Assembly (NCBI GenBank): GCA_041662245.1
Contig: JBAZSW010000003.1
Span: 45,798-109,797, forward strand
Origin: Parcubacteria group bacterium
GTDB taxonomy: Bacteria > Patescibacteriota > Minisyncoccia > Moranbacterales > UBA9337
Reading direction: 5' to 3'
DNA: 64,000 nt
Below, in pieces: positions 1 to 64,000 of this stretch (positions are counted from its first letter, which is position 1; each line of letters opens with the position of its first letter). The notes under the pieces were generated by a model, which was not told where the DNA came from, made no database searches, and saw only the letters and a list, made by a program, of their open reading frames with translations. The position numbers were made by a program, and so were the translations under genes.

Positions 1-1553
1 TATTAATTTTAATCCCGTTTATTTCCATTTCTGCCAAAATTTCAATTAGAGGCATTTCTATTTTTTCAAAAACATTTTTTAGATTTTTTGATTTAGAATA
101 TTTCTTTTGACTATTTGAAATTTCTTCTATTTTTTTAAACAAAATTCCTCTCAATTTCCAAAGATAATCTACTCTTTGACATAATTTCTTAGCTTCTTCT
201 TCTCGAGAAAATCCCAATAAACTAATTTGACCCAAATCTTTATCACTAAATTCTTCGCCTAGCTCAGCCATAATTAACCTTTCTAATTCTATTTTTTCTC
301 CTGATTTCAAAAGATAATCTGCCAACATCACATCAAATTCAATTCCCTTTAAAATAACTCTCTTACTTTTTAATAATTTATAATCATTTTTTAGATTCCA
401 ACCTGTTTTTTTTATATTTACGTCTTCTAAAATAGGCTTTATTTTTCTTAAATTTTCATTGTCTAATTCCAAAAAATAAGCTCGCCCATTTTTCCAAGAA
501 AAGGCTACTTGGTTTTCCCTAATGCTCAGAGCAAATATTTTTTCTTTTCCTAATTCTTTTATAAAATTATCTATTTCATTTTTATTTAAGATTTGATATT
601 TAAAATCCTTCACTCCTTCTTTAGTCACATTCCTTTTTGGATTATCATTGTTGGTTAATCCTTTATCATCACCCTGAAGTCTTTTGATTAAACTATAAAA
701 ACCCAATTCTCTGAAAAGATTAATTAACTTTTGTCTGTCAAAATCATGTGTCTTACATTCTTCCAATTTAAAATCAAAAGACACATCGATCTTGATTGTA
801 CCTAATTCTCTAGAGGTAAAAGCTAACATTTTATCTTTTTCTAGTCTATCTCTTGTTGCGCCTCTTATTTTAGCAATATTTTTATAAACTCCCTCCAGAT
901 TACCATATTCTTTAAGCAAATTTATTGCCCCTTTTTCTCCAATTCCTTTCACTCCAGGGATATTATCACTTGCATCACCCCTTAACCCCTTATAATCCTT
1001 AAGTTGGTCAGGAGAGAGTCCTCCATATCGCTCAGAAACCGCTGGTGCATCATATAAGATAGCTTTGCTTAATCCTCGGCTCATGGTATAAACTTTGGTT
1101 TTATCATTTACTAATTGCAAAGTATCCATATCTCCTGTTACAATAATTGTTTCCAATTTATCACTTCCTTTATTGGTCTTACTGGCGATAGTTCCAATCA
1201 TATCGTCAGCTTCAAAGCCCTCTTTTTCATAAATTGGAATGTTAAAAGCCTTAACCACTTCCTTTACCCTTTCTATTTGACCATATAACTCATCTGGAGC
1301 TTTTACCCGAGTAGCTTTGTAATCTTTGAATTGTTCATGTCTGAAAGTCGGCCCTTTAAGATCAAAAGTTGCCACAATATATTCTGGTTTAAATTTATCT
1401 ATTACAGCCAAAAGTGTCGAAGCAAAACCATAAACTGCGTTTACCAATTCTCCTTTTTTAGTAGTAAACGGTGGCAAAGCATGAAAAGACCGATGGATAA
1501 TAGCATTCCCATCTAAAAGCACTAATTTTTTATTTACTTTCTTAGTTTTTCTC
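1..1553 (-). CDS. polA: DNA polymerase I, N-terminal part (5'-3' exonuclease + 3'-5' exo region); truncated at window edge
   Basis: Reverse-strand translation from ATG at 1551-1553 reads MRKTKKVNKKLVLLDGNAIIHRSFHALPPFTTKKGELVNAVYGF..., the classic PolI 5'-nuclease N-terminus. Open to position 1. Absent from the ORF track because it is partial. Confidence 0.85.
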
Positions 1554-1596
1554 ATATCCTAAGTATAACCATAATATCTAAATTATACAAAAAAAT

Positions 1597-1636
1597 AATG
1601 ACGGCAACACATTGCATGTCTTCCGTCATTTTTTAA
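1597..1636. terminator. Hairpin aatgacgg-N18-ccgtcatt followed by a T-run; bidirectional terminator-like
   Basis: Perfect 8-bp inverted repeat with T6 on the plus strand and a T-rich tract on the minus strand, directly after the stop of the 66-aa minus-strand ORF. Confidence 0.45.
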
Positions 1637-1652
1637 ATCAATCCATATCCCT

Positions 1653-1853
1653 TTAACATTCTCGAACCTCAAAGACAAAATTGATTGAGGCAGAGCTTCT
1701 AAATAAGGGTAGTTGATCAGATGCTATTTCAATAGAATAAGTGTCTCTCTTAATATTTTGGAGAAGAACCCCTTTTCTTTCCGCTAATATTAAGGCCGAA
1801 TTAAAATCTCCTTTACTGGCAAACTTCACACACTTACTGCCACCATTTCTCAT
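1653..1853 (-). CDS. hypothetical small protein (66 aa)
   Basis: ORF only; no recognisable motif. Confidence 0.25.
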   Translation of the reverse strand: MRNGGSKCVKFASKGDFNSALILAERKGVLLQNIKRDTYSIEIASDQLPLFRSSASINFVFEVREC

Positions 1854-1887
1854 AATCTCAACCTCCTTTTTTAAATAAAGAACACCC

Positions 1888-2160
1888 CTATAATCGTTTT
1901 ATTGTTGTTACGTTAAACTTTCCGATCATTCCCTTGTCTGGGTCTTCAAATTTTTGAAGTAAATTAGCTGGAATTAAAACCGTATTAGGAACTATATTGT
2001 CATTTTTGCTCTCATCTTCATATAACACCTCCCACAAAATATCACCCACATCAATCCAAAACAATGCATTTACGTAACTTTTTTCACTTTCAAAACAAAG
2101 AGCACAGACACTTTCAGGATTTCCTAAATATCCCCAAATTAGATCTGAAATTTTTATCAC
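1888..2160 (-). CDS. hypothetical acidic small protein (90 aa), GTG start
   Basis: AAGGAG Shine-Dalgarno 7-8 nt upstream of the GTG. TTGACA -35-like hexamer further upstream. No recognisable domain. Confidence 0.45.
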   Translation of the reverse strand: MIKISDLIWGYLGNPESVCALCFESEKSYVNALFWIDVGDILWEVLYEDESKNDNIVPNTVLIPANLLQKFEDPDKGMIGKFNVTTIKRL

Positions 2161-2327
2161 GTTTATTCTCCTTTATTCTTTATTAATATCCAAATAACTA
2201 ACCAAAAAAACCTTGTCAATCCTCAGTATATCATTATTTTTAAATCATTACAAAAAATTATATATTTAATTAATTGTTTGTCTACCATATATATCGGAAA
2301 AAATTTGAATTTTGATATTTATTTATA

Positions 2328-3143
2328 TTATTTTTCCAATTCTACATTTTCGATTACTACATCTTCTATGGGATGGTCAGCATGATCACTTTCATGACTA
2401 ACGGTTACTTTTTCTATTTTATCCACTGTATCCATTCCTTCAATTACTTCCCCAAATACAGTATGCTTACCATCTAAATCAGGTTGTGCTAAAGCTGTCA
2501 AAATAAAAAATTGCGAACTATTGGTATCCTTTCCAGAATTAGCCATAGCCAGTGAGCCTCTGGTTAACTTATGACTACCAATCTCGTCTCTAAAGGCATA
2601 ATTAGGTCCACCCTTACCATCATCTTCCCATCTGTCATCTTTAGAATTAGGATCTCCTCCTTGAATCATAAAACCACTTATCACTCGATGAAATTTAGTC
2701 TTATCATAAAAATTATTTTCAGCTAATTTTATAAAATTTCCCACAGCCAAAGGAGCTTCTGACATATAAAAATTTACTTTTATATCTCCAAAATTAGTTT
2801 TAATTATCGCTTTCGTATATTTATTAGAATAAGTCAATAAATCTTTTTCAATATCTGTATTCTCTGATATTACAGGAGCTATTTCTTTTTTTTCAGTAGT
2901 CTCTCTCAACTGCAACTCATAACTTGCCTGATCTATAGCTTGCTCCAATTGAGCTATCCCACTATTATCTTGAACTGGTTTATTATTATTTAAATAATCT
3001 TCTTTTACATTTATTTTATTAATAGGACTAACTTCTTTGTTATTGCCATTTAAATCATCTTCGGGAATAATAAGACTGCATCCTCCTAATAAAAATGTAC
3101 TCAAAAGCAATATTAAGAATAATTCTATTTTACCCATTGTCAT
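2328..3143 (-). CDS. peptidyl-prolyl cis-trans isomerase, cyclophilin type, lipoprotein
   Basis: Lipobox LLGGCS. Cyclophilin core FHRVISGFMIQGGDP...FFILTA...HTVFGEV. Confidence 0.85.
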   Translation of the reverse strand: MTMGKIELFLILLLSTFLLGGCSLIIPEDDLNGNNKEVSPINKINVKEDYLNNNKPVQDNSGIAQLEQAIDQASYELQLRETTEKKEIAPVISENTDIEKDLLTYSNKYTKAIIKTNFGDIKVNFYMSEAPLAVGNFIKLAENNFYDKTKFHRVISGFMIQGGDPNSKDDRWEDDGKGGPNYAFRDEIGSHKLTRGSLAMANSGKDTNSSQFFILTALAQPDLDGKHTVFGEVIEGMDTVDKIEKVTVSHESDHADHPIEDVVIENVELEK

Positions 3144-3148
3144 ATATT

Positions 3149-3595
3149 TTATCGTGAAATAAAAGATACTCTTCGTCTATCTTTATCTATTAATTCAAAA
3201 TTTAACCACACAGCTCTAAAAGGAATAATATTTTTTATTTTTTCTGGCCATTCTATTATAATAATATTCTCTTTATTTCCAATCAGTTCCTTCCATCCCA
3301 AATCCAAAATATCTTCACTTTCTACTCGATAAGTGTCAATATGATAGATATTTTTAACTTTATATGAATTCTTCTTTAGGGAATACTTTTTCATCACAAT
3401 AAAAGTCGGGCTAGTTAAAGCTCCTTCTGCGCCTAGAGTTTTCAGAAACCCTTGAGTAAAAGTAGTTTTCCCTGCTCCCAATCCACCTTTCAAACAAATA
3501 ATATCGCCCCCTTTAACATTTTGAGCAAATTCTTTACCCAATTTAACAGTTTCTTGAGTATTTTTTGTAATCACTTCCTTAAAATCTTTAAACAT
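3149..3595 (-). CDS. tsaE: tRNA t6A37 threonylcarbamoyladenosine biosynthesis ATPase TsaE
   Basis: P-loop GGLGAGKTTFTQGF, size 148 aa, YjeE family layout. Confidence 0.8.
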   Translation of the reverse strand: MFKDFKEVITKNTQETVKLGKEFAQNVKGGDIICLKGGLGAGKTTFTQGFLKTLGAEGALTSPTFIVMKKYSLKKNSYKVKNIYHIDTYRVESEDILDLGWKELIGNKENIIIIEWPEKIKNIIPFRAVWLNFELIDKDRRRVSFISR

Positions 3596-3640
3596 ATTAG
3601 CATTTTAGCATATCAATAAAATAACATTAAAAAAAATCCA

Positions 3641-3722
3641 AGTCATCAGTCATCCGCAATAAGCCACCAGAACACTTTTAACTTCGATGATTGATGACTT
3701 ATGACTAATGATTCAGTGACTA
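3641..3722 (+). repeat. copy A of an ~80-bp intergenic element with 12-bp terminal inverted repeats (AGTCATCAGTCA ... TGACTtATGACT)
   Basis: The 20-mer agtcatcagtcatccgcaat (3641-3660) is the exact reverse complement of 29828-29847. The internal tract ttttaacYtcgatga is shared with copy B. Confidence 0.5.
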
Positions 3723-3730
3723 TTCTTTTA

Positions 3731-3773
3731 CTTTATAAACTTTTATAGCTTTATGAACTTTAAAAACTTTGGT
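3731..3773. repeat. tandem AGTTYATAA-type 9-mers (reading on the minus strand) immediately after the comM stop
   Basis: ctttataaacttttatagctttatgaacttt. The same motif family is seen at 7877-7896, 26021-26045 and 49691-49712. Confidence 0.35.
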
Positions 3774-5300
3774 TCACTCATTCTTAAATCTATATTGAAT
3801 ACTTTCTGCAATATGCATCGGGGAAATATTTTTCTCATCAGATAGATCCGCAATAGTACGCGCTATTTTTATAAGACGATAATAAGACCTAGCACTTAAT
3901 CCCATTTTGGTAACTGCATTTTTAAGCAATTCAATTGAATCTGATTTTAGTGGACAAAACTTCTTTATTTCATTAGAGGACATCTCGCTATTAGTTATTT
4001 TTCCTGTCCCAAGAAACCTTTCTTTCTGAATTCCTCGTGCTCTTTCTATTCGTTCTCTTATTTCAATACTACTTTCTCCAGAATTCTCTTCTTGAAGCTT
4101 TTCAAATTTTAACCGAGGAACTTCAATTTGTAAATCTATTCTATCTAAAATTGGTCCTGATATTTTTCTCTGATAATTAGCTACTTGAGAAGGTGAGCAA
4201 GAACACATTTTTTCTGGATCAGTAGCATTGCCACAGGGACAAGGATTCATAGCAGCTACGAGAGTAAAACGAGCTGGAAAATTAAGTGTACCTTTAGCTC
4301 TTGAGACTGTCACTACTCCATCTTCCAAAGGCTGGCGTAAACTTTCCATCACATGTTTAGGAAATTCAGCAAATTCATCCAAAAACAACACTCCTCTATG
4401 AGATAGACTTATTTCTCCAGGCTTAGGATAGCTACCTCCCCCCACTAAAGAAACAGCACTGGCACTATGATGAGGCGATCGAAATGGTCTTTGGGTTATC
4501 AAAGGTTCGCTCTTAGATAAATTTCCCGAAATAGAAAAAATTTTTGTAATTTCTAAAGCTTCTGTAAGTGTTAGTTTGGGAAGAATCGATGCCATAGCTT
4601 TAGCTAATAAAGTTTTTCCACTTCCGGGAGGACCATTCATTATTACATTATGTCCTCCTGCAGCTGCTATTTCTAACGCCCGCTTAGCATGTTCTTGTCC
4701 TTTAATATGAGCCATATCTACCACAAAATCGCTATTTTCAAATAAAGTTTTTTGATTAATCTCAGGAAAATCTTCAATTATCTTTTCTCCAATCAGATGA
4801 GCAACTAATCCATACAAATTAGCAATAGGAATTATCTTGATTCCAACTACCACACTGGCTTCTCTGGCATTTTCCAAGGGAATAAAAATTTGAGAGAAAC
4901 CTTTCTTTTTAGCCATTAAAACTATTGGTAAAACCCCCTGTACCGGTCGAGCCGTTCCATCCAAAGACAATTCTCCAATAAAAAGCTTATTTTTAAAATC
5001 AAAATTTATTTGATTAGAGACCAAAAGAAATCCCAAAGCTATTGGAATATCATAAATAGGACTATTCTTAGGCAAATCTGCGGGAGCTAAATTAACAGTT
5101 ACTCTACCACACTGGTGTGGTGGTTTAAAACCGCTATTTTTTATAGCACTACTCACTCTATCCCTAGATTCTTTAATAGAAGTATCAGGTAGCCCTACAA
5201 TAGTAAAGTTATGCAATCCCTGAGTGAGCGTATCCACTTCCACCTCTACAATTTCACTATCCAATCCTATTGTGGCTGCTGAAAAAACTTTTGAAGACAT
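3774..5300 (-). CDS. comM: YifB/ComM family Mg-chelatase-like AAA+ ATPase
   Basis: N-terminal Lon-like domain, Walker A NGPPGSGKTLLAKA, C-terminal MCM-like region, 508 aa. Confidence 0.85.
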   Translation of the reverse strand: MSSKVFSAATIGLDSEIVEVEVDTLTQGLHNFTIVGLPDTSIKESRDRVSSAIKNSGFKPPHQCGRVTVNLAPADLPKNSPIYDIPIALGFLLVSNQINFDFKNKLFIGELSLDGTARPVQGVLPIVLMAKKKGFSQIFIPLENAREASVVVGIKIIPIANLYGLVAHLIGEKIIEDFPEINQKTLFENSDFVVDMAHIKGQEHAKRALEIAAAGGHNVIMNGPPGSGKTLLAKAMASILPKLTLTEALEITKIFSISGNLSKSEPLITQRPFRSPHHSASAVSLVGGGSYPKPGEISLSHRGVLFLDEFAEFPKHVMESLRQPLEDGVVTVSRAKGTLNFPARFTLVAAMNPCPCGNATDPEKMCSCSPSQVANYQRKISGPILDRIDLQIEVPRLKFEKLQEENSGESSIEIRERIERARGIQKERFLGTGKITNSEMSSNEIKKFCPLKSDSIELLKNAVTKMGLSARSYYRLIKIARTIADLSDEKNISPMHIAESIQYRFKNE

Positions 5301-5321
5301 TTAGCATTCGTAATTATGATT

Positions 5322-5741
5322 TTAATTATTTTCGTTTTTGGATCTCTTAAATATTATCAATAAAGCTCCCACCATAATAAATATATCCGCTAAATTAAAG
5401 ACTGGAAAAAACTTTAAATCAATAAAATCAATTATACAACCAAAATTATAACGATCCATTAGATTAGCTATTGCTCCTCCCAAAATGAATGCAATTCCCA
5501 CTTTATTGATAACAAAATCTTCAAAGTTAATTTTTTCCCAAAGATATGAGCATGCTACTATAAAAATTAGAGCTACCACAGGATAAAAAACCCAATTAGG
5601 AACAGAAAAACCGAAGGAAATACCTCCATTACAAATATAAAATCCGTCAAAATAACGGATTAAATATTTAGCCAGTTGATCAATTATAGCCAAAAAGAAA
5701 ATTAAAAAAATAAGTTTATATTTTTTTTCTATTTTTTCCAT
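5322..5741 (-). CDS. lspA: lipoprotein signal peptidase (signal peptidase II)
   Basis: Four TM helices. Motifs NLMDR, FNLADIFI. Confidence 0.8.
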   Translation of the reverse strand: MEKIEKKYKLIFLIFFLAIIDQLAKYLIRYFDGFYICNGGISFGFSVPNWVFYPVVALIFIVACSYLWEKINFEDFVINKVGIAFILGGAIANLMDRYNFGCIIDFIDLKFFPVFNLADIFIMVGALLIIFKRSKNENN

Positions 5742-5757
5742 TTTTCTTTGATTTAAA

Positions 5758-6117
5758 TTATTTACTAGCGCACTGCATGCACTTAACTGCCGATGGATTT
5801 GCTTCTAATCTTTCTATGGCTATTTCTTTTCCACATTCTTCACAAACTCCAAAACTATCACTTTTTATTTTTTCCAGAGAACGATTAATTTCCTTCAGTT
5901 GTTCTTCTAAATTATTCTCCAAAGCTACATTATCCACATATTCCTCGACCTCAGAAGCATTATCCTCTCTGTCGTCTCCAATATCTTCATAAACTGTTTC
6001 GTAATCGCCTTTATCTGAAGTTGGTTTAGCAATTCTCCCCAATTCTTCTTCTAATTTTCCTTTTTGCTCAATCAACATTTCTTCGAATTTCTTAATTTCT
6101 TTTTCATTTAAAATCAT
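5758..6117 (-). CDS. DksA/TraR family C4 zinc-finger protein
   Basis: Coiled-coil N-terminus and C-terminal CEECGKEI...CMQC zinc finger. Confidence 0.7.
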   Translation of the reverse strand: MILNEKEIKKFEEMLIEQKGKLEEELGRIAKPTSDKGDYETVYEDIGDDREDNASEVEEYVDNVALENNLEEQLKEINRSLEKIKSDSFGVCEECGKEIAIERLEANPSAVKCMQCASK

Positions 6118-6265
6118 ATTTTTATAATAACTCTTAATTTATCAGATAAATTTAAGGCTACTTTCAATTATCGTTTATATGTCTATACTATCAACTTAAC
6201 CAGATAATGTCTAGCGTTCATTTATTCTAACATATTAACACATCAACATTAAAGTAAAATCTATT

Positions 6266-6321
6266 TGTCATTTCGACCGGATGAATTTATGAATACAAGG
6301 ATTTGTGCAGTCGAAATGACA
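6266..6321. repeat. perfect 12-bp inverted repeat tgtcatttcgac / gtcgaaatgaca around a 32-nt spacer
   Basis: Seen directly in the sequence. It lies ~40 nt 3' of the U32 peptidase stop. No U-tract follows. It contains the recurrent TCATTTCGAC motif in both orientations. Confidence 0.4.
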
Positions 6322-6360
6322 TATTCAAAAAACTTAATAAGTTTACTTGCATCATTCGTA

Positions 6361-7764
6361 CTACTGCAAAACTTTTTTTCTCAACAAATTCATTTCCTTC
6401 ACATCTTTTTTATCAAACATAAAATAATAATTTTTTCCATGTCCACCATGAGCTGAAGATACCTCATTCATTTTGTCATCAAGCATTTTTAATATTTTTA
6501 TCTTAAAATTTCCTTTTCTGCTAACAATTTCTACACTGTCTTTATTATAAATCGCATTATGCACTTTCACTTCAAATAAAATCTCTGTTTTTTTTCTTTT
6601 TTTAATGATTTCCCCCACAAATTCAAATTCGCTCTGATTATGTGAATTTAAAAAATTATGTTCTGGTTCAGTATCTAATAGAAATCCTGTAGTATAGCCT
6701 CTGTGCACCAAATCACTCAAATTTTCTTGCTCTTTTTTAATTATTTTTTTTAATTGCTTATCTTTCTCAACAATTGCTCTTAAAACATTGCTATAAGACC
6801 TCGTCACTGTCGCTAGATAATAAACACTCTTGTTCCTTCCTTCAATTTTAAAAGAATCTACGCCTGCCTTAATCAATTCATCTAAATAACTCAATAAATT
6901 AAGATCCTTACTATTAAAAAAATAAGTTCCCTGTTTATCTTCTTCTAAATCAATTTCAAACTCCCCCCGATTATCAACAACTCGCATTTCCTTTATTTCA
7001 TTCTCCTTTTCACTATTCCCCATTCGTATATTCGTATTTAATTTGTAATTCGCAGAGAACCCCCATCGACAAGGTTGTGAGCAATCTCCTAGGTTAGCGC
7101 TCTTATCGCTCATCCACTTACTAAGAATGCAACGCCCTGAATAACTCATGCACATTGCCCCATGCACGAAATATTCTAATTCCATCTCAGGAACATGTTT
7201 TTTAATCTCCTTTATTTCTATCAAAGTCACTTCTCGAGCCAGAACCACTCTTTTTACTCCCTGCTGATACCAAAATTTTACCGCCTGCCAATTAGTGGCA
7301 TTTGCTTGAGTAGATAGATGAATTTCCGCTTGGGGCAGATACTCCCTTACTAGCATTAAAATCCCAGGATCACTTAATATTATTCCATCCATCCTAATAT
7401 TTTTCAGTTTTTTTAAATGACCCTCTAATTTTTTTAAATGAATATTATGCGCATAAATATTTAATGTTACATAAAATTTCTTTCCCATTTTATGTGCATA
7501 TTCCACACCTTTTTTTAGAGAATCAAAATCAAAATCGTTAATTCGAGCCCGCAGAGAAAAATCAGGCACTCCAGCATAAACCGCATCCGCTCCATAATGC
7601 AAAGCATATTTCATCTTATTTAAACTTCCCGCCGGCGCAAGTAATTCAATTTTACCGTGTATCTTTTTTACTACACCCTTCTTAATAATATTTATACCAA
7701 CTTTTCCAGAAGCTTTGGCGGGCAAGCCCGCTGGGGTCAGTAATTCAATATTTATTTTTTTCAT
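6361..7764 (-). CDS. peptidase U32 family protein (collagenase-like)
   Basis: IELLAPAG...YALHYGADAVYAG...FYVTLN motifs, 467 aa. Confidence 0.8.
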   Translation of the reverse strand: MKKINIELLTPAGLPAKASGKVGINIIKKGVVKKIHGKIELLAPAGSLNKMKYALHYGADAVYAGVPDFSLRARINDFDFDSLKKGVEYAHKMGKKFYVTLNIYAHNIHLKKLEGHLKKLKNIRMDGIILSDPGILMLVREYLPQAEIHLSTQANATNWQAVKFWYQQGVKRVVLAREVTLIEIKEIKKHVPEMELEYFVHGAMCMSYSGRCILSKWMSDKSANLGDCSQPCRWGFSANYKLNTNIRMGNSEKENEIKEMRVVDNRGEFEIDLEEDKQGTYFFNSKDLNLLSYLDELIKAGVDSFKIEGRNKSVYYLATVTRSYSNVLRAIVEKDKQLKKIIKKEQENLSDLVHRGYTTGFLLDTEPEHNFLNSHNQSEFEFVGEIIKKRKKTEILFEVKVHNAIYNKDSVEIVSRKGNFKIKILKMLDDKMNEVSSAHGGHGKNYYFMFDKKDVKEMNLLRKKVLQ

Positions 7765-7899
7765 ATAATAAAATAAATCTAATTTTAAAAAAGAATGAAT
7801 CTAGGTTCATTCCACTAAGTAATTTATACTAAAACAAACAAAAAAACAAATATTTTCAAACTTGCTTTCCTGAATACTTTACAAACTTTATAAACTATT

Positions 7900-9240
7900 T
7901 TACTCGTATCGCAAAGCATCCAATGCATGGATAGTTGCTGCTCTTTTGGCTGGCATAATTCCTGTTACTAAGCCCAAAAATCCAATAAAACAAACCAAAG
8001 CTAAAATAAAATAACCAGGGATATAAATAAAATCAATCGGAGCCATGCCTCTTTTGGCCGAGAAAAAATTAAAAACAAGATTTATTAATTCCGCAAAACC
8101 ATAACCCCCTGCAAATCCTAAGGCTCCTCCGACAAAACTTATAATCGCCGCTTCAAAAACAAACATTCGAAAAATATCTATTCTTTTCGCGCCCAAGGCT
8201 TTTAAAATTCCTACCTCCTTGGTCCTTTGTAGCAAGGAAACACTAAGTGTGTTTAGCATCCCCATCGCTGAAATAGACATAATAATTGTCCCAAAAACTA
8301 TCAAAACCACTCTAATTACCAAGAAAAACATATTAATATCAGTAACCACATCCACCACACTCTCTGTTACGAATCCTAATATTTCTATATTTTTTCTAAT
8401 TTCTTCAATACTTTTTGTTTTCATATCCACCGTCGCTTTTCCTGTCTGAGCTAAATCTATTCCAAACTTATCCCGTAAAAAATCATAATAAAAATAAGCC
8501 ACCACACTATCTTCATTATCTGTAACTCCAATAACTTCAGCCTCATTATTATTGTTTTGAATTCCATCTCTTTTCCCTGAATTAGTTTCATCAGAAAGAA
8601 TTATATCAAAATTTACCTTTTTTCCAACAACGTCTTCTCCGTTACTAAAACCTAAAATACTGGCTAATTTTTTAGAAATAATTATTTTATTATTTCTATC
8701 CGGATCATCCATTTTCCCATATTTCATGTTGATATTGATCAACTTCAAAAAATTATCAGTAACTCCAAAGATAATTACATCTGTTTGAGATTCCTGATAA
8801 TAGACTTTTCCCCCCGTATTAACTTCTACGGCTATATCCACTACTCCAGGAATATTTTTTATTTTATTAACATTTTCTTTATTTAAAGACACGAAATTAT
8901 CCAAATTCCCATTATTAATATCAATAATATTTTCTGGATTATTCTTAGTCACCTCATTGATAACCATTTTTTGCATACCAAATCCAAGACAAATTAGAAA
9001 TGTAACCACTCCAATTCCAATAGCCACTCCCCCAATAGTTAAGAAAGAACGTAATTTATTAACAAAGATATTTCTATAACCAATTAAAACAATAGAAGCA
9101 ATGCTCATGCTTTTAATTTTGTATTTCTTAATTGGTTTTTTATTTTTATTGTTTAGAAAGCCCAACATTTTTTTGGCATTTATTTTAAATCTAATATAAA
9201 TTTTACTACAAATACCCAAAAAAAGAAACTCCCTTACCAA
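7900..9240 (-). CDS. MacB/FtsX-family ABC transporter permease with a large extracytoplasmic domain
   Basis: N-terminal TM (LRSFLTIGGVAIGIG), ~200-aa periplasmic domain, three C-terminal TMs of the FtsX type. The true start is probably internal (M at ~9168 or ~9108). Confidence 0.75.
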   Translation of the reverse strand: MVREFLFLGICSKIYIRFKINAKKMLGFLNNKNKKPIKKYKIKSMSIASIVLIGYRNIFVNKLRSFLTIGGVAIGIGVVTFLICLGFGMQKMVINEVTKNNPENIIDINNGNLDNFVSLNKENVNKIKNIPGVVDIAVEVNTGGKVYYQESQTDVIIFGVTDNFLKLININMKYGKMDDPDRNNKIIISKKLASILGFSNGEDVVGKKVNFDIILSDETNSGKRDGIQNNNNEAEVIGVTDNEDSVVAYFYYDFLRDKFGIDLAQTGKATVDMKTKSIEEIRKNIEILGFVTESVVDVVTDINMFFLVIRVVLIVFGTIIMSISAMGMLNTLSVSLLQRTKEVGILKALGAKRIDIFRMFVFEAAIISFVGGALGFAGGYGFAELINLVFNFFSAKRGMAPIDFIYIPGYFILALVCFIGFLGLVTGIMPAKRAATIHALDALRYE

Positions 9241-9267
9241 AAGAACTAATCAATTTAAATTTATAAG

Positions 9268-10317
9268 TTATCTATTATTCACCTCTTCATATATAATATT
9301 AGATACTCGGGATATAATTTTTGATAAATCTTCAAATTTTTCTCCTTTGGTCATAACACAGAGAAGATATGGCCTCTCTGAATGATAGATTATTCCACAA
9401 TCATGAAGTTGTCTTACTATTTTCTTATTTTCATCTAAATATTCTCTCTCTCCAAATTTATGTGAAACCATTGTTCCACTAGGAACGCCAGCTATCAAAC
9501 CGTTTCGATAATCAACCGCAGATAACAGTGTTAGTGCTTGCTCTGACATACTCCTATTTAAATAAGAAGAATTATATAAAATTCTAAAAAAGGAAGCATA
9601 ATCTTTGGTTGTGATTAAATTATTAGGATCATACAAATTTGGTGCGCTTAATCCTAAATCGCTAAAAACTATATTCAAATCATCCGTATTTATATTTTGA
9701 AATAAAAGATTGGCTGCCTCATTATCTGAATATACTATCATTGCCTCAATTAAAGATGCTACAGTATATTTTTTTCCCACCTCAAGACTATTAGCTGGTT
9801 TTACTTCTTGTTTGTAAAATTCTAAAGAAGGCTTATCAAACGATATTTCCTTGTTAAATATATCGTAATTCTTTTCCGCATATTTATAATAAGTAATCAT
9901 CAGCGGAACCTTGAATAGACTAGCCGGAGAATATTTTTCTTGTTCGTTTATTCCAAAAGCTGGTCCATTTTTCAAATCTCTATAATATACAGAAATAGTA
10001 GTACCAGAATTTTTTGCTATTATATCCTCTTGAATTGTTTTTTTTATTTTTAATTCAGATGATTTGAAAATAGGAGAAGTATTTTTTACCTCGCACTCTA
10101 AAAGCGGGTCTATAAATTTATAGCCCGATTGACGAATTTCTTTATTTTGTTCGACGTTTTTTTCATAATTTTTTGAATTTTTTAATTCAGATTTTTTTCC
10201 AAATAAAAATCCCAAATAAAAAAAGAACATTAATAAAACTAAAAAAATAAAGAACCAAAAATATTTATTTCCAAAAGAATAGCTAAAATTATTCTCATTT
10301 TCTTTTTTATTTTTCAT
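9268..10317 (-). CDS. class A beta-lactamase / PBP-like serine hydrolase, membrane anchored
   Basis: N-terminal TM. S-x-x-K (ASLFKVPL), S-D-N (YSDNEAANLL), K-F-G variant of KTG (HKFGERE). Confidence 0.45.
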   Translation of the reverse strand: MKNKKENENNFSYSFGNKYFWFFIFLVLLMFFFYLGFLFGKKSELKNSKNYEKNVEQNKEIRQSGYKFIDPLLECEVKNTSPIFKSSELKIKKTIQEDIIAKNSGTTISVYYRDLKNGPAFGINEQEKYSPASLFKVPLMITYYKYAEKNYDIFNKEISFDKPSLEFYKQEVKPANSLEVGKKYTVASLIEAMIVYSDNEAANLLFQNINTDDLNIVFSDLGLSAPNLYDPNNLITTKDYASFFRILYNSSYLNRSMSEQALTLLSAVDYRNGLIAGVPSGTMVSHKFGEREYLDENKKIVRQLHDCGIIYHSERPYLLCVMTKGEKFEDLSKIISRVSNIIYEEVNNR

Positions 10318-10409
10318 TTTTTCTCAAAAAAATTATTTGACTGCTAAACTCATTCTACTATCCAAATAAAATCCAGTCAAAAACTATTATGCCTTACTCT
10401 GAATTTAAT

Positions 10410-11183
10410 TTATTGAGCTATTTCACTGATATCCGTTTTAGCAATATTGTCCATACTATGTTTATTAACTTCATCTGATATTATTTTGCCATCTACCATT
10501 TTTATAATTCTTGAAGCAAATTTATATTGATCTTGATCGTGCGTAACCATTAAAATAGTAATATTGAATTTTCTATTTATTTCCTGAAGCAAAGCCAAAA
10601 GGGTATCTCCAGCTTTTTGGTCTAAGTTTCCTGTCGGTTCGTCAGCAATAATAAATTTAGGATTAAGCAAAAGCGAACGGGCTAACGCAATTCTTTGTTG
10701 TTGTCCTCCAGAGAGATCATAAGGACGATAGTCTGCCCATCTACTCATTCCCACCAATTCTATTAATTTAGCAGCTTTTTCTATGCCACTATGAAAGGAC
10801 TCTCCTGCAATAACAGCTGGAATAGCCATATTTTCTATTACCGTTAACGATTTAATCCAGAAAGTCTGTTGAGGAATAAATCCCACCTTCTCATTTCTAA
10901 ATTGAGCTCTCCAATTTTTACTATATGCCCAGATATCTTCATCATCTATAATTATTTTTCCTTCCGTGGGTTCCTCTAAGCCATAAATAGAATGAAGTAA
11001 AGTTGACTTGCCGCAGCCACTAGGGCCGACCAACATCACAAATTCCCCTTCATATATCTTGGCATCAATTCCAAAAAGAACTTGAATATTATTTTCGCCT
11101 ACACGAAAACTTTTTTTTATTCCTTTTATTTCTACGGCTACGTTTTTATTCTCTATTTTTTCCATATTCCTGACGACAACCAT
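10410..11183 (-). CDS. ABC transporter ATP-binding protein (MacB/LolD/FtsE-like)
   Basis: Walker A GPSGCGKST, ABC signature LSGGQQQRIALARSL, Walker B IIADEPT. The start overlaps the giant gene's stop by 31 nt. Confidence 0.85.
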   Translation of the reverse strand: MVVVRNMEKIENKNVAVEIKGIKKSFRVGENNIQVLFGIDAKIYEGEFVMLVGPSGCGKSTLLHSIYGLEEPTEGKIIIDDEDIWAYSKNWRAQFRNEKVGFIPQQTFWIKSLTVIENMAIPAVIAGESFHSGIEKAAKLIELVGMSRWADYRPYDLSGGQQQRIALARSLLLNPKFIIADEPTGNLDQKAGDTLLALLQEINRKFNITILMVTHDQDQYKFASRIIKMVDGKIISDEVNKHSMDNIAKTDISEIAQ

Positions 11184-14100
11184 CCGAATTGTTTAGTTGT
11201 TGTTCCAATTATTATTTCTGCCGCTGATGATTTAGCTCCTTCTACTATTATAGTAGAGACTTTTGAATTTGTCATATTTCCCGCCGCATCAAAAACTTCC
11301 ACCTGATAACTATACATCTGTCCCACTTCCGCAGGGATAGTTATTAAATGATAAGTGTTTAATGGATCCTCTCCTGTAGATTGATCAAATCCTGAAACAG
11401 CAGCCCCTTTAGTATATTTAATTTTTAACGTAGTTGTTTCATTCGTCTCTATCTTAACATACATATTAGCTTGAGCGCTGCTACCTCTTCCTAAAACTTT
11501 TCCGATAGCTCTATTGACTACTATTTCTGGCGGACGAGAATCAGATTTGGTAGTTATCTTCTGCTCCACAGATTCAACTTCAATTCCATTGGCATCTGTT
11601 CCTAAAATAGTTAAGGTATATTCTTTGGCGGGATCCAAACCATTTAACTCTGCGCTGTGTTCAGTAACTCTTTCTTCAGTTAAATAATTATGCGGAGAAG
11701 CTTCATCGGATGATTTAAAATATAAATGAGTAGTAGCAGGAACATTAGTTTTATATTGCACAGATACCGCCGGCAAATCAACATTTTCCACATTCTGTAT
11801 TTGAATATCCGTTGCCATTGGCTTAATCGGAGTAGCAAAACTATATTGATCAGAGTTGAAACTATTTAAATCTCCGTCTATACAAGATACCTGAGCTTGA
11901 TAACTAGTTTCAGCATTCAATCCTATGACTTTCTGAATATGAGCTGAAGCGCCACTAGTTTCCTCAATGGTATTAGAAAGACTTCCTGCTCCATATTTCA
12001 AAGTACAAGTGGCTGAAGTATTAGTTTTCCAAGAAACATAAGCCGAATCAAGCTTTATGTCAGTAACAGTAAATTCTGATACAACTGGAGGTGGCAACGT
12101 AGTAAAATTACCAACTTCCGATGTACCAATATTTCCATCAGGATCGATATATTTCACTTTATAAAAATATTTGGTGTCTGCACTTAAACCATTCACAATT
12201 ACTTCGTGATCTGTCACACTGTCTACTTGACCATTAGTTTCCCCTAATGAAATAGTTTTTCCATATTCTATAAAAGAACTGGCTACACGACTAGTTCCCC
12301 AATTAAAAGTAGCTACAAATGATTGCGTTTTTACTGTTGGCTTTTGAATTAGAGCAGGGGCGGTAGTATATCTACCTGTAGGAATAATAGTAACAATACT
12401 CGAAGCAATTGATAAATTATTAGTATTATCCTTAGCTTTAATATAATAATAATAAGGCTTACTTTCCAATTCAGTATCCACATAAGCTGTTCCTGAAGTT
12501 GTTGCCACACTAGTGTATACTCCTGCTAATTCTGTAGAACGATAAATTACATATCCTTCAAAATTATCACTGCTCGCTCCTACAGGAGGAGTCCATTTAG
12601 TAGCTACACTATATTCTGCATTTTCTCTATCGGAAGTATCAAATATCTGAACATTAACCGGAGCACCAGGAGCAGAAGTATCTGCAGTAAAATCAGCATA
12701 AGCATACAAGCTATAGTCAATATTTCCCGCCTCATCCATGGCTACTACATAAAATCTATTAGATCCTTTTTGAGTAGCAAATGGGCCAGGTCCAGCGAAA
12801 GTAGAAGTTGTTTCGGTAACATTATAAGCATTGGGCAAAGTGTTAACTGCATAATAATATTTGAGCTTAGTTGGCTCACCAATAAATGATAATGGTTGGT
12901 CCCAATCAAAAGCAAATGAATTACCGGTTGAATAAGCAGGGGTTACTGTTAAATTCTCTGGCGGACTTGGGGCACTCGCGCTAAAATAATATTCTTGACT
13001 AATAGGAGCAGAAATATTGCCAGCATTATCCACAACTCTCAAATAAAACCAATTTTTTCCCGACTGATAAGCTCCTGTGGTGTGCATCGCGTTAGGAATA
13101 GCAATTGAAACATCAGTAATATTAGGAATATCAAACCAAGTATCAGCAATGTCTCCACCAGTTCGATATTGAATTTTCTGCACTCCCGAGTGAGCATCCG
13201 AAACATTGTTTTCCCATAAAAAAGAATAATTATCTGCCGCAGTAAATCCCGCTGGGGTGACGGATATATCACTAGGATTATTTGGAGAAGTATTGTCCAA
13301 TCTATAATTAAAAGCATTAAATGATCCAGCCGGTATCATATCAGCATCATCTACAGATTTAATTAAAAGATAATAATTTTGACCAGAAACCATGCTACTG
13401 GCAACATAATTAGTAGTTGTTTGATAAGCACCATCAACAAAAGCATCTGCGCTAGCATTTGTCCCAAAATAAACCCAATAACCTTTAACTCCCGAACCGC
13501 CCACTCCATCGCTAGCTCCCCCCACTACTTCATCAGCAGGCCATTCGAAATATGGACTAGTATATCCATACCAAGAAGCTGTATTAATGGAAGTCACTTT
13601 ATCTACTGCGCTATAAGCACTAACTATAGTTGGATTACTCGGAGCCAAAACATCTTGATAATAATTTATCTTATAATCTGTGACTAGAGGAGAAAAAATT
13701 TGATCACCCGAAAACAAATCTATTTTTACTTGGATATATTCATTAGCTGGACTGACAATATCATAATTATAATGACCCGCACCAAAATCTTTTTCATTGG
13801 AAACTAAATCCCAAGCTGACCAATCGGTTTGGTTATCTGAAGTTCGAGTATAAATATTAACACTTGTTCCTGTTGGTTTTGTATAATTGATATCTAAATT
13901 GGCCCAACGATAAACTGAAAGCAAATCAATCGCCTGCGAAATATAATTCCCTCTTTTTTCAAAGGCTGTTCCGTTGGTTTCAGAACCCACCACATAGCTA
14001 TACAGACCGTCTGGGTATGAATTAGTTCCTGTTCCCACAGTCGACCAAATTCTATTACTCGCACTATCTCCTGCCCCTCCAGTATTTACTTGTCCAGGAA

Positions 14101-17100
14101 AATTGGCAATTGTTTCCCAAGTATTTCCAGAAATATTATAACGATAATAAGCATTGGTATTAAGTCCTCTAGTCAAATACAAATATCCATCTCCGCCATC
14201 AGTCAAAGATGAACCAATTCCAATTGTCGCCGGAGTATTAGCTCTTTGAAGCCAAGTGCCAGCTGTCACATCATAACGCCAGAAAGTAAGTTGACTTTGC
14301 CCTCGAGTGGAATAAATATAGCCATCTTTATAAATAATTTTTGATCCATCTCCTTGGTTCCAATTTACAATCGTGGGAAGTAGAGCCGACCAACGTGATC
14401 CAGCTACCGCCGTAGTATCATAACGCCACCAATTATTACTTCCCGCTGTTCCACGAGTTAAATAAATGTAACGACTACCGTCATAAGTCATACTTGAACC
14501 AGTTCCCGTTTGAAGCGGAATTCTATCAGTAGCAATAACCTCCCAACTATTTGATGAAATTGTATATTTCATAAAATAATTATTAATACTTCCTGTTCTA
14601 GTAGTTCTAATTGCTCCAGGAGTAAGGTAAATCGCTCCTTCATCTTCATTATAAACCATAGCCGAACCAGTAAATATCCCTACTGGAGTTTTGGCCAATT
14701 TCGTAAATTCACCAGTCTGATAATCATATTTTCCAAAAGTATTGTCACTGTTTCCTCTTACTATATAAATATTATTATTTTCATCTTTAGCCAAATTAGT
14801 TCCGGCGTTAAAGCCAAAACTACTTCCACCACCAATATCTGCTGGTCCAAAAAATCCTTTTTGAGGAACTTCCCAGGAATTTTCATCAATATTAAACTTA
14901 TAAAAAGCATTTGAAGCCTCTCCTCTGATTGCATAAATATATCCTCCTGCAGCCTTTAGTGATCCTCCATAACCCACATAAGCTGGAATCATCGGCAATT
15001 CTGTCCAAGTATTAGAAGTCACGCTATATTTAAAGAAATTCTGACGTTGTTTACCGCTTAACATATAAACTGCATCAGTGTCCTCATCGTAAGTTAAACT
15101 ACCTCCGTTATAAATTCCTACTGGGGCTTTCTCCAAAGTTGACCAATGTCCCGTGCCAGTAGAATATTTTGAAAAATAGGGATAATTATTTCCTTGTAAA
15201 GCATAAATTGTGTCATTTCCATCATAAGCGGTATAAGACCCTTCATAAACTCTTTGCCCATCACTTTCATTGGGATTACCAAACTCCGCATTTTCCAAAT
15301 TGCTCCACACATTATTTTGAGTATCATATCGATAAAAAGCATCGTCATTTCCAGGAAGACCATAGATATAGCGGCTACCATCATATTGCAATGATCCTCC
15401 ATAAGTAAATACTTTAGAGGCATTACTTACTGACTCCCAACTATTGCTTCCGATACTATAGCGCCAAAAATCCGATTGGTCAGCTCCTCTTGTGGCATAT
15501 AAATACCCTTCAGGACCAGCTACTAGAAAACTTCCATAATAGACTGTCAGAGGAGCAGGTTGCAAAGTCGTCCAAACATCAGTAGCAATATCATAAGAAT
15601 AAAAAATATTGGAATTATTTCCATTTAAAACATAGATTTTATTACTCGACTCTACATAAGCCATTCTAGATCCATAACGGAATCCGGCTGGAGCATAAGA
15701 CAATCTCTTTTCATTCCAAAAACCATTGATTGAATTTAGTCTAAATGACCCGTCACTTTTAACGCTTACCTTATCCAATGTGCCAGATTGAAAATCTGCT
15801 TCACTAGTTTTCTCTTCTGTTAAATAGGGAGACACTCCTGAATAGTTATAAGTAAAAGCACTCCAAACAGTATCACTTATATTACCATCATTATCTTCAG
15901 TTTTAATTCTAAGATAATAATTACCAGTTTGCATTGCCATGTTAACCAAATATTCTGGATTAACCGTATACGATCCCAAAATTTCTGGATCAGCTCCGCT
16001 ATCAGTCCCAAAATAAACCCAATATCCATCTATTCCAGAATCATTATCAATGGCATCATTCCAAGTGAAATATGGGTGAGCATGTTTATATTCATCTCCA
16101 CTTAGCAAAGTGTCCCCACTAACTCTTTGGGAATAACCATTTATAATGTTTGGATTATTAGGATCATTATCTTCGCTATTATAAGATATTGTAAAATCAT
16201 TAACTGTAGGAGTACTGATTCCATCAGATGAACTTAAAGTAAATTTAACTTGAATATATCGATTTTCTGGCGATTGTATATCCGTTCCACTGAGAGTTTC
16301 CCAACTTGACCAACTATCCCCATCACTGCTAGTTCGTGTTTCGGTAACAATCGAAGTATTAGCTGGAATATTTTGATTAATCGCCAAAGAAGTCCACGAT
16401 GAGACATAAGACAAATCCATTTCCTCACTGATATATGTTCCCGTGGCTAGATAGTTACTGGCTCCTAAAGTATAGCTCCAAACATCTACTAATCCAAATC
16501 CAGGGGTGGCTAAAAAAGAGTTATTACCCATATATTCAAAAGACGCTCCATTATATGGCCCTCTTTCATAAACATATTTTTGATTAGCTGGCAAAAGCCT
16601 CCATGAATTGGTGGCAATTGTATATTCCCATGTTTCATCTTTATAATAACCCGCTATTGCATAAATTTTGCCATTATAATATGCCATATCTGTTCCATAA
16701 CTTTGTGCAAAAGACGTTGAAGTTAATTCAGTCCAATTATTATCTAACACATTATAACGTAAGAAAGCCGTTTCTCCATCTCCGGGCATCATATAAAGAT
16801 TATTTCCATCTGATTCTAGACGACTTCCGATATAAGACATATAATTCGCTCCTCCCGTGATAGAAGCACTGGTCATAGTAGTCCAACTATTGCCAGCAAT
16901 ATTATATCGGTAAAGATTATTGGTTCCATTACCTCGAGTCACATAAATATATCCGTCGCTACTATTATAAGTTGCTGCGCTACCATAACCCAAAGTTCCA
17001 AGTCCTGTGGTGCTAGCTGTGCTCCAAGAATTTCCAGCTACATTATAAATATAAAAAGCGGTAGTGTTGTTCCCCAATGGAATATAAAAGTTACCGTTAT

Positions 17101-18586
17101 AAAAAGTGCCTTTCGTATCATAGCTAAAACTCACTGGCGCATTAGTTAGAGTTGTCCAAGTATTAGTGGTTATATCATAACGATAAAAACCGTTTGATCC
17201 TCCCCTTAAAGCATAGACATAAGCCCCCGCTCCCGTTACTTTATTCCAAATAAAATCACTACCTGTTCCCACCGTAGCCGGCAAATCAGCTGGTCCTACC
17301 CAAGTCCCTGTCGCTCCACTATTAGGGTTAAATTTCCACAAATTATACGTTGCTCCACCTCGAATCGCATAAATAAGATTATCTGTCGGATTAAAAGTCA
17401 AAGAGGACATGTTATTAGTTTGTGGTGAAGTTGCTAGAGTTGTCCAATTATTAGTTGCAATATTATATCTTATGAAAGTATTGGTAGTATTCGAAACTAA
17501 AAAGTAAATACAATTATTATAATAAACTCCTTTTTGCTCACCGCTAAGAGCTACTGGAGAAGCTGTCATTGCTGGAGCTGCCACCCAATTATTGGCTACA
17601 ATATTATAGCGATAAAAAGTTGTCGTTCCTGATCCCCGAGTAATATACATGTAGCCATTATTGCCATATACCATATCAGCTCCACTCGTTAAAGTAGCTG
17701 GAATTGGATTTATTCCATACCACATATTTTCACCAACATCAAATCTCCAAAAATCAGAAAATCCCTGTCCTCTAGTTACAAACATATCTGTTCCATCAAA
17801 TTCAATTGAAGCTCCCGTATAAACAGTATCCAAAAGATCGGGTAATTTAGTCCAAACTCTATCTTCAATATTATATTTATAAAATTCCTTGGAAAAACCT
17901 CCAAAAATAAAATAAATATTCCCTGCGCCATCATAAACTAAATCACAACCATAATGAGTAGCCTGAGGTAAATCTTCTAATATATCCCACTTGTTTTCAG
18001 CTACATTATAACGATAAAAAGATTTATCTGCATAGCCTCTAGTGGCATAAAGATAATTATTTACCATCACTGAAGATGAACCAAAAGAAACAGTGTCTGG
18101 AGTAGGAGCCCAAGTTCGAGCATTCCAAGTTCCATCTGATTTTAATTGAATTGCGTCTTGAGAGCTGGTAGTACTCACATTTTCCAAACTGCCATTTTCC
18201 CATTCTTTTTGAGTAGTTACACTTTTCGATTGCGGAGCACTTAATACACTGGCACTATTAGAAAAAACTACCGCTGCCATTATTATTATTGTTCCTATTC
18301 TAACCGAAGACCACCAAAAAAATTTAAAGAATATCTTTATTAATTTGGCCAGAAAATCAACAAATTTAAAAACTATTTTTCTTGTTCTATATTTTTTACC
18401 CAGGCTCTTATTGTTTTTTAGCTCATATTGAGATAAAAATTCAGTCAATGAACTCGCTCTAGTATTTTTTATTTCAGCAATTTCTTTATTTTTTATTCTT
18501 TTTTTAAATAAAAATGCAAAAAAACCTTTCTTTGAAGAATTCTTTTTAGATCGAATTATTTGTGTTTGTTTTTTGTTTTTTAACAT
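11153..18586 (-). CDS. giant (2477 aa) membrane-anchored surface protein: basic cytoplasmic tail, one TM, many Kelch-type beta-propeller blades, C-terminal FN3-like domains
   Basis: An uninterrupted 7.4-kb ORF. Dozens of F/Y-R-Y-N-x-x-x-N-x-W-T/S-x-L blade motifs. Four C-terminal FN3-like modules (e.g. YKVKYIDPDGNIGTSEVGNFTT). TM segment WWSSVRIGTIIIMAAVVF. Confidence 0.8.
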   Translation of the reverse strand: MLKNKKQTQIIRSKKNSSKKGFFAFLFKKRIKNKEIAEIKNTRASSLTEFLSQYELKNNKSLGKKYRTRKIVFKFVDFLAKLIKIFFKFFWWSSVRIGTIIIMAAVVFSNSASVLSAPQSKSVTTQKEWENGSLENVSTTSSQDAIQLKSDGTWNARTWAPTPDTVSFGSSSVMVNNYLYATRGYADKSFYRYNVAENKWDILEDLPQATHYGCDLVYDGAGNIYFIFGGFSKEFYKYNIEDRVWTKLPDLLDTVYTGASIEFDGTDMFVTRGQGFSDFWRFDVGENMWYGINPIPATLTSGADMVYGNNGYMYITRGSGTTTFYRYNIVANNWVAAPAMTASPVALSGEQKGVYYNNCIYFLVSNTTNTFIRYNIATNNWTTLATSPQTNNMSSLTFNPTDNLIYAIRGGATYNLWKFNPNSGATGTWVGPADLPATVGTGSDFIWNKVTGAGAYVYALRGGSNGFYRYDITTNTWTTLTNAPVSFSYDTKGTFYNGNFYIPLGNNTTAFYIYNVAGNSWSTASTTGLGTLGYGSAATYNSSDGYIYVTRGNGTNNLYRYNIAGNSWTTMTSASITGGANYMSYIGSRLESDGNNLYMMPGDGETAFLRYNVLDNNWTELTSTSFAQSYGTDMAYYNGKIYAIAGYYKDETWEYTIATNSWRLLPANQKYVYERGPYNGASFEYMGNNSFLATPGFGLVDVWSYTLGASNYLATGTYISEEMDLSYVSSWTSLAINQNIPANTSIVTETRTSSDGDSWSSWETLSGTDIQSPENRYIQVKFTLSSSDGISTPTVNDFTISYNSEDNDPNNPNIINGYSQRVSGDTLLSGDEYKHAHPYFTWNDAIDNDSGIDGYWVYFGTDSGADPEILGSYTVNPEYLVNMAMQTGNYYLRIKTEDNDGNISDTVWSAFTYNYSGVSPYLTEEKTSEADFQSGTLDKVSVKSDGSFRLNSINGFWNEKRLSYAPAGFRYGSRMAYVESSNKIYVLNGNNSNIFYSYDIATDVWTTLQPAPLTVYYGSFLVAGPEGYLYATRGADQSDFWRYSIGSNSWESVSNASKVFTYGGSLQYDGSRYIYGLPGNDDAFYRYDTQNNVWSNLENAEFGNPNESDGQRVYEGSYTAYDGNDTIYALQGNNYPYFSKYSTGTGHWSTLEKAPVGIYNGGSLTYDEDTDAVYMLSGKQRQNFFKYSVTSNTWTELPMIPAYVGYGGSLKAAGGYIYAIRGEASNAFYKFNIDENSWEVPQKGFFGPADIGGGSSFGFNAGTNLAKDENNNIYIVRGNSDNTFGKYDYQTGEFTKLAKTPVGIFTGSAMVYNEDEGAIYLTPGAIRTTRTGSINNYFMKYTISSNSWEVIATDRIPLQTGTGSSMTYDGSRYIYLTRGTAGSNNWWRYDTTAVAGSRWSALLPTIVNWNQGDGSKIIYKDGYIYSTRGQSQLTFWRYDVTAGTWLQRANTPATIGIGSSLTDGGDGYLYLTRGLNTNAYYRYNISGNTWETIANFPGQVNTGGAGDSASNRIWSTVGTGTNSYPDGLYSYVVGSETNGTAFEKRGNYISQAIDLLSVYRWANLDINYTKPTGTSVNIYTRTSDNQTDWSAWDLVSNEKDFGAGHYNYDIVSPANEYIQVKIDLFSGDQIFSPLVTDYKINYYQDVLAPSNPTIVSAYSAVDKVTSINTASWYGYTSPYFEWPADEVVGGASDGVGGSGVKGYWVYFGTNASADAFVDGAYQTTTNYVASSMVSGQNYYLLIKSVDDADMIPAGSFNAFNYRLDNTSPNNPSDISVTPAGFTAADNYSFLWENNVSDAHSGVQKIQYRTGGDIADTWFDIPNITDVSIAIPNAMHTTGAYQSGKNWFYLRVVDNAGNISAPISQEYYFSASAPSPPENLTVTPAYSTGNSFAFDWDQPLSFIGEPTKLKYYYAVNTLPNAYNVTETTSTFAGPGPFATQKGSNRFYVVAMDEAGNIDYSLYAYADFTADTSAPGAPVNVQIFDTSDRENAEYSVATKWTPPVGASSDNFEGYVIYRSTELAGVYTSVATTSGTAYVDTELESKPYYYYIKAKDNTNNLSIASSIVTIIPTGRYTTAPALIQKPTVKTQSFVATFNWGTSRVASSFIEYGKTISLGETNGQVDSVTDHEVIVNGLSADTKYFYKVKYIDPDGNIGTSEVGNFTTLPPPVVSEFTVTDIKLDSAYVSWKTNTSATCTLKYGAGSLSNTIEETSGASAHIQKVIGLNAETSYQAQVSCIDGDLNSFNSDQYSFATPIKPMATDIQIQNVENVDLPAVSVQYKTNVPATTHLYFKSSDEASPHNYLTEERVTEHSAELNGLDPAKEYTLTILGTDANGIEVESVEQKITTKSDSRPPEIVVNRAIGKVLGRGSSAQANMYVKIETNETTTLKIKYTKGAAVSGFDQSTGEDPLNTYHLITIPAEVGQMYSYQVEVFDAAGNMTNSKVSTIIVEGAKSSAAEIIIGTTTKQFGWLSSGIWKK

Positions 18587-18628
18587 TCTTATTTAAGATA
18601 TTATTTTAATATCCTCAAAATATTGCTT

Positions 18629-18826
18629 TTAGCTATATAATCGAGACATTTCGCTCACTAATCTTTTCATTTTTTCTACATCATATTTACTATAGATTCT
18701 CCATCCTCGACTATCTCTCCTAGGCGCGCCTATTCTACCTTCTTTTTCCCAACGGAAAATAGTCGACTTATCTCGGTCGATTATCTTAGAAACATCTTTT
18801 ACATAATAAATATCTTCAAATATCAT
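18629..18826 (-). CDS. excisionase/MerR-family helix-turn-helix DNA-binding protein (65 aa from an internal Met)
   Basis: YYVKDVSKIIDRDKSTIFRWEKEGRIGAPRRDSRGWRIYSKYDVEKM matches the HTH_17/Xis-type pattern (..STIYRWIKEG..P..GRWRI....L). Sits 42 nt upstream of the giant gene. Confidence 0.5.
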   Translation of the reverse strand: MIFEDIYYVKDVSKIIDRDKSTIFRWEKEGRIGAPRRDSRGWRIYSKYDVEKMKRLVSEMSRLYS

Positions 18827-18988
18827 CTTTTTAAACTTAGGTACCCATATAAGTATATCCACTATAGGTACTATATGTATGCTAGCCAAATAAAAAAGCG
18901 AACTGCCGGAAATCGGCACTTCACCCTACTACATGCTTATTATAGCACACAATCACTACTCAGTCAAAAAACATCTTCTATCCCCAAG

Positions 18989-19008
18989 TTATCCACAGTT
19001 AATTAACA
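18989..19008 (+). promoter_or_regulatory. TTATCCACAGTTAATTAACA: perfect DnaA-box 9-mer within a 20-nt motif shared with 51028-51047
   Basis: Direct reading of the sequence. Minus-strand reading is TGTTAA-N5-TGTGGATAA. Confidence 0.3.
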
Positions 19009-19268
19009 CACCCTTTAAAATTAAAAGTTTTTGCCACTATTCTAGCCACTCTTACTGTTGTAAGGTTGCCCGCAATGCTAGTTTTTACTATCATTTTCGA
19101 TATATCCACATTTTTTAAGTTATTTTTAATTAAAAGATTATCCATATTAACTAATAACTTTTCACTTAAATTTAGATCTCCCTCCCATTTTAATTCATCT
19201 ACTATCTCCTTTTCTCTCATTAAGTATAATATTGCCTTATTTTCTCTTATTTCTAATGTAATATTCAT
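18999..19268 (-). CDS. degenerate, truncated TsaB/YeaZ-like protein (N-terminal domain only, 89 aa)
   Basis: Co-linear with the TsaB N-terminus: LSEKLLVNMDNLL ~ HAEHLLPMIDELL, and SIAGNLTTVRVARIVAKTF ~ GPGSFTGLRIGVATAKGL. Confidence 0.35.
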   Translation of the reverse strand: MNITLEIRENKAILYLMREKEIVDELKWEGDLNLSEKLLVNMDNLLIKNNLKNVDISKMIVKTSIAGNLTTVRVARIVAKTFNFKGCVN

Positions 19269-19272
19269 ATTT

Positions 19273-20025
19273 TTATTTATTTATTTTTCCCCAATTAATA
19301 TTCCAAGGATCAGTCTTTCTCTTTGGCGCAATTTGATTGTGTCCCAGAATATAGCTTATCTCATATTTATTTTCCAGATATGCTATTAAATCATTTACTG
19401 CCACATATTGCTCTGAAGTAAATTCATCTTCTTCTATATTCATTAATTCTACTCCAATAGAAAAATTATTTACTCCCGTTCTTCCATCAGGCATCCTACT
19501 CTCTCCGGCATGATAGGCGATATTTTCATCCTTAACCAATCTAAATATTTCTCCTTTTCTATCAATTACATAATGTGGAGCTACTCCATATTCTTTATAT
19601 TCTAAGATAAGTTTTTCTAAACTATATTTATCTCCACCTAAGGCATTATAAGAAGAATGTAAAATGACAGTATCTATTTTCCTTCCATTAGAATAATCAA
19701 ATCCCCAAGATACCAATTTATCCTTTATTGCTAGACTATTTTTTAAATCTTTTTTAATTTCTGGCTTTATTTCTTCTTCTACCGAAATACCATCTGAATT
19801 TTCATTCTCAATAACTTCACTTTCCGCAACCGGTTTTTGAATATTGTTTTCAACTTCAACCACGGATAATTTTTCTTTGGGTTCTTTATCTTCTTTCAAG
19901 GGGACTTCCAAGGATTTGTTTTCATAAAGTAGGGCTTTCTGAGGAATTTTTAAATAAAAAAATCCCCACCAAGCCAAAGCCAGGGCAAGGATTAAAACTA
20001 AAATTGAACCTATTTTTATTTTCAC
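19273..20025 (-). CDS. N-acetylmuramoyl-L-alanine amidase (Amidase_2/PGRP fold), membrane anchored
   Basis: N-terminal TM. IDTVILHSS...YHAG...GVELMN...LGHNQIAPKRKTDP. Confidence 0.75.
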   Translation of the reverse strand: MKIKIGSILVLILALALAWWGFFYLKIPQKALLYENKSLEVPLKEDKEPKEKLSVVEVENNIQKPVAESEVIENENSDGISVEEEIKPEIKKDLKNSLAIKDKLVSWGFDYSNGRKIDTVILHSSYNALGGDKYSLEKLILEYKEYGVAPHYVIDRKGEIFRLVKDENIAYHAGESRMPDGRTGVNNFSIGVELMNIEEDEFTSEQYVAVNDLIAYLENKYEISYILGHNQIAPKRKTDPWNINWGKINK

Positions 20026-20091
20026 ATTTTTTATTTAAGTCAAGCTTTTGCACATTATAACCGCTTCATTTTTTAAAAAATTTGGTGTTTT

Positions 20092-20409
20092 TTAATTCTC
20101 TAAACAATCACAACTATCTATTTCTAAGCTATATATACCTCCCTCCATATTAATAACCTCTTTTCCAATATCATCAAGCAATTGAGCCACGTACCCACTT
20201 CGACTACCGCTTCGACAAACAAGAATAACTTTTTTGTTCCAATTAATATTATTCAGATTATTCATGATTTCTCCCATAGGAATAAGCTTGGAATTTTTTA
20301 TTCTCACAATTTTAAATTCTCCTTCCTCTCTCACATCCACTATTTCAAGATTTTGAAATTCTTTATTTATTAATTCTTTAAATTGTCTTTTATCAATAGA
20401 ATTTACCAT
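20092..20409 (-). CDS. single-domain rhodanese sulfurtransferase
   Basis: Active-site loop ILVCRSGSRSG. Confidence 0.75.
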   Translation of the reverse strand: MVNSIDKRQFKELINKEFQNLEIVDVREEGEFKIVRIKNSKLIPMGEIMNNLNNINWNKKVILVCRSGSRSGYVAQLLDDIGKEVINMEGGIYSLEIDSCDCLEN

Positions 20410-20412
20410 TTT

Positions 20413-21129
20413 TTAAGAGGCTAACATAGCTATTCTTTTATAATAAACATTGACATCAGCCACCCATTTATTGGCGGCTGCCTGACCTCCGGTGGCAGCG
20501 CAACTTCTCCCACATTTCCAAACCACCATCTTAGCTGGGGTATCAATATTCTGTTCTACTAATTCAGAAATTCTTCCACCAATAGCCCCAACTGCCTCTT
20601 CGGCGCTTCCGAAGCAACCATATCCCATAGCTACACCTTTAGAACCCATTCCCTTATATCCCCAGTAATTATAACATGTTTGTCCATTTTTCCAAGGAGA
20701 GTGCAATCCCCAACTGCTTTCCTTTTTAGCTATTCCCACAATTAAAGCTGCTATTTTTTTATCATATTTAGCTATAAAAGGAGCCATTTCTTCTATAGGA
20801 TGATCTTTTGTTATATTTCTAATCTCCCCTTCTAGATAGCTCATCTCTTCGAAATCTTCACCTTGAACACTTTTCGAGGCAAAAGTGTAATCTTCTATCT
20901 CATTCAAATTCCAATTATCATCTAATTTTAATTCAGCAACATGATTTAATCCGCTATTCCTAGCCTCAATATTGCCAAATACTAAATTTTTAACATAACC
21001 ACCGTAAAAAAAACAGCCCATAATGATTATCGCTATGGTTGTTAGCTTGTTACCTCTGTCTTTATACTTATTTTTTAATTTTTTAACTACTTTTTTACAA
21101 AAATCCAAAGGATTTTTACACATAAACAA
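20413..21129 (-). CDS. GH73-like glucosaminidase domain protein, membrane anchored, with Cys-rich C-terminal tail (paralog 1)
   Basis: GIAKKESSWG ~ glucosaminidase LESGWG catalytic motif. CYNYWGYKG ~ NNLFGIKG. C-terminal MVVWKCGRSCAATGGQAAANKW is shared with paralog 2. Confidence 0.45.
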   Translation of the reverse strand: MFMCKNPLDFCKKVVKKLKNKYKDRGNKLTTIAIIIMGCFFYGGYVKNLVFGNIEARNSGLNHVAELKLDDNWNLNEIEDYTFASKSVQGEDFEEMSYLEGEIRNITKDHPIEEMAPFIAKYDKKIAALIVGIAKKESSWGLHSPWKNGQTCYNYWGYKGMGSKGVAMGYGCFGSAEEAVGAIGGRISELVEQNIDTPAKMVVWKCGRSCAATGGQAAANKWVADVNVYYKRIAMLAS

Positions 21130-21160
21130 CTTTATTAATATTTACTAGCAACTGTTTCAG

Positions 21161-21193
21161 GACACAGAACCTATCATATCAAAGACACAGACC
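21161..21193. promoter_or_regulatory. direct repeat GACACAGAaCC ...(N11)... GACACAGAcCC, 32-64 nt upstream of the paralog-1 start
   Basis: Seen in the sequence. Start-to-start spacing is 22 nt (two helical turns). Confidence 0.3.
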
Positions 21194-21204
21194 CTGTCAA
21201 TGAA

Positions 21205-21213
21205 GTTATCCAC
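21205..21213 (+). promoter_or_regulatory. perfect DnaA-box 9-mer TTATCCACA (aagTTATCCACAg, the same 13-mer as at 18986)
   Basis: Direct reading of the sequence. Confidence 0.3.
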
Positions 21214-21400
21214 AGCCGAAATATTACTTCACACCCAAGCAAGGGAACGTTTTTGTCTAAAAGTTGAATGGCTTTTATAAAAATAAATCTCATATTAAAA
21301 AATAATCTAACATATATGAAAAAAAATTCCACAAACAAAAAAATCCTTATGAATAAAGGAATTTTTCGTATTGAATTTTGAAAAATTAATAAGCTTAATT

Positions 21401-22414
21401 TTATCTTTCCTCATTTAATCTTTCCAAAATCATATCTACATCTGAAATCCACTTATCAGCAGCTGCCTGACCTCCCGTGGCAGCGCAACTTCTTCCACAT
21501 TTCCAAACCACCATTTTTTCAGCTGTATCTCTACTATAATTTTCCACTAACTCTTCAATTCTTTTAGCAGTAATATCTACTGCTATTTCTCTATTTTTAA
21601 AACAAGAATGTCCGCCAGAACCCAATTCTTCGGTTTTGCCCCTATATCCAACATAATTATAACAGTCCTTTCCTTTTAATACAGGCACTCTTTTGCCCCA
21701 GTTGCTTTCTTTCTTAGCTATTGCAATATAAAAGGCTGCCACTTTAGGATCTTTCTTGAGAATATAGGGCATCATTTCTGCTATAGGATAGCCTTTAACT
21801 AATTCTTTAGCACGAATATTAAAATCTTTATCAGCCTCTGCCTTTAAATATCCAGCTATTTCTGCCAAATAGATATCTTCCTTCTCACTTGTCCATTCAT
21901 TTTTATTGATTGTTTCCGTATAAGCACCGGCTATTTCTTTGGGAGCAGCATCTTTTGCAGACACTCCTAACCCCAAATAACGATAGATAAAAGACATGGA
22001 AATCATTCCTATAATTATTGCCACCAAAATTGAAGCATTCCACAATCTTAAAATGGAAAACCTGCTAAGGAAAAACTCATATTTTTTAACGGTTACATTT
22101 TTTTGATAGTTGTCAAACCTTTTAGCAAATATCCGATATTGATAATATAAATAATCGCTATATTTAGCCTTAATTTTATTATGCTCTTGCATCGCTCTGC
22201 GATTTAAACTATCCAGCATCTTATTTTTAGTTCTAAATTCTACTAATTCAGCAGTCTTTCTATCATCACAATTAAAATATAAACAAGAGTCATTGGCAAA
22301 AAAAATATTTTGCCTCTTACCCTTAGAAAGCAAAAAACTTCCCGATTTTTCATTTCGAGATAAGTTAATTTTTTTTATTCTTTTATTATTTTTCGCATTA
22401 AAAGCACTATCCAT
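21401..22414 (-). CDS. GH73-like glucosaminidase domain protein with ~115-aa cytoplasmic N-terminus, TM and Cys-rich tail (paralog 2)
   Basis: IAIAKKESNWG, CYNYVGYRG, MVVWKCGRSCAATGGQAAADKW. Co-linear with paralog 1. Confidence 0.45.
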   Translation of the reverse strand: MDSAFNAKNNKRIKKINLSRNEKSGSFLLSKGKRQNIFFANDSCLYFNCDDRKTAELVEFRTKNKMLDSLNRRAMQEHNKIKAKYSDYLYYQYRIFAKRFDNYQKNVTVKKYEFFLSRFSILRLWNASILVAIIIGMISMSFIYRYLGLGVSAKDAAPKEIAGAYTETINKNEWTSEKEDIYLAEIAGYLKAEADKDFNIRAKELVKGYPIAEMMPYILKKDPKVAAFYIAIAKKESNWGKRVPVLKGKDCYNYVGYRGKTEELGSGGHSCFKNREIAVDITAKRIEELVENYSRDTAEKMVVWKCGRSCAATGGQAAADKWISDVDMILERLNEER

Positions 22415-22436
22415 CTTTTTCTAAAATTTAACTATA

Positions 22437-24215
22437 TTATTCTTTAGTAACTCTCAATATTTCCTCTATTGATGTTGTCCCTTCTGCTGCTCGGATAAAT
22501 CCGTCCTCTATCATAGTTAACACTCCCATTTCTGAAGCCTTTTTTTCAATGGTTTCCGCAGAAGCCGCTTGGGTAATCAACTTTTCAATTTCAGAATTAA
22601 TCTCTAATACTTCATAAATACCCATTCTTCCCTTGTAGCCTTCATCGTTGCATCTCTTACAGCCTTTGGGTTTATAAAATTTTATAGCTTCCCATCCCTT
22701 TTTTGCATCCACCTTATCTTTTAAATGATCTACCTTTGATAGCATCTCTAACATTTTTTTGGTATCGAAATTTTTCTCCAAAGTCTCCACTTCTTTTTTT
22801 TCTAAATTATATTCCGTTTTACATTCATTACAAAGTTTCCTTACTAAACGTTGAGCAATCACTACGTTGGTAGTAGAAGCTACCAAAAATGGCTCTGCTC
22901 CCATATCTAAAAGTCTAGGTAATGTTCCTGCGGCACTATTGGTATGCAAAGTCGAAAGCACTAAATGTCCCGTCATAGCGGCATGCATTGCAATTTCCAT
23001 AGTTTCTTCATCTCGAATTTCTCCAACCATTATAATATCTGGATCTTGTCTCAGCAAAGCTCTTAAGCTAGCGGCAAAAGTCAATCCTATTTTTGAATTG
23101 ATCTGAGTCTGATTAACTCTTGGCATTCTATATTCAACAGGATCTTCTACTGTACTAATATTAACTGTTGGGGTATTTAAAATATCCATTATAGTATAGA
23201 GAGTAGTTGTTTTTCCACTTCCCGTTGGTCCTGTTACCAGAATCATTCCGTTGGGCTTAGTAACTTCCCTATGGACGATTTCTAAGGCCTCGCCTTGAAG
23301 ACCCATCTTTTCTAAGGTTAAACCTTTTGACGTTTCGTCCAATAAACGCATTACCACTTTTTCTCCATCAAATATTGGCAAAATATTGACACGAAAAGAT
23401 ATTTTGTATTCATCATTGATTATTTTAAATCGACCATCCTGAGGAAGTCGATGCTCATCTAGTTTCAAATTAGCTAAAACTTTTATACGAGCAATAATCC
23501 CAGACATTATTTTTCTAGGTAAAGTCATGGCATCATGCAAAATTCCATCTATACGATATCTAACTCGCACTTCTTTTTCATCTGGTTCAATATGAATATC
23601 ACTGGCCGATTCAAGGATGGCATGTTTTATTAAAGTATCTACTACTCTTATAACTGGCAAATCCTCCGCTTCTTTTGACAATTTTTTATCTGAAGATTTA
23701 TCTATTTTTTCAGCAATAGCTCCTTTTGTTAAATTTTCTCCATCACCTTCTAGTCCAATCATGTCTCCAAACTCAGCCTTAAGACTCTTTTCATATTGCT
23801 TTAGAATATTAGATATGCCCTCTTCAGTGGTAAGGCAAGGCGTCACTGATAATCCAGTTTTCTTTTTTATAAATTCTATCGTTTGCAAATCGTCAGGATT
23901 CAACATTGCTACTTTCAATGTGCTATCCGATTTATCAAAAGCTACTATTTTATACTTTTTAGCGATTGGCTCAGGTATTATTTTTAAAATCTCCGGAGGA
24001 ATTGTTTCTTTACTTATGTCCACAAAGGGAGTTCCTAAAATATAGGCATACAATTTATCCAATTCTTCTTTCGAAACTAATTTTTTTTCCAATAATAATT
24101 CCCCCATTGGTCTTTTCTCTTTTTCTGCCAAATCAAAAATATCTTCAATCTCTTTTAAATCCAAGAGCTCACTATCTAACAAAAAGCCTTTTAATTGTTT
24201 ATTATCTACTCGCAT
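22437..24215 (-). CDS. pilB: type IV pilus / type II secretion assembly ATPase (GspE/PilB family)
   Basis: N-terminal T2SSE_N domain, Walker A LVTGPTGSGKTTTLY, Asp/His boxes, C-terminal tetracysteine CNEC...CKRC. Confidence 0.85.
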   Translation of the reverse strand: MRVDNKQLKGFLLDSELLDLKEIEDIFDLAEKEKRPMGELLLEKKLVSKEELDKLYAYILGTPFVDISKETIPPEILKIIPEPIAKKYKIVAFDKSDSTLKVAMLNPDDLQTIEFIKKKTGLSVTPCLTTEEGISNILKQYEKSLKAEFGDMIGLEGDGENLTKGAIAEKIDKSSDKKLSKEAEDLPVIRVVDTLIKHAILESASDIHIEPDEKEVRVRYRIDGILHDAMTLPRKIMSGIIARIKVLANLKLDEHRLPQDGRFKIINDEYKISFRVNILPIFDGEKVVMRLLDETSKGLTLEKMGLQGEALEIVHREVTKPNGMILVTGPTGSGKTTTLYTIMDILNTPTVNISTVEDPVEYRMPRVNQTQINSKIGLTFAASLRALLRQDPDIIMVGEIRDEETMEIAMHAAMTGHLVLSTLHTNSAAGTLPRLLDMGAEPFLVASTTNVVIAQRLVRKLCNECKTEYNLEKKEVETLEKNFDTKKMLEMLSKVDHLKDKVDAKKGWEAIKFYKPKGCKRCNDEGYKGRMGIYEVLEINSEIEKLITQAASAETIEKKASEMGVLTMIEDGFIRAAEGTTSIEEILRVTKE

Positions 24216-24239
24216 TTATATTTATTTTTATTTATCATT

Positions 24240-24617
24240 TTATCTTAGAGATAAAACTTCTTTTATTTTTTCTACTATTTCTCTTATTTGATAATCACCC
24301 TTCACTAAATAGGTTGTAGCCCCCAATTCAAGAGCTTTCTCTATATCATCCAAGCTTCCTAGATTAGTTAACAAAATAACTGGTATATCAGAAGTATCAT
24401 TATTGTCTTTAACTTCCTTCAATACTTCAAATCCATTTTTCTTAGGAAGAATTATATCCAATAGAATTATGTCTGGCTTACTAGTACCCACTAAAACGAT
24501 CCCCTCTTCTCCATCTGCAGCTACTGCAACACTAAAACCCTCCGATTCTAAAAACTCGGATAAAACATTCCTCAAGGTTGCATCATCTTCAATTATTAAT
24601 ATTTTTTTATTTTTCAT
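24240..24617 (-). CDS. stand-alone response-regulator receiver (CheY-like), no output domain
   Basis: ILIIEDD...D(53)IILLDIILP...K; 125 aa. Confidence 0.8.
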   Translation of the reverse strand: MKNKKILIIEDDATLRNVLSEFLESEGFSVAVAADGEEGIVLVGTSKPDIILLDIILPKKNGFEVLKEVKDNNDTSDIPVILLTNLGSLDDIEKALELGATTYLVKGDYQIREIVEKIKEVLSLR

Positions 24618-24656
24618 AAATTCACATTAATTTATTATTATTTAATTAAAAATATA

Positions 24657-25595
24657 CTAGGCAATTGGTAAGGAAAAATGAAACTCACTTCCCTCTCCTT
24701 CAATAGAGTGAAACCAAACCTTACCTCTGCTCCTCTCAATAATATTTTTCGCAATATATAAGCCCAATCCCGTTCCTCCCGTTTCTTTATTGGAGGCCTC
24801 TTTGCTTCGATAAAATTTATCGAAAACACGAATTTGCTCATTTTTAGGTATCCCAATCCCGCTATCTTTTATAGAAATTAATGCTTTTCTATTATCTTTT
24901 CCTACCTTTATTATCACACGTCCATTTTCTTTATTATATTTTATAGAATTTGATATAAAATTATCTAAAACCACTTCCATTCTTTTCTCATCGCCAATTA
25001 TTTTAGGCATATTATCATCTACCGTTAAATCGATATTTACTTTGTTCTTTTGTGTTAGCAGTTTATTTTTGTCTACCACTTTCCTTACTAAATCAACTAT
25101 ATCTATATCATCTCTTCTGGTGAAGAAATTGTTTTGATCCATTCTGGCTACATCTAATAAATCATTGACCATTCTGGACATAAGGGCATTGGAAGACTCG
25201 ATGTTGTTTATAATATTTCTTTGCTTATCCGTTAGCCCTTCGCTATATTTAGCTACTAAAAGTTCAATATCCCAACTTATGCCCGTAAGCGGGGTTTTTA
25301 ACTGATGTGAAACTATAGAGACGAACTCTGATTTGGTTTTATTGACTTGAGCTAATTTTTCCATGCTCCCTATGATGATATTTCCAATAGTCAGAATGGC
25401 TATTACCACCACGGATTCTGCTACTACTAAAAATTCTGTAGTTATATATTTCCTGGAAACGAAGAAAACTATTGCCATGACAGAGGCAATAATAAATCCC
25501 AATGCAATAAACAAGAAACTAGGCGCCTGCCAAAAACTAACCCCTAAACTATCTGCCTGCTTTTTTATATTTAAATCATTAACTATCCAACTCAT
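24657..25595 (-). CDS. sensor histidine kinase (2 TM, HisKA + HATPase_c)
   Basis: H-box SHQLKTPLT, N-box, G2 box GGTGLGLYIAKNI. Confidence 0.8.
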   Translation of the reverse strand: MSWIVNDLNIKKQADSLGVSFWQAPSFLFIALGFIIASVMAIVFFVSRKYITTEFLVVAESVVVIAILTIGNIIIGSMEKLAQVNKTKSEFVSIVSHQLKTPLTGISWDIELLVAKYSEGLTDKQRNIINNIESSNALMSRMVNDLLDVARMDQNNFFTRRDDIDIVDLVRKVVDKNKLLTQKNKVNIDLTVDDNMPKIIGDEKRMEVVLDNFISNSIKYNKENGRVIIKVGKDNRKALISIKDSGIGIPKNEQIRVFDKFYRSKEASNKETGGTGLGLYIAKNIIERSRGKVWFHSIEGEGSEFHFSLPIA

Positions 25596-25657
25596 TGATA
25601 AATTATTAATTTTTATCTACAACTTTTCGTTAATTATAACACAGAAAATTAACAAAT

Positions 25658-25690
25658 AAAAATCAACTAATTAATTAGTTGATTTTTATT
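25658..25690. terminator. perfect 30-bp palindrome AAAAATCAACTAATT|AATTAGTTGATTTTT; bidirectional intrinsic terminator
   Basis: Stem with flanking A-run and T-run. Lies between the small ORF (25734-25868) and the HK promoter region. Confidence 0.5.
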
Positions 25691-25733
25691 TATTTTATTT
25701 TAATCTATATAATATAATTTTATTGATTTTATA

Positions 25734-25868
25734 TTATATAATTCCAAAATTCATAAAAAATGTCAGCACCAAAAGAGGAACTAAAGACAACAGAATAGAA
25801 AACCTTCCTTCTTCGTTATGGTCTGACTCAAAAAGATCTTTGTTTAATACTGCTTTTATTTTTTCCAT
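25734..25868 (-). CDS. possible 44-aa small membrane protein (MEKIKAVLNKDLFESDHNEEGRFSILLSLVPLLVLTFFMNFGII)
   Basis: Translated manually (below the ORF-track length cutoff). Hydrophobic C-terminus. No other support. Confidence 0.2.
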   Translation of the reverse strand: MEKIKAVLNKDLFESDHNEEGRFSILLSLVPLLVLTFFMNFGII

Positions 25869-26076
25869 ATTTTTTTATTTTTGTTTTTAAATTATTGTAT
25901 AGGATGATGTCTAAAGAGTGTTTTTATTTAACTCATTTTATAGAACCAATCGACCATTTGGCTTAAAAAACAAAAAATGAATCCTCACCCCGAGAATTCA
26001 CCCTATCTTTATAAGGTCTTTATTTAACCTTACAAACTCATTATACACCATTTTAACTTAAAAGTCAAACCATTTT

Positions 26077-26487
26077 TTAATGCAACGGGCTCATTTTACT
26101 GAAACCTCCAGATTTAGAATTACCTCCAGAAAAAGTCTTTCCTGAAATACCCGTATATCCGCCTTTCCTATTTTCTTGTTCTCTGTCTCTATTGAAATTT
26201 TCTTCAGGTTTTTTATATTTGTGAGAACCTTTTATTCCCAAAGCTCTTGCTAAACCAGCCGTTTCTTTTTTATCCAAAGAATCGCGTCCATCAAAATGAA
26301 ATTTTCCCAAAATTCTACGTGCCTCATCTTTGGTAATTCCACCACCACTATATCTCCGAAACTGAGACAGCACTTCTTTCTTTTCTCCCAAATTATCCAC
26401 TACTTTAGCTATCTCTGGTTTTTTCAGGATTTTTAATATCTTTTTCTTCGAATCAACATCTCTTCTTCTAAATAACATTTTTGCCAT
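26077..26487 (-). CDS. hypothetical basic protein (136 aa)
   Basis: ORF only. Lys/Arg/Gly-rich. Confidence 0.4.
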   Translation of the reverse strand: MAKMLFRRRDVDSKKKILKILKKPEIAKVVDNLGEKKEVLSQFRRYSGGGITKDEARRILGKFHFDGRDSLDKKETAGLARALGIKGSHKYKKPEENFNRDREQENRKGGYTGISGKTFSGGNSKSGGFSKMSPLH

Positions 26488-26511
26488 ATTTTTAAAACAA
26501 ACATTTTTATT

Positions 26512-26850
26512 TTACTTTTTTCCAATCTGATGTAGTGCTGAATGTATAACTGACATTACTAAACTAAAAACCAGTGCCCACCAAAAACTATCCACTTTGA
26601 AACCATCTACTATTCGACTAGCCAATAAAACTAAACAAGCATTAATAACTAGAGTAAAAAGTCCTAAAGTAAATATATTAATAGGTAAAGTCAATATCAA
26701 TAAGATAGGCTTTAAAAAAACGTTAATTACTCCCAAAACTAAAGCCACCATAAAAGCCGTAAAAACACTATTCACACTCACTCCCGAGAGTAATTGTGCG
26801 CTGATAAAAACCGCCAATGTCATTACTGTCCAATTTATTATATACTTCAT
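26512..26850 (-). CDS. DUF360/YvlD-like 4-TM membrane protein (holin family IV-like)
   Basis: Four TM helices; GLFTLVINACLVLLASRIVDGF..FWWAL pattern. Confidence 0.6.
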   Translation of the reverse strand: MKYIINWTVMTLAVFISAQLLSGVSVNSVFTAFMVALVLGVINVFLKPILLILTLPINIFTLGLFTLVINACLVLLASRIVDGFKVDSFWWALVFSLVMSVIHSALHQIGKK

Positions 26851-26928
26851 ATTTTTATTGTTTTATTAAAAATTAGTAATCAATAATTGGCAACTGGCAA
26901 TTATTTGCGAGTTACTGATTGCTACTTA

Positions 26929-27402
26929 TTAATAATGATACCTTTTATTTTTATTTATAGCAATTGCTCGATAAAGTTGTTCCACCAAAATTACTCGCAC
27001 TAATTCATGGGGAAAAGTTAACTGAGATAGACTAATTTTAATCGCACTTTTGTAAGATAAAATATCCTCGCTAAATCCAAGAGCGCCACCTATCACAAAA
27101 ATTATATTTTCCAATTCATTTTCAAACAAAAAATTAGAAAACTCCTCTGATTTCAATTCTTTTCCGTTCTCATCCAAAATCAAAATCTTACTTTGAGGAA
27201 ACCTTCTTAAATAATCAACTATTTTTTCTCCTTCTTTTTGTTTTATTTTATATTTATTAGAATTATCAAAAAAAGGCTCAGGCATTATCTCCTCTACTTT
27301 TACATTAGCATATGGAGACAACCTTTTTAAATAGTTCAAAAAAGATTCGTTAAAATTTTTATCCTTGACTTTTCCCACTGCCAAAATTGTTATTTTAAGC
27401 AT
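26929..27402 (-). CDS. rlmH: 23S rRNA (pseudouridine1915-N3)-methyltransferase RlmH (SPOUT)
   Basis: ITILAVGKVK...FVIGGALGFSEDI...TFPHELVRVIL. Start taken at the internal MLKITIL; the ORF track extends to 27432. Confidence 0.7.
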   Translation of the reverse strand: MLKITILAVGKVKDKNFNESFLNYLKRLSPYANVKVEEIMPEPFFDNSNKYKIKQKEGEKIVDYLRRFPQSKILILDENGKELKSEEFSNFLFENELENIIFVIGGALGFSEDILSYKSAIKISLSQLTFPHELVRVILVEQLYRAIAINKNKRYHY

Positions 27403-27491
27403 AAATTTATAAATTTCATATAAACCAATCATATCAGAAAAAACTAGTTTTAAAAAGTTAAGCCTAGTCTTTAAATTATTAAAAACTAGGC

Positions 27492-28121
27492 TTATTTGAG
27501 CAACTCAAATTCTGCATCTGCCAATGATCGTAGTAGCTCCTCGTGAACTTCCATGATAGCTCTACGATATTGACAACCAATCTCTGCCGCCCTTACCGCC
27601 ATAGGAACTAAATATTCCCAAGTTTCCTCAATCTGTTTTTGCAATCTTTTTCTAGTAAAAAAATCATTTTCTTCAAGATGCTTGGTCATGTTGCGAAGAT
27701 TGTGGAGACGATCGGCTAATTTTACCAAGATTGTAACTGTATCTTCACTAATTCTAGCAAAATAAAAACGAATATTTTCATTTTTTATTCTTGTTAAAAT
27801 AAAGACTATCAGTTCCACATTTATCCCAAATCCTTCGTTAATATTATCCAACAAACTTAAGTTGATATTTTCTGGGACATCATGCAATAAGCCTGCAGCT
27901 AAAATATCATCATCTAAAATTTGATGAAAAATAAGAATCTGTGCCACTCTATAAGAATGAACGAATTCATCTCTTCCATCTTTTCTTTTAACCAAATTAA
28001 AAAACTCACGTGCGCAGTTAAGCGCCTTCATTGTTTTAATCAATTCGTTTTCTAAGGCAACTTTTTCTACATCCACAGCGTGCCAAGGCATTTTATCTCT
28101 GTTCTTTATCAAACAAATCAC
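27492..28121 (-). CDS. HD-domain (p)ppGpp hydrolase-like protein (Rel/SpoT-type HD, small alarmone hydrolase-like)
   Basis: HSYRVA...HDVPEN...LVKLADRLHNLRNM (Rel/SpoT HD signature). Confidence 0.6.
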   Translation of the reverse strand: MICLIKNRDKMPWHAVDVEKVALENELIKTMKALNCAREFFNLVKRKDGRDEFVHSYRVAQILIFHQILDDDILAAGLLHDVPENINLSLLDNINEGFGINVELIVFILTRIKNENIRFYFARISEDTVTILVKLADRLHNLRNMTKHLEENDFFTRKRLQKQIEETWEYLVPMAVRAAEIGCQYRRAIMEVHEELLRSLADAEFELLK

Positions 28122-28131
28122 CTCCTTTATA

Positions 28132-29136
28132 TTAAAGAACCCTTTTGATTTTTTGAATTAATCGATAACTCCAATATTTAATTGGATTAATAATAATATC
28201 ATAACTACCAGAAAATTCAACTGGCTGATTATTTTGTGAGAAGCCTCGTTTAAATCTAGTTACTCCCGCCCATTTCAACTCCCTCTCTTTATTTTCCTCA
28301 CCAATGCTTACTCCACCAAAATCATACCTTAAAGCACCTCTTTTTTTTGCTTCCTTTATCATTTCCCACTGCAAAAGAAAGGGAGCCATTACATTCTTAT
28401 TCTCATCATCTGATGCCCCATGCAAATAGGTAGCTGTTTCTCCATAAATAACCAGTAGTGCCCCTGCAATAACTACCCCCCTATAAGTAGCCAAGCATAA
28501 CTTCAAATTATCTCCAGAAATAGCACCCAACATCTCTCGATAATATATTTTAGGATGAAAACTGATATTTTTTCTATTTCCGGTTTTTTCAATTAAATTT
28601 AAAAAATCTTCCACTTTTTTATCATCAGGCCTCAAACCATTTAGTATTTCTATTTGAACTCCTTTTTTATTTGCTAATTTTATATTATATCTTGTCTTGG
28701 GTTTCATTTCAGATAAAATATCTTCCTCGTTTTTGTTTATATCAATAACAAAAATTTGTTTAGGCTGCATATCATGAGGAGCCTTAGCTATCTCATATTT
28801 TTTATTTTTTAATGAATTTTTTATTTTTTTATCAAAATTATCTATTCTAACCCAAGCAACCTTTTTGATTTTTGCTAAATTCATCAAATCCTCCATGACC
28901 CTGCCTAATTCTTCTTCCTTAATATCCTTATCGCTTATTGGACCACGAGGAACATAAAAATATTTTCCTATCAAAGGAAGCTGGTGTTCCAAAATATTTG
29001 ACCAGAATTTTTTATCTGATATATTATAATTTTTTATTCCAAATTTATTTTGAAAATTCATCCATTGATTAGATTGCAAAAATCCTCCATAAGGAGAATT
29101 TCTTTGGATAAATTCATCTCTATTGTTATTTAGCAT
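28132..29136 (-). CDS. FemAB-family peptidoglycan interpeptide-bridge aminoacyltransferase
   Basis: GGFLQSNQWMNFQNKFG N-terminus typical of FemABX. 334 aa. Confidence 0.6.
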   Translation of the reverse strand: MLNNNRDEFIQRNSPYGGFLQSNQWMNFQNKFGIKNYNISDKKFWSNILEHQLPLIGKYFYVPRGPISDKDIKEEELGRVMEDLMNLAKIKKVAWVRIDNFDKKIKNSLKNKKYEIAKAPHDMQPKQIFVIDINKNEEDILSEMKPKTRYNIKLANKKGVQIEILNGLRPDDKKVEDFLNLIEKTGNRKNISFHPKIYYREMLGAISGDNLKLCLATYRGVVIAGALLVIYGETATYLHGASDDENKNVMAPFLLQWEMIKEAKKRGALRYDFGGVSIGEENKERELKWAGVTRFKRGFSQNNQPVEFSGSYDIIINPIKYWSYRLIQKIKRVL

Positions 29137-29147
29137 AAACTTTTTAG

Positions 29148-29720
29148 CTATCTTTTTCCTATTTCTTTTAGAGCAAATTTTATTTTTTCTTCGACACTCT
29201 CAATTTCATTGGGGATCAACTTTAGCGCTTCCCTAGCTTGAAAAGCGTTATATCCCATAACTATTAGGGCGTCCATGGTTTCACTATCGGAAATGCTATC
29301 CCTTCTATCTTCTAATGATATATCCGCTACTTTATTTTGTAATTCTAAGATAACTCTTTCGGCTGTTTTTTTTCCTACTCCTGAAACTTTAGTGAGAAGA
29401 CTAGGATTATTATTTAAAATTGCGGTTCTGATTGAAACTGGATCAGCTATTGATAGAATTCCCATAGCTGCCTTAGGGCCTATTCCGGAAATAGATATTA
29501 ATAATTCAAACATTTCCTTTTCTTCAATACTTACAAATCCATATAAAGCCAAAATATCTTCTCTAACGTAGGTATAAATGAAAAAAGAACCTTCTCCCCA
29601 AGTGGCTATTTTTCCCAGTGTAAAATCAGTCAAAAAAACTTTATAACCTACCCCCGCTACATCCACGATGATCCATCTGTCCTTTGAATATTCAATTTTT
29701 CCAGTTAATTTTGCAATCAT
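29148..29720 (-). CDS. ruvA: Holliday junction branch-migration protein RuvA
   Basis: MIAKLTGKI...VDVAGVGYKV...GIGPKAA...VSGVGKKTAERVILEL. Confidence 0.85.
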   Translation of the reverse strand: MIAKLTGKIEYSKDRWIIVDVAGVGYKVFLTDFTLGKIATWGEGSFFIYTYVREDILALYGFVSIEEKEMFELLISISGIGPKAAMGILSIADPVSIRTAILNNNPSLLTKVSGVGKKTAERVILELQNKVADISLEDRRDSISDSETMDALIVMGYNAFQAREALKLIPNEIESVEEKIKFALKEIGKR

Positions 29721-29768
29721 ATTATGAAAAGTTATAGAGTTCTTAACGTTTTAAAGCTTACAAAGTAA

Positions 29769-29847
29769 TGATTTAGTCATCAGTCAAAAGTCATTTGTCA
29801 TCGAGGTTAAAATATATTTGATGACTGATTGCGGATGACTGATGACT
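29769..29847 (-). repeat. copy B of the ~80-bp element with 12-bp TIRs (agtcatcagtca ... tgactgatgact); orientation inverted relative to copy A
   Basis: 29828-29847 is the reverse complement of 3641-3660. Perfect 12-bp terminal inverted repeats at 29776-29787 and 29836-29847. Confidence 0.5.
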
Positions 29848-29918
29848 TTAAGTATTTCAATGTTAAATTGTTTTAATGCTAATATGTTGAAATGTTCTAT
29901 GTCTATCTTATCATTCTC

Positions 29919-29947
29919 TTGCCAAAAAATCCACTCTATGATACAAA
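29919..29947 (+). promoter_or_regulatory. candidate rpsT promoter: TTGCCA-N17(with TGn)-TACAAA
   Basis: Hexamers found by eye, 72 nt upstream of the rpsT ATG. Confidence 0.3.
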
Positions 29948-30018
29948 TAGTTAAGTAACTAAATAAGTTTAAATGATAATTCGCTGTTGGATTTTTCAAT
30001 TGCGAAAAAAGATAAAAT

Positions 30019-30285
30019 ATGCCAATCAAAGATTCAGCCAAAAAGTATATGCGAGTTACTGATCGCAAAACTTTAAAAAACAAGAAAACCAAAGGAACTT
30101 ATCGTAGTGCTATAAAAAAAACTCGCGAAGCTATCAATGCTAAAGATTTTAAAACAGCCTCTGAATTTTTAAAAAAATCAATCAAAGCTTTAGATAAAGC
30201 AGTTCAAAAGAAAGTTCTTAAAAAAAATACTGGTGCACGTTATAAATCCAGATTGAATAAGAGCGTAAAAAATATAGCCAAATAA
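30019..30285 (+). CDS. rpsT: 30S ribosomal protein S20
   Basis: MPIKDSAKKYMRVTDRKTLKNKK...TGARYKSRLNK: S20 pattern. Confidence 0.85.
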   Translation: MPIKDSAKKYMRVTDRKTLKNKKTKGTYRSAIKKTREAINAKDFKTASEFLKKSIKALDKAVQKKVLKKNTGARYKSRLNKSVKNIAK

Positions 30286-30291
30286 AAATTT

Positions 30292-30321
30292 AAAAAAGTG
30301 GTCCTGTCGACCACTTTTTTA
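30292..30321. terminator. intrinsic terminator AAAGTGGTC-ctgtc-GACCACTTTTTT; shared by convergent rpsT and holA
   Basis: 9-bp GC-containing stem, 5-nt loop, T6 tract. 7 nt after the rpsT stop and 14 nt after the holA stop. Confidence 0.7.
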
Positions 30322-30334
30322 TTTAAGAAATTAT

Positions 30335-31303
30335 TTATAATTTTGCTATCATTAAATCTAGTCCGAGCTTAATATCTTGCTTTCCTTTTTTGGCATTTCT
30401 ATCCACTTTTTCTAAATCCTTATAAATATTTCTTAATTGAAGCTGAGTAAATCCTCTCAATTGCTCCATCCCTTTTTGTACTACAAAAGGATGGAGTTTG
30501 ACTATTTTAGCTATCTCCTGATGATTAGTTTTCCCATAAAAATAAAATTCGCCTATTTTTAAAAGATTCCTAAACTGATAAATATACATAGACAAAATAT
30601 AAAAAGGATCATCTCCTTGATCTAATTGTTTATGCAACATCTCCAAGGCTTGTTTTTTATTTCCTGAAGAAATAAATTCTATCGTCTTAAATATATTGGC
30701 CTCTGCCTTTGAATTTATTAACAATTCAATCATGGTGTCTAACTCGACACCAATTTTATCTCCATTAATGAAATTAGTTATTTTTGTTATTTCATTATCT
30801 AAAAAAAACAAATTGTCACTTTTATTAACAATTAATTTTTCTATAATATTTAAAGGTATTTCTAAATCTAAAGATAAAAATTTATGTTCTATCCATTTTC
30901 TTAATTGAGCATCATTTAACTTAGAAAATTCTTCTTTTTTTGAATTATCCAATAACCACTTAAACATCTTATCATTTTTTTTAGGTTTTTTTTCTTCCCA
31001 AAAAATAATGATATTTTCCTGAGATTTAACGTCGTCAGCATTATTTAAAAAGAAATCGATTACTTCATTTTTAGAATAATCGTTTTCTTGAGTCAAAAAG
31101 TTTTTGACAATAACCAATGAATTTTTAGCAAACAATCCTCTTGATTTGATTGCTCTCTTAAATTCATTCCAAAAATCACCTTCCCTAAAATCAAAAACAC
31201 TCGAAGGAGCATTCGAGGTGTTTTTAGCAAAAAATTCCTTCTTTATTTGATTCAATTTATCGATTGAACGAAAATTATCTTCACCGTAAAGAAATATTAT
31301 CAT
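30335..31303 (-). CDS. holA: DNA polymerase III delta subunit (HolA-like)
   Basis: MIIFLYGEDNF N-terminus, 322 aa, AAA+-lid-like layout. Confidence 0.55.
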   Translation of the reverse strand: MIIFLYGEDNFRSIDKLNQIKKEFFAKNTSNAPSSVFDFREGDFWNEFKRAIKSRGLFAKNSLVIVKNFLTQENDYSKNEVIDFFLNNADDVKSQENIIIFWEEKKPKKNDKMFKWLLDNSKKEEFSKLNDAQLRKWIEHKFLSLDLEIPLNIIEKLIVNKSDNLFFLDNEITKITNFINGDKIGVELDTMIELLINSKAEANIFKTIEFISSGNKKQALEMLHKQLDQGDDPFYILSMYIYQFRNLLKIGEFYFYGKTNHQEIAKIVKLHPFVVQKGMEQLRGFTQLQLRNIYKDLEKVDRNAKKGKQDIKLGLDLMIAKL

Positions 31304-31320
31304 TTTGTTTATTCAATAAT

Positions 31321-32511
31321 TTAGCTAGCAGGAGTCCATTTTAAAACTTGTCCTGGTTCCAATATCTCTACCCAAATTTGGCCAGGTACAAACATTATTT
31401 CTTTTCCATTTTCATCATAAAAGAAAAGCTTACTTTCTAGTCTAGCTGAGTCTTTTTTCCAAGTTCCATGGTATTGCTTTCCGTTCATATAATAGTAAGC
31501 TTCACCACTATTGCTTTCATCATACCATGGATCGCCAATCTGTACGTTGTTATACCTTCCGCTAATGCTTTCTGCTCCAGTATTTTTTGCTTCCTCAACT
31601 CCATCCCAAGGATTTTTTAGCCCCTTACCAAGATAATCTTGGGTATTGGTAATTTGTTCTGACTTAGCGAACATTACTACTATGTTTTTAGGAGCTAACC
31701 TTTGTTTATTATTTCTATCTATATCTTCTACACCGCTCCAAGTTCTTAAATAAGTATTAGAATTTTTATCATAAGAATATTCCACATCATAAGGATTGGC
31801 AAAGGCCACCCTCAAAGTACTTCCATTAGCGCCTCGCTCATCACTAACAGCTTCTTTTTGATGAGGGTATCCCACAAAGTTAGTTTCTGTTTTTAATTTT
31901 AAATCCTTCATAGCTTGCAATGCCTTCTCTCCCGTAATGTGCCCCGAATCTTCCATTCTCATTTTCGGATCATTCTGCCAATCCCACCTATCACAATAAT
32001 TAGTATTCATACAGTCGATTTGATCTATTATATTTTTATTCAACAAGTCTAATGCAAAATGAGATCCTCCCCAATGAATAAAAAAAGCATTTACTGCTGC
32101 TGCCAAAGCAATATGGTCATGTCTGGCACTTCGCATCGCCCCAATTTCTTTTGGCATATCGCAAGAATACACGCCTAATAACCTAGTAACTGAGGAGGTA
32201 TAGGCAGGTAATTCAAAAACCATATCTGCCTGCGAAAATCCAGCAGCTGGTCTAGCTTGTAAATCTGATGGTTGCATTACTGCTATTGGACGACGATTCC
32301 AATTTTCACCACAAGCTAATCCAGAGATGGGGTTGATATTTTTATCATTAAGAGGTTCTACAGAAGCTTCAGTCTCTTTATTATTGTTTTCCGATACTAT
32401 TTGTGCTACTTTATTTTTTCTAAAAGTTTCCCTAAGTGTTGTAAAATAAACAATCACTCCTGCGACAACCACAACTAAAGTTGCTATAATTATCTTTTGT
32501 TTTTTACTCAT
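31321..32511 (-). CDS. DUF3048 (YerB-like) domain secreted/membrane-anchored protein
   Basis: Signal anchor. PIAVMQPSDLQARPAAGFSQADMVFE...TRLLGVY resembles the DUF3048 N-terminal signature. Confidence 0.5.
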   Translation of the reverse strand: MSKKQKIIIATLVVVVAGVIVYFTTLRETFRKNKVAQIVSENNNKETEASVEPLNDKNINPISGLACGENWNRRPIAVMQPSDLQARPAAGFSQADMVFELPAYTSSVTRLLGVYSCDMPKEIGAMRSARHDHIALAAAVNAFFIHWGGSHFALDLLNKNIIDQIDCMNTNYCDRWDWQNDPKMRMEDSGHITGEKALQAMKDLKLKTETNFVGYPHQKEAVSDERGANGSTLRVAFANPYDVEYSYDKNSNTYLRTWSGVEDIDRNNKQRLAPKNIVVMFAKSEQITNTQDYLGKGLKNPWDGVEEAKNTGAESISGRYNNVQIGDPWYDESNSGEAYYYMNGKQYHGTWKKDSARLESKLFFYDENGKEIMFVPGQIWVEILEPGQVLKWTPAS

Positions 32512-32784
32512 TTGTTTGTTATTTTAAATTATTTAAATGTTTCAAAAATTTACTTTCTACTGTCATTCCAGAAATTATACTTTCTCGGTGAGTTTACAAA
32601 CCGTAAAAAATTAACTTATCCGAAATCTCCGCTAAATACAAACCTCGAATTTATTTAAGCCTGAGATTCCACACAGATGATTTTCTAGAATGACAACAAC
32701 TATAAGTAACGCTTTAAATTTTTACTATATATCTTCTCTATTCGAGTTATTAGAGCGTTCCCCATTCGTGTCGCACTACTTAAA

Positions 32785-33684
32785 TTATTTCTGACATTTT
32801 TGACACAAAAAAACACTCCTTTGTCCCAATTTAATTCTTTCTACTATATTATCACATTTTTTATTTTTTGGGAGGGCCTGACTGGTAAAACATTTCTCAC
32901 CTTCTCTATTATAGACTTTTAAAACTTTTTGAAAACCACCTGGCTTTCCAGAGGTATCTCGATAATCGCTATTCGAGGTTCCTCTCATGTTAATCGCTTT
33001 TTTTAAAATTTTCTTAATTTGTTCAAATATTCGCTCTAATTCAACACTTTTTAATGTTTCCACTTTTCTTCTAGGATCTATTCCTGCTTTAAAAAGAATT
33101 TCACTTCTATAAATATTACCAATTCCCGCAATCAAACTCTGATCCATTAATACTATGCCAATTACGCTTTTTTGTTTCTTGGCTAAAATTTCTTGAAATT
33201 TCTTAAAGTTAAATTTTTTATCCATCGCATCAATACCTAATTTTTTTATCTCTGGCAATTCTTCTATTTTATCCGTATCCACCAAAACTATTTTTCCAAA
33301 CTTCCGCAAATCCGAAAACTCCATTGCCAACATTTCTTTCCCTTTCTTCAAATTCCACCTATGCCTAATATATTGATTAACCCGATCCCCAAAATAACTA
33401 CTTTCTAAATTTTTAATTTTTAATTTTTCATTTTTAATTAATAAATGTCCTGTCATCTTTAAATGCACATACACCGTTTTTCCGCCGCTTAAATCAATAA
33501 AAATATTCTTGCCAATTCTGTGCGCTCTCAAAATGTTTTTCCCCACGATTTCTTTTTTAAATTTTTCCAGACTTATGCCCTTAATTCCCTTTTTCCACTC
33601 ACTCCAAAAATCGACTACTTGGTAGCCAATTATTTTTTTGTTTAAATCCCTCACAATTGTCTCCACCTCTGGTAATTCCGGCAT
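32785..33684 (-). CDS. mutM: formamidopyrimidine-DNA glycosylase (Fpg/Nei family)
   Basis: MPELPEVETI N-terminus (Pro2/Glu3 catalytic), H2TH, C-terminal zinc finger CQKCQK. Confidence 0.8.
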   Translation of the reverse strand: MPELPEVETIVRDLNKKIIGYQVVDFWSEWKKGIKGISLEKFKKEIVGKNILRAHRIGKNIFIDLSGGKTVYVHLKMTGHLLIKNEKLKIKNLESSYFGDRVNQYIRHRWNLKKGKEMLAMEFSDLRKFGKIVLVDTDKIEELPEIKKLGIDAMDKKFNFKKFQEILAKKQKSVIGIVLMDQSLIAGIGNIYRSEILFKAGIDPRRKVETLKSVELERIFEQIKKILKKAINMRGTSNSDYRDTSGKPGGFQKVLKVYNREGEKCFTSQALPKNKKCDNIVERIKLGQRSVFLCQKCQK

Positions 33685-34160
33685 AGATTTTTATCTGTTA
33701 AAAAATTAGACCTCTAACCAAACTATACTAAATAAATACCTCTTAAGTCAAAAAAGAGCTACATATTTATATAAAATTAAATATTGAGGAAAGCAACTAT
33801 ATACTTCTTCCCATAAAAGTTTGGAAAAGTCTACGGCTAGACTTATTCAAAATTGAAACAGCTAAAAATAATAAAAACTGCTAAGAAATCACAAGATATT
33901 AAAAATACAATCATCTTATACCTATATTTATAATATTTATATTTGACTAAATATATTTTTTTACTTAGGTAATTGGTTACACGCCTAATGTACATAATAA
34001 AAAAATACTTTTTATTCCTCAATCTATTTACTATTTATCAGTATAGTTATATCTTTAAATTAAAGCTTAAGCCAATAAAAATCCGCCAATTTCTCAATTT
34101 AGTCATTTGGAATTTATTCGGAATTGGAAATTGAGTTTTTGACATTTAATTAAAACTGCC

Positions 34161-35483
34161 GTGCTTGAATTTCTCCTAAAACTATTTTTCCTCTACCTCC
34201 CTTTCCAGGTCGCTCTCAATCCAGCGGAAGGTTTCGATTTAGCTTCAGTAAGAATTATTATTCCCTTACTTTTTTTAGCTTGGTTAATCGATTCTTTAAA
34301 AAACAAAGAAATAATTATTCCCAAGGGGTTAACTTTTTTTCTCTTAATTTCATTTTTATTCTTAGCTTGTTTTTCTTTATTTTTTGCCAACAATCCGATT
34401 TGGGGATTAAGAAAGTTATTGTTTCTATTATCTATTTTCCCTCTTTTTTTTATTATCTATGGCATCTCTTCCTCTTATCCTTCAAAAATATTATCTTTGT
34501 TAAAATATACTGTCTGGGGTGCTTTTTTGACAGCTTCTATCGGAATAATTCAGTTTTTATTGCAATTTTTAGTTCCTCTCGATATTCTCTATTCTACTTG
34601 GGCAAAAATGGTTGTTCCTTTTTTGGGAAATTCTTTTTCTGAAGCCGTTTTGACTAACCCGAGTTGGCTGGTAAACATTGGCGGATATACTCTGCTGAGA
34701 GCCACTGCCTTCTTCCCTGATCCGCATATGTTCTCTTTTTATTTAAATATTTGCGCCTTAATTTCCTTGGGAATATTTTTTAGCCACACTAAAAATCAAA
34801 CATCATCTAATATTCTAACTCCCAATCGGGGGCTAGGTCGTCACATCTACTTAATTTTCTTTTTTATCTTAATCCTAGCCAGTTTTTTAACTTTTTCCCG
34901 TGGTGGTTATCTGGGATTAATTGCCGGTCTGTTATTTTTTGGATTTTTTACTTTAAAATTTAAAATAAAATATTTTTTTAGCAACGCCAACAGAGTGTTT
35001 TTATTAATTTTTATTTTAATAACATTCGGCTTAATTCTTGCTATCCCCAATCCCATTATTAATCGCTTATTTTCAAGCTTCAACCTTTCTGAAGGATCAA
35101 ATGTCGGTCGAATTCAAACTTGGGAACAATCTCTAAAAGTAATTCAAGACAACCCTATTTTTGGAACAGGTTTAGGAAATTATTCTTTGAGTATCAAGCC
35201 TTCAGCTGATTATCGCGAACCTATTTACTCTCATAATACCCTTTTGGATATCGTTGCTGAAACAGGTATCTTAAACGCTCTTATCTGGCTACTTCTATTT
35301 TTATTTGCTATCATTAATTTTACTCGGGATTTTATCAAAAAAAATGATTTTATCCAGCTGGGATTAGCCTCAGCTCTAATTTCATTTTCTATTCATTCCC
35401 TCTTTGAAACTGCTGTTTTTTCCGTTCACATTCTACCTCTTATTATTTTGATTTTAAGCTTAAATAACTCAAAACAAAACTAA
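34161..35483 (+). CDS. O-antigen ligase / Wzy_C family polytopic membrane protein (paralog 1), GTG start
   Basis: ~11 TM helices. FSRGGYLGLIAGLLFF and the periplasmic loop ...SHNTLLDIVAETGI (Wzy_C motif). Confidence 0.6.
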   Translation: MLEFLLKLFFLYLPFQVALNPAEGFDLASVRIIIPLLFLAWLIDSLKNKEIIIPKGLTFFLLISFLFLACFSLFFANNPIWGLRKLLFLLSIFPLFFIIYGISSSYPSKILSLLKYTVWGAFLTASIGIIQFLLQFLVPLDILYSTWAKMVVPFLGNSFSEAVLTNPSWLVNIGGYTLLRATAFFPDPHMFSFYLNICALISLGIFFSHTKNQTSSNILTPNRGLGRHIYLIFFFILILASFLTFSRGGYLGLIAGLLFFGFFTLKFKIKYFFSNANRVFLLIFILITFGLILAIPNPIINRLFSSFNLSEGSNVGRIQTWEQSLKVIQDNPIFGTGLGNYSLSIKPSADYREPIYSHNTLLDIVAETGILNALIWLLLFLFAIINFTRDFIKKNDFIQLGLASALISFSIHSLFETAVFSVHILPLIILILSLNNSKQN

Positions 35484-35485
35484 CA

Positions 35486-35516
35486 CCCTCTCCCTCTTGT
35501 ACTCAAGGGGGAGATG
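35486..35516 (+). terminator. GC-rich hairpin CCCTCTCCCTCTTG-tact-CAAGGGGGAGATG 3 nt after the ligase-1 stop; an alternative pairing with the downstream cagaggggg is possible
   Basis: Seen in the sequence. GC-rich island in AT-rich DNA. Only a weak T-tract (gggggttt). Confidence 0.3.
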
Positions 35517-35545
35517 CCGACAGGCAGAGGGGGTTTAATATATTC

Positions 35546-36778
35546 ATGACCAAATTACTCAACCCAATCTCCACCAAAAATTTAATCTATCTAACCATTT
35601 TTTTCTCTCCTGCCTATCTGCTAAGATTTTCCATCTTTGATATTCCTCTTAATGCTCTGGATATTTTAATAGTGCTGACTTTATTTCTTTGGATTTATGA
35701 AAATAATTTTAATTTATTTAAAAAAATAAAATATTCTCTTAAAAAAATATCTTCTTTTATTCTTCCAATTTCTCTCATTTTGATAGGGTTACTTATCTCC
35801 ACCTTTTTAAATGATAACTTTTTAAAAGAACTGGGCATTGTAAAAAGTTGGTTTATTTTACCTATTATTTTTGGAATTATTGTTTATATCGAGACAAAAA
35901 ATTCAACTGATTTTGAAAAAATATTAAATAGCCTTCTTTTTTCTTCTTTTTCGATATCTGTTATTAGTATTTTTTATTTAGTTTTTGATAATTTAACTTA
36001 TGACAATCGCTTAAGTGCTTTTTATTCATCTCCCAATCATCTCGCTATGACACTGGTTCCAGGAATTTTAATTAGCTTAGCGAACATTATCCAAAATAAA
36101 CAATCTAGATATTTCAAATTAGTTTTAATTATTCCTATTCTAATCTCTTTGTTTTTTACTCATTCATATTCAGCTTGGATTGCCTTATTTATATCTTCTC
36201 TTATAATAATATTTTTTAGTTCCGGCAAAAAAACAATTCTTTTTATATTTATAACAACGATTTTCTTTATTTTCTTCTTTGAGCACAATTCAGACAAGTT
36301 AAAATCACTCAACAATTCGAGCGCTAATTCCTCTTTGAGCTCTAGGATTGCCATCTGGAAGTCAGCTGAAAAAATTATTTATGATAATTGGCTCTGGGGA
36401 ATTGGCCCAGGGAATTTTCAAGAAAAATATTTATCTTATCAAAAATATTTTTATCCTTATCCAGAGTGGGCAGTTCCTCAACCTCATAATATTTTTTTGG
36501 CCTTCTGGTTACAAGCGGGCTTCTTTGGATTATTTGGCTTTGTATATTTAATAATTTTATGGTTTTTAAAAATAAAAAAAATCCTTATTTATTTTAAGGA
36601 TTTCACCAACAGAAGACCCTTTTTAATTATTTTATCTATTCTTTTTTATATTATTCTTCATGGCCTAACTGATACTACTTACTGGAAAAATGATCTCTCT
36701 CTAATTTTTTGGCTAATTATTTTTTTAGGACTATCTCTATCCTCACAGGAAATTAAATTAGATAGCAATTCTAAATAA
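35546..36778 (+). CDS. O-antigen ligase / Wzy_C family polytopic membrane protein (paralog 2)
   Basis: Multi-TM. Periplasmic loop ...AVPQPHNIFLAFWLQAGFFG. Confidence 0.6.
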   Translation: MTKLLNPISTKNLIYLTIFFSPAYLLRFSIFDIPLNALDILIVLTLFLWIYENNFNLFKKIKYSLKKISSFILPISLILIGLLISTFLNDNFLKELGIVKSWFILPIIFGIIVYIETKNSTDFEKILNSLLFSSFSISVISIFYLVFDNLTYDNRLSAFYSSPNHLAMTLVPGILISLANIIQNKQSRYFKLVLIIPILISLFFTHSYSAWIALFISSLIIIFFSSGKKTILFIFITTIFFIFFFEHNSDKLKSLNNSSANSSLSSRIAIWKSAEKIIYDNWLWGIGPGNFQEKYLSYQKYFYPYPEWAVPQPHNIFLAFWLQAGFFGLFGFVYLIILWFLKIKKILIYFKDFTNRRPFLIILSILFYIILHGLTDTTYWKNDLSLIFWLIIFLGLSLSSQEIKLDSNSK

Positions 36779-37876
36779 ATTGTTATTTTTTTTGTTTATA
36801 AAAAAAAGAAAGTCTTCATTTGGCGATATCACCAGATTAGTTGCGTCTAACTCTTCCTTTATATATTTTTCATCCAAGACTTTTTCTTTTTTTCCGCTAC
36901 CGACATTTACCTTCCAAAATATATCATTAGTTGAAAACTTATTATTTAAATAATCATTGGGCATTACTGAATTTTTGTCTATATTCTTAGGCAAGGCGCA
37001 ATAAACACTTTTATTATTTTTTGACCAAGCACATTTTGAAATCATCGTTGGCAGATTTAAATTCGTACAGTTATTATTTTTAACTTCACACACTTCTAAA
37101 TTCAAATTATTTCCTCCTTTTTGAGAAACGCTACTTCTCAAAAATTTCCCCCCATCGTTAGACCATAAATAATCAGAGCCAAATTTCATTTCTCCTATTT
37201 TTTCTAGCTCTCCTTCTCCAAAAGGGATAATTGTCATATTTGATTCCTTAAAAGCATCTGGCACAGACCAAAAAGAAGCCTTGGCTGACTCCGGTATATA
37301 GCTCATAATAATATCATCACTTTCCAATTTAGCAAGCTCCTTCCAATCGCTTCCATCTGGATTAGCGATATTTAGAGTTTTCTTTCTGCTAGCATAATCT
37401 TCATAAGAATACACAATTTTTTGGTTAAAATTCATCCAACTTAAAGCCTTCGTTTTTTTAATAAATTTTTCCTTATTTCCAAATTTGTATAGATAAAAAG
37501 AATCTCCCATTTTTAGAATGGCTTCTTTTTTATCATTGCTCCAAACTACCTTATCTAGCTTGCCAAAATCATCATTAGAAAGACGCTCCTTGATTGAACC
37601 ATCAAAAGAAGCTAACCAAAAACCTTTTTCATTATTATTATAATATTGTATTTTATCTCCTTTCAAATCCAATGTTAATCCTTTTATGTTTCCATCAATT
37701 ATTTTGATCACCTTTTCTAAAATAGGTGCGTTGCTCTTCTCTGAGTTATTATCTGAAATTTGGCTTGCTTTACTATCATTTTTTGCAGAGTTATCCACTA
37801 ATAAGAAATTATAGATAAAATAAAAACCACCTACCAAAAGAAACATTACCAATGAAATTACAAAAACTTTTTTCAT
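36758..37876 (-). CDS. secreted/anchored hypothetical protein, possibly beta-propeller (PD40/TolB-like)
   Basis: N-terminal TM/signal. Repeated D-G-S-x-W / SPNEDFLFF-type blades. The 3' end overlaps ligase-2 by 21 nt (convergent). Confidence 0.45.
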   Translation of the reverse strand: MKKVFVISLVMFLLVGGFYFIYNFLLVDNSAKNDSKASQISDNNSEKSNAPILEKVIKIIDGNIKGLTLDLKGDKIQYYNNNEKGFWLASFDGSIKERLSNDDFGKLDKVVWSNDKKEAILKMGDSFYLYKFGNKEKFIKKTKALSWMNFNQKIVYSYEDYASRKKTLNIANPDGSDWKELAKLESDDIIMSYIPESAKASFWSVPDAFKESNMTIIPFGEGELEKIGEMKFGSDYLWSNDGGKFLRSSVSQKGGNNLNLEVCEVKNNNCTNLNLPTMISKCAWSKNNKSVYCALPKNIDKNSVMPNDYLNNKFSTNDIFWKVNVGSGKKEKVLDEKYIKEELDATNLVISPNEDFLFFINKKNNNLFRIAI

Positions 37877-37897
37877 TTCTAAAGACCTCCATTAAGT

Positions 37898-40816
37898 TTA
37901 ATTATATTTTTTTTCTCCAAAAGATATCACTACTCCGGCAGCAAAAATTATTATGAATGTAGTCAACATTATTCTAAACATAAAAATCATTTGCTCTGGT
38001 ATGTTATAAGCTAAACCAGCCAATATCTTAGTAGCTTTTTTTGAGGCAGATTGATCTGCAGAATCAGTTACTTTTATTGTAATAGAATCAGATATTTTTT
38101 CTCCGGAAGTAACCACCTCTGACAATCCCCAATTTTTCAAAGTAGCTCTTTCTGAATCTGATTGCCAATATTCACCTTCGTAAGAAACATTTACCAATGT
38201 TCCGGCTGGATAAGAGGATAAATCTATCATTCCACTATCTTGAGCCACACCATTGACGTAATATTTAACATTCTTCAAGCTGCCACTAATCCAATTTGGA
38301 TAATAAGTGGGATTAATTGTAACAGTTCCGCTCCCACTAAATACTTTTTCTCTACAATTAGAAACCGTTTCATTTGAAGAAATGCTAGTATAAGTGCCCA
38401 AAGATGAACTGGTGTCAGTATCTCCATTTAAATCCTTACATTCTTCTCCTCTATTTAATCTATTGTTAGGACCCAATCCTATCATTGGCTCTACTACTAC
38501 AAAATTTCTAGTAACGGTTAATTTTTCACCTTTATTTCCAGCCACTGTCGAAGCAGGACTAACAGTATCATTGGCTATCACACTAATAACATGGCTATCT
38601 CCAGGGTTTCCCTCTAAGACAAAACTTACGCTATTGCCCTGTTTTGTTTCATCAGCGCCCAATGTTGTAATTTCTTTTCCATCTAATGTCCAAAGATAGT
38701 TATTAACACTACCTGAAGGAAGAGTAACTGTTATTATTTGATTTTTTAACACCTCGCAAGATCCTCCTGTTTGACAAATATCCGTATCCCCAGATTTGAT
38801 AGCAATTCCAGTGGTACTACTTTTATTTGGTTCCACTAATATGTCTCCCCTACCACTTCTTGTAGTACCTGTAGTACCTGTCCCCGTATCAAAAAATTCT
38901 TCACTTTCCACAAAAAATCTTAAAAAATCATAATCACCTATATCATTTAATTGCATTTCAAACTGATCCATGCCCAACCCTTCCAATGTGTTTATATTAT
39001 TCTTTTTTCTAAAATTAGCATCGTCACTCAATATAGTCCAGTCTTCTTTTGCTAAACGAAGATCTTCTCTATTGCCGTTAAATCCATAGATAGACCACTT
39101 ATAATAAATCTGATTATTATCTAAATTCTTATTACTAGTATCGACTGCTACTACTAAATTGTCACCCCCCATCTCTACTCCAGCACCATCTACTCCCAAA
39201 GATCCTACCGTTGGATTTTTTGGGTAATAATCCATAGCTACATCCATATTATCCGCTTGATAACCGTCAGCAGGAGAAACAAAATTAAACTCCAGACAAT
39301 TATCTATATTAACCATAGCAAATGGTATTTTTACATCATAACCTTTTATTGCCTCTGTATAATCATTCTTTTCTTCTATTTTACATTCGCTACCCTCCTT
39401 ATTGAAAACATTGTTAACCAAAGCAAATGTGATAGCGTTAGAGGAATCATCATGTTTAGTCCCCATATAGGATTGACCTTCTACTATTACACCTATTTGA
39501 TCTCCAGGAGCATAAGTCCAAGTTACTTTATCTGTCCCTATTCCTGCCACATTAGCTTCATCGGTGTTACCATTATTTGCCGTACTAGGATCAAGAGGAT
39601 CTGTTCCCCAAAAATTTTCTTCATCAGGACCAAAATCACCATCTCCCGTTGACATCCCCGGCGCAACCGCAAATTGATGTTCGCACTTTTGCTCCACTTT
39701 GGAATTTTCATAACTAGTTGTTTCACAATTAACATCTTTTTCCCCAGGATCACCAAGATCAAAAACACTTATTGCACCTGTTACGATCAAATTGCAATCA
39801 GGATTAATTAGATACATTTGGTCTGCTGCTATACAACGCACCGTTGTTCCTTCTGGGCAAGTAGTTTTTTTTGTTTCTGGATCACAAATTGGTTCATAAC
39901 CTGAATCCGTATTGGCATCAATACTTGCGGTACTAGTTCCATCAAATAATTCATCATGCTCCGGAACAGTTATACTCACACTAGTTGAGGACGACGATCC
40001 ACCACTACCATCATCTGTAGCAGTAGAATCACCGCTCCCCATATCTTGTTCAGGAACATGTATCGCCCCACTCATAATTCCACAACTTAAATTATAGGGA
40101 CTGCTACACATTAATGTTCCCTCGCAACTAAAGGTATCTGAGCTACCATTATCGCTACTACTAGCGGTGGCAATTTCATAATCCTTGCCTGAAATAAAAT
40201 CATGCAAATAGCAATAATCTGTTTCTTGAATATTTACTTTTCCTCCAATATGAGCGTTAAAGCTATCGTCATCCGTACTAGATCCATAATCTGCTTTTTC
40301 TTTTACAAATCCACTGTTGGCTACCGCTCTCATTGCTTCAACTTTCCAATCGTTTGCTTGGACCTGTCCATCACCATCAGAGTCACAAAGCTCAAAATTA
40401 GGATCACTCTGAGGAAGCTCTCTATCGCAACCCTTATGTTTAATATACCAAGTAAAATACATATTTTCCTTTCCTTCTTGAAAATATTTAGGAATGGCGG
40501 TTGCTGTTACTTCCTCTCCAAATTTTGGATTAGTCGGATTAAAAAATATATCCACTTCAGGAGCGGGACTTTTTTGATCAGAAACATTAAAGCTTTCTCC
40601 AAAATTTGTTATGGAGTCTGAATTTAAGTGATATCTTTCTTCCAACTGTTCTAACATTCCATTGGCGTTAATCGTAGAATCTCCATCGCTTCCCAAAATA
40701 CCACCCAAGAGACTATCCAATTCAGCTTGCGTTGGATGTATATTCATTAAAACAATCTCCAAAGAAACCAAGGAAATAAGAAAAATCTTTTTTATAATTT
40801 TTTTTATTTTTTTCAT
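37898..40816 (-). CDS. large (972 aa) Cys/Gly/Ser/Thr/Asp-rich surface protein with N-terminal signal peptide and C-terminal TM anchor
   Basis: Signal peptide MKKIKKIIKKIFLISLVSLEIVLMNIHPTQA. Many Cys pairs. C-terminal TM FRIMLTTFIIIFAAGVVISF. Confidence 0.55.
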   Translation of the reverse strand: MKKIKKIIKKIFLISLVSLEIVLMNIHPTQAELDSLLGGILGSDGDSTINANGMLEQLEERYHLNSDSITNFGESFNVSDQKSPAPEVDIFFNPTNPKFGEEVTATAIPKYFQEGKENMYFTWYIKHKGCDRELPQSDPNFELCDSDGDGQVQANDWKVEAMRAVANSGFVKEKADYGSSTDDDSFNAHIGGKVNIQETDYCYLHDFISGKDYEIATASSSDNGSSDTFSCEGTLMCSSPYNLSCGIMSGAIHVPEQDMGSGDSTATDDGSGGSSSSTSVSITVPEHDELFDGTSTASIDANTDSGYEPICDPETKKTTCPEGTTVRCIAADQMYLINPDCNLIVTGAISVFDLGDPGEKDVNCETTSYENSKVEQKCEHQFAVAPGMSTGDGDFGPDEENFWGTDPLDPSTANNGNTDEANVAGIGTDKVTWTYAPGDQIGVIVEGQSYMGTKHDDSSNAITFALVNNVFNKEGSECKIEEKNDYTEAIKGYDVKIPFAMVNIDNCLEFNFVSPADGYQADNMDVAMDYYPKNPTVGSLGVDGAGVEMGGDNLVVAVDTSNKNLDNNQIYYKWSIYGFNGNREDLRLAKEDWTILSDDANFRKKNNINTLEGLGMDQFEMQLNDIGDYDFLRFFVESEEFFDTGTGTTGTTRSGRGDILVEPNKSSTTGIAIKSGDTDICQTGGSCEVLKNQIITVTLPSGSVNNYLWTLDGKEITTLGADETKQGNSVSFVLEGNPGDSHVISVIANDTVSPASTVAGNKGEKLTVTRNFVVVEPMIGLGPNNRLNRGEECKDLNGDTDTSSSLGTYTSISSNETVSNCREKVFSGSGTVTINPTYYPNWISGSLKNVKYYVNGVAQDSGMIDLSSYPAGTLVNVSYEGEYWQSDSERATLKNWGLSEVVTSGEKISDSITIKVTDSADQSASKKATKILAGLAYNIPEQMIFMFRIMLTTFIIIFAAGVVISFGEKKYN

Positions 40817-40838
40817 TTTTTAGAATTTTAATTCGATA

Positions 40839-41507
40839 TTATTTAGTTAGTTTTAAATAAATAATATCACTAGCAATTAATACTATTATACTAAATAAAT
40901 AAGAATACACCAAAGATTTGCTTTTATAAGCAATCATTCCTGCCAATAAAGCCGTCATCATATAAAAAACATAATCCATTGATAATCTTCCCATCATATC
41001 CAAAAAGATCAAAAATAATAAAAATTGGATAAAAATAGTGTAAACATTGAATCTTTTCCCAAAATAAAACATTACAAATCCCCTGAAAAAAACTTCGTAC
41101 AAAAAAACAAACAAATTGACTATTAAAAATTCATAAACAAAAAGGTATGCGTAACTGTTTACCATATCATACTTACCCAAAAAATAATTTTGAGAGAAAT
41201 TAGTGTAACTGAAAATTATATAAAAAAATCCTCCCATTATCAAAAGACAGACCGGAAAAATAAAAAAACCTTCTTTCCATTTATTAATCTTAAATCCAAA
41301 ATTATTCAAATCTTCTTTTAAAATAACTTTTATGTAGAGAAGGGGAAGCAACAAAAAAACTACCAAGCCCAAAATCACTTGTTGAAAAGAGCCTTTAACA
41401 GTAAAAAAGGCAAACAGTAGCAAACAGATAAGAATTACCGATAATGTTGTTACTGTTTCAATATTAAATATTTCCTCTCTTTTTTTGCTTTTGTAATTTA
41501 TATCCAT
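40839..41507 (-). CDS. CPBP (CAAX protease/Abi)-like polytopic membrane protein, degenerate
   Basis: Six TM helices. YEVFFRG ~ EExxFRG motif 1. His motifs not evident. Confidence 0.35.
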   Translation of the reverse strand: MDINYKSKKREEIFNIETVTTLSVILICLLLFAFFTVKGSFQQVILGLVVFLLLPLLYIKVILKEDLNNFGFKINKWKEGFFIFPVCLLIMGGFFYIIFSYTNFSQNYFLGKYDMVNSYAYLFVYEFLIVNLFVFLYEVFFRGFVMFYFGKRFNVYTIFIQFLLFLIFLDMMGRLSMDYVFYMMTALLAGMIAYKSKSLVYSYLFSIIVLIASDIIYLKLTK

Positions 41508-41565
41508 TTATTTTATATTTTACCCATTTGAAGATATTTTTTTAATCCTAAAATACTTATATTTT

Positions 41566-42183
41566 TTAGTCCTCTCCCGCCTCTTGAACAGCCATTCTTT
41601 TTTCTGATTTTCTATCCACCAGCGACATCCAATAAATTATTCCCACCGTCAACATCTCAAAGGGAAGAAAGTTTAATCCAAATAAAACCCCTTCTACAAT
41701 TGTCCCAGCAATTAAAATTAGAAATTTTTTAGTCAATCTTCTGGCTACTTTCCTTTTTGACATTGTTACCCCATCAAATAGCAAGACAAATCCGATTGCA
41801 ATAGAAATACAAAAAGTTATAACAGTTCCAATAGCAGGTAACGATCCAATAAAAGCTAGATCCAATAAATCTTTCAAAAAAGCTAAGGCCATAGCTAATC
41901 CATAGACAAATACATCCATTATTCGAAATTCTGTTGGTGCCGTCACTAAATCTTTAGCTTTTCTGGCTGCGGCTAACGGTGCAGCAATTTTTGCTAATTT
42001 ACCCGTATATTTTTTCGTTTCTTTTTTCTCATTTTCTTTTCCATACAAACCTTCTCTCCTTCTGAATTTTTCAGACCCATTCATATTATCTCTAATTCCA
42101 TCTGCTTTATTTATTTTATTTTCAACGGTTTCTCTCCTGACTTGATTCAATCTTATTTTATTATTTATTTCTTCCTCTGCCAT
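41566..42183 (-). CDS. hypothetical membrane protein (charged N-terminus, 3-4 C-terminal TM)
   Basis: ORF plus hydrophobicity pattern. First gene of the T4SS-like block. Confidence 0.4.
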   Translation of the reverse strand: MAEEEINNKIRLNQVRRETVENKINKADGIRDNMNGSEKFRRREGLYGKENEKKETKKYTGKLAKIAAPLAAARKAKDLVTAPTEFRIMDVFVYGLAMALAFLKDLLDLAFIGSLPAIGTVITFCISIAIGFVLLFDGVTMSKRKVARRLTKKFLILIAGTIVEGVLFGLNFLPFEMLTVGIIYWMSLVDRKSEKRMAVQEAGED

Positions 42184-42284
42184 AATTTTGTTTTCTTAAT
42201 AATATAAAATCAAAAACAAGATTTCTCATTCATCCTATTATACATCAATAAAAAATCTATCCAAAACCTAACTCTCAATTAAAA

Positions 42285-44090
42285 CTAATTTTCTAATTCT
42301 TTCTTTGCCTCCTCTATTTCCAAAAGTTGTCTTGGATCAGAAGTAATAATCTGATCTTCACTGTAGGAAGCCACTACCTTTATCGCAGCGTGCTTATTGC
42401 CCGCAAAAAATATCCCCTCTCCCACATTGCTTTCCAACAATAAAAACTTTTCTTGATCAGTTAAAAAGAATGTTTCTTGAACTATATCAATAGCCGCCGT
42501 AGATTGCTTTAATAAAAACTGAGTGGAAGCATTGGTTACAATCGGTTTTCCATAACGAGAAGTCATAAAATCATTAACATCCTGAGTAATCGTGGTTAAT
42601 CCTGTATAATATTTTCTACATCTTTTAGCTATTCCAAAAAGAAAAGAAGCGGCATCTTCATGTTGCATCATTATCCAAGCCTCATCCACCACCACCAAAC
42701 GCCTTTTTATTTTTGATCGCATTTGATTCCAAATAAATTGCAACACTACATACATAGCAATTGGACGCAATTCCTCTTCCAGATCACGAATGTTAAAAAC
42801 TACCAACTGTTTATCCGTTTTTATATTAGTATGCTCATTCAAAAATCCAGAGAATATTCCTTCGGTATATCTTTCTAATTTAATTGCCAATGATTTGGCT
42901 CCGTCCATATTTCTTAAAACCTCATAGAGATCTGACATGGTTGGAAATTGATTTAACTCAATTAAAGAAAAATTAGTTTGTTCTGTAATATCTCGCACAG
43001 CATAAGTTTCTCGAATAGCATTATCTAATATAGAATTTTCTTCAGGAGTAAGATTTCCCAACATTATTCTTAAAAGTCCTACCAAATTAGCAATTGAATT
43101 TCTCAAGATATCAGAAGAATCTTCATCTTCTGATGCACTCGGTAAATCAAAAGGATTGAGGTGATATTTGGAATTAAGTGCTATTTTTATAAAACTGCCT
43201 CCTACTGTATCAGATAAATGCTTGTATTCATTTTCTGGATCAATTATTATTACATCCACTCCCATCATCATTGATCGAAGTATCTCCAGCTTAACGGCAT
43301 AACTTTTTCCTGCTCCACTTTTTGCGAAAACCACCATATTAGCATTTTCCATTTCAAATCGATCAAATAAAATCAAACTATTATTATGACGATTGATTCC
43401 ATATAATACTCCCGAGTTGGAAGATAGTTCCGCTGAAACAAATGGAAAAATAGTAGAAAGGGGCGAGGTGTTTAAATTGTTAGCAACGTCCAATCTGTCT
43501 TCATTCAATGGAATAGTAGAAGCTAGTCCATCTTCCATTCTAAAACTGGCTGGCTTGGCATAAACCATTTGCGCTTCCAATATAGCCTCAATACTATGAT
43601 GAACTCTGTTTAAATCCTTGGTGCTTTCTCCAAATATTGTTATATAAATCCCTACTCGAAAAAATCTTTCTGTTCCTTCTTGTAACCTCGTTCGTAATTC
43701 TTCTGTATTTTCCAAAGCAGACTCCAACATAGGATTCCTTACTTTTCCATCTTGAGCTTCTAAATTTATTCGAGACTGAATTTGAGTAGTAGTTTTCAGA
43801 AGTCCTTTCAATACTTTATTGCTATCCATAGGATGGATAAATATTGAAATATTTATTGGATGATCAATATTAATTATAGAAGAAAACCAATTGACGCTTA
43901 AAAACCTAGGAAAAGCCATAACAAAAATGGTTTTCGCAAAAGTTTCCCCAATTTCCAAATAGCTTGGCGCAACTCTAAAAGCCGCGGGTGAGATTAAATC
44001 TTTTATTACCGCCAAACCCTTTCGATACTCGTCCTCCTTGGCGATAACAGGGTCTATCGGTCGATTTCTATTTCTGTTATTTAAAAACAT
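42285..44090 (-). CDS. VirB4/TrbE/CagE-family type IV secretion ATPase (ATPase core)
   Basis: Walker A VFAKSGAGKSYAV, Walker B LVVVDEAWIMM. 601 aa. Confidence 0.75.
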   Translation of the reverse strand: MFLNNRNRNRPIDPVIAKEDEYRKGLAVIKDLISPAAFRVAPSYLEIGETFAKTIFVMAFPRFLSVNWFSSIINIDHPINISIFIHPMDSNKVLKGLLKTTTQIQSRINLEAQDGKVRNPMLESALENTEELRTRLQEGTERFFRVGIYITIFGESTKDLNRVHHSIEAILEAQMVYAKPASFRMEDGLASTIPLNEDRLDVANNLNTSPLSTIFPFVSAELSSNSGVLYGINRHNNSLILFDRFEMENANMVVFAKSGAGKSYAVKLEILRSMMMGVDVIIIDPENEYKHLSDTVGGSFIKIALNSKYHLNPFDLPSASEDEDSSDILRNSIANLVGLLRIMLGNLTPEENSILDNAIRETYAVRDITEQTNFSLIELNQFPTMSDLYEVLRNMDGAKSLAIKLERYTEGIFSGFLNEHTNIKTDKQLVVFNIRDLEEELRPIAMYVVLQFIWNQMRSKIKRRLVVVDEAWIMMQHEDAASFLFGIAKRCRKYYTGLTTITQDVNDFMTSRYGKPIVTNASTQFLLKQSTAAIDIVQETFFLTDQEKFLLLESNVGEGIFFAGNKHAAIKVVASYSEDQIITSDPRQLLEIEEAKKELEN

Positions 44091-44129
44091 ATTTAAATTA
44101 ATTATTTAGTTAACCCAATAATAAATTCC

Positions 44130-44816
44130 TCATTCCAACTCTATTGACTCCAAATCTTTTATAGCAGCAGCCGAATAAATCGATGGATTATAGGATGAAT
44201 ATAATAATTCAATTAATTCTTCGGTATTTAAAACTGTCGATTTAACTCCCAGCGAAGCTAATCCTGAAGAAATTTGATCTACTCTCTGCCATAATTGATT
44301 TTTATAAGTCTCAAAAATTTCTACTGATTCCTCTATTTGTTGTTTTGGATTAAAAAGACTCATTAATTTTTCCAAAAGACCATTCTCTAAATTTTCTACG
44401 GGATAAAATGGCACTACTACATAAAACTGTTTGGTCATTATTTGTGATATTTCCGTTAAATTTTTTATGAAGTTTGAATATTCAGAAATTTGAAGTCGCA
44501 TCAACTCACTGGTTTGTGTTTTTCTTTTCTTCTCTAATAATTCTAGATAAGGTTCTATGTCCAATTTTTTTGAACTAATCATAATCTGCACTGGAAAATC
44601 CAAAGAATTAATAAAATTTTGATAACCTCCAATTATTGCTTCTTGTTCATCTGACGATTTCAAATCAAAATTTATAGAAGAAACTAATAAAATTGCTCTT
44701 AATGATTTATTTTTTAAAACCACTAAATCATTTTTTACTTCTTCTACATTGATATATTTCTGAGTACTCATTGCCGATTTTTGTGATTTTTGATTTTTTG
44801 CGTGCATCAATTCCAT
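44130..44816 (-). CDS. hypothetical protein, possibly a split-off VirB4 N-terminal domain
   Basis: 228 aa directly upstream of the ATPase core, with a 39-nt gap and stops in all frames in between. The sum, 829 aa, matches the usual VirB4 length. Confidence 0.4.
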   Translation of the reverse strand: MELMHAKNQKSQKSAMSTQKYINVEEVKNDLVVLKNKSLRAILLVSSINFDLKSSDEQEAIIGGYQNFINSLDFPVQIMISSKKLDIEPYLELLEKKRKTQTSELMRLQISEYSNFIKNLTEISQIMTKQFYVVVPFYPVENLENGLLEKLMSLFNPKQQIEESVEIFETYKNQLWQRVDQISSGLASLGVKSTVLNTEELIELLYSSYNPSIYSAAAIKDLESIELE

Positions 44817-44927
44817 ATTTTTTATTTTTTTCGCTCGTCATTTCGAGCTTATCCACTAATTATATAATTTATGACACTCCTTTAGGATTTTAACTGTACA
44901 ATTTTAAAAAAATACCCGAATAAAAAG

Positions 44928-45356
44928 TTATTTTTTATTTATCTCATCTAAAATATCTGTTTCACTATCTAATATCTTAGATATGTCATAAATTTCTTTT
45001 TGTTTTGGCAAATTCTTATGCGCCACACTGTGAATCACTTCTTTTTTATATACTTTTTTCTCATCCAATACTTTTCCGTTTCTTTCCCACATATATACCT
45101 TTGGCCTGACAAAAAATAAAAACATTGAACCAATAAATTTACTTAATGGCTGACCATAGGGACGATAAAAAGCTAACCCAAGAAATAACAAGCTTACAGG
45201 AGATGCTGCTAAAAAAAAGTTTAACCTACTTCCTATAAAAATCCACATTAAAAATAAAACTGCTGCCAAACCGAACAGCCACAATAATTGCTTGGCAGTC
45301 AGTGGCCCTACAATTTGGTCTTCTATATCTATAAATTGTGGAACATTATAATGCAT
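44928..45356 (-). CDS. PrgI/VirB3-like small two-TM T4SS protein
   Basis: 142 aa. FIDIEDQIVGPLTAKQLLWL then two TM helices. Positioned upstream of VirB4 as in Gram-positive T4SS. Confidence 0.45.
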   Translation of the reverse strand: MHYNVPQFIDIEDQIVGPLTAKQLLWLFGLAAVLFLMWIFIGSRLNFFLAASPVSLLFLGLAFYRPYGQPLSKFIGSMFLFFVRPKVYMWERNGKVLDEKKVYKKEVIHSVAHKNLPKQKEIYDISKILDSETDILDEINKK

Positions 45357-45483
45357 AATTTTAAATACTCAATGTTCAATGTTTATTCAATATTCAACTC
45401 TCAATATCCCATAAATTAATTTGAATATTAATTTATTTTATTATTAAATGTGTATTGGTTATTGCATATTGGAATATTATTTT

Positions 45484-46611
45484 TTATTCTATTGGCTCTA
45501 TCTTTCCAAAAAAATTTTTAAGTCTTTCGTTTTCTACTTCTTGATTTCCCCTAAAGTTAGGCTTTCCCAAATCATTTTCTTTTTCTACGGGTAGTTGCTG
45601 CGGAGAAGAAAATTTTATATTATCCTGATTATTTTCTCCTAAATTTATACTATCAAAATCTTCCCTTTTCTTATTACCAATCAAAGTTCCGGCATTATTT
45701 TCTTTTACAAAATGCGAACTCTTTAAATCCCAACTGTTTCCCTGCACATGATTTATTACCGTCCCTTTATTTTCTTCATCTTCTCTAACTATTTTTTTTT
45801 CGTAATCTGGCTTTGTTTCTTCTTTTTTTTCTAAAATTGGTCTTGCATATACAGGTGCTTCTGTTTTTTTAATTAAAGCAGGAGCTATTCCTTCAAAAAT
45901 AACCTCTCTCTTGGAAGGATCTACTCGAAATAAAAATCCCTCATCTAATGATTTCAAAACATTGGATAGTCTTTGTCTATCAGCAGTATTTAAATTCTTA
46001 ACATTTTTACTGTGATAAAGATAACTGCTTCTTTTCATCATGTCTCGATTTCCTGCTCCTACAATCGTAAAATAATCTCTTGCCCAATTTCCAACTGTTG
46101 GTTTGACTATCTGACCATCCGATTCAATGGGAAAACTAGTTAATATTTGCATCTTAATCTCTGGATATTTTTCCATCGCTTGAGAAATTGTCATTTTCAC
46201 AGTTTGTGCTACCACTGGCTTAGCCGCATCTCTTTTTATTACTCTTTCTATAATATATCGAGAAATATTTTGCGCATCAGTTAAACTAATATTTGATTCT
46301 TTGCTTATCACACTAGCAAAATCTTCTAATTTCAATTCTCCAAAATAATAACTACGAATTGCTCGAGCAATCGGAGCCATTTGTAGTAGCTCCAGCTTAT
46401 AATGTGCTCCTACATTTTTTATTTTTTCTACTGTTTCATTGGAAGTTAGCTTATCTTTAATATTTTCTGGTAATTTAAGAAATTTTTCTTGTCGTTCTAT
46501 TACTTGTTTATCTGTTTCATCATCTGGACTTAAAGTTGTAAAAACAGCTTGAGGAATAACGCACCGCCTAAGCTGAATTTCTTTATTTAATTCTGAAAAT
46601 TTTATAGTCAT
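45484..46611 (-). CDS. hypothetical soluble protein in the T4SS-like cluster
   Basis: ORF. Start taken at MTIKFSELNK; the ORF track's start at 46650 would overlap the upstream gene by 20 nt. Confidence 0.45.
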   Translation of the reverse strand: MTIKFSELNKEIQLRRCVIPQAVFTTLSPDDETDKQVIERQEKFLKLPENIKDKLTSNETVEKIKNVGAHYKLELLQMAPIARAIRSYYFGELKLEDFASVISKESNISLTDAQNISRYIIERVIKRDAAKPVVAQTVKMTISQAMEKYPEIKMQILTSFPIESDGQIVKPTVGNWARDYFTIVGAGNRDMMKRSSYLYHSKNVKNLNTADRQRLSNVLKSLDEGFLFRVDPSKREVIFEGIAPALIKKTEAPVYARPILEKKEETKPDYEKKIVREDEENKGTVINHVQGNSWDLKSSHFVKENNAGTLIGNKKREDFDSINLGENNQDNIKFSSPQQLPVEKENDLGKPNFRGNQEVENERLKNFFGKIEPIE

Positions 46612-46630
46612 AAGTCTTAAGCATAAAAAA

Positions 46631-48565
46631 CTAAGCCCACATTCCGGCACCTTGTCCTTGCATATATTTGTCTCCTCTCATTTCACTAGTGAGTTTAGCT
46701 CTAGCACTAGGTGAATATCCATTAATGACATCCGTAGCACCACCCACAACACCACTTTTTCCAGGTATTGAAGCTGTCGCTACGATTCTTTCAATGTTCT
46801 GCTCCTTCCAATCATTCGTGTTTAATTTTGCAAATTCTTTTTTGGCTATATCAAAAGCAGCCCCTCCCGTTGCTCCAGTTCTTACTATCTCTTCGTTTAT
46901 TATTAAATCAACATTCTTTTTTCTTACGTTGCTTTCGAATAAATTTTTATAAACATCATTATCCCCAAGAACAGTCAATCCTTCTTGATATTGCTTAAGT
47001 GCTTTATCGGGATCTTTATCAAAACCTTTTGTTTCTGCTCTATGAAGAGCTAATGCCATTTTTTCAGCTTTGCTTCCGCTACTATCTATTCTATTTGTTT
47101 CAGCGTCACTTATTCCACTTCCTTCCTTATACTTCTTTAGATTCTCTTGAACTAGTTTTTCATTAGCACCCTTAACTCCAAGAAAATCTGCAGATTGAGT
47201 TTTTCTTGTAGTTGAAGCTGTTTTATAATTCTCACCCCAGCTATCCCATTTCGCTTTGAGTCCTCCTATGCCTCCAGAAATTCTATGTCCTGTCATTGTA
47301 TCAACACCCTTCCCTGCTAACCCCACTGTTCCCCAAGCTGCTTTTTGTCCATAAGATTTAATATTATTTCCTACTTTTTTTGCCATACCCATCGCCATCT
47401 CAGATCCCATTCCTCCCATTTTTTGAGAAATAGTTAATCCCATCCAAAGAAAAATAACTCCAATAATATGTATCGGTATCTCAGTTCCTGCTACATTAGT
47501 ACTACTACTCAATGTTCCTTTACTAAATAGAACCATCGTTATTAATAAAAAGAATGCCAATACCGGACCCATAAAAGCATACTTCAATAATTTATCCCAC
47601 CAGTCATTTGATATACTACTAGTCCCAGGAAAAAATGCGAACACAAAGCCAAAGGGTGATAATATTACCAAAACGATAAAAGCTATCATTCTTATTAATA
47701 AATTTATTGCCAAAGCCATTATTGTGACAGTGTAAATAAATAAAAGAACGATGCTAACAATTATTTGCCCTGTTGTATTTCCTGATGTAAAAGATGCTTC
47801 ATTATATTGATTTTTTAAAGTATCTCCAAATTTTAAAACTTTACCTATGTAAGCAGAAGAACTGGCGCTACTGCTATTTGGGAAAGCAACTTCCACTAAA
47901 AATCTCATTGCTGAATTAGAAAAATCCACTACGAATACTGCGATGGCATAACTAAAATTGACCAATAGCGCCATCACTACCAACATTATAATTATTTTTT
48001 TAAGATTATATTTTTCTACCTGAAAAATCGTACAAAAAGCAGAAAATAATAACAATAGCATAAAAAACAGATTTAATATGTCCCTTACTGCTGCCCACAG
48101 TTTGTAAACACTTCCTTCTTTAATCAAGTCTCCTAAATAATCTGTATTGAGAGCAAAATCCAGCAATTGTGCTGCTATAATTAATAATTTTGAAATCGCC
48201 CATAACACACTGTAAAGTAACCAATTAAAAACCCACAATGATCCTCCTTTTGCCACCGACGAAACACTAACACCCACAGAATTAAGTGCATTTTTTCCAG
48301 CTAAAAATGTACTTCCACCAGGAACTGCCATTAGCATTGAAGAAGTTTTTAGTCTTGATGCTATATCATCTATCCAATCAGCTTTTGCAGAAATGCCTAT
48401 TTTACTATTTGTGAAATTAATATTTAAAATCATAACTCCCAAAATCAAAAACAAACCTATTTTGCCGAAGGCTTTTTTGGATGGATTTTTTAGTGAGTTT
48501 TTTATCCTATTAAATAAATTATCTACAAACTTAATAGGACTATTCCCATTTTTTTTCATTATCAA
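46631..48565 (-). CDS. VirB6/TrbL-like polytopic membrane protein with long Gly-rich C-terminal extension
   Basis: ~7-8 TM helices in the first 400 aa. 644 aa. Confidence 0.45.
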   Translation of the reverse strand: MIMKKNGNSPIKFVDNLFNRIKNSLKNPSKKAFGKIGLFLILGVMILNINFTNSKIGISAKADWIDDIASRLKTSSMLMAVPGGSTFLAGKNALNSVGVSVSSVAKGGSLWVFNWLLYSVLWAISKLLIIAAQLLDFALNTDYLGDLIKEGSVYKLWAAVRDILNLFFMLLLLFSAFCTIFQVEKYNLKKIIIMLVVMALLVNFSYAIAVFVVDFSNSAMRFLVEVAFPNSSSASSSAYIGKVLKFGDTLKNQYNEASFTSGNTTGQIIVSIVLLFIYTVTIMALAINLLIRMIAFIVLVILSPFGFVFAFFPGTSSISNDWWDKLLKYAFMGPVLAFFLLITMVLFSKGTLSSSTNVAGTEIPIHIIGVIFLWMGLTISQKMGGMGSEMAMGMAKKVGNNIKSYGQKAAWGTVGLAGKGVDTMTGHRISGGIGGLKAKWDSWGENYKTASTTRKTQSADFLGVKGANEKLVQENLKKYKEGSGISDAETNRIDSSGSKAEKMALALHRAETKGFDKDPDKALKQYQEGLTVLGDNDVYKNLFESNVRKKNVDLIINEEIVRTGATGGAAFDIAKKEFAKLNTNDWKEQNIERIVATASIPGKSGVVGGATDVINGYSPSARAKLTSEMRGDKYMQGQGAGMWA

Positions 48566-48765
48566 AAAAATAATTTTTGTATTTATTTGAGCGAAACCGT
48601 TTTCCTTATTTTACCACAAAAACAAAGAAAAAATAACAACACGAAAAGTAATATTTTTCCTGAGTATAATTATAACAGAAATATAAGAATATACAAAATT
48701 TTTATTTTTCATAATTGTACTATTTTTATAACATATAAAAATAAGTCATGAAAATAAAATTTAAA

Positions 48766-48809
48766 AACCATCAAAGCTACTAATTCAAGCAATTGATGGT
48801 TATGTTTTT
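48766..48809. terminator. hairpin AACCATCAA-N18-TTGATGGTT + T-run; bidirectional terminator after the 73-aa gene
   Basis: 9-bp perfect stem. T5 on plus, T-rich on minus. Confidence 0.55.
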
Positions 48810-48820
48810 CAAACAAAACT

Positions 48821-49042
48821 TTAGAGAATCATCTGTCTCAGCCCCCAAATAGAGGAAGCGGGAGCTATAATGACTCCTAATATGAAGGATGCAATTATTC
48901 TATTAAAATAAGCATCGACATCATTTAACATCAAATTCGACATTGCCATATTTGCGACAACTACCGCTACCGCCAAAAGAAGCAGCGATGCAACAAATAC
49001 ATAAATTCCGATACTCTTTTTGGTTTTCTCTTCTTTACTCAT
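48821..49042 (-). CDS. small two-TM protein, VirB2/TrbC pilin-like candidate
   Basis: 73 aa, two hydrophobic helices, own terminator. Confidence 0.35.
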   Translation of the reverse strand: MSKEEKTKKSIGIYVFVASLLLLAVAVVVANMAMSNLMLNDVDAYFNRIIASFILGVIIAPASSIWGLRQMIL

Positions 49043-49165
49043 GGCATCCTCCCTCTTTTCAATGTTAGTGTTTTTTATATAAAATGTACTATTTTTCTCA
49101 GCATTATTTTAACACAAAATTGTTTACTTATCAATAAAAAGATATCCATCAAAATAAAACAAATG

Positions 49166-49205
49166 AAAACCGCCTAACACCAAAAAGGCATCGGGCGGTT
49201 TTTTG
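49166..49205. terminator. GC-rich hairpin AAAACCGCC-N19-GGCGGTTTT + T-tract; bidirectional terminator after the 107-aa gene
   Basis: Only strongly GC-rich stem in this AT-rich region. Immediately follows the stop at 49223. Confidence 0.6.
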
Positions 49206-49222
49206 ACTAACCATTGAAAGTA

Positions 49223-49546
49223 TCAACAGTTAGCAGCAGACGATTTGGCAGAAGAAGGTTTATTATTGGATATCTCAGAAGGAGAGACTACCCCATAAAT
49301 TTTCTTCATTCCGTTTATAATTAGCAACGGAGCACCTCCCCAACAGCACAGGGTTGCAAACATTGTTTTTAGTGGGTTGGCATCGTTCATAATTCCTTCC
49401 CAGGTAAACATATCTGCTGTGTAGTTCTGAACTGTGTTTGAAAGAAGCAGGGCGATGGCTAGAATCAAAATTCCAGCAACAACGGTGCTAATTCCATTCA
49501 TTTTTTCATTCATGCTTTCCTTTTCACTCATAACCGTACCCTCCAC
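49223..49546 (-). CDS. small two-TM protein, VirB2/TrbC pilin-like candidate
   Basis: 107 aa, two hydrophobic helices, C-terminal Ser-rich tail, own terminator. Confidence 0.35.
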   Translation of the reverse strand: MEGTVMSEKESMNEKMNGISTVVAGILILAIALLLSNTVQNYTADMFTWEGIMNDANPLKTMFATLCCWGGAPLLIINGMKKIYGVVSPSEISNNKPSSAKSSAANC

Positions 49547-49712
49547 TATTTTTTAATTTAAAAGTTAACTGCTAATTTAACGCCAAATTTAGCGTTAACT
49601 CACTATAGCAGAAAACGGTTTTTCTGTCAAGTCAAACAAAAAACAGCCTCCAAAAGAAAGCTGTTTTTATACTATGCATAATTTTATAAACCTTACAAAC
49701 TTTATAAACTTA

Positions 49713-50789
49713 CTAATAAATAAATCCTTTTATTACCCTACTATTAGTCGGGATAGTTCTTCTGCTAGTTTTAGCCCATCCTTTATAATTCATTTCTGAG
49801 ACAGTGATAGTTCCTTTGCCAACAGATTCTACGATAGCCACGTGTCCCCACCATGATTCAGAGCTAACCATGATCGCTCCCGCCGCTGGTGCTTTTCCCG
49901 TTTTATAACCTCGAGCTTTGGCATTATATAACCACGTTCCTGCATTCCCTCCCCATGGCACATATCTTTTTTGGGCCACATACCAAGTACAATAACCATA
50001 AGGAAATCTATGTCCAGTTCCTCCCTTTCCATCCAATTTTAATGTTCCTGAAATCTTAGGATCCCCACCCGTTGACGTCGCATAACTTCTTCTTTCAATT
50101 CCCAATGTGTCTGTCTGAACTGGCACAGGAATATCTTTCTGTCCCCCAGGGATAACTATTTCCTGACCCTCTGCAATTTCTCCATTAGCGGGAATATTGT
50201 CATTAAAAGATATTATTTTTTCTTTTTCCGCTTTATATTCCTTAGCTATATCATCTAAATTTTCTCCTTTTTTAACCACATGTGTCAAACCAGCTACTGG
50301 TAAAATAAAAATTTGATCCCCAGGTTTTATTTCATCCACATCTTCAATATCATTTGCCCAAAGAATAGTATTGGTTGTTATGTCAAATTTTTGAGCAATA
50401 GTGCTTACAGTATCTCCATCTTTAACTACATAAACTTCCACACCTCCATCTTCTTCTGGGTCTTTTAATACAGGACTCGAAGGGGCGCTTACAATTTTAC
50501 CCTCCACTGAATTTATTTGATTTAAATCATCCTCTTTGAATTCCGGATTAACCGCTTTGCTAGCTACAGAAATAGGACTTAATTGAGCTCGTTTACTATT
50601 TTCAGCTTCAATACTCATATCGTTTTTAATTCTGTCTTCGCCACTAGTTCTCCATTCTCCTGCTAAAAAGCTACCTGTCTTCCCTTGCGCAGCCATGTTG
50701 GTGATACTCACTAATATTGCGCCAGAGAAAACCACAGCCAAAGCAGAATATTTCCTAAAAAGGTATAATAATTTTACCGTTTGATGCAT
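49713..50789 (-). CDS. LysM-LysM-CHAP peptidoglycan hydrolase (VirB1/PrgK-like role)
   Basis: Two LysM repeats (YVVKDGDTVSTIAQKF..., HVVKKGENLDDIAKEY...). CHAP domain with Cys (GYCTWYV) and His (WGHVAIV). Confidence 0.75.
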   Translation of the reverse strand: MHQTVKLLYLFRKYSALAVVFSGAILVSITNMAAQGKTGSFLAGEWRTSGEDRIKNDMSIEAENSKRAQLSPISVASKAVNPEFKEDDLNQINSVEGKIVSAPSSPVLKDPEEDGGVEVYVVKDGDTVSTIAQKFDITTNTILWANDIEDVDEIKPGDQIFILPVAGLTHVVKKGENLDDIAKEYKAEKEKIISFNDNIPANGEIAEGQEIVIPGGQKDIPVPVQTDTLGIERRSYATSTGGDPKISGTLKLDGKGGTGHRFPYGYCTWYVAQKRYVPWGGNAGTWLYNAKARGYKTGKAPAAGAIMVSSESWWGHVAIVESVGKGTITVSEMNYKGWAKTSRRTIPTNSRVIKGFIY

Positions 50790-51027
50790 CTTTATAAAAA
50801 GAGCAATTTTTCTTTGTATATTATAAGTCTTTGTCTGAAAATTTTTACTTTTTACAAGAATCTTTTGAAAAAATCCTTTTATTTGTTTTTTACAAATACA
50901 GCAAAAATCCTTTCTTTAGTTCAAACTTTTAGAATTTTGCAATAAAAAAAGCAATTTTCATCAAATTCGAACTCTAATTTTTATACTCAAGCTATTATAT
51001 TATTAATAATCGTCAAAGTCAAAGCAC

Positions 51028-51047
51028 TTATCCACAGCTTATTAACA
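51028..51047 (+). promoter_or_regulatory. TTATCCACAGCTTATTAACA: perfect DnaA-box 9-mer within the shared 20-nt motif
   Basis: Direct reading of the sequence. 240 nt upstream of the CHAP gene and 158 nt upstream of xer. Confidence 0.3.
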
Positions 51048-51204
51048 GAATTTATATTGTTACTCACATTTAAAGGCATACCTGTTTGATAAAATTTTTA
51101 AAAGAAGTGCTGATTTTTTATAAATCTTAAATTACCATCTCAATATTTTATCTTCAATGCAAAAACACTAGCCTTTTATTATGTTAATATGCTAATATAT
51201 ATTT

Positions 51205-52122
51205 ATGTCGCACAATCATTTAGAATCATTAAAAAACGATTTTCTAGAGCATCTGGAAATAGATCTCAACAGATCTCAAAAAACTATCGAAAATTATGCC
51301 CATTATCTCGATCGTTTTTTGGTTTTCTCAAAAATATCTCAAGCTAAAGCTATTGATTTAAATCTGGTAAAAAAATATAGATTATATTTAAACCGATTAA
51401 CAGACGAAAAAGGCCAAGTCCTTAAAAAAATAACTCAAAATTACCACATTATTGCTCTAAGAAATTTTTTGAAATATCTAGCTAAACAAGATATAGTTAC
51501 TCTCTCAGCCGAAAAAATAGACGTTGGTAAAAATCCTCAGCAAGAAATGATTTTTTTAAATTTTGATGAAATAGAACGCATTCTCAATGAAGCTAATGGA
51601 AAAAACATAAAATCACTTCGGGATCGTGCTATTTTGGAATTGCTTTTTTCTGCGGGGCTCCGTGTTTCTGAACTTTCCGCTCTCAATATAGAGCAAATTA
51701 ATCTCAAGACACAAGAATTCAGCATAATTGGAAAGGGTTCTAAGATGAGAGTAGTCTTTATCTCTGATTCAGCTAAAATTGCATTGGAAAGATATCTTCA
51801 AGAAAGAATGGACATTGATCCGGCTCTATTTATCAGAACAAATAAAATTGGATTTACCAAAGAAGATGATCTTAGATTAACCCCTCGATCTATTCAAAGA
51901 ATTGTAAAATTTTATTCCAAGAAAGCTGGCATAATTAAAGATGTTCATCCTCATACCTTTCGTCATAGTTTTGCTACTGACTTACTCGCTAATGGCGCTG
52001 ATATTCGTAGTGTTCAAGCAATGTTAGGACACTCTTCTATAACTACTACTCAAATTTATACCCATGTTACCAACCAACAACTCCGTGATATTCATAAAAA
52101 ATTCCACAGAAAATCAAAGTAG
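51205..52122 (+). CDS. tyrosine site-specific recombinase (XerC/XerD-like)
   Basis: N-terminal SAM-like domain. C-terminal HPHTFRHSFATDLL...LGHSSITTTQIYTHV (R-H-R-Y). Confidence 0.8.
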   Translation: MSHNHLESLKNDFLEHLEIDLNRSQKTIENYAHYLDRFLVFSKISQAKAIDLNLVKKYRLYLNRLTDEKGQVLKKITQNYHIIALRNFLKYLAKQDIVTLSAEKIDVGKNPQQEMIFLNFDEIERILNEANGKNIKSLRDRAILELLFSAGLRVSELSALNIEQINLKTQEFSIIGKGSKMRVVFISDSAKIALERYLQERMDIDPALFIRTNKIGFTKEDDLRLTPRSIQRIVKFYSKKAGIIKDVHPHTFRHSFATDLLANGADIRSVQAMLGHSSITTTQIYTHVTNQQLRDIHKKFHRKSK

Positions 52123-52332
52123 CGTTATATCATTTCGACCAAATAAATTATTGTACTTAGTAATTTAGAAGTAGAAAAATTTCCAGTTGTATAAAACCCC
52201 GCTAGCCTCTATTTATTTAATATTCAACAAATCTCTCAAGTCCATATTTACTTCGCTCGAGATGATAGCCATAAACAACTCCTATTTAGAGGTTGTATTA
52301 AAATAATAATTAAAACACCTAGAACAATTAAA

Positions 52333-54474
52333 ATGAACTTACTCAAAGATCTCAATCCTTCTCAAAAAGAAGCCGTTATTTCTACCGATGGTCCTGTCTT
52401 AGTTATTGCTGGCGCTGGTAGCGGAAAAACAAAAACCCTTACCCATCGAGTAGTCTACCTAATTAAAGAAAAAAATATTTCTCCTCAAAACATTTTAGCT
52501 GTAACATTTACCAATAAAGCTTCTCTCGAAATGAAGGAACGTATAATGAGTTTGTTAAAATCAAATAATAAAAAATCTGTTGTTCTTCCTCATATTGGAA
52601 CCTTTCATAATATTTGCGCTAAAATATTACGCAAAGAAATTGACTCCTTGGGATACAAGAAATCTTTCAACATCTTTGATGATCAAGATCAGCTCTCTTT
52701 GATAAAAAGATCTTTTAAAGAATTAGAAATAAATAAAGACCAGTTTAACCCTCGTAGTATTTTAAGTGCCATTTCTAAAGCTAAAAACGAACTTCGTAGT
52801 GCGGAAATGTTTGAAATTAGTGCTAATGGCTATTATGAAGAAACGGTTGCTAAAGTTTATAAAAAATATCAAAAAGAATTGAAAGAAAATAATGCACTGG
52901 ATTTTGACGACTTGATTTTACTTACCGTAAAAATATTAGAGAAATTTCCTTCCATCCTAGAATATTATCAACAATTATTTAAATACATTATGGTCGATGA
53001 ATATCAAGATACTAATCACGCCCAATATCGTTTAATTAAATTGCTTTCCGATGGGCATAATAACATTTGGGTTTGTGGAGATGATTTTCAAGCTATTTAT
53101 GGTTGGCGTCAGGCCGATATCAAAAATATTTTAAATTTTGAAAAAGATTATCCTCAAGTTAAAGAGATAAAATTAGAACAAAATTATCGCTCTACCCAAA
53201 TAATTCTTGATGCAGCTGCCGAAATTATTGCCAAAAATGCTAATCAAAAAAATAAGAAAATTTGGACCGAGAAAAAAGGCGGTCATCTCATCACTTCTTT
53301 CGAAGCTTCTGATGAAAGAGAGGAGGCTCAATTCATAGTAAATGAAATCAAAAAAAATACAACAGCTTATTCGGATTTTGCTATTCTTTACAGAACCAAT
53401 GCCCAATCCCGAATTATTGAAGAAGTTCTTCTTAAATGTTCTGTCCCCTACAGAATTATTGGCGGAATCAAATTTTATCAAAGGAAGGAAGTGAAAGATA
53501 TTTTAGCTTACCTTCGTCTTATTCAAAATCCCAATGACTCCATCTCGCTAGAACGCATAATTAATGAACCCAAAAGAGGTATTGGGAAAGTCACTCTGAG
53601 TAAATGGATCTCTTTCGCTAAAAATAAAAAACTCAATCTTATTTCTAGCGGGCTAAAACTTAAAAACGAAAGAGAATTCAATAATAAAAAAGCTTTGGCT
53701 ATCTTTAATTTCTGTAATCTTATTAAAGAAGCTGGGCAGTTAAAAGAAAAGTTAACTCTATCTCAGCTCATTAAAAAAATATTCAAACTTTCTGGCTATG
53801 AAAAAGCGCTGGAGAATTTGGGCGAGGAAGGAGAAATCAAAATAGAAAATATCCGAGAACTTTTAAGTGTTTCCCAAAAATACAAAAATGATTTAGCCAC
53901 AGATTCTATTGATGTTTTTTTAGAAGAAGTCGCTCTTGCCTCCGATACTGACAAGATTGACCAAGATAAAAATTCTGTCCATTTAATGACTTTACATAGT
54001 GCTAAGGGCCTAGAATTTCCGATAATATTTATTACAGGGTTGGAAGAAGGTATATTACCTCATTCTCGAAGCATGCTTAATCAAAAAGAAATGGAAGAAG
54101 AAAGAAGATTGATGTATGTCGGGATAACTCGTGCTAAAGAGAAAGTCTACCTGTTGTTCACTACTCTTCGCACAATTTTTGGATCTACCCAATCCAATTC
54201 TCCATCTCGTTTTCTCGACGACATCTCGCCCCATCTTCTGGAAAATTTTTCTGAATCGGAGGATAATTTTTTAAAAAAACTTTTTACCCAGACATCCTCA
54301 TCTAAAAATGAAATTCCAAGAAAATATTCTGATGGTGAAAAAGTTTTTCATACCGAGTTCGGTCAAGGAATAATAATTTCTAGTGACAAAGAAATTGTAA
54401 CTGTAGTTTTTAAAAATGTTGGCATAAAGAAACTGTCTCTTTTGCATGCTAACTTAAAAAAAATAAACTCTTAA
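52333..54474 (+). CDS. pcrA: ATP-dependent DNA helicase PcrA/UvrD (SF1)
   Basis: LNPSQKEAV, AGAGSGKTKTLTHR, DEYQDTN, and the remaining helicase motifs. Confidence 0.85.
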   Translation: MNLLKDLNPSQKEAVISTDGPVLVIAGAGSGKTKTLTHRVVYLIKEKNISPQNILAVTFTNKASLEMKERIMSLLKSNNKKSVVLPHIGTFHNICAKILRKEIDSLGYKKSFNIFDDQDQLSLIKRSFKELEINKDQFNPRSILSAISKAKNELRSAEMFEISANGYYEETVAKVYKKYQKELKENNALDFDDLILLTVKILEKFPSILEYYQQLFKYIMVDEYQDTNHAQYRLIKLLSDGHNNIWVCGDDFQAIYGWRQADIKNILNFEKDYPQVKEIKLEQNYRSTQIILDAAAEIIAKNANQKNKKIWTEKKGGHLITSFEASDEREEAQFIVNEIKKNTTAYSDFAILYRTNAQSRIIEEVLLKCSVPYRIIGGIKFYQRKEVKDILAYLRLIQNPNDSISLERIINEPKRGIGKVTLSKWISFAKNKKLNLISSGLKLKNEREFNNKKALAIFNFCNLIKEAGQLKEKLTLSQLIKKIFKLSGYEKALENLGEEGEIKIENIRELLSVSQKYKNDLATDSIDVFLEEVALASDTDKIDQDKNSVHLMTLHSAKGLEFPIIFITGLEEGILPHSRSMLNQKEMEEERRLMYVGITRAKEKVYLLFTTLRTIFGSTQSNSPSRFLDDISPHLLENFSESEDNFLKKLFTQTSSSKNEIPRKYSDGEKVFHTEFGQGIIISSDKEIVTVVFKNVGIKKLSLLHANLKKINS

Positions 54475-55628
54475 ATAAATATTTGTTCTGTTTCATCCAG
54501 CGCCTTTTTTATAAGATCCTTTAACTTCAATGTTTTTTCTGCTATTTTAATTTCAGCTAAATTAGCCTTTGTTTCTGGATGCTTTGGGACAAAACGAGTA
54601 CAGCAATCCTCATGTGGCAATATAGATGTTTCATAAGTACCTATTTCTTTGGCTTTTTTTATAACTTCTATCTTATCAAATCCAATAATTGGTCTTAAAA
54701 TTGGCATATTTATTGCCTCATCAGTAACTACGATATTTTCTAGTGTTTGTGAGGCTACCTGAGATAGTACTTCTCCGGTGCAAAGCGCTAAATATTTTTT
54801 TTCTTGAGATAATTCTTGAGCTATTTTCATCATCAATCTCCTATAGAATAAAACTCTTAATTTTTCCGGACAATTTATAACAATCTGTTGCTGAACATTA
54901 GCAAAGGGAACCATAAAAACACTAGCCTTTCCTTGAAATTTAGATAGTGTCTTGGCTAAAGCCATTACCTTTTCATTAGAAGCTGGGCTTGTATAAGGCA
55001 AAGAATGAAAGTGGACAAAACTTACCTGTGCCCCTCTTTTTAAAAGATAATAAGCTGCTACAGGAGAATCAATTCCTCCAGAAAGTAATGCTAATATTTT
55101 TCCGCCAGTTCCCACAGGCAATCCTCCGGATCCAGAAAATTTTTCCACATAAATAAACGCCTTATTATTAGACACTTCTACAAAACATTCCAATTGAGCA
55201 TTTTTTAGTTTAACTTTTTTATTTGTTTTTTTAACAATAAATGCACCTATTTCTTTGTTTATTTCCGCACTTGTTAAAGAAAAGTTTTTATCTGATCTAG
55301 AAGCGGTTATTCTAAAGTTATCAAATTTTTTATCTTTTAACATTTCCCAACAAACATCTTTAAAACTCTCCATATTTTGAGCGGACTCCTTGGCGAAAAC
55401 AAAGTTAGCTATTCCAAAAACCTCCCTCAGAATTAAAAACTTTTTAATTTTTTTCTCATTATCAATTTCTATCAAAATTCTCCCTGCCAGCTTTCTTACT
55501 TGACCGAAATTCTCTGCCCCCACCTCTTTAGTTAATTTATTTTTAATATTTTCAATTAACTTTCTTTCAAAATAGTTTCTGTTCTTTCCCTTTAGGGCTA
55601 TTTCGTCATAGTGACATATTATAATCAT
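54471..55628 (-). CDS. thiI: tRNA 4-thiouridine synthase ThiI (THUMP + PP-loop)
   Basis: N-terminal THUMP domain. PP-loop LLSGGIDSPVAAY. Confidence 0.8.
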   Translation of the reverse strand: MIIICHYDEIALKGKNRNYFERKLIENIKNKLTKEVGAENFGQVRKLAGRILIEIDNEKKIKKFLILREVFGIANFVFAKESAQNMESFKDVCWEMLKDKKFDNFRITASRSDKNFSLTSAEINKEIGAFIVKKTNKKVKLKNAQLECFVEVSNNKAFIYVEKFSGSGGLPVGTGGKILALLSGGIDSPVAAYYLLKRGAQVSFVHFHSLPYTSPASNEKVMALAKTLSKFQGKASVFMVPFANVQQQIVINCPEKLRVLFYRRLMMKIAQELSQEKKYLALCTGEVLSQVASQTLENIVVTDEAINMPILRPIIGFDKIEVIKKAKEIGTYETSILPHEDCCTRFVPKHPETKANLAEIKIAEKTLKLKDLIKKALDETEQIFI

Positions 55629-55954
55629 ATTCTTGCATTTTAACCTTTTAGCATATTAATACGTTAACACTTTAGCATACTAACATTAAAACAAAAAGCA
55701 TAAAAACAACATACTGTACCAACTAACATCCATAATTACCCTTCCACTATTTATCCTCTCGACTGGATAAGCATTTGTACTCAAATATTTAGTAATGGAG
55801 AAATTTAACAACAAAATAAAGATTTCTACCAAAAGAAAGTCCTCGGCTCCACTGTCGTTATACCCGAAATGACAAATTGCTTTTTATATTTCCAAAATAT
55901 TAAATTTTTATATTTATACCCATTCGTATTTTATAGAAAATTTATAGAGAATTC

Positions 55955-55983
55955 TTGACAATTTATCTTAATAGTAATAAACT
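55955..55983 (+). promoter_or_regulatory. candidate perR promoter TTGACA-N17-TAAACT
   Basis: Perfect -35 hexamer at 55955-55960. A weak -10 at 55978-55983 overlaps a TAGTAAT half-site. Confidence 0.35.
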
Positions 55984-55988
55984 CTATT

Positions 55989-56003
55989 TAGTAATAATTA
56001 CTA
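55989..56003 (+). promoter_or_regulatory. Fur/PerR-type operator: perfect 7-1-7 inverted repeat TAGTAAT-A-ATTACTA, 4 nt before the perR ATG
   Basis: Seen in the sequence. Same architecture as Fur-family boxes. An extra TAGTAAT half-site at 55972-55978. Confidence 0.45.
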
Positions 56004-56006
56004 ATA

Positions 56007-56384
56007 ATGAACATGGCCGAAAGATTAACGAATCAAAAGCAGTTTATATTAACCTATCTTCAAAGCACGACTACTCATCCTACTGCTGAAGAAATTTATT
56101 CGAATGTGAAAAAAAAACTGCCTAGAATAAGTTTAGGCACAATATACAGAAATTTAGAAAATTTTTCAAAAAGTGGAAAAATTTTAAAAATAAATGGAAC
56201 AACTAAAAGATTCGATGGAAGTCTGAGTGATCATCAACATTTTATCTGTTGTTCTTGTGGCAAGGTTTATGATGTTTTTTATAAAATACCCAAAATACCA
56301 AATTTTAAAAATAGCCTTCAGAAAATCGGAAAGATAGAAAATTACCAAATTTCCTTTTATGGAAAATGTATCCAGTGTAAATAA
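56007..56384 (+). CDS. Fur-family metalloregulator, probably PerR-like
   Basis: Winged-helix N-terminus, HQHF, CCSCGKV ... CIQC. Context upstream of rbr/dfx. Confidence 0.7.
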   Translation: MNMAERLTNQKQFILTYLQSTTTHPTAEEIYSNVKKKLPRISLGTIYRNLENFSKSGKILKINGTTKRFDGSLSDHQHFICCSCGKVYDVFYKIPKIPNFKNSLQKIGKIENYQISFYGKCIQCK

Positions 56385-56501
56385 AAAAATAATAACTTTT
56401 TTGAATTCCTAATTTGTAAATTCACTCAACTACTATGCTTTAATAATTTAAAGTAATTATACGTTAGTAAACAAATACAAATTTATAATTCGCAAAAAAA
56501 T

Positions 56502-57089
56502 ATGCAAAAAACAATTAAAAATTTAACCAAAGCCTTTATCGGCGAATCTCAGGCCAGAAATCGTTATTCTATGTATGCCAAAATTGCTAAAAATGAGGGC
56601 TACGAGCAAATTTCAGCTATCTTCGAGGAAACAGCTAATCAAGAGAAGGAACATGCCAAACAACTTTTTAAACTTATTAATGAATTAAAAAAAGATTCAA
56701 AAGAAAATAACTATGAAGAAATTATAGTAGAAGCCTCTGCTCCTACAACCTTTGGTACTACGCTTGAAAATCTTAGAGCTTCTGCCAATGGCGAAAAATA
56801 TGAATACGAAATTATGTATCCCGAATTTTCTCTAATTGCCAAAGAAGAAGGATTAGAAAAAATTTCAGTTAAACTCTTGTCTGTCGCCAAAGCGGAAGCT
56901 CATCATGAGGAAAGATATCTTAAGTTACTCGCTACTTTAGAAAATGATTCAATTTTTAAAAAAGAGCATGAGAGTCAATGGATTTGTAGAAAATGTGGAT
57001 ATGCGCATACAGGAGTTAGGGCCCCCCAAAAATGTCCAGCCTGCGATCATCCCATAGCTTATTACCAAATAAAATGTGAACAATACTAA
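56502..57089 (+). CDS. rbr: rubrerythrin (ferritin-like diiron domain + C-terminal rubredoxin domain)
   Basis: ExxH motifs; C-terminal CRKCGY...CPACDHP. Confidence 0.85.
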   Translation: MQKTIKNLTKAFIGESQARNRYSMYAKIAKNEGYEQISAIFEETANQEKEHAKQLFKLINELKKDSKENNYEEIIVEASAPTTFGTTLENLRASANGEKYEYEIMYPEFSLIAKEEGLEKISVKLLSVAKAEAHHEERYLKLLATLENDSIFKKEHESQWICRKCGYAHTGVRAPQKCPACDHPIAYYQIKCEQY

Positions 57090-57107
57090 TTTTTTAATTA
57101 TAAAAAT

Positions 57108-57494
57108 ATGAATGTAAAAAACAAAAATGAAGTTTATAGATGTAGTATCTGCGGAAATATTACAGAAGTTATTCATGTAGGCATGGGGGAATTGGTTTGT
57201 TGTGGTAAGCCAATGGATTTATTAATAGAAAATTCTCAAGAAGCATCCACAGAAAAACATATTCCAATTATCACAAAGACTGAAACAGGAATTAGGGTTT
57301 CTGTTGGAGAAATTTTTCATCCGATGGAAGAATCACATTATATTCAATGGCTTGAAGTTATTTCCAATAATAAGTCTTACAAAAAATTTCTCACCCCCAA
57401 AGATTCTCCCCAAGCAGATTTTTGTTTGGATTATGCAGGAGATTTAGTGGTAAGAGCATACTGTAATCTCCATGGCCTTTGGAAAAATGCCTAA
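57108..57494 (+). CDS. dfx: desulfoferrodoxin (2Fe superoxide reductase)
   Basis: N-terminal desulforedoxin CSICGN...CCGKPM; SOR domain EKHIPII...H...C..HGLW. Confidence 0.8.
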   Translation: MNVKNKNEVYRCSICGNITEVIHVGMGELVCCGKPMDLLIENSQEASTEKHIPIITKTETGIRVSVGEIFHPMEESHYIQWLEVISNNKSYKKFLTPKDSPQADFCLDYAGDLVVRAYCNLHGLWKNA

Positions 57495-57620
57495 AGGAAT
57501 TTATGTCTGGAATAGAACAAGCCCAAAAGGCTTGTTTTATCTTGAAAAAAAGGACAAAATAAGCTAGACTAGCAACAATATCAACTTTATCCGTTACTTT
57601 TATATTTTTTGCAATAAAAA

Positions 57621-58910
57621 ATGTTAGCTAAATTTATTCAGAAATTATTTTATATTTTTATTTTTTTTCTTTCTTGGCAAACTGTTTTTATCTTAAGAGA
57701 AGTTAAAATAAATAATGAGAAATTCCAATATGGTACGCTTGGAATTTATTTTTTTGAACTGCTTTTGTCGGTTTGGCTCTTGCTAAATATAGTTTCTCTA
57801 AAAAAATGTTCCAATAAAAAAATATTATTTTCTGTTCTAATATTTATTGGCTATTCATTTCTGTCAATTTTTTGGGCTTACGACAAACTTCTTTCTCTGC
57901 ATCTTTTATTTCCCCTTGTTTTAGGCGCCTTGTCATTTTTAGTCTTACAAGAAAAACTATTAAATTTTAAAGTTTTTACCTTTTCCCTAATTCTATCAAC
58001 CTCCCTTCATGGGCTACTGGGTCTTTATCAATTTTTTACTCAATCTAGTTTTTCCAATAAATGGCTAGGAATATCAGAGCATATTGTTTGGCAAGGAGGC
58101 ACCTCTGTATTAGAGATAGAATCAGCAAGGTTCTTAAGAGCCTACGGAGGCATGCTTCATCCTAATATCTTAGGAGGATTTTTAATGATTGCTATCTTAC
58201 TTGGACTATGCGCCTACTTAAAATCCTCACCTAAAGAAAACTATTGGAAATATTTTCTACTAATTACTCTTTTGGTAAATTTTTCCGCTTTCTTAGTAAC
58301 CTTTTCTCGATCTGCTTTTATTGCCCTTTTGGCGGGATTATTTTTTATATTAACCTATTATTTATATCACAAAAAAATAGCGCAAGTTAAAAAGTTATTG
58401 TCATTTATTTTCATTTTTATTGTGATAGGAATTATATTTTTACTATCATTTTTTAATTTATTTTTTAACAGAATAACTATTAATTCTAGATTAGAAAGCA
58501 AATCTATTAAAGAAAGAATCGTTGCTATTAAAGAATCCCAAGAACTTATATATCAAAATCCATTTTTAGGAACTGGCATTGGAAATTATACTAGCGCCTT
58601 AATAAAAAACAAAAATGTCACAAAAGAAATTTGGCATTTTCAACCTGTACATAATATTTATTTATTAATCTTCTCCGAATTAGGAATCTTCGGTTTTTCA
58701 TTTTTTTTATTTATCGTTATTTTTATAATTTGGGATTTTTTTGAATCATTTAAAAAAGAAGATATCAATCGAGTTATTTTCTCTGTTATAATAGTTTCTC
58801 TTCTAATATTATCCCTATTTGACCACTGGGTCTGGACCTCTCATTCGGGAATTATTATTTTTTGGTTACTTCTCGGTTTTTCCAGAGAAAAAAATATTAA
58901 TTATGTCTGA
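57621..58910 (+). CDS. O-antigen ligase / Wzy_C family polytopic membrane protein (paralog 3)
   Basis: Multi-TM. Periplasmic loop ...FQPVHNIYLLIFSELGIFG. Confidence 0.55.
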   Translation: MLAKFIQKLFYIFIFFLSWQTVFILREVKINNEKFQYGTLGIYFFELLLSVWLLLNIVSLKKCSNKKILFSVLIFIGYSFLSIFWAYDKLLSLHLLFPLVLGALSFLVLQEKLLNFKVFTFSLILSTSLHGLLGLYQFFTQSSFSNKWLGISEHIVWQGGTSVLEIESARFLRAYGGMLHPNILGGFLMIAILLGLCAYLKSSPKENYWKYFLLITLLVNFSAFLVTFSRSAFIALLAGLFFILTYYLYHKKIAQVKKLLSFIFIFIVIGIIFLLSFFNLFFNRITINSRLESKSIKERIVAIKESQELIYQNPFLGTGIGNYTSALIKNKNVTKEIWHFQPVHNIYLLIFSELGIFGFSFFLFIVIFIIWDFFESFKKEDINRVIFSVIIVSLLILSLFDHWVWTSHSGIIIFWLLLGFSREKNINYV

Positions 58911-59703
58911 TAACCCAATACCTTAGCTTATAAAAAAATCTAAAGAATTTTAATATCCAAAGAAATTTTCGATTAAACCATTTCTCATAAAAATAATTTT
59001 GAGATTTGAAATACTCATTCTTTTGCTTGCTCTTTCCACAAGAGCTTCCTCCTTCTAGGTGCGCCACCTCGAAAAAAGGAAAATATATTACTTTTTTATT
59101 CATCTTTCTTATTCTTTTACATAAATCTACATCTTCATAATAAAGAAAAAAATTTTCATCAAAACCACCCTCTAATAAAAACAATTCTTTTTTTACAAAA
59201 AGACTCACTCCGCTAACCCAGTCTACTTCTGTTTTTTTATTGCTATTCCATAGCCTTTTACTTTTAGAAAAACCAAACTTGCTTCTTAAAATCTCAAAGA
59301 TATCCATATCTACTCCTACGCTCCATGGTTGAATTTTCCCTTCTTTCAAAACCTTAGGACCAATTACGCCTATTTCATTATTGGCATCAAATTCCTTAAT
59401 TAAATCTACTATAGTATCTGAAATAAAATTTGCATCTGGATTTAAAAAACATAAAATATCTCCTCGACTTTTTTTTGCCCCTATATTGTTCGCCCTAGAA
59501 AAACCTACATTTTCATTAATTTCAATAATATTTATCTTATTTAAATATTTTTCTATTTTTCCGAAAGATTCCAATTTTTCCTTATCATTATTGACCACAA
59601 TAATTTCAAAATCCAATTCTATTGCTTTTTTAGCAATAGATAAGATACACTTTTCTAAATATTTTTTACTCTTGTAATTAACTATGACAAAAGAAACTTT
59701 CAT
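58897..59703 (-). CDS. family 2 glycosyltransferase
   Basis: VSFVIVNYKSKKYLEKCILS ... DxD-like region. Confidence 0.75.
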   Translation of the reverse strand: MKVSFVIVNYKSKKYLEKCILSIAKKAIELDFEIIVVNNDKEKLESFGKIEKYLNKINIIEINENVGFSRANNIGAKKSRGDILCFLNPDANFISDTIVDLIKEFDANNEIGVIGPKVLKEGKIQPWSVGVDMDIFEILRSKFGFSKSKRLWNSNKKTEVDWVSGVSLFVKKELFLLEGGFDENFFLYYEDVDLCKRIRKMNKKVIYFPFFEVAHLEGGSSCGKSKQKNEYFKSQNYFYEKWFNRKFLWILKFFRFFYKLRYWVIRHN

Positions 59704-59721
59704 AATTCTATTTAAAAAAAA

Positions 59722-60555
59722 TTATCTAAATTCTCGGTAGGCTCTCCTGACGATAAGCGCTACTTTATTATTTTTGTTTTTCAATATATCCAATCTATTT
59801 TTTATCTTTCTTAATAATAAATAAACTTCTATATAAATTCTTAATAATAAATTGGAATTTTTTCTAAAAAATATAATACCGGAAATGACTAAAAAATAAA
59901 ATTTATTTAAGCTTTCCGCACTCTTTTCAAAATGGAAAACCTTAGCTATCGAAACTATTTTTAATTTGAAATTATTTTTTCTTGCCCGAAAGGAAAAATC
60001 TACATCTTCATAATATAAAAAGAATTTTTCATCTAGCAATCCAATTTTTTTAAAAACTTCTTTTCTAACAAGCATTGCACAACCTGTAATATATTGTGTG
60101 TATCTAATATCATTTTGATGTATTGCCTTCATTTTAAACCAATCTATTTTACCCCCAGAAAACCAAATGTTTTTACTTTTATCTTTATATATAACAGGAC
60201 TTAATATTCCGATGGATCTGTCTTTTTGAGCTGCAAAAACCAATTTATCCAAGGTGTCTTTTTCAACTAGGGCATCGTTATTTAAAAGGAACACAAAATC
60301 AGCCATCTTCTCCAACGCCCATTTTATAGCCACATTATTTCCTCCAGCAAACCCAATATTTTGACTATTTTTTATAAAATTAAATTTGCCAAAAGAAAGT
60401 TGTGCCTCCTCAAAAGAATTGTCTGCAGAATTATTATCTACTACCACCACTTGAAAGTTGGGATATTTTAATTTATAAACACTCTCTAGGCATTTTTTTA
60501 AAATATCTCCTCCATTATAATTTAAAATTATAACAAAAACCCTTGGATAATTCAT
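59722..60555 (-). CDS. family 2 glycosyltransferase
   Basis: VFVIILNYNGGDILKKCLESV. Confidence 0.75.
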   Translation of the reverse strand: MNYPRVFVIILNYNGGDILKKCLESVYKLKYPNFQVVVVDNNSADNSFEEAQLSFGKFNFIKNSQNIGFAGGNNVAIKWALEKMADFVFLLNNDALVEKDTLDKLVFAAQKDRSIGILSPVIYKDKSKNIWFSGGKIDWFKMKAIHQNDIRYTQYITGCAMLVRKEVFKKIGLLDEKFFLYYEDVDFSFRARKNNFKLKIVSIAKVFHFEKSAESLNKFYFLVISGIIFFRKNSNLLLRIYIEVYLLLRKIKNRLDILKNKNNKVALIVRRAYREFR

Positions 60556-60578
60556 AATTTAAATAGAAAATTTTGTTT

Positions 60579-61994
60579 TTAAGATGAAAAAATCAAACTT
60601 CTTATTTCCCTAACAGTTATCGCCCTCGTTAGCCAAAGAAATAAAACGTAAAATAAAACACTACCCACTCCCGTATAAATAAAATTTAAACGATTAAAAA
60701 CTATTAAAAATAGACCCATGGCCAAACCCGAAAAAAATATTTTTCCCCAGCCTTTTAATGAAAAATTATAATCCACTCTTTTATTGATAGCCCACATCGT
60801 CAAAACAACCACTAATAGTTCTGTCAAAACCGAAACGACAGCCGCCCCCATATAAGAATATTTTGGAATTAAAATAAAATTTAAACCTATATTGAAAACT
60901 GCGCAAAATGACAATATATACATCAGCTTCCCTTGCAAATTCGCTGCCAATAAAACACTATTGAAAAGATTTCCAAAAAATATAAAAGCTAAAGCAAATA
61001 TTAATATTCTCAAAACATTAGCCGAAATCAAAAATTGATTGCCTCCAATTATATTTATAACATCTTCTGCTAAAAATAATGTTCCTATAATCATAGGTAC
61101 CACCATAATAAGAAAAACTTTTACTGTTTTGTTTATAACCTTAGTAAAATTATTTTTATCAGAAAAAACATACATAGATAAAAGTGGTAAAATCAATCCT
61201 ACTATCATACCAGGGAAAAAAGTAATATTTTCAATTATCTTATAAGCCATATTATAAATCCCTACTGACTCACTTCCTTTTAAAAATGACAGCATAATCG
61301 TATCCATTTTAAAATAAAGAAAAGTAACAAATGCGGATATTCCTACGGGATAAGACATTTTTAAAAATTTTTTCCAATAATCAAAATCAAATTCTAAAGA
61401 AAATTTACTATATTTTCGACTCAAAAAAATTACCATAAAAAAAGTAAACATTGTACTCACTAAAACTGACATCATAACAGAAGTGAAACCCCAATCATTT
61501 TTAACAACCAAAATTACAAAAATTACTTGCAACACCTTTCCTATCAGCTCAGCTATCGTAACCTTGTCCATTCTTAAATTCTTCTGAAAAATTCCATTAA
61601 AAACCATGTAGGAAGAGGCAAAAACATAAGAAAGAGCTATAATTAAAATTCCTTTTTTAATTTCCTCCGGATATGGCAAAAATACAAAAAGAATTGGCAC
61701 TATAATGACTAAAAATGAGGCGCTTATTAATCTCAAAGCAAAAACATTACTCATTATTTTTTCCTCATTGGAATTTTTTCGAGAGATTTCTCTAGTTGCA
61801 ATAGAATATAAGCCCAAATCTAATATTGCTCCAAAAAAAGAAAAGAAAGCTAAAACAGTGGCATAATCCCCAAAACCATTTACTCCCAAATATCTGGTTA
61901 TAAAACCAATGTTAACCAGAGCTAAAATAGTTGAACATACTTTAGCAATAGTACTAGCTACTACATTATAGGCAATCTTTCGAGCAAGAGCCAT
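60579..61994 (-). CDS. polysaccharide/oligosaccharide flippase (Wzx/PST family)
   Basis: ~12-14 TM helices. MALARKIAYNVVASTIAKV N-terminus typical of PST flippases. Confidence 0.7.
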   Translation of the reverse strand: MALARKIAYNVVASTIAKVCSTILALVNIGFITRYLGVNGFGDYATVLAFFSFFGAILDLGLYSIATREISRKNSNEEKIMSNVFALRLISASFLVIIVPILFVFLPYPEEIKKGILIIALSYVFASSYMVFNGIFQKNLRMDKVTIAELIGKVLQVIFVILVVKNDWGFTSVMMSVLVSTMFTFFMVIFLSRKYSKFSLEFDFDYWKKFLKMSYPVGISAFVTFLYFKMDTIMLSFLKGSESVGIYNMAYKIIENITFFPGMIVGLILPLLSMYVFSDKNNFTKVINKTVKVFLIMVVPMIIGTLFLAEDVINIIGGNQFLISANVLRILIFALAFIFFGNLFNSVLLAANLQGKLMYILSFCAVFNIGLNFILIPKYSYMGAAVVSVLTELLVVVLTMWAINKRVDYNFSLKGWGKIFFSGLAMGLFLIVFNRLNFIYTGVGSVLFYVLFLWLTRAITVREIRSLIFSS

Positions 61995-62012
61995 TAATTA
62001 AAACAAAAAAAA

Positions 62013-62483
62013 TTATATTAATGATGCTGGTTTTATAACAATTCTTCTCTCTTCGCCATCACCGACACTCTCTGTTATAACTTCTTCATTATCGGCCAAA
62101 AGCATATGAACCAATCGTCTATTATAAGCAGACATTGGTCTCATGACAACAGCTTTTTTTTCTATAATTACCTGTTTGGCTAAAGATTTGGCCATATCAA
62201 TGACTGATGATTCCTGATCTTTTTTGTACGAATTGACATCTAAAATAAATTTAATGTTTTCATCTGTTTGTTTTCTCACTAAAAGTCTGACTATATGTTG
62301 CAAAGCTTGTAAATTATCTCCATTTTGACCAATTATAAAATTCCCTTCACTCTGAGTTTTTATATTGCAAATGAATTTGTTATCTTCTTCTGATTTAATA
62401 ACATCCACCTCACAATCAAAACCTATTTTTTTTAGTAAATCTTCCGTTACAGATCTTATAATTTGATTATTTTTTTTATCCAT
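62013..62483 (-). CDS. jag: Jag/KhpB-like RNA-binding protein (KH + R3H)
   Basis: R3H motif region MSAYNRRLVH; position downstream of yidC. Confidence 0.7.
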   Translation of the reverse strand: MDKKNNQIIRSVTEDLLKKIGFDCEVDVIKSEEDNKFICNIKTQSEGNFIIGQNGDNLQALQHIVRLLVRKQTDENIKFILDVNSYKKDQESSVIDMAKSLAKQVIIEKKAVVMRPMSAYNRRLVHMLLADNEEVITESVGDGEERRIVIKPASLI

Positions 62484-62487
62484 AGTT

Positions 62488-63240
62488 TTATTTATTTATC
62501 TCTTCTTTTTTAAAAATATATAATTGCTGAAGTACAGAAAAAAGAGTTGAGATCAGCCAATATATAGGCAATGCAGCTGCAAACTTAATTCCGATGAAAA
62601 GAGTTAAGGCCGGACCTAAAATCATCATTTGTTTATTCATAATCTCAGAAAAATCAGGATCTTTTGATTTATCGCCTGCTTTTTCCTTTTTGACTACTTC
62701 GCTTTTTTTCTTATTTTTAGCCATCATTAATTTTGTTTGCCAAAACTGAGCGGCAGCTGCCAAAATAGCAATAGGAATACTAGGTTTTAATAAATCAACT
62801 ACTCCCAGAAACACTTTATTTATTTCTCCTGGATTTTTTACAAAAGGATATAAATCCTTCCCATCTATCACCAATCCTGCATTTGAAATATTTATAATTA
62901 CTCTATAAATAGCAATTAAAAATATTAATTGAATAATTATTGGAAAACAACCAGAAAAAGGATTGACCTTATTTTCTTTATAAAAGATCATCACCTCTTT
63001 AGTTTGTCTCTCCTTGTCATTTTTATATTTTTCTTGTATCTCTTTTAATTTTGGCTGAATCTCTTGCATTCTTTTTTGAGACTGAATTTGTGTTTTAGAC
63101 AAAGGAATTAAAATTGATTTAAGTAATATTGTAACAATTATAATGGCTATCCCAAAATCTCCACCAGGGATAACATTGTAAAGAAAAATTAAAACATTAT
63201 AAAGAGGCTGATAAATTAATTCATGAAAAATAGTAATCAT
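62488..63240 (-). CDS. yidC: membrane protein insertase YidC (short Gram-positive type)
   Basis: PLSKTQIQSQKRMQEIQPKLKEIQEKYKND...NPFSGCFPIIIQ. Confidence 0.8.
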   Translation of the reverse strand: MITIFHELIYQPLYNVLIFLYNVIPGGDFGIAIIIVTILLKSILIPLSKTQIQSQKRMQEIQPKLKEIQEKYKNDKERQTKEVMIFYKENKVNPFSGCFPIIIQLIFLIAIYRVIINISNAGLVIDGKDLYPFVKNPGEINKVFLGVVDLLKPSIPIAILAAAAQFWQTKLMMAKNKKKSEVVKKEKAGDKSKDPDFSEIMNKQMMILGPALTLFIGIKFAAALPIYWLISTLFSVLQQLYIFKKEEINK

Positions 63241-63278
63241 AAGAAAAATAAAAAAATTTTGTTTTTATAACTTAAACA

Positions 63279-63419
63279 TTAAACAGCTAACTTTTTTCTT
63301 CCTTTCTGGCGCCTTCTTTTGATAACTTCTTGTCCATTTGTTGTGCTCATTCTTTCTAAGAAGCCGTGTGTCTTAGAACGCTTTCTCTTTTTTGGTTGAT
63401 ATGTTCTTTTTGTACTCAT
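63279..63419 (-). CDS. rpmH: 50S ribosomal protein L34
   Basis: Manual translation [46 protein letters not shown] (46 aa). Below the ORF-track size cutoff. Confidence 0.8.
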
Positions 63420-63548
63420 ATATTTTTATATACTATTAAAATAAATTATTTATTCAATGTTCTAAAATTATCATATATATAAGTATTTGTCGAGAGGTTT
63501 TGCTTTTTTGTTTTTAAAATGCTTTAATTAAAACATAACTACAAAAAT

Positions 63549-63884
63549 ATGCTCTCCAAAAAATATAAAATTATAAAAAAAGAAGATTTTAATTTGTTAT
63601 ATAAAAATGGTATTACATATCATTCTAAGCACCTTAAAATACTTATTTTACCAAATAACCTAAAAAGTAATCGTTTTTCAATTGTAGTTTCAAAAAAAAT
63701 TTCAGCTAAGGCAACCGTCAGAAATGCAACAAAAAGAAAATTGAAACATATTCTTCCATCTTTAGATACCTTTTTCCCTACAAAAGTCGATGCCCTATTG
63801 ATCGCGCACGCAGGAATAGGAAACCTAAAAACAAATATTTTAATAGAAGAAATAAAAAATATCATCAAAAGAATAACTTTATAA
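63549..63884 (+). CDS. rnpA: ribonuclease P protein component
   Basis: 111 aa. KATVRNATKRKLKHIL ~ RnpA RNR motif region. Divergent from rpmH. Confidence 0.7.
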   Translation: MLSKKYKIIKKEDFNLLYKNGITYHSKHLKILILPNNLKSNRFSIVVSKKISAKATVRNATKRKLKHILPSLDTFFPTKVDALLIAHAGIGNLKTNILIEEIKNIIKRITL

Positions 63885-64000
63885 AATTGCTTATATCCTA
63901 TTAAAATAGTATGCTATTTAAAAATTATAAAATGTTCCACGTGAAACAATAATAAGATCAATCCTCACTTCAGGCATTCCACCTTAAATTATCCTTGCCT

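Follow-up and report, generated by a model that had tools for sequence, protein, structure and literature searches.

Relation to described type IV systems

The T4SS of Patescibacteria (CPR), published between 2023 and 2025, descend from the monoderm conjugation class MPF-FATA, lack a relaxase and are origin-proximal (PMC12102498, PMC10633639, PMC12857230). In one Saccharibacterium, Southlakia epibionticum, the T4SS is essential for epibiotic growth (PMC10633639; PMC12857230). The closest known systems are those in the survey of Quinonero-Coronel et al. 2025 (PMC12102498), which reports an architecture, a relaxase-less state, an origin proximity and a VirB1-VirB4 association in Paceibacteria that match those seen here, and the S. 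epibionticum locus SEML1_0006-0019 (Wang et al. 2023, PMC10633639).

The locus described here lies in a 64-kb stretch of DNA (the window). It is very probably a chromosomal, non-conjugative Patescibacteria T4SS in its Moranbacteria version, in which two small genes are species-specific orphans without detectable similarity to VirB2. The locus is ordinary and of a kind already known. It shares with other members of the Patescibacteria clade a VirB4 that descends from MPF-FATA and has TrsD beside it, PrgI/VirB3 and VirB6, a VirB1-like LysM/CHAP hydrolase in the vicinity of virB4 (an arrangement reported for Paceibacteria), the absence of a relaxase and T4CP nearby, a location on the chromosome near rnpA, rpmH and yidC, and nearest VirB4 relatives that are all from Patescibacteria. 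It differs from them in the two orphan small membrane genes that fill a hypervariable slot upstream of VirB6, and in Moranbacteria-specific accessory genes (h388, a CPBP protease and a 972-aa protein).

The monoderm MPF-FATA conjugative systems (pGO1/pSK41 Trs, pCF10 Prg, CTn2 CD1110-type) resemble the locus in VirB4 family, with a score over the CD1110 cutoff, in PrgI and a VirB6-like channel protein, in a wall hydrolase that contains CHAP, as PrgK/TrsG do, and, for pGO1, in the split of TrsD and VirB4. Unlike those systems, the locus is chromosomal, vertically inherited and synteny-conserved, its hydrolase has no lytic transglycosylase domain, and the window yielded no relaxase, coupling protein, oriT or adhesin (PrgB). 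The best-matching plasmid VirB4s, from monoderm hosts, are 30-35% identical to the VirB4 encoded here (maximum 35.5%).

Composition and conservation of the locus

All nine consecutive minus-strand genes of the original prediction were confirmed in position, and HMM searches supported its reading of a Gram-positive-type (MPF-FATA-like) T4SS with split VirB4, PrgI, VirB6 and LysM-CHAP hydrolase. Models for VirB4, PrgI, TrbL/VirB6, LysM and CHAP found their targets, whereas those for TrbC/VirB2 did not match the small proteins. The VirB4-family ATPase (42285..44090; features are on the minus strand unless stated otherwise) scores 372.6 bits against NF045971 conju_CD1110 (cutoff 325), matches PF19044 (E 9e-28) and the VirB4 of 4AG5 (E 1e-47), and shows Walker A (GAGKS) and Walker B (VVVDEAW) motifs in its translation. 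Because profile positions 185-730 alone were matched, it corresponds to the C-terminal two-thirds of VirB4 and lacks the N-domain. The neighboring 228-aa TrsD-type protein (44130..44816) aligns with the N-terminal portions of models for VirB4 (Mbov_0397 positions 91-253, E 5e-11; CD1110 positions 2-119) and the TrsD/TraD model NF041427 (E 7.6e-7), which backs the suggestion that it is a detached, stand-alone VirB4 N-terminal domain; a precomputed PF26593 TraC-like match is also listed for it.

Upstream of these genes lie a PrgI/VirB3-like two-TM protein (44928..45356; PF12666, 39 bits, over the cutoff, E 1.2e-9), the Moranbacteria-specific soluble protein h388 of unassigned fold (45484..46650; 375 aa from ATG 46608), which is kept between VirB6 and PrgI in relatives, and a VirB6/TrbL-like polytopic membrane protein (46631..48565; PF04610, 39.5 bits, over the cutoff). 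The latter also matches the CD3337/EF1877 mobilome membrane protein domain and is extended at its C-terminus by a long hydrophilic stretch that is partly rich in Gly. The VirB6 operon is preceded by an extended -10 promoter, TGTTATAAT (about 48669-48677), and a leader of ~100 nt, and the DNA of this segment (48566..48707) is 77-86% identical to that of four related loci (L006, L041, L002 and L010).

The original prediction placed the limit of the cluster at 41566, but the array continues ~4.8 kb further, to 36758, with three more genes that are syntenic in relatives. Directly downstream of VirB4 is a 4-TM membrane protein, m205 (41566..42183), which matched no Pfam or NCBIfam model; its family, recovered with jackhmmer, follows VirB4 directly on the 3' side in 43 related loci, non-Moran Patescibacteria included, with one weaker match elsewhere in locus L018. 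It is followed by a candidate CPBP-family (Rce1/MrtA-like) intramembrane protease (40839..41507; NF040590 E 1e-5, PF02517 E 0.006, both under cutoffs). The next gene (37898..40816) encodes a 972-aa protein predicted to be at the cell surface, with a signal or TM at its N-terminus and, at its C-terminus, a TM with a basic tail; no domain matches were found in it, and it is a candidate host-contact protein. The last gene of the co-directional array encodes a 372-aa N-terminally anchored protein (36758..37876) for which no family match was found, and is conserved in distant Patescibacteria T4SS loci.

Conservation was assessed in the best 80 of 228 confirmed related loci, Patescibacteria MAGs judged by title or T4SS synteny, a few of which carry other or uninformative titles (e.g. 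'uncultured Bdellovibrionales'). Among these 80 loci, TrsD is present in 78, PrgI in 75, VirB6 in 64 and the CPBP candidate in 34; the 972-aa gene is syntenic in 33, and tblastn finds the 372-aa protein in 53, 2.5-8 kb downstream of VirB4. The order kept in relatives is CHAP-[slot]-VirB6-h388-PrgI-TrsD-VirB4-m205-CPBP-g972-g372. The nearest VirB4 relatives in this set (57-92% identity) are all on Patescibacteria chromosomes and the closest belong to Candidatus Moraniibacteriota (63-92%), so that, judging from best hits, the protein would be placed in the Patescibacteria clade. The genes of the core array, which begins with VirB6 and ends with the 372-aa gene, all point the same way, are separated by short gaps and lie downstream of the conserved promoter and leader. 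GC content is uniform, without a compositional break at the locus, and the flanks consist of housekeeping, origin-proximal genes (UvrD, ThiI, Fur, YidC, Jag, RnpA, RpmH, Fpg and HolA).

Two orphan membrane-protein genes in a hypervariable slot

Between the terminator of the CHAP gene and the VirB6 promoter lies a hypervariable slot whose contents vary among relatives. For ~0.9 kb (48708-49633) no DNA similarity to close relatives was found, though both edges are conserved. In this genome the slot is occupied by two small genes. One (49223..49531) encodes a 102-aa protein with two hydrophobic helices; the 107-aa open reading frame opens at GTG 49546, but the start is most likely ATG 49531, in agreement with the database gene call. 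The other (48821..49042) encodes a 73-aa two-TM protein. Searches among 5.8e9 proteins returned only self matches for the 102-aa protein, and among 1.84e9 representatives it had, besides itself, four short hydrophobic-stretch matches to long unrelated proteins. The 73-aa protein had a single database match, to itself, and a weak phmmer match (E 0.006) to a protein with four TMs that is found in this slot at locus L041.

Each small gene is a separate monocistronic unit with its own promoter, Shine-Dalgarno sequence and terminator. The 102-aa gene is preceded by a promoter-like site (49602..49630; TTGACA-17-TATAGT with an extended -10 TG, 11/12 matches) and the 73-aa gene by another (49106..49134; TTGATA-17-TAAAAT with TG), and a GGAGG ribosome-binding site precedes each. 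The intrinsic terminator originally claimed for each gene is real in both cases: that of the 102-aa gene (49166..49202) has a AAACCGCC...GGCGGUUU stem and a U-run (-20.9 kcal/mol, z -3.6), and that of the 73-aa gene (48766..48801) a stem and a U-run (-15.4 kcal/mol, z -3.3). The original description as GC-rich fails for the latter, because its stem, AACCAUCAA, is AT-rich. A third terminator in the region follows the CHAP gene (49639..49668; 13-bp stem and T-run), and its DNA is conserved in loci L004 and L010.

The two proteins had been proposed to be VirB2/TrbC-like pilins, which they resemble in being short and having two hydrophobic helices. The comparisons do not support this identity. Pilin models of Pfam and NCBIfam matched neither protein at permissive E-values (PF04956 and PF18895 at E up to 10), and hhalign with a profile built from 29 bona fide PF18895 pilins of related loci gave probabilities of 12% for the 73-aa and 16% for the 102-aa protein, compared with 99.1% for a positive control. 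Both proteins lack the G[LI]VPCG/Cys motif and a separate N-terminal signal peptide, they are unrelated to each other, and even genomes with a VirB4 of 88-92% identity yielded no homologue of either. The AF2 model of the 102-aa protein, a helical hairpin of low confidence (pLDDT 61), had no PDB match and gave no match to a pilin. Some relatives do carry canonical PF18895 pilins, but at a different position in the cluster, between the 972-aa and 372-aa genes, where sibling Moranbacteria have pairs of them; no PF18895 or PF04956 pilin gene was found in the 64-kb window. As far as sequence comparison goes, the small proteins are probably species-specific orphan membrane proteins, and nothing supports the VirB2-pilin label.

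Given these results, the two are unlikely to be VirB2-type pilins, or subunits associated with a pilus, that have diverged extremely far. Under such a reading each gene would have a strong promoter and terminator of its own because structural subunits are made in high copy number, and the slot would correspond in Moranbacteria to the pilin arrays of Saccharibacteria, which are divergent in sequence. Both proteins being small helical hairpins, the near-consensus promoter, Shine-Dalgarno sequence and terminator of each gene, their situation within a T4SS locus and the lack of a canonical pilin in the window agree with this, as do the strong divergence reported for patescibacterial pilin arrays (25% identity on average; PMC12102498) and the structure-based annotation from which S. 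epibionticum pilin subunits were reported (PMC10633639). To the evidence against a pilin given above is added the charge distribution, which points to hairpins with both termini inside (N-in/C-in) and an acidic loop outside.

The hydrolase next to the slot (49713..50789) has two LysM domains (PF01476 x2, E 1.9e-20), a CHAP domain (PF05257, E 6.9e-18) and an N-terminal membrane anchor or signal. It is plausibly a VirB1-like wall-opening enzyme of the T4SS, and an association of VirB1-like LysM/CHAP proteins with virB4 has been reported for Paceibacteria specifically (PMC12102498). The gene adjoins VirB6 in 12 related Moranbacteria loci. We grade this role as plausible because the gene has its own terminator, because the best NCBIfam matches of the protein are the cell-division hydrolases PcsB and DipM, and because it adjoins VirB6 in only about half of the Moranbacteria loci with enough upstream sequence. 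The same terminator and matches, together with weak matches of the small proteins to holin families (E about 0.02), could be taken to mean that the hydrolase and the small genes have nothing to do with the T4SS and make up a unit of holin/endolysin-like or cell-division hydrolase type. We consider this quite unlikely, as the holin matches are far under cutoffs and typical for any two-TM protein, phage genes are absent near the locus, the hydrolase gene stays adjacent to VirB6 even in relatives without the small genes (L012, L024, L025 and L027), and the association reported for Paceibacteria points the other way.

Mobility and function

No relaxase or coupling protein was found among the scanned window open reading frames of at least 90 aa (every apparent gene of that size, not every mechanical open reading frame), as the original prediction had also noted for the window, and a further VirB4/T4CP-like ATPase was not present within 10 kb in any of the 80 related loci (best 80 of 228). 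The contig is 196 kb long and the window covers 64 kb of it, so the genome may encode a T4CP, a relaxase or a canonical pilin outside the window; in many Patescibacteria the 2025 survey (PMC12102498) found VirD4-like genes far away from virB4. The apparatus is most likely not a conjugation system, in agreement with the original prediction and with the published conclusion for Patescibacteria (PMC12102498, PMC10633639, PMC12857230).

A role in DNA uptake, also suggested originally, finds no specific support here. That the apparatus is a DNA-import machine like the archaeal Ced system or a ComB-type T4SS is very unlikely: VirB4 weakly matches CedB and CedD (E 1e-14 and 4e-6), but far under cutoffs (CedB 54 bits against 700), and no competence or recombination genes were found flanking the locus in the window, although the T4SS neighbors of ABY1-class relatives include radA, recG and comF (PMC12102498) and Patescibacteria depend on external nucleotides. 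The competence of the one genetically tested relative, S. epibionticum, needed ComEC, and its T4SS was essential independently, according to the part of PMC12857230 that summarises PMC10633639. Distant loci contained RadA- and RecG-like genes.

The Xer-type tyrosine recombinase (51205..52122, plus strand; PF00589 E 1e-43; XerA-type NF040815, 236.6 against a cutoff of 220; XerC and XerD scores strong though sub-cutoff) had been taken as the 3' boundary of an element, which we reject: the order CHAP-Xer-UvrD is kept in 9-12 Moranbacteria loci with a divergence that tracks VirB4, and no flanking direct (att-like) repeats were found around the locus, so that the gene is a conserved chromosomal neighbor outside the T4SS. 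That the cluster is part or a decayed remnant of an ICE, as its conjugal-transfer-type VirB4, the mobilome domain of VirB6 and the adjoining recombinase might suggest, is extremely improbable given this constant neighborhood with co-diverging VirB4, Xer and UvrD, the Xer type of the recombinase, the uniform composition, and the lack of a relaxase, T4CP and repeats in the window.

For the Patescibacteria T4SS that we favor, a mechanism can be proposed by analogy with the genetics of Saccharibacteria and the structures of conjugative T4SS, drawing on the cited papers and on T4SS biology. The VirB4 ATPase and its separately encoded N-domain would dock on the PrgI/VirB3 and VirB6 membrane proteins, forming together a monoderm-type translocation channel, and the exported LysM-CHAP hydrolase would open the peptidoglycan locally. 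The 4-TM protein, the CPBP-type protease and the 972-aa and 372-aa proteins may provide envelope and host-contact parts. The absence of a relaxase and coupling protein nearby makes an epibiotic role more likely than conjugation. Most likely the machine supports the epibiotic way of life, through exchange of proteins or other molecules with a host cell or attachment to it.

Core genes of the secretion cluster

The gene cluster is a member of the known chromosomal type IV secretion system (T4SS) of Patescibacteria. ORF translation of the window recovers, at the same positions, all nine consecutive minus-strand genes of the original prediction, and profile searches against Pfam and NCBIfam support its VirB4, PrgI and VirB6 assignments. 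The VirB4-like ATPase (42285-44090, minus strand) reaches 372.6 bits for NF045971 ('VirB4-like conjugal transfer ATPase, CD1110 family'), whose cutoff is 325, matches PF19044 with an E-value of 9e-28, and shows Walker A (GAGKS) and Walker B (VVVDEAW) motifs in its translation; its best relative of solved structure is the Thermoanaerobacter VirB4 C-domain (4AG5). Because this protein spans profile positions 185-730 only, and the 228-aa TrsD-type protein encoded upstream (44130-44816, minus strand) aligns with N-terminal portions of VirB4 models as well as with NF041427 (TrsD/TraD, E-value 7.6e-7), the proposal that the latter is a detached VirB4 N-domain is right. A precomputed match to PF26593 (TraC-like) also exists for the 228-aa protein. 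PrgI/VirB3 (44928-45356, minus strand) and TrbL/VirB6 with its long hydrophilic tail (46631-48565, minus strand) exceed the gathering scores of PF12666 and PF04610, with 39 and 39.5 bits, respectively.

No Pfam or NCBIfam family match was obtained, permissive thresholds included, for a 205-aa membrane protein (41566-42183, minus strand), a 388-aa soluble protein (45484-46650, minus strand) or the two small membrane proteins discussed below. The 388-aa frame yields a 375-aa soluble protein when read from the ATG at 46608 (45484-46608), for which a mainly helical domain of about 240 residues is confidently predicted; no structural neighbour was detectable in the PDB, and every named homologue of the protein belongs to Moranbacteria or to the Parcubacteria group. 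Searches of PDB sequences with VirB6, TrsD and the 372-aa and 972-aa proteins encoded further downstream returned nothing useful.

Extent of the locus and conserved gene order

A VirB4-based scan with one genome per species gave 228 confirmed relatives, of which the best 80 were kept, and synteny was assessed by tblastn of the window proteins against these 80 loci. Throughout Moranbacteria the conserved order is CHAP hydrolase, a variable slot, VirB6, 388-aa protein, PrgI, TrsD, VirB4, 205-aa protein, CPBP-family protein (222 aa), 972-aa protein (37898-40816, minus strand) and 372-aa protein (36758-37876, minus strand). Among the best 80 loci, TrsD is present in 78, PrgI in 75 and VirB6 in 64; TrsD adjoins virB4 in 78, and a member of the 205-aa protein family immediately follows VirB4 in 43. 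The 372-aa protein occurs in 53 of the 80, distant classes included, the CPBP and 972-aa genes co-occur downstream of VirB4 in 33-34, and the CHAP hydrolase gene adjoins VirB6 in 12. This conserved synteny delimits a functional locus of approximately 36758-50789. Compared with the range first proposed, 41566-52122, the locus is 4.8 kb longer at the low-coordinate end.

Within that added part (37898-41507), the gene for a CPBP-family membrane protease (MrtA/Rce1-like, sub-threshold) lies directly upstream of the gene for the 972-aa protein, which has an N-terminal signal and a C-terminal transmembrane segment followed by a basic tail (…GVVISFGEKKYN). As a pair they resemble a sorting protease with its substrate. 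The 64-kb window also encodes three polytopic membrane proteins of Wzy_C/O-antigen-ligase-like type (34161-36778 and 57621-58910), two of them by tandem genes that run convergently towards the end of the T4SS array.

Chromosomal setting and the rejected reading as an integrative element

The closest VirB4 relatives among the best 80 of 228, at 63-92% identity, are from Candidatus Moraniibacteriota MAGs, and the remainder, at 57-62%, are from other Patescibacteria, apart from a few with titles that are uninformative or of other taxa. The best plasmid-borne VirB4 proteins, from Firmicutes and Actinobacteria, are about 30-35.5% identical to that of the window. Taken together, the profile score and these best matches point to MPF-FATA ancestry with patescibacterial closest relatives.

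An ICE or a conjugative MPF-FATA module was considered as an alternative, and a recombinase had been noted at the 3' boundary of the cluster. An Xer-type recombinase is encoded at 51205-52122, scoring 236.6 against a cutoff of 220 for NF040815 (archaeal-type XerA). This is the only curated cutoff that it clears, those of the bacterial XerC and XerD equivalogs not being passed, which is consistent with a single-Xer system. An ICE would be recognized by an integrase with flanking att repeats and a patchy distribution; here both Xer and UvrD are conserved in relatives. The UvrD-Xer-CHAP neighborhood recurs in 9-12 Moranbacteria loci among the best 80, with identities that track those of VirB4, and no att-like direct repeats bracket the region, in which only short AT-rich chance repeats were found. 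The recombinase is thus a conserved chromosomal neighbor rather than an element boundary. Rfam and tRNA scans of the entire window gave zero matches, so that there is no tRNA integration site beside the recombinase. GC content is about 31% in the window and stays uniform across the cluster; on this uniformity, the synteny and the absent repeats, we rejected the ICE reading.

As originally predicted, no relaxase or coupling protein (VirD4) is evident among the scanned window ORFs of at least 90 aa, nor were a relaxase, T4CP or oriT linked to the mating-pair genes found in the window. No second VirB4/T4CP-like ATPase was found within 10 kb of VirB4 in the best 80 loci. Housekeeping genes flank the chromosomal locus on both sides (Fpg, HolA, RuvA, UvrD/PcrA, ThiI, Fur, rubrerythrin, YidC, Jag, RnpA and RpmH); UvrD and ThiI adjoin it, and the distance to YidC, Jag, RnpA and RpmH is 12-14 kb. 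The cumulative GC skew has no reversal inside the window, which places the origin itself outside.

Elsewhere in the window, a giant 2,477-aa protein (11153-18586) with many Kelch repeats, an fn3-like domain and N-terminal transmembrane segments is probably a surface protein. A PilB-type T2SSE ATPase (22437-24215) adjoins a response regulator and a histidine kinase (region 21401-25595) as well as two unannotated genes (20413-21129 and 21401-22414), and the region is probably part of a type IV pilus system.

The LysM-CHAP hydrolase

Pfam searches agree with the LysM-LysM-CHAP composition predicted for the protein encoded at 49713-50789 (minus strand), in which one CHAP and two LysM domains are found. 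It is a protein with peptidoglycan-hydrolase domains encoded inside a T4SS locus, as are those of the VirB1/PrgK/TrsG type. Two-domain monoderm VirB1 proteins have a lytic transglycosylase (SLT) domain, whereas no SLT or lysozyme-like match was obtained here from Pfam or NCBIfam. We judged it unlikely that the hydrolase and its small membrane neighbors form a holin/endolysin unit, as the holin matches of the small proteins are far below cutoffs and the CHAP-VirB6 adjacency is kept in relatives that lack the small genes.

Expression signals

The slot, about 0.9 kb between the CHAP gene terminator and the VirB6 promoter, contains genes for a 102-aa protein (49223-49531, minus strand) and a 73-aa protein (48821-49042, minus strand). 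The former lies in a 107-aa ORF, and its start at ATG 49531 agrees with independent gene calls. A strong GC-rich terminator had been assigned to each small gene. Both sites do fold as terminators, a hairpin followed by a U-run (48766-48801, -15.4 kcal/mol, z -3.3; 49166-49202, -20.9 kcal/mol, z -3.6), with a GC-rich stem in the second only. The CHAP gene is followed by a third one (49639-49668). Each small gene is also preceded by a near-consensus promoter-like site with an extended -10 and by a GGAGG Shine-Dalgarno sequence. VirB6 is served by a separate extended -10 promoter (TGTTATAAT), which together with a leader of about 100 nt lies within a conserved non-coding stretch (48566-48707) that is 77-86% identical in four relatives, about equal to the conservation of coding DNA. 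This stretch has no counterpart in Rfam and may serve as a regulatory leader. From these promoters and terminators we derive four transcription units: CHAP with its terminator, the 102-aa and the 73-aa genes each with promoter and terminator, and a promoter-led unit from VirB6 to the 372-aa gene.

The small proteins and the pilins of relatives

The two small proteins had been regarded as VirB2/TrbC-like, an assignment that our comparisons do not support. Neither matches PF04956 (TrbC/VirB2), PF18895 (T4SS_pilin) or an NCBIfam pilin model at E-values up to 10, and no other protein of the cluster matches these two Pfam families. When aligned by hhalign with a profile of 29 bona fide pilins, they reached probabilities of 12% and 16%, compared with 99.1% for a held-out pilin, and the profile of relatives' pilins had zero matches among all window ORFs of at least 40 aa. 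The 102-aa and 73-aa proteins are unrelated to each other, and each matches itself only in a database of 5.8 billion proteins. In a filter-free HMMER search of 1.84 billion representatives, the 102-aa protein found itself and four short hydrophobic-stretch matches in long unrelated proteins. Homologues are absent even from genomes with VirB4 88-92% identical. Each protein has two hydrophobic segments in total and, by eye, no extra N-terminal signal segment, where a pilin would be expected to carry a cleavable signal peptide ahead of two hydrophobic helices. The way charges are distributed along both suggests, on inspection, hairpins of N-in/C-in topology, in contrast to VirB2-type propilins. 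The 102-aa protein alone was modeled, with AF2 from its single sequence, as a helical hairpin of low confidence (pLDDT 61); Foldseek of this model, which is too weak to be decisive, returned no pilin and one meaningless hit from the PDB.

The DNA of 48708-49633 has no similarity to relatives, and its edges are conserved, namely the CHAP terminator at one end and, at the opposite end, the promoter and leader of VirB6. In relatives the slot measures 0.25-4.3 kb; it is either empty or contains other unrelated small proteins with 2-4 transmembrane segments or small soluble ORFs that seem unrelated as well. Pilin models were matched by none of the tested slot proteins. Examples of the soluble ORFs lie at 1010-1547 of locus L041 and 1402-1671 of locus L002, those of L041 being neighboring 47-aa and 134-aa ORFs that by eye resemble a nucleotidyltransferase/HEPN toxin-antitoxin pair. 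The presence of such ORFs in some relatives, as in L041, suggests that the slot is an insertion hotspot.

Genuine pilins, with the G[LI]VPCG...C.LCH motif and a PF18895 match, occur in more distant Moranbacteria and other Patescibacteria. In the former their genes are often paired and mostly located between the 972-aa and 372-aa homologues. The PF18895 loci are L014, L015, L017, L019, L026, L028, L029, L031, L034 and L038, with the pilins at about 15-18 kb in locus coordinates except in L014 (7.3-8.8 kb, upstream of VirB4), and some relatives' pilins reach 260-320 aa with extensions. No pilin genes were found between the 972-aa and 372-aa homologues in the clade closest to the window (L001-L013). 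It is conceivable, though we think it improbable, that the slot is a site where Moranbacteria swap or newly evolve small membrane proteins, strongly expressed and acting together with the T4SS, in place of the canonical PF18895 pilins encoded elsewhere in the locus of their siblings. If this were true, candidate roles would be those of hyper-divergent pilus or contact subunits, or of host-specificity or exclusion factors.

Relation to the T4SS of Patescibacteria

This T4SS was described by Quinonero-Coronel et al. (2025) in a survey of 3,035 Patescibacteria genomes, in which VirB4 forms a monophyletic clade inside MPF-FATA, TrsD is the most frequent companion, PrgI/VirB3 and VirB6 are present, and VirB1-like LysM/CHAP proteins are associated with virB4 chiefly in Paceibacteria (PMC12102498). 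The same study reported that relaxases are almost never present and T4CPs rarely nearby, that the locus is near dnaA, rnpA and rpmH, and that VirB2-like pilins are frequent and not universal, being found near virB4 in 1,135 assemblies (PMC12102498). The window shares VirB4, adjacent TrsD, PrgI and VirB6, a locus in which no relaxase or T4CP was found, and a housekeeping, origin-proximal setting; unlike in many members, canonical pilin genes near virB4 are absent from it. By Tn-seq, Wang et al. (2023) found the T4SS and a pilin series essential for epibiotic growth of S. epibionticum, and suggested protein export or an alternative T4SS role (PMC10633639); a requirement for epibiotic growth is known from this species only. 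A 2025 FEMS review that summarizes these findings notes that competence requires ComEC rather than the T4SS (PMC12857230). In light of these three publications, the original view of a non-conjugative host-contact apparatus was correct and already known.

According to work published in 2023-2025, no T4SS other than that of Patescibacteria has been reported as essential to the cell that carries it, and this system is considered to be the basis of the epibiotic lifestyle; the window contributes one more ordinary example, from Moranbacteria. Added here are the extension of the Moranbacteria locus to a pair of CPBP protease and large surface protein and to a widely conserved 372-aa protein, a closest lineage without canonical pilin genes within the locus, and a hypervariable slot, upstream of VirB6, whose small membrane-protein genes are orphans with transcription units of their own.
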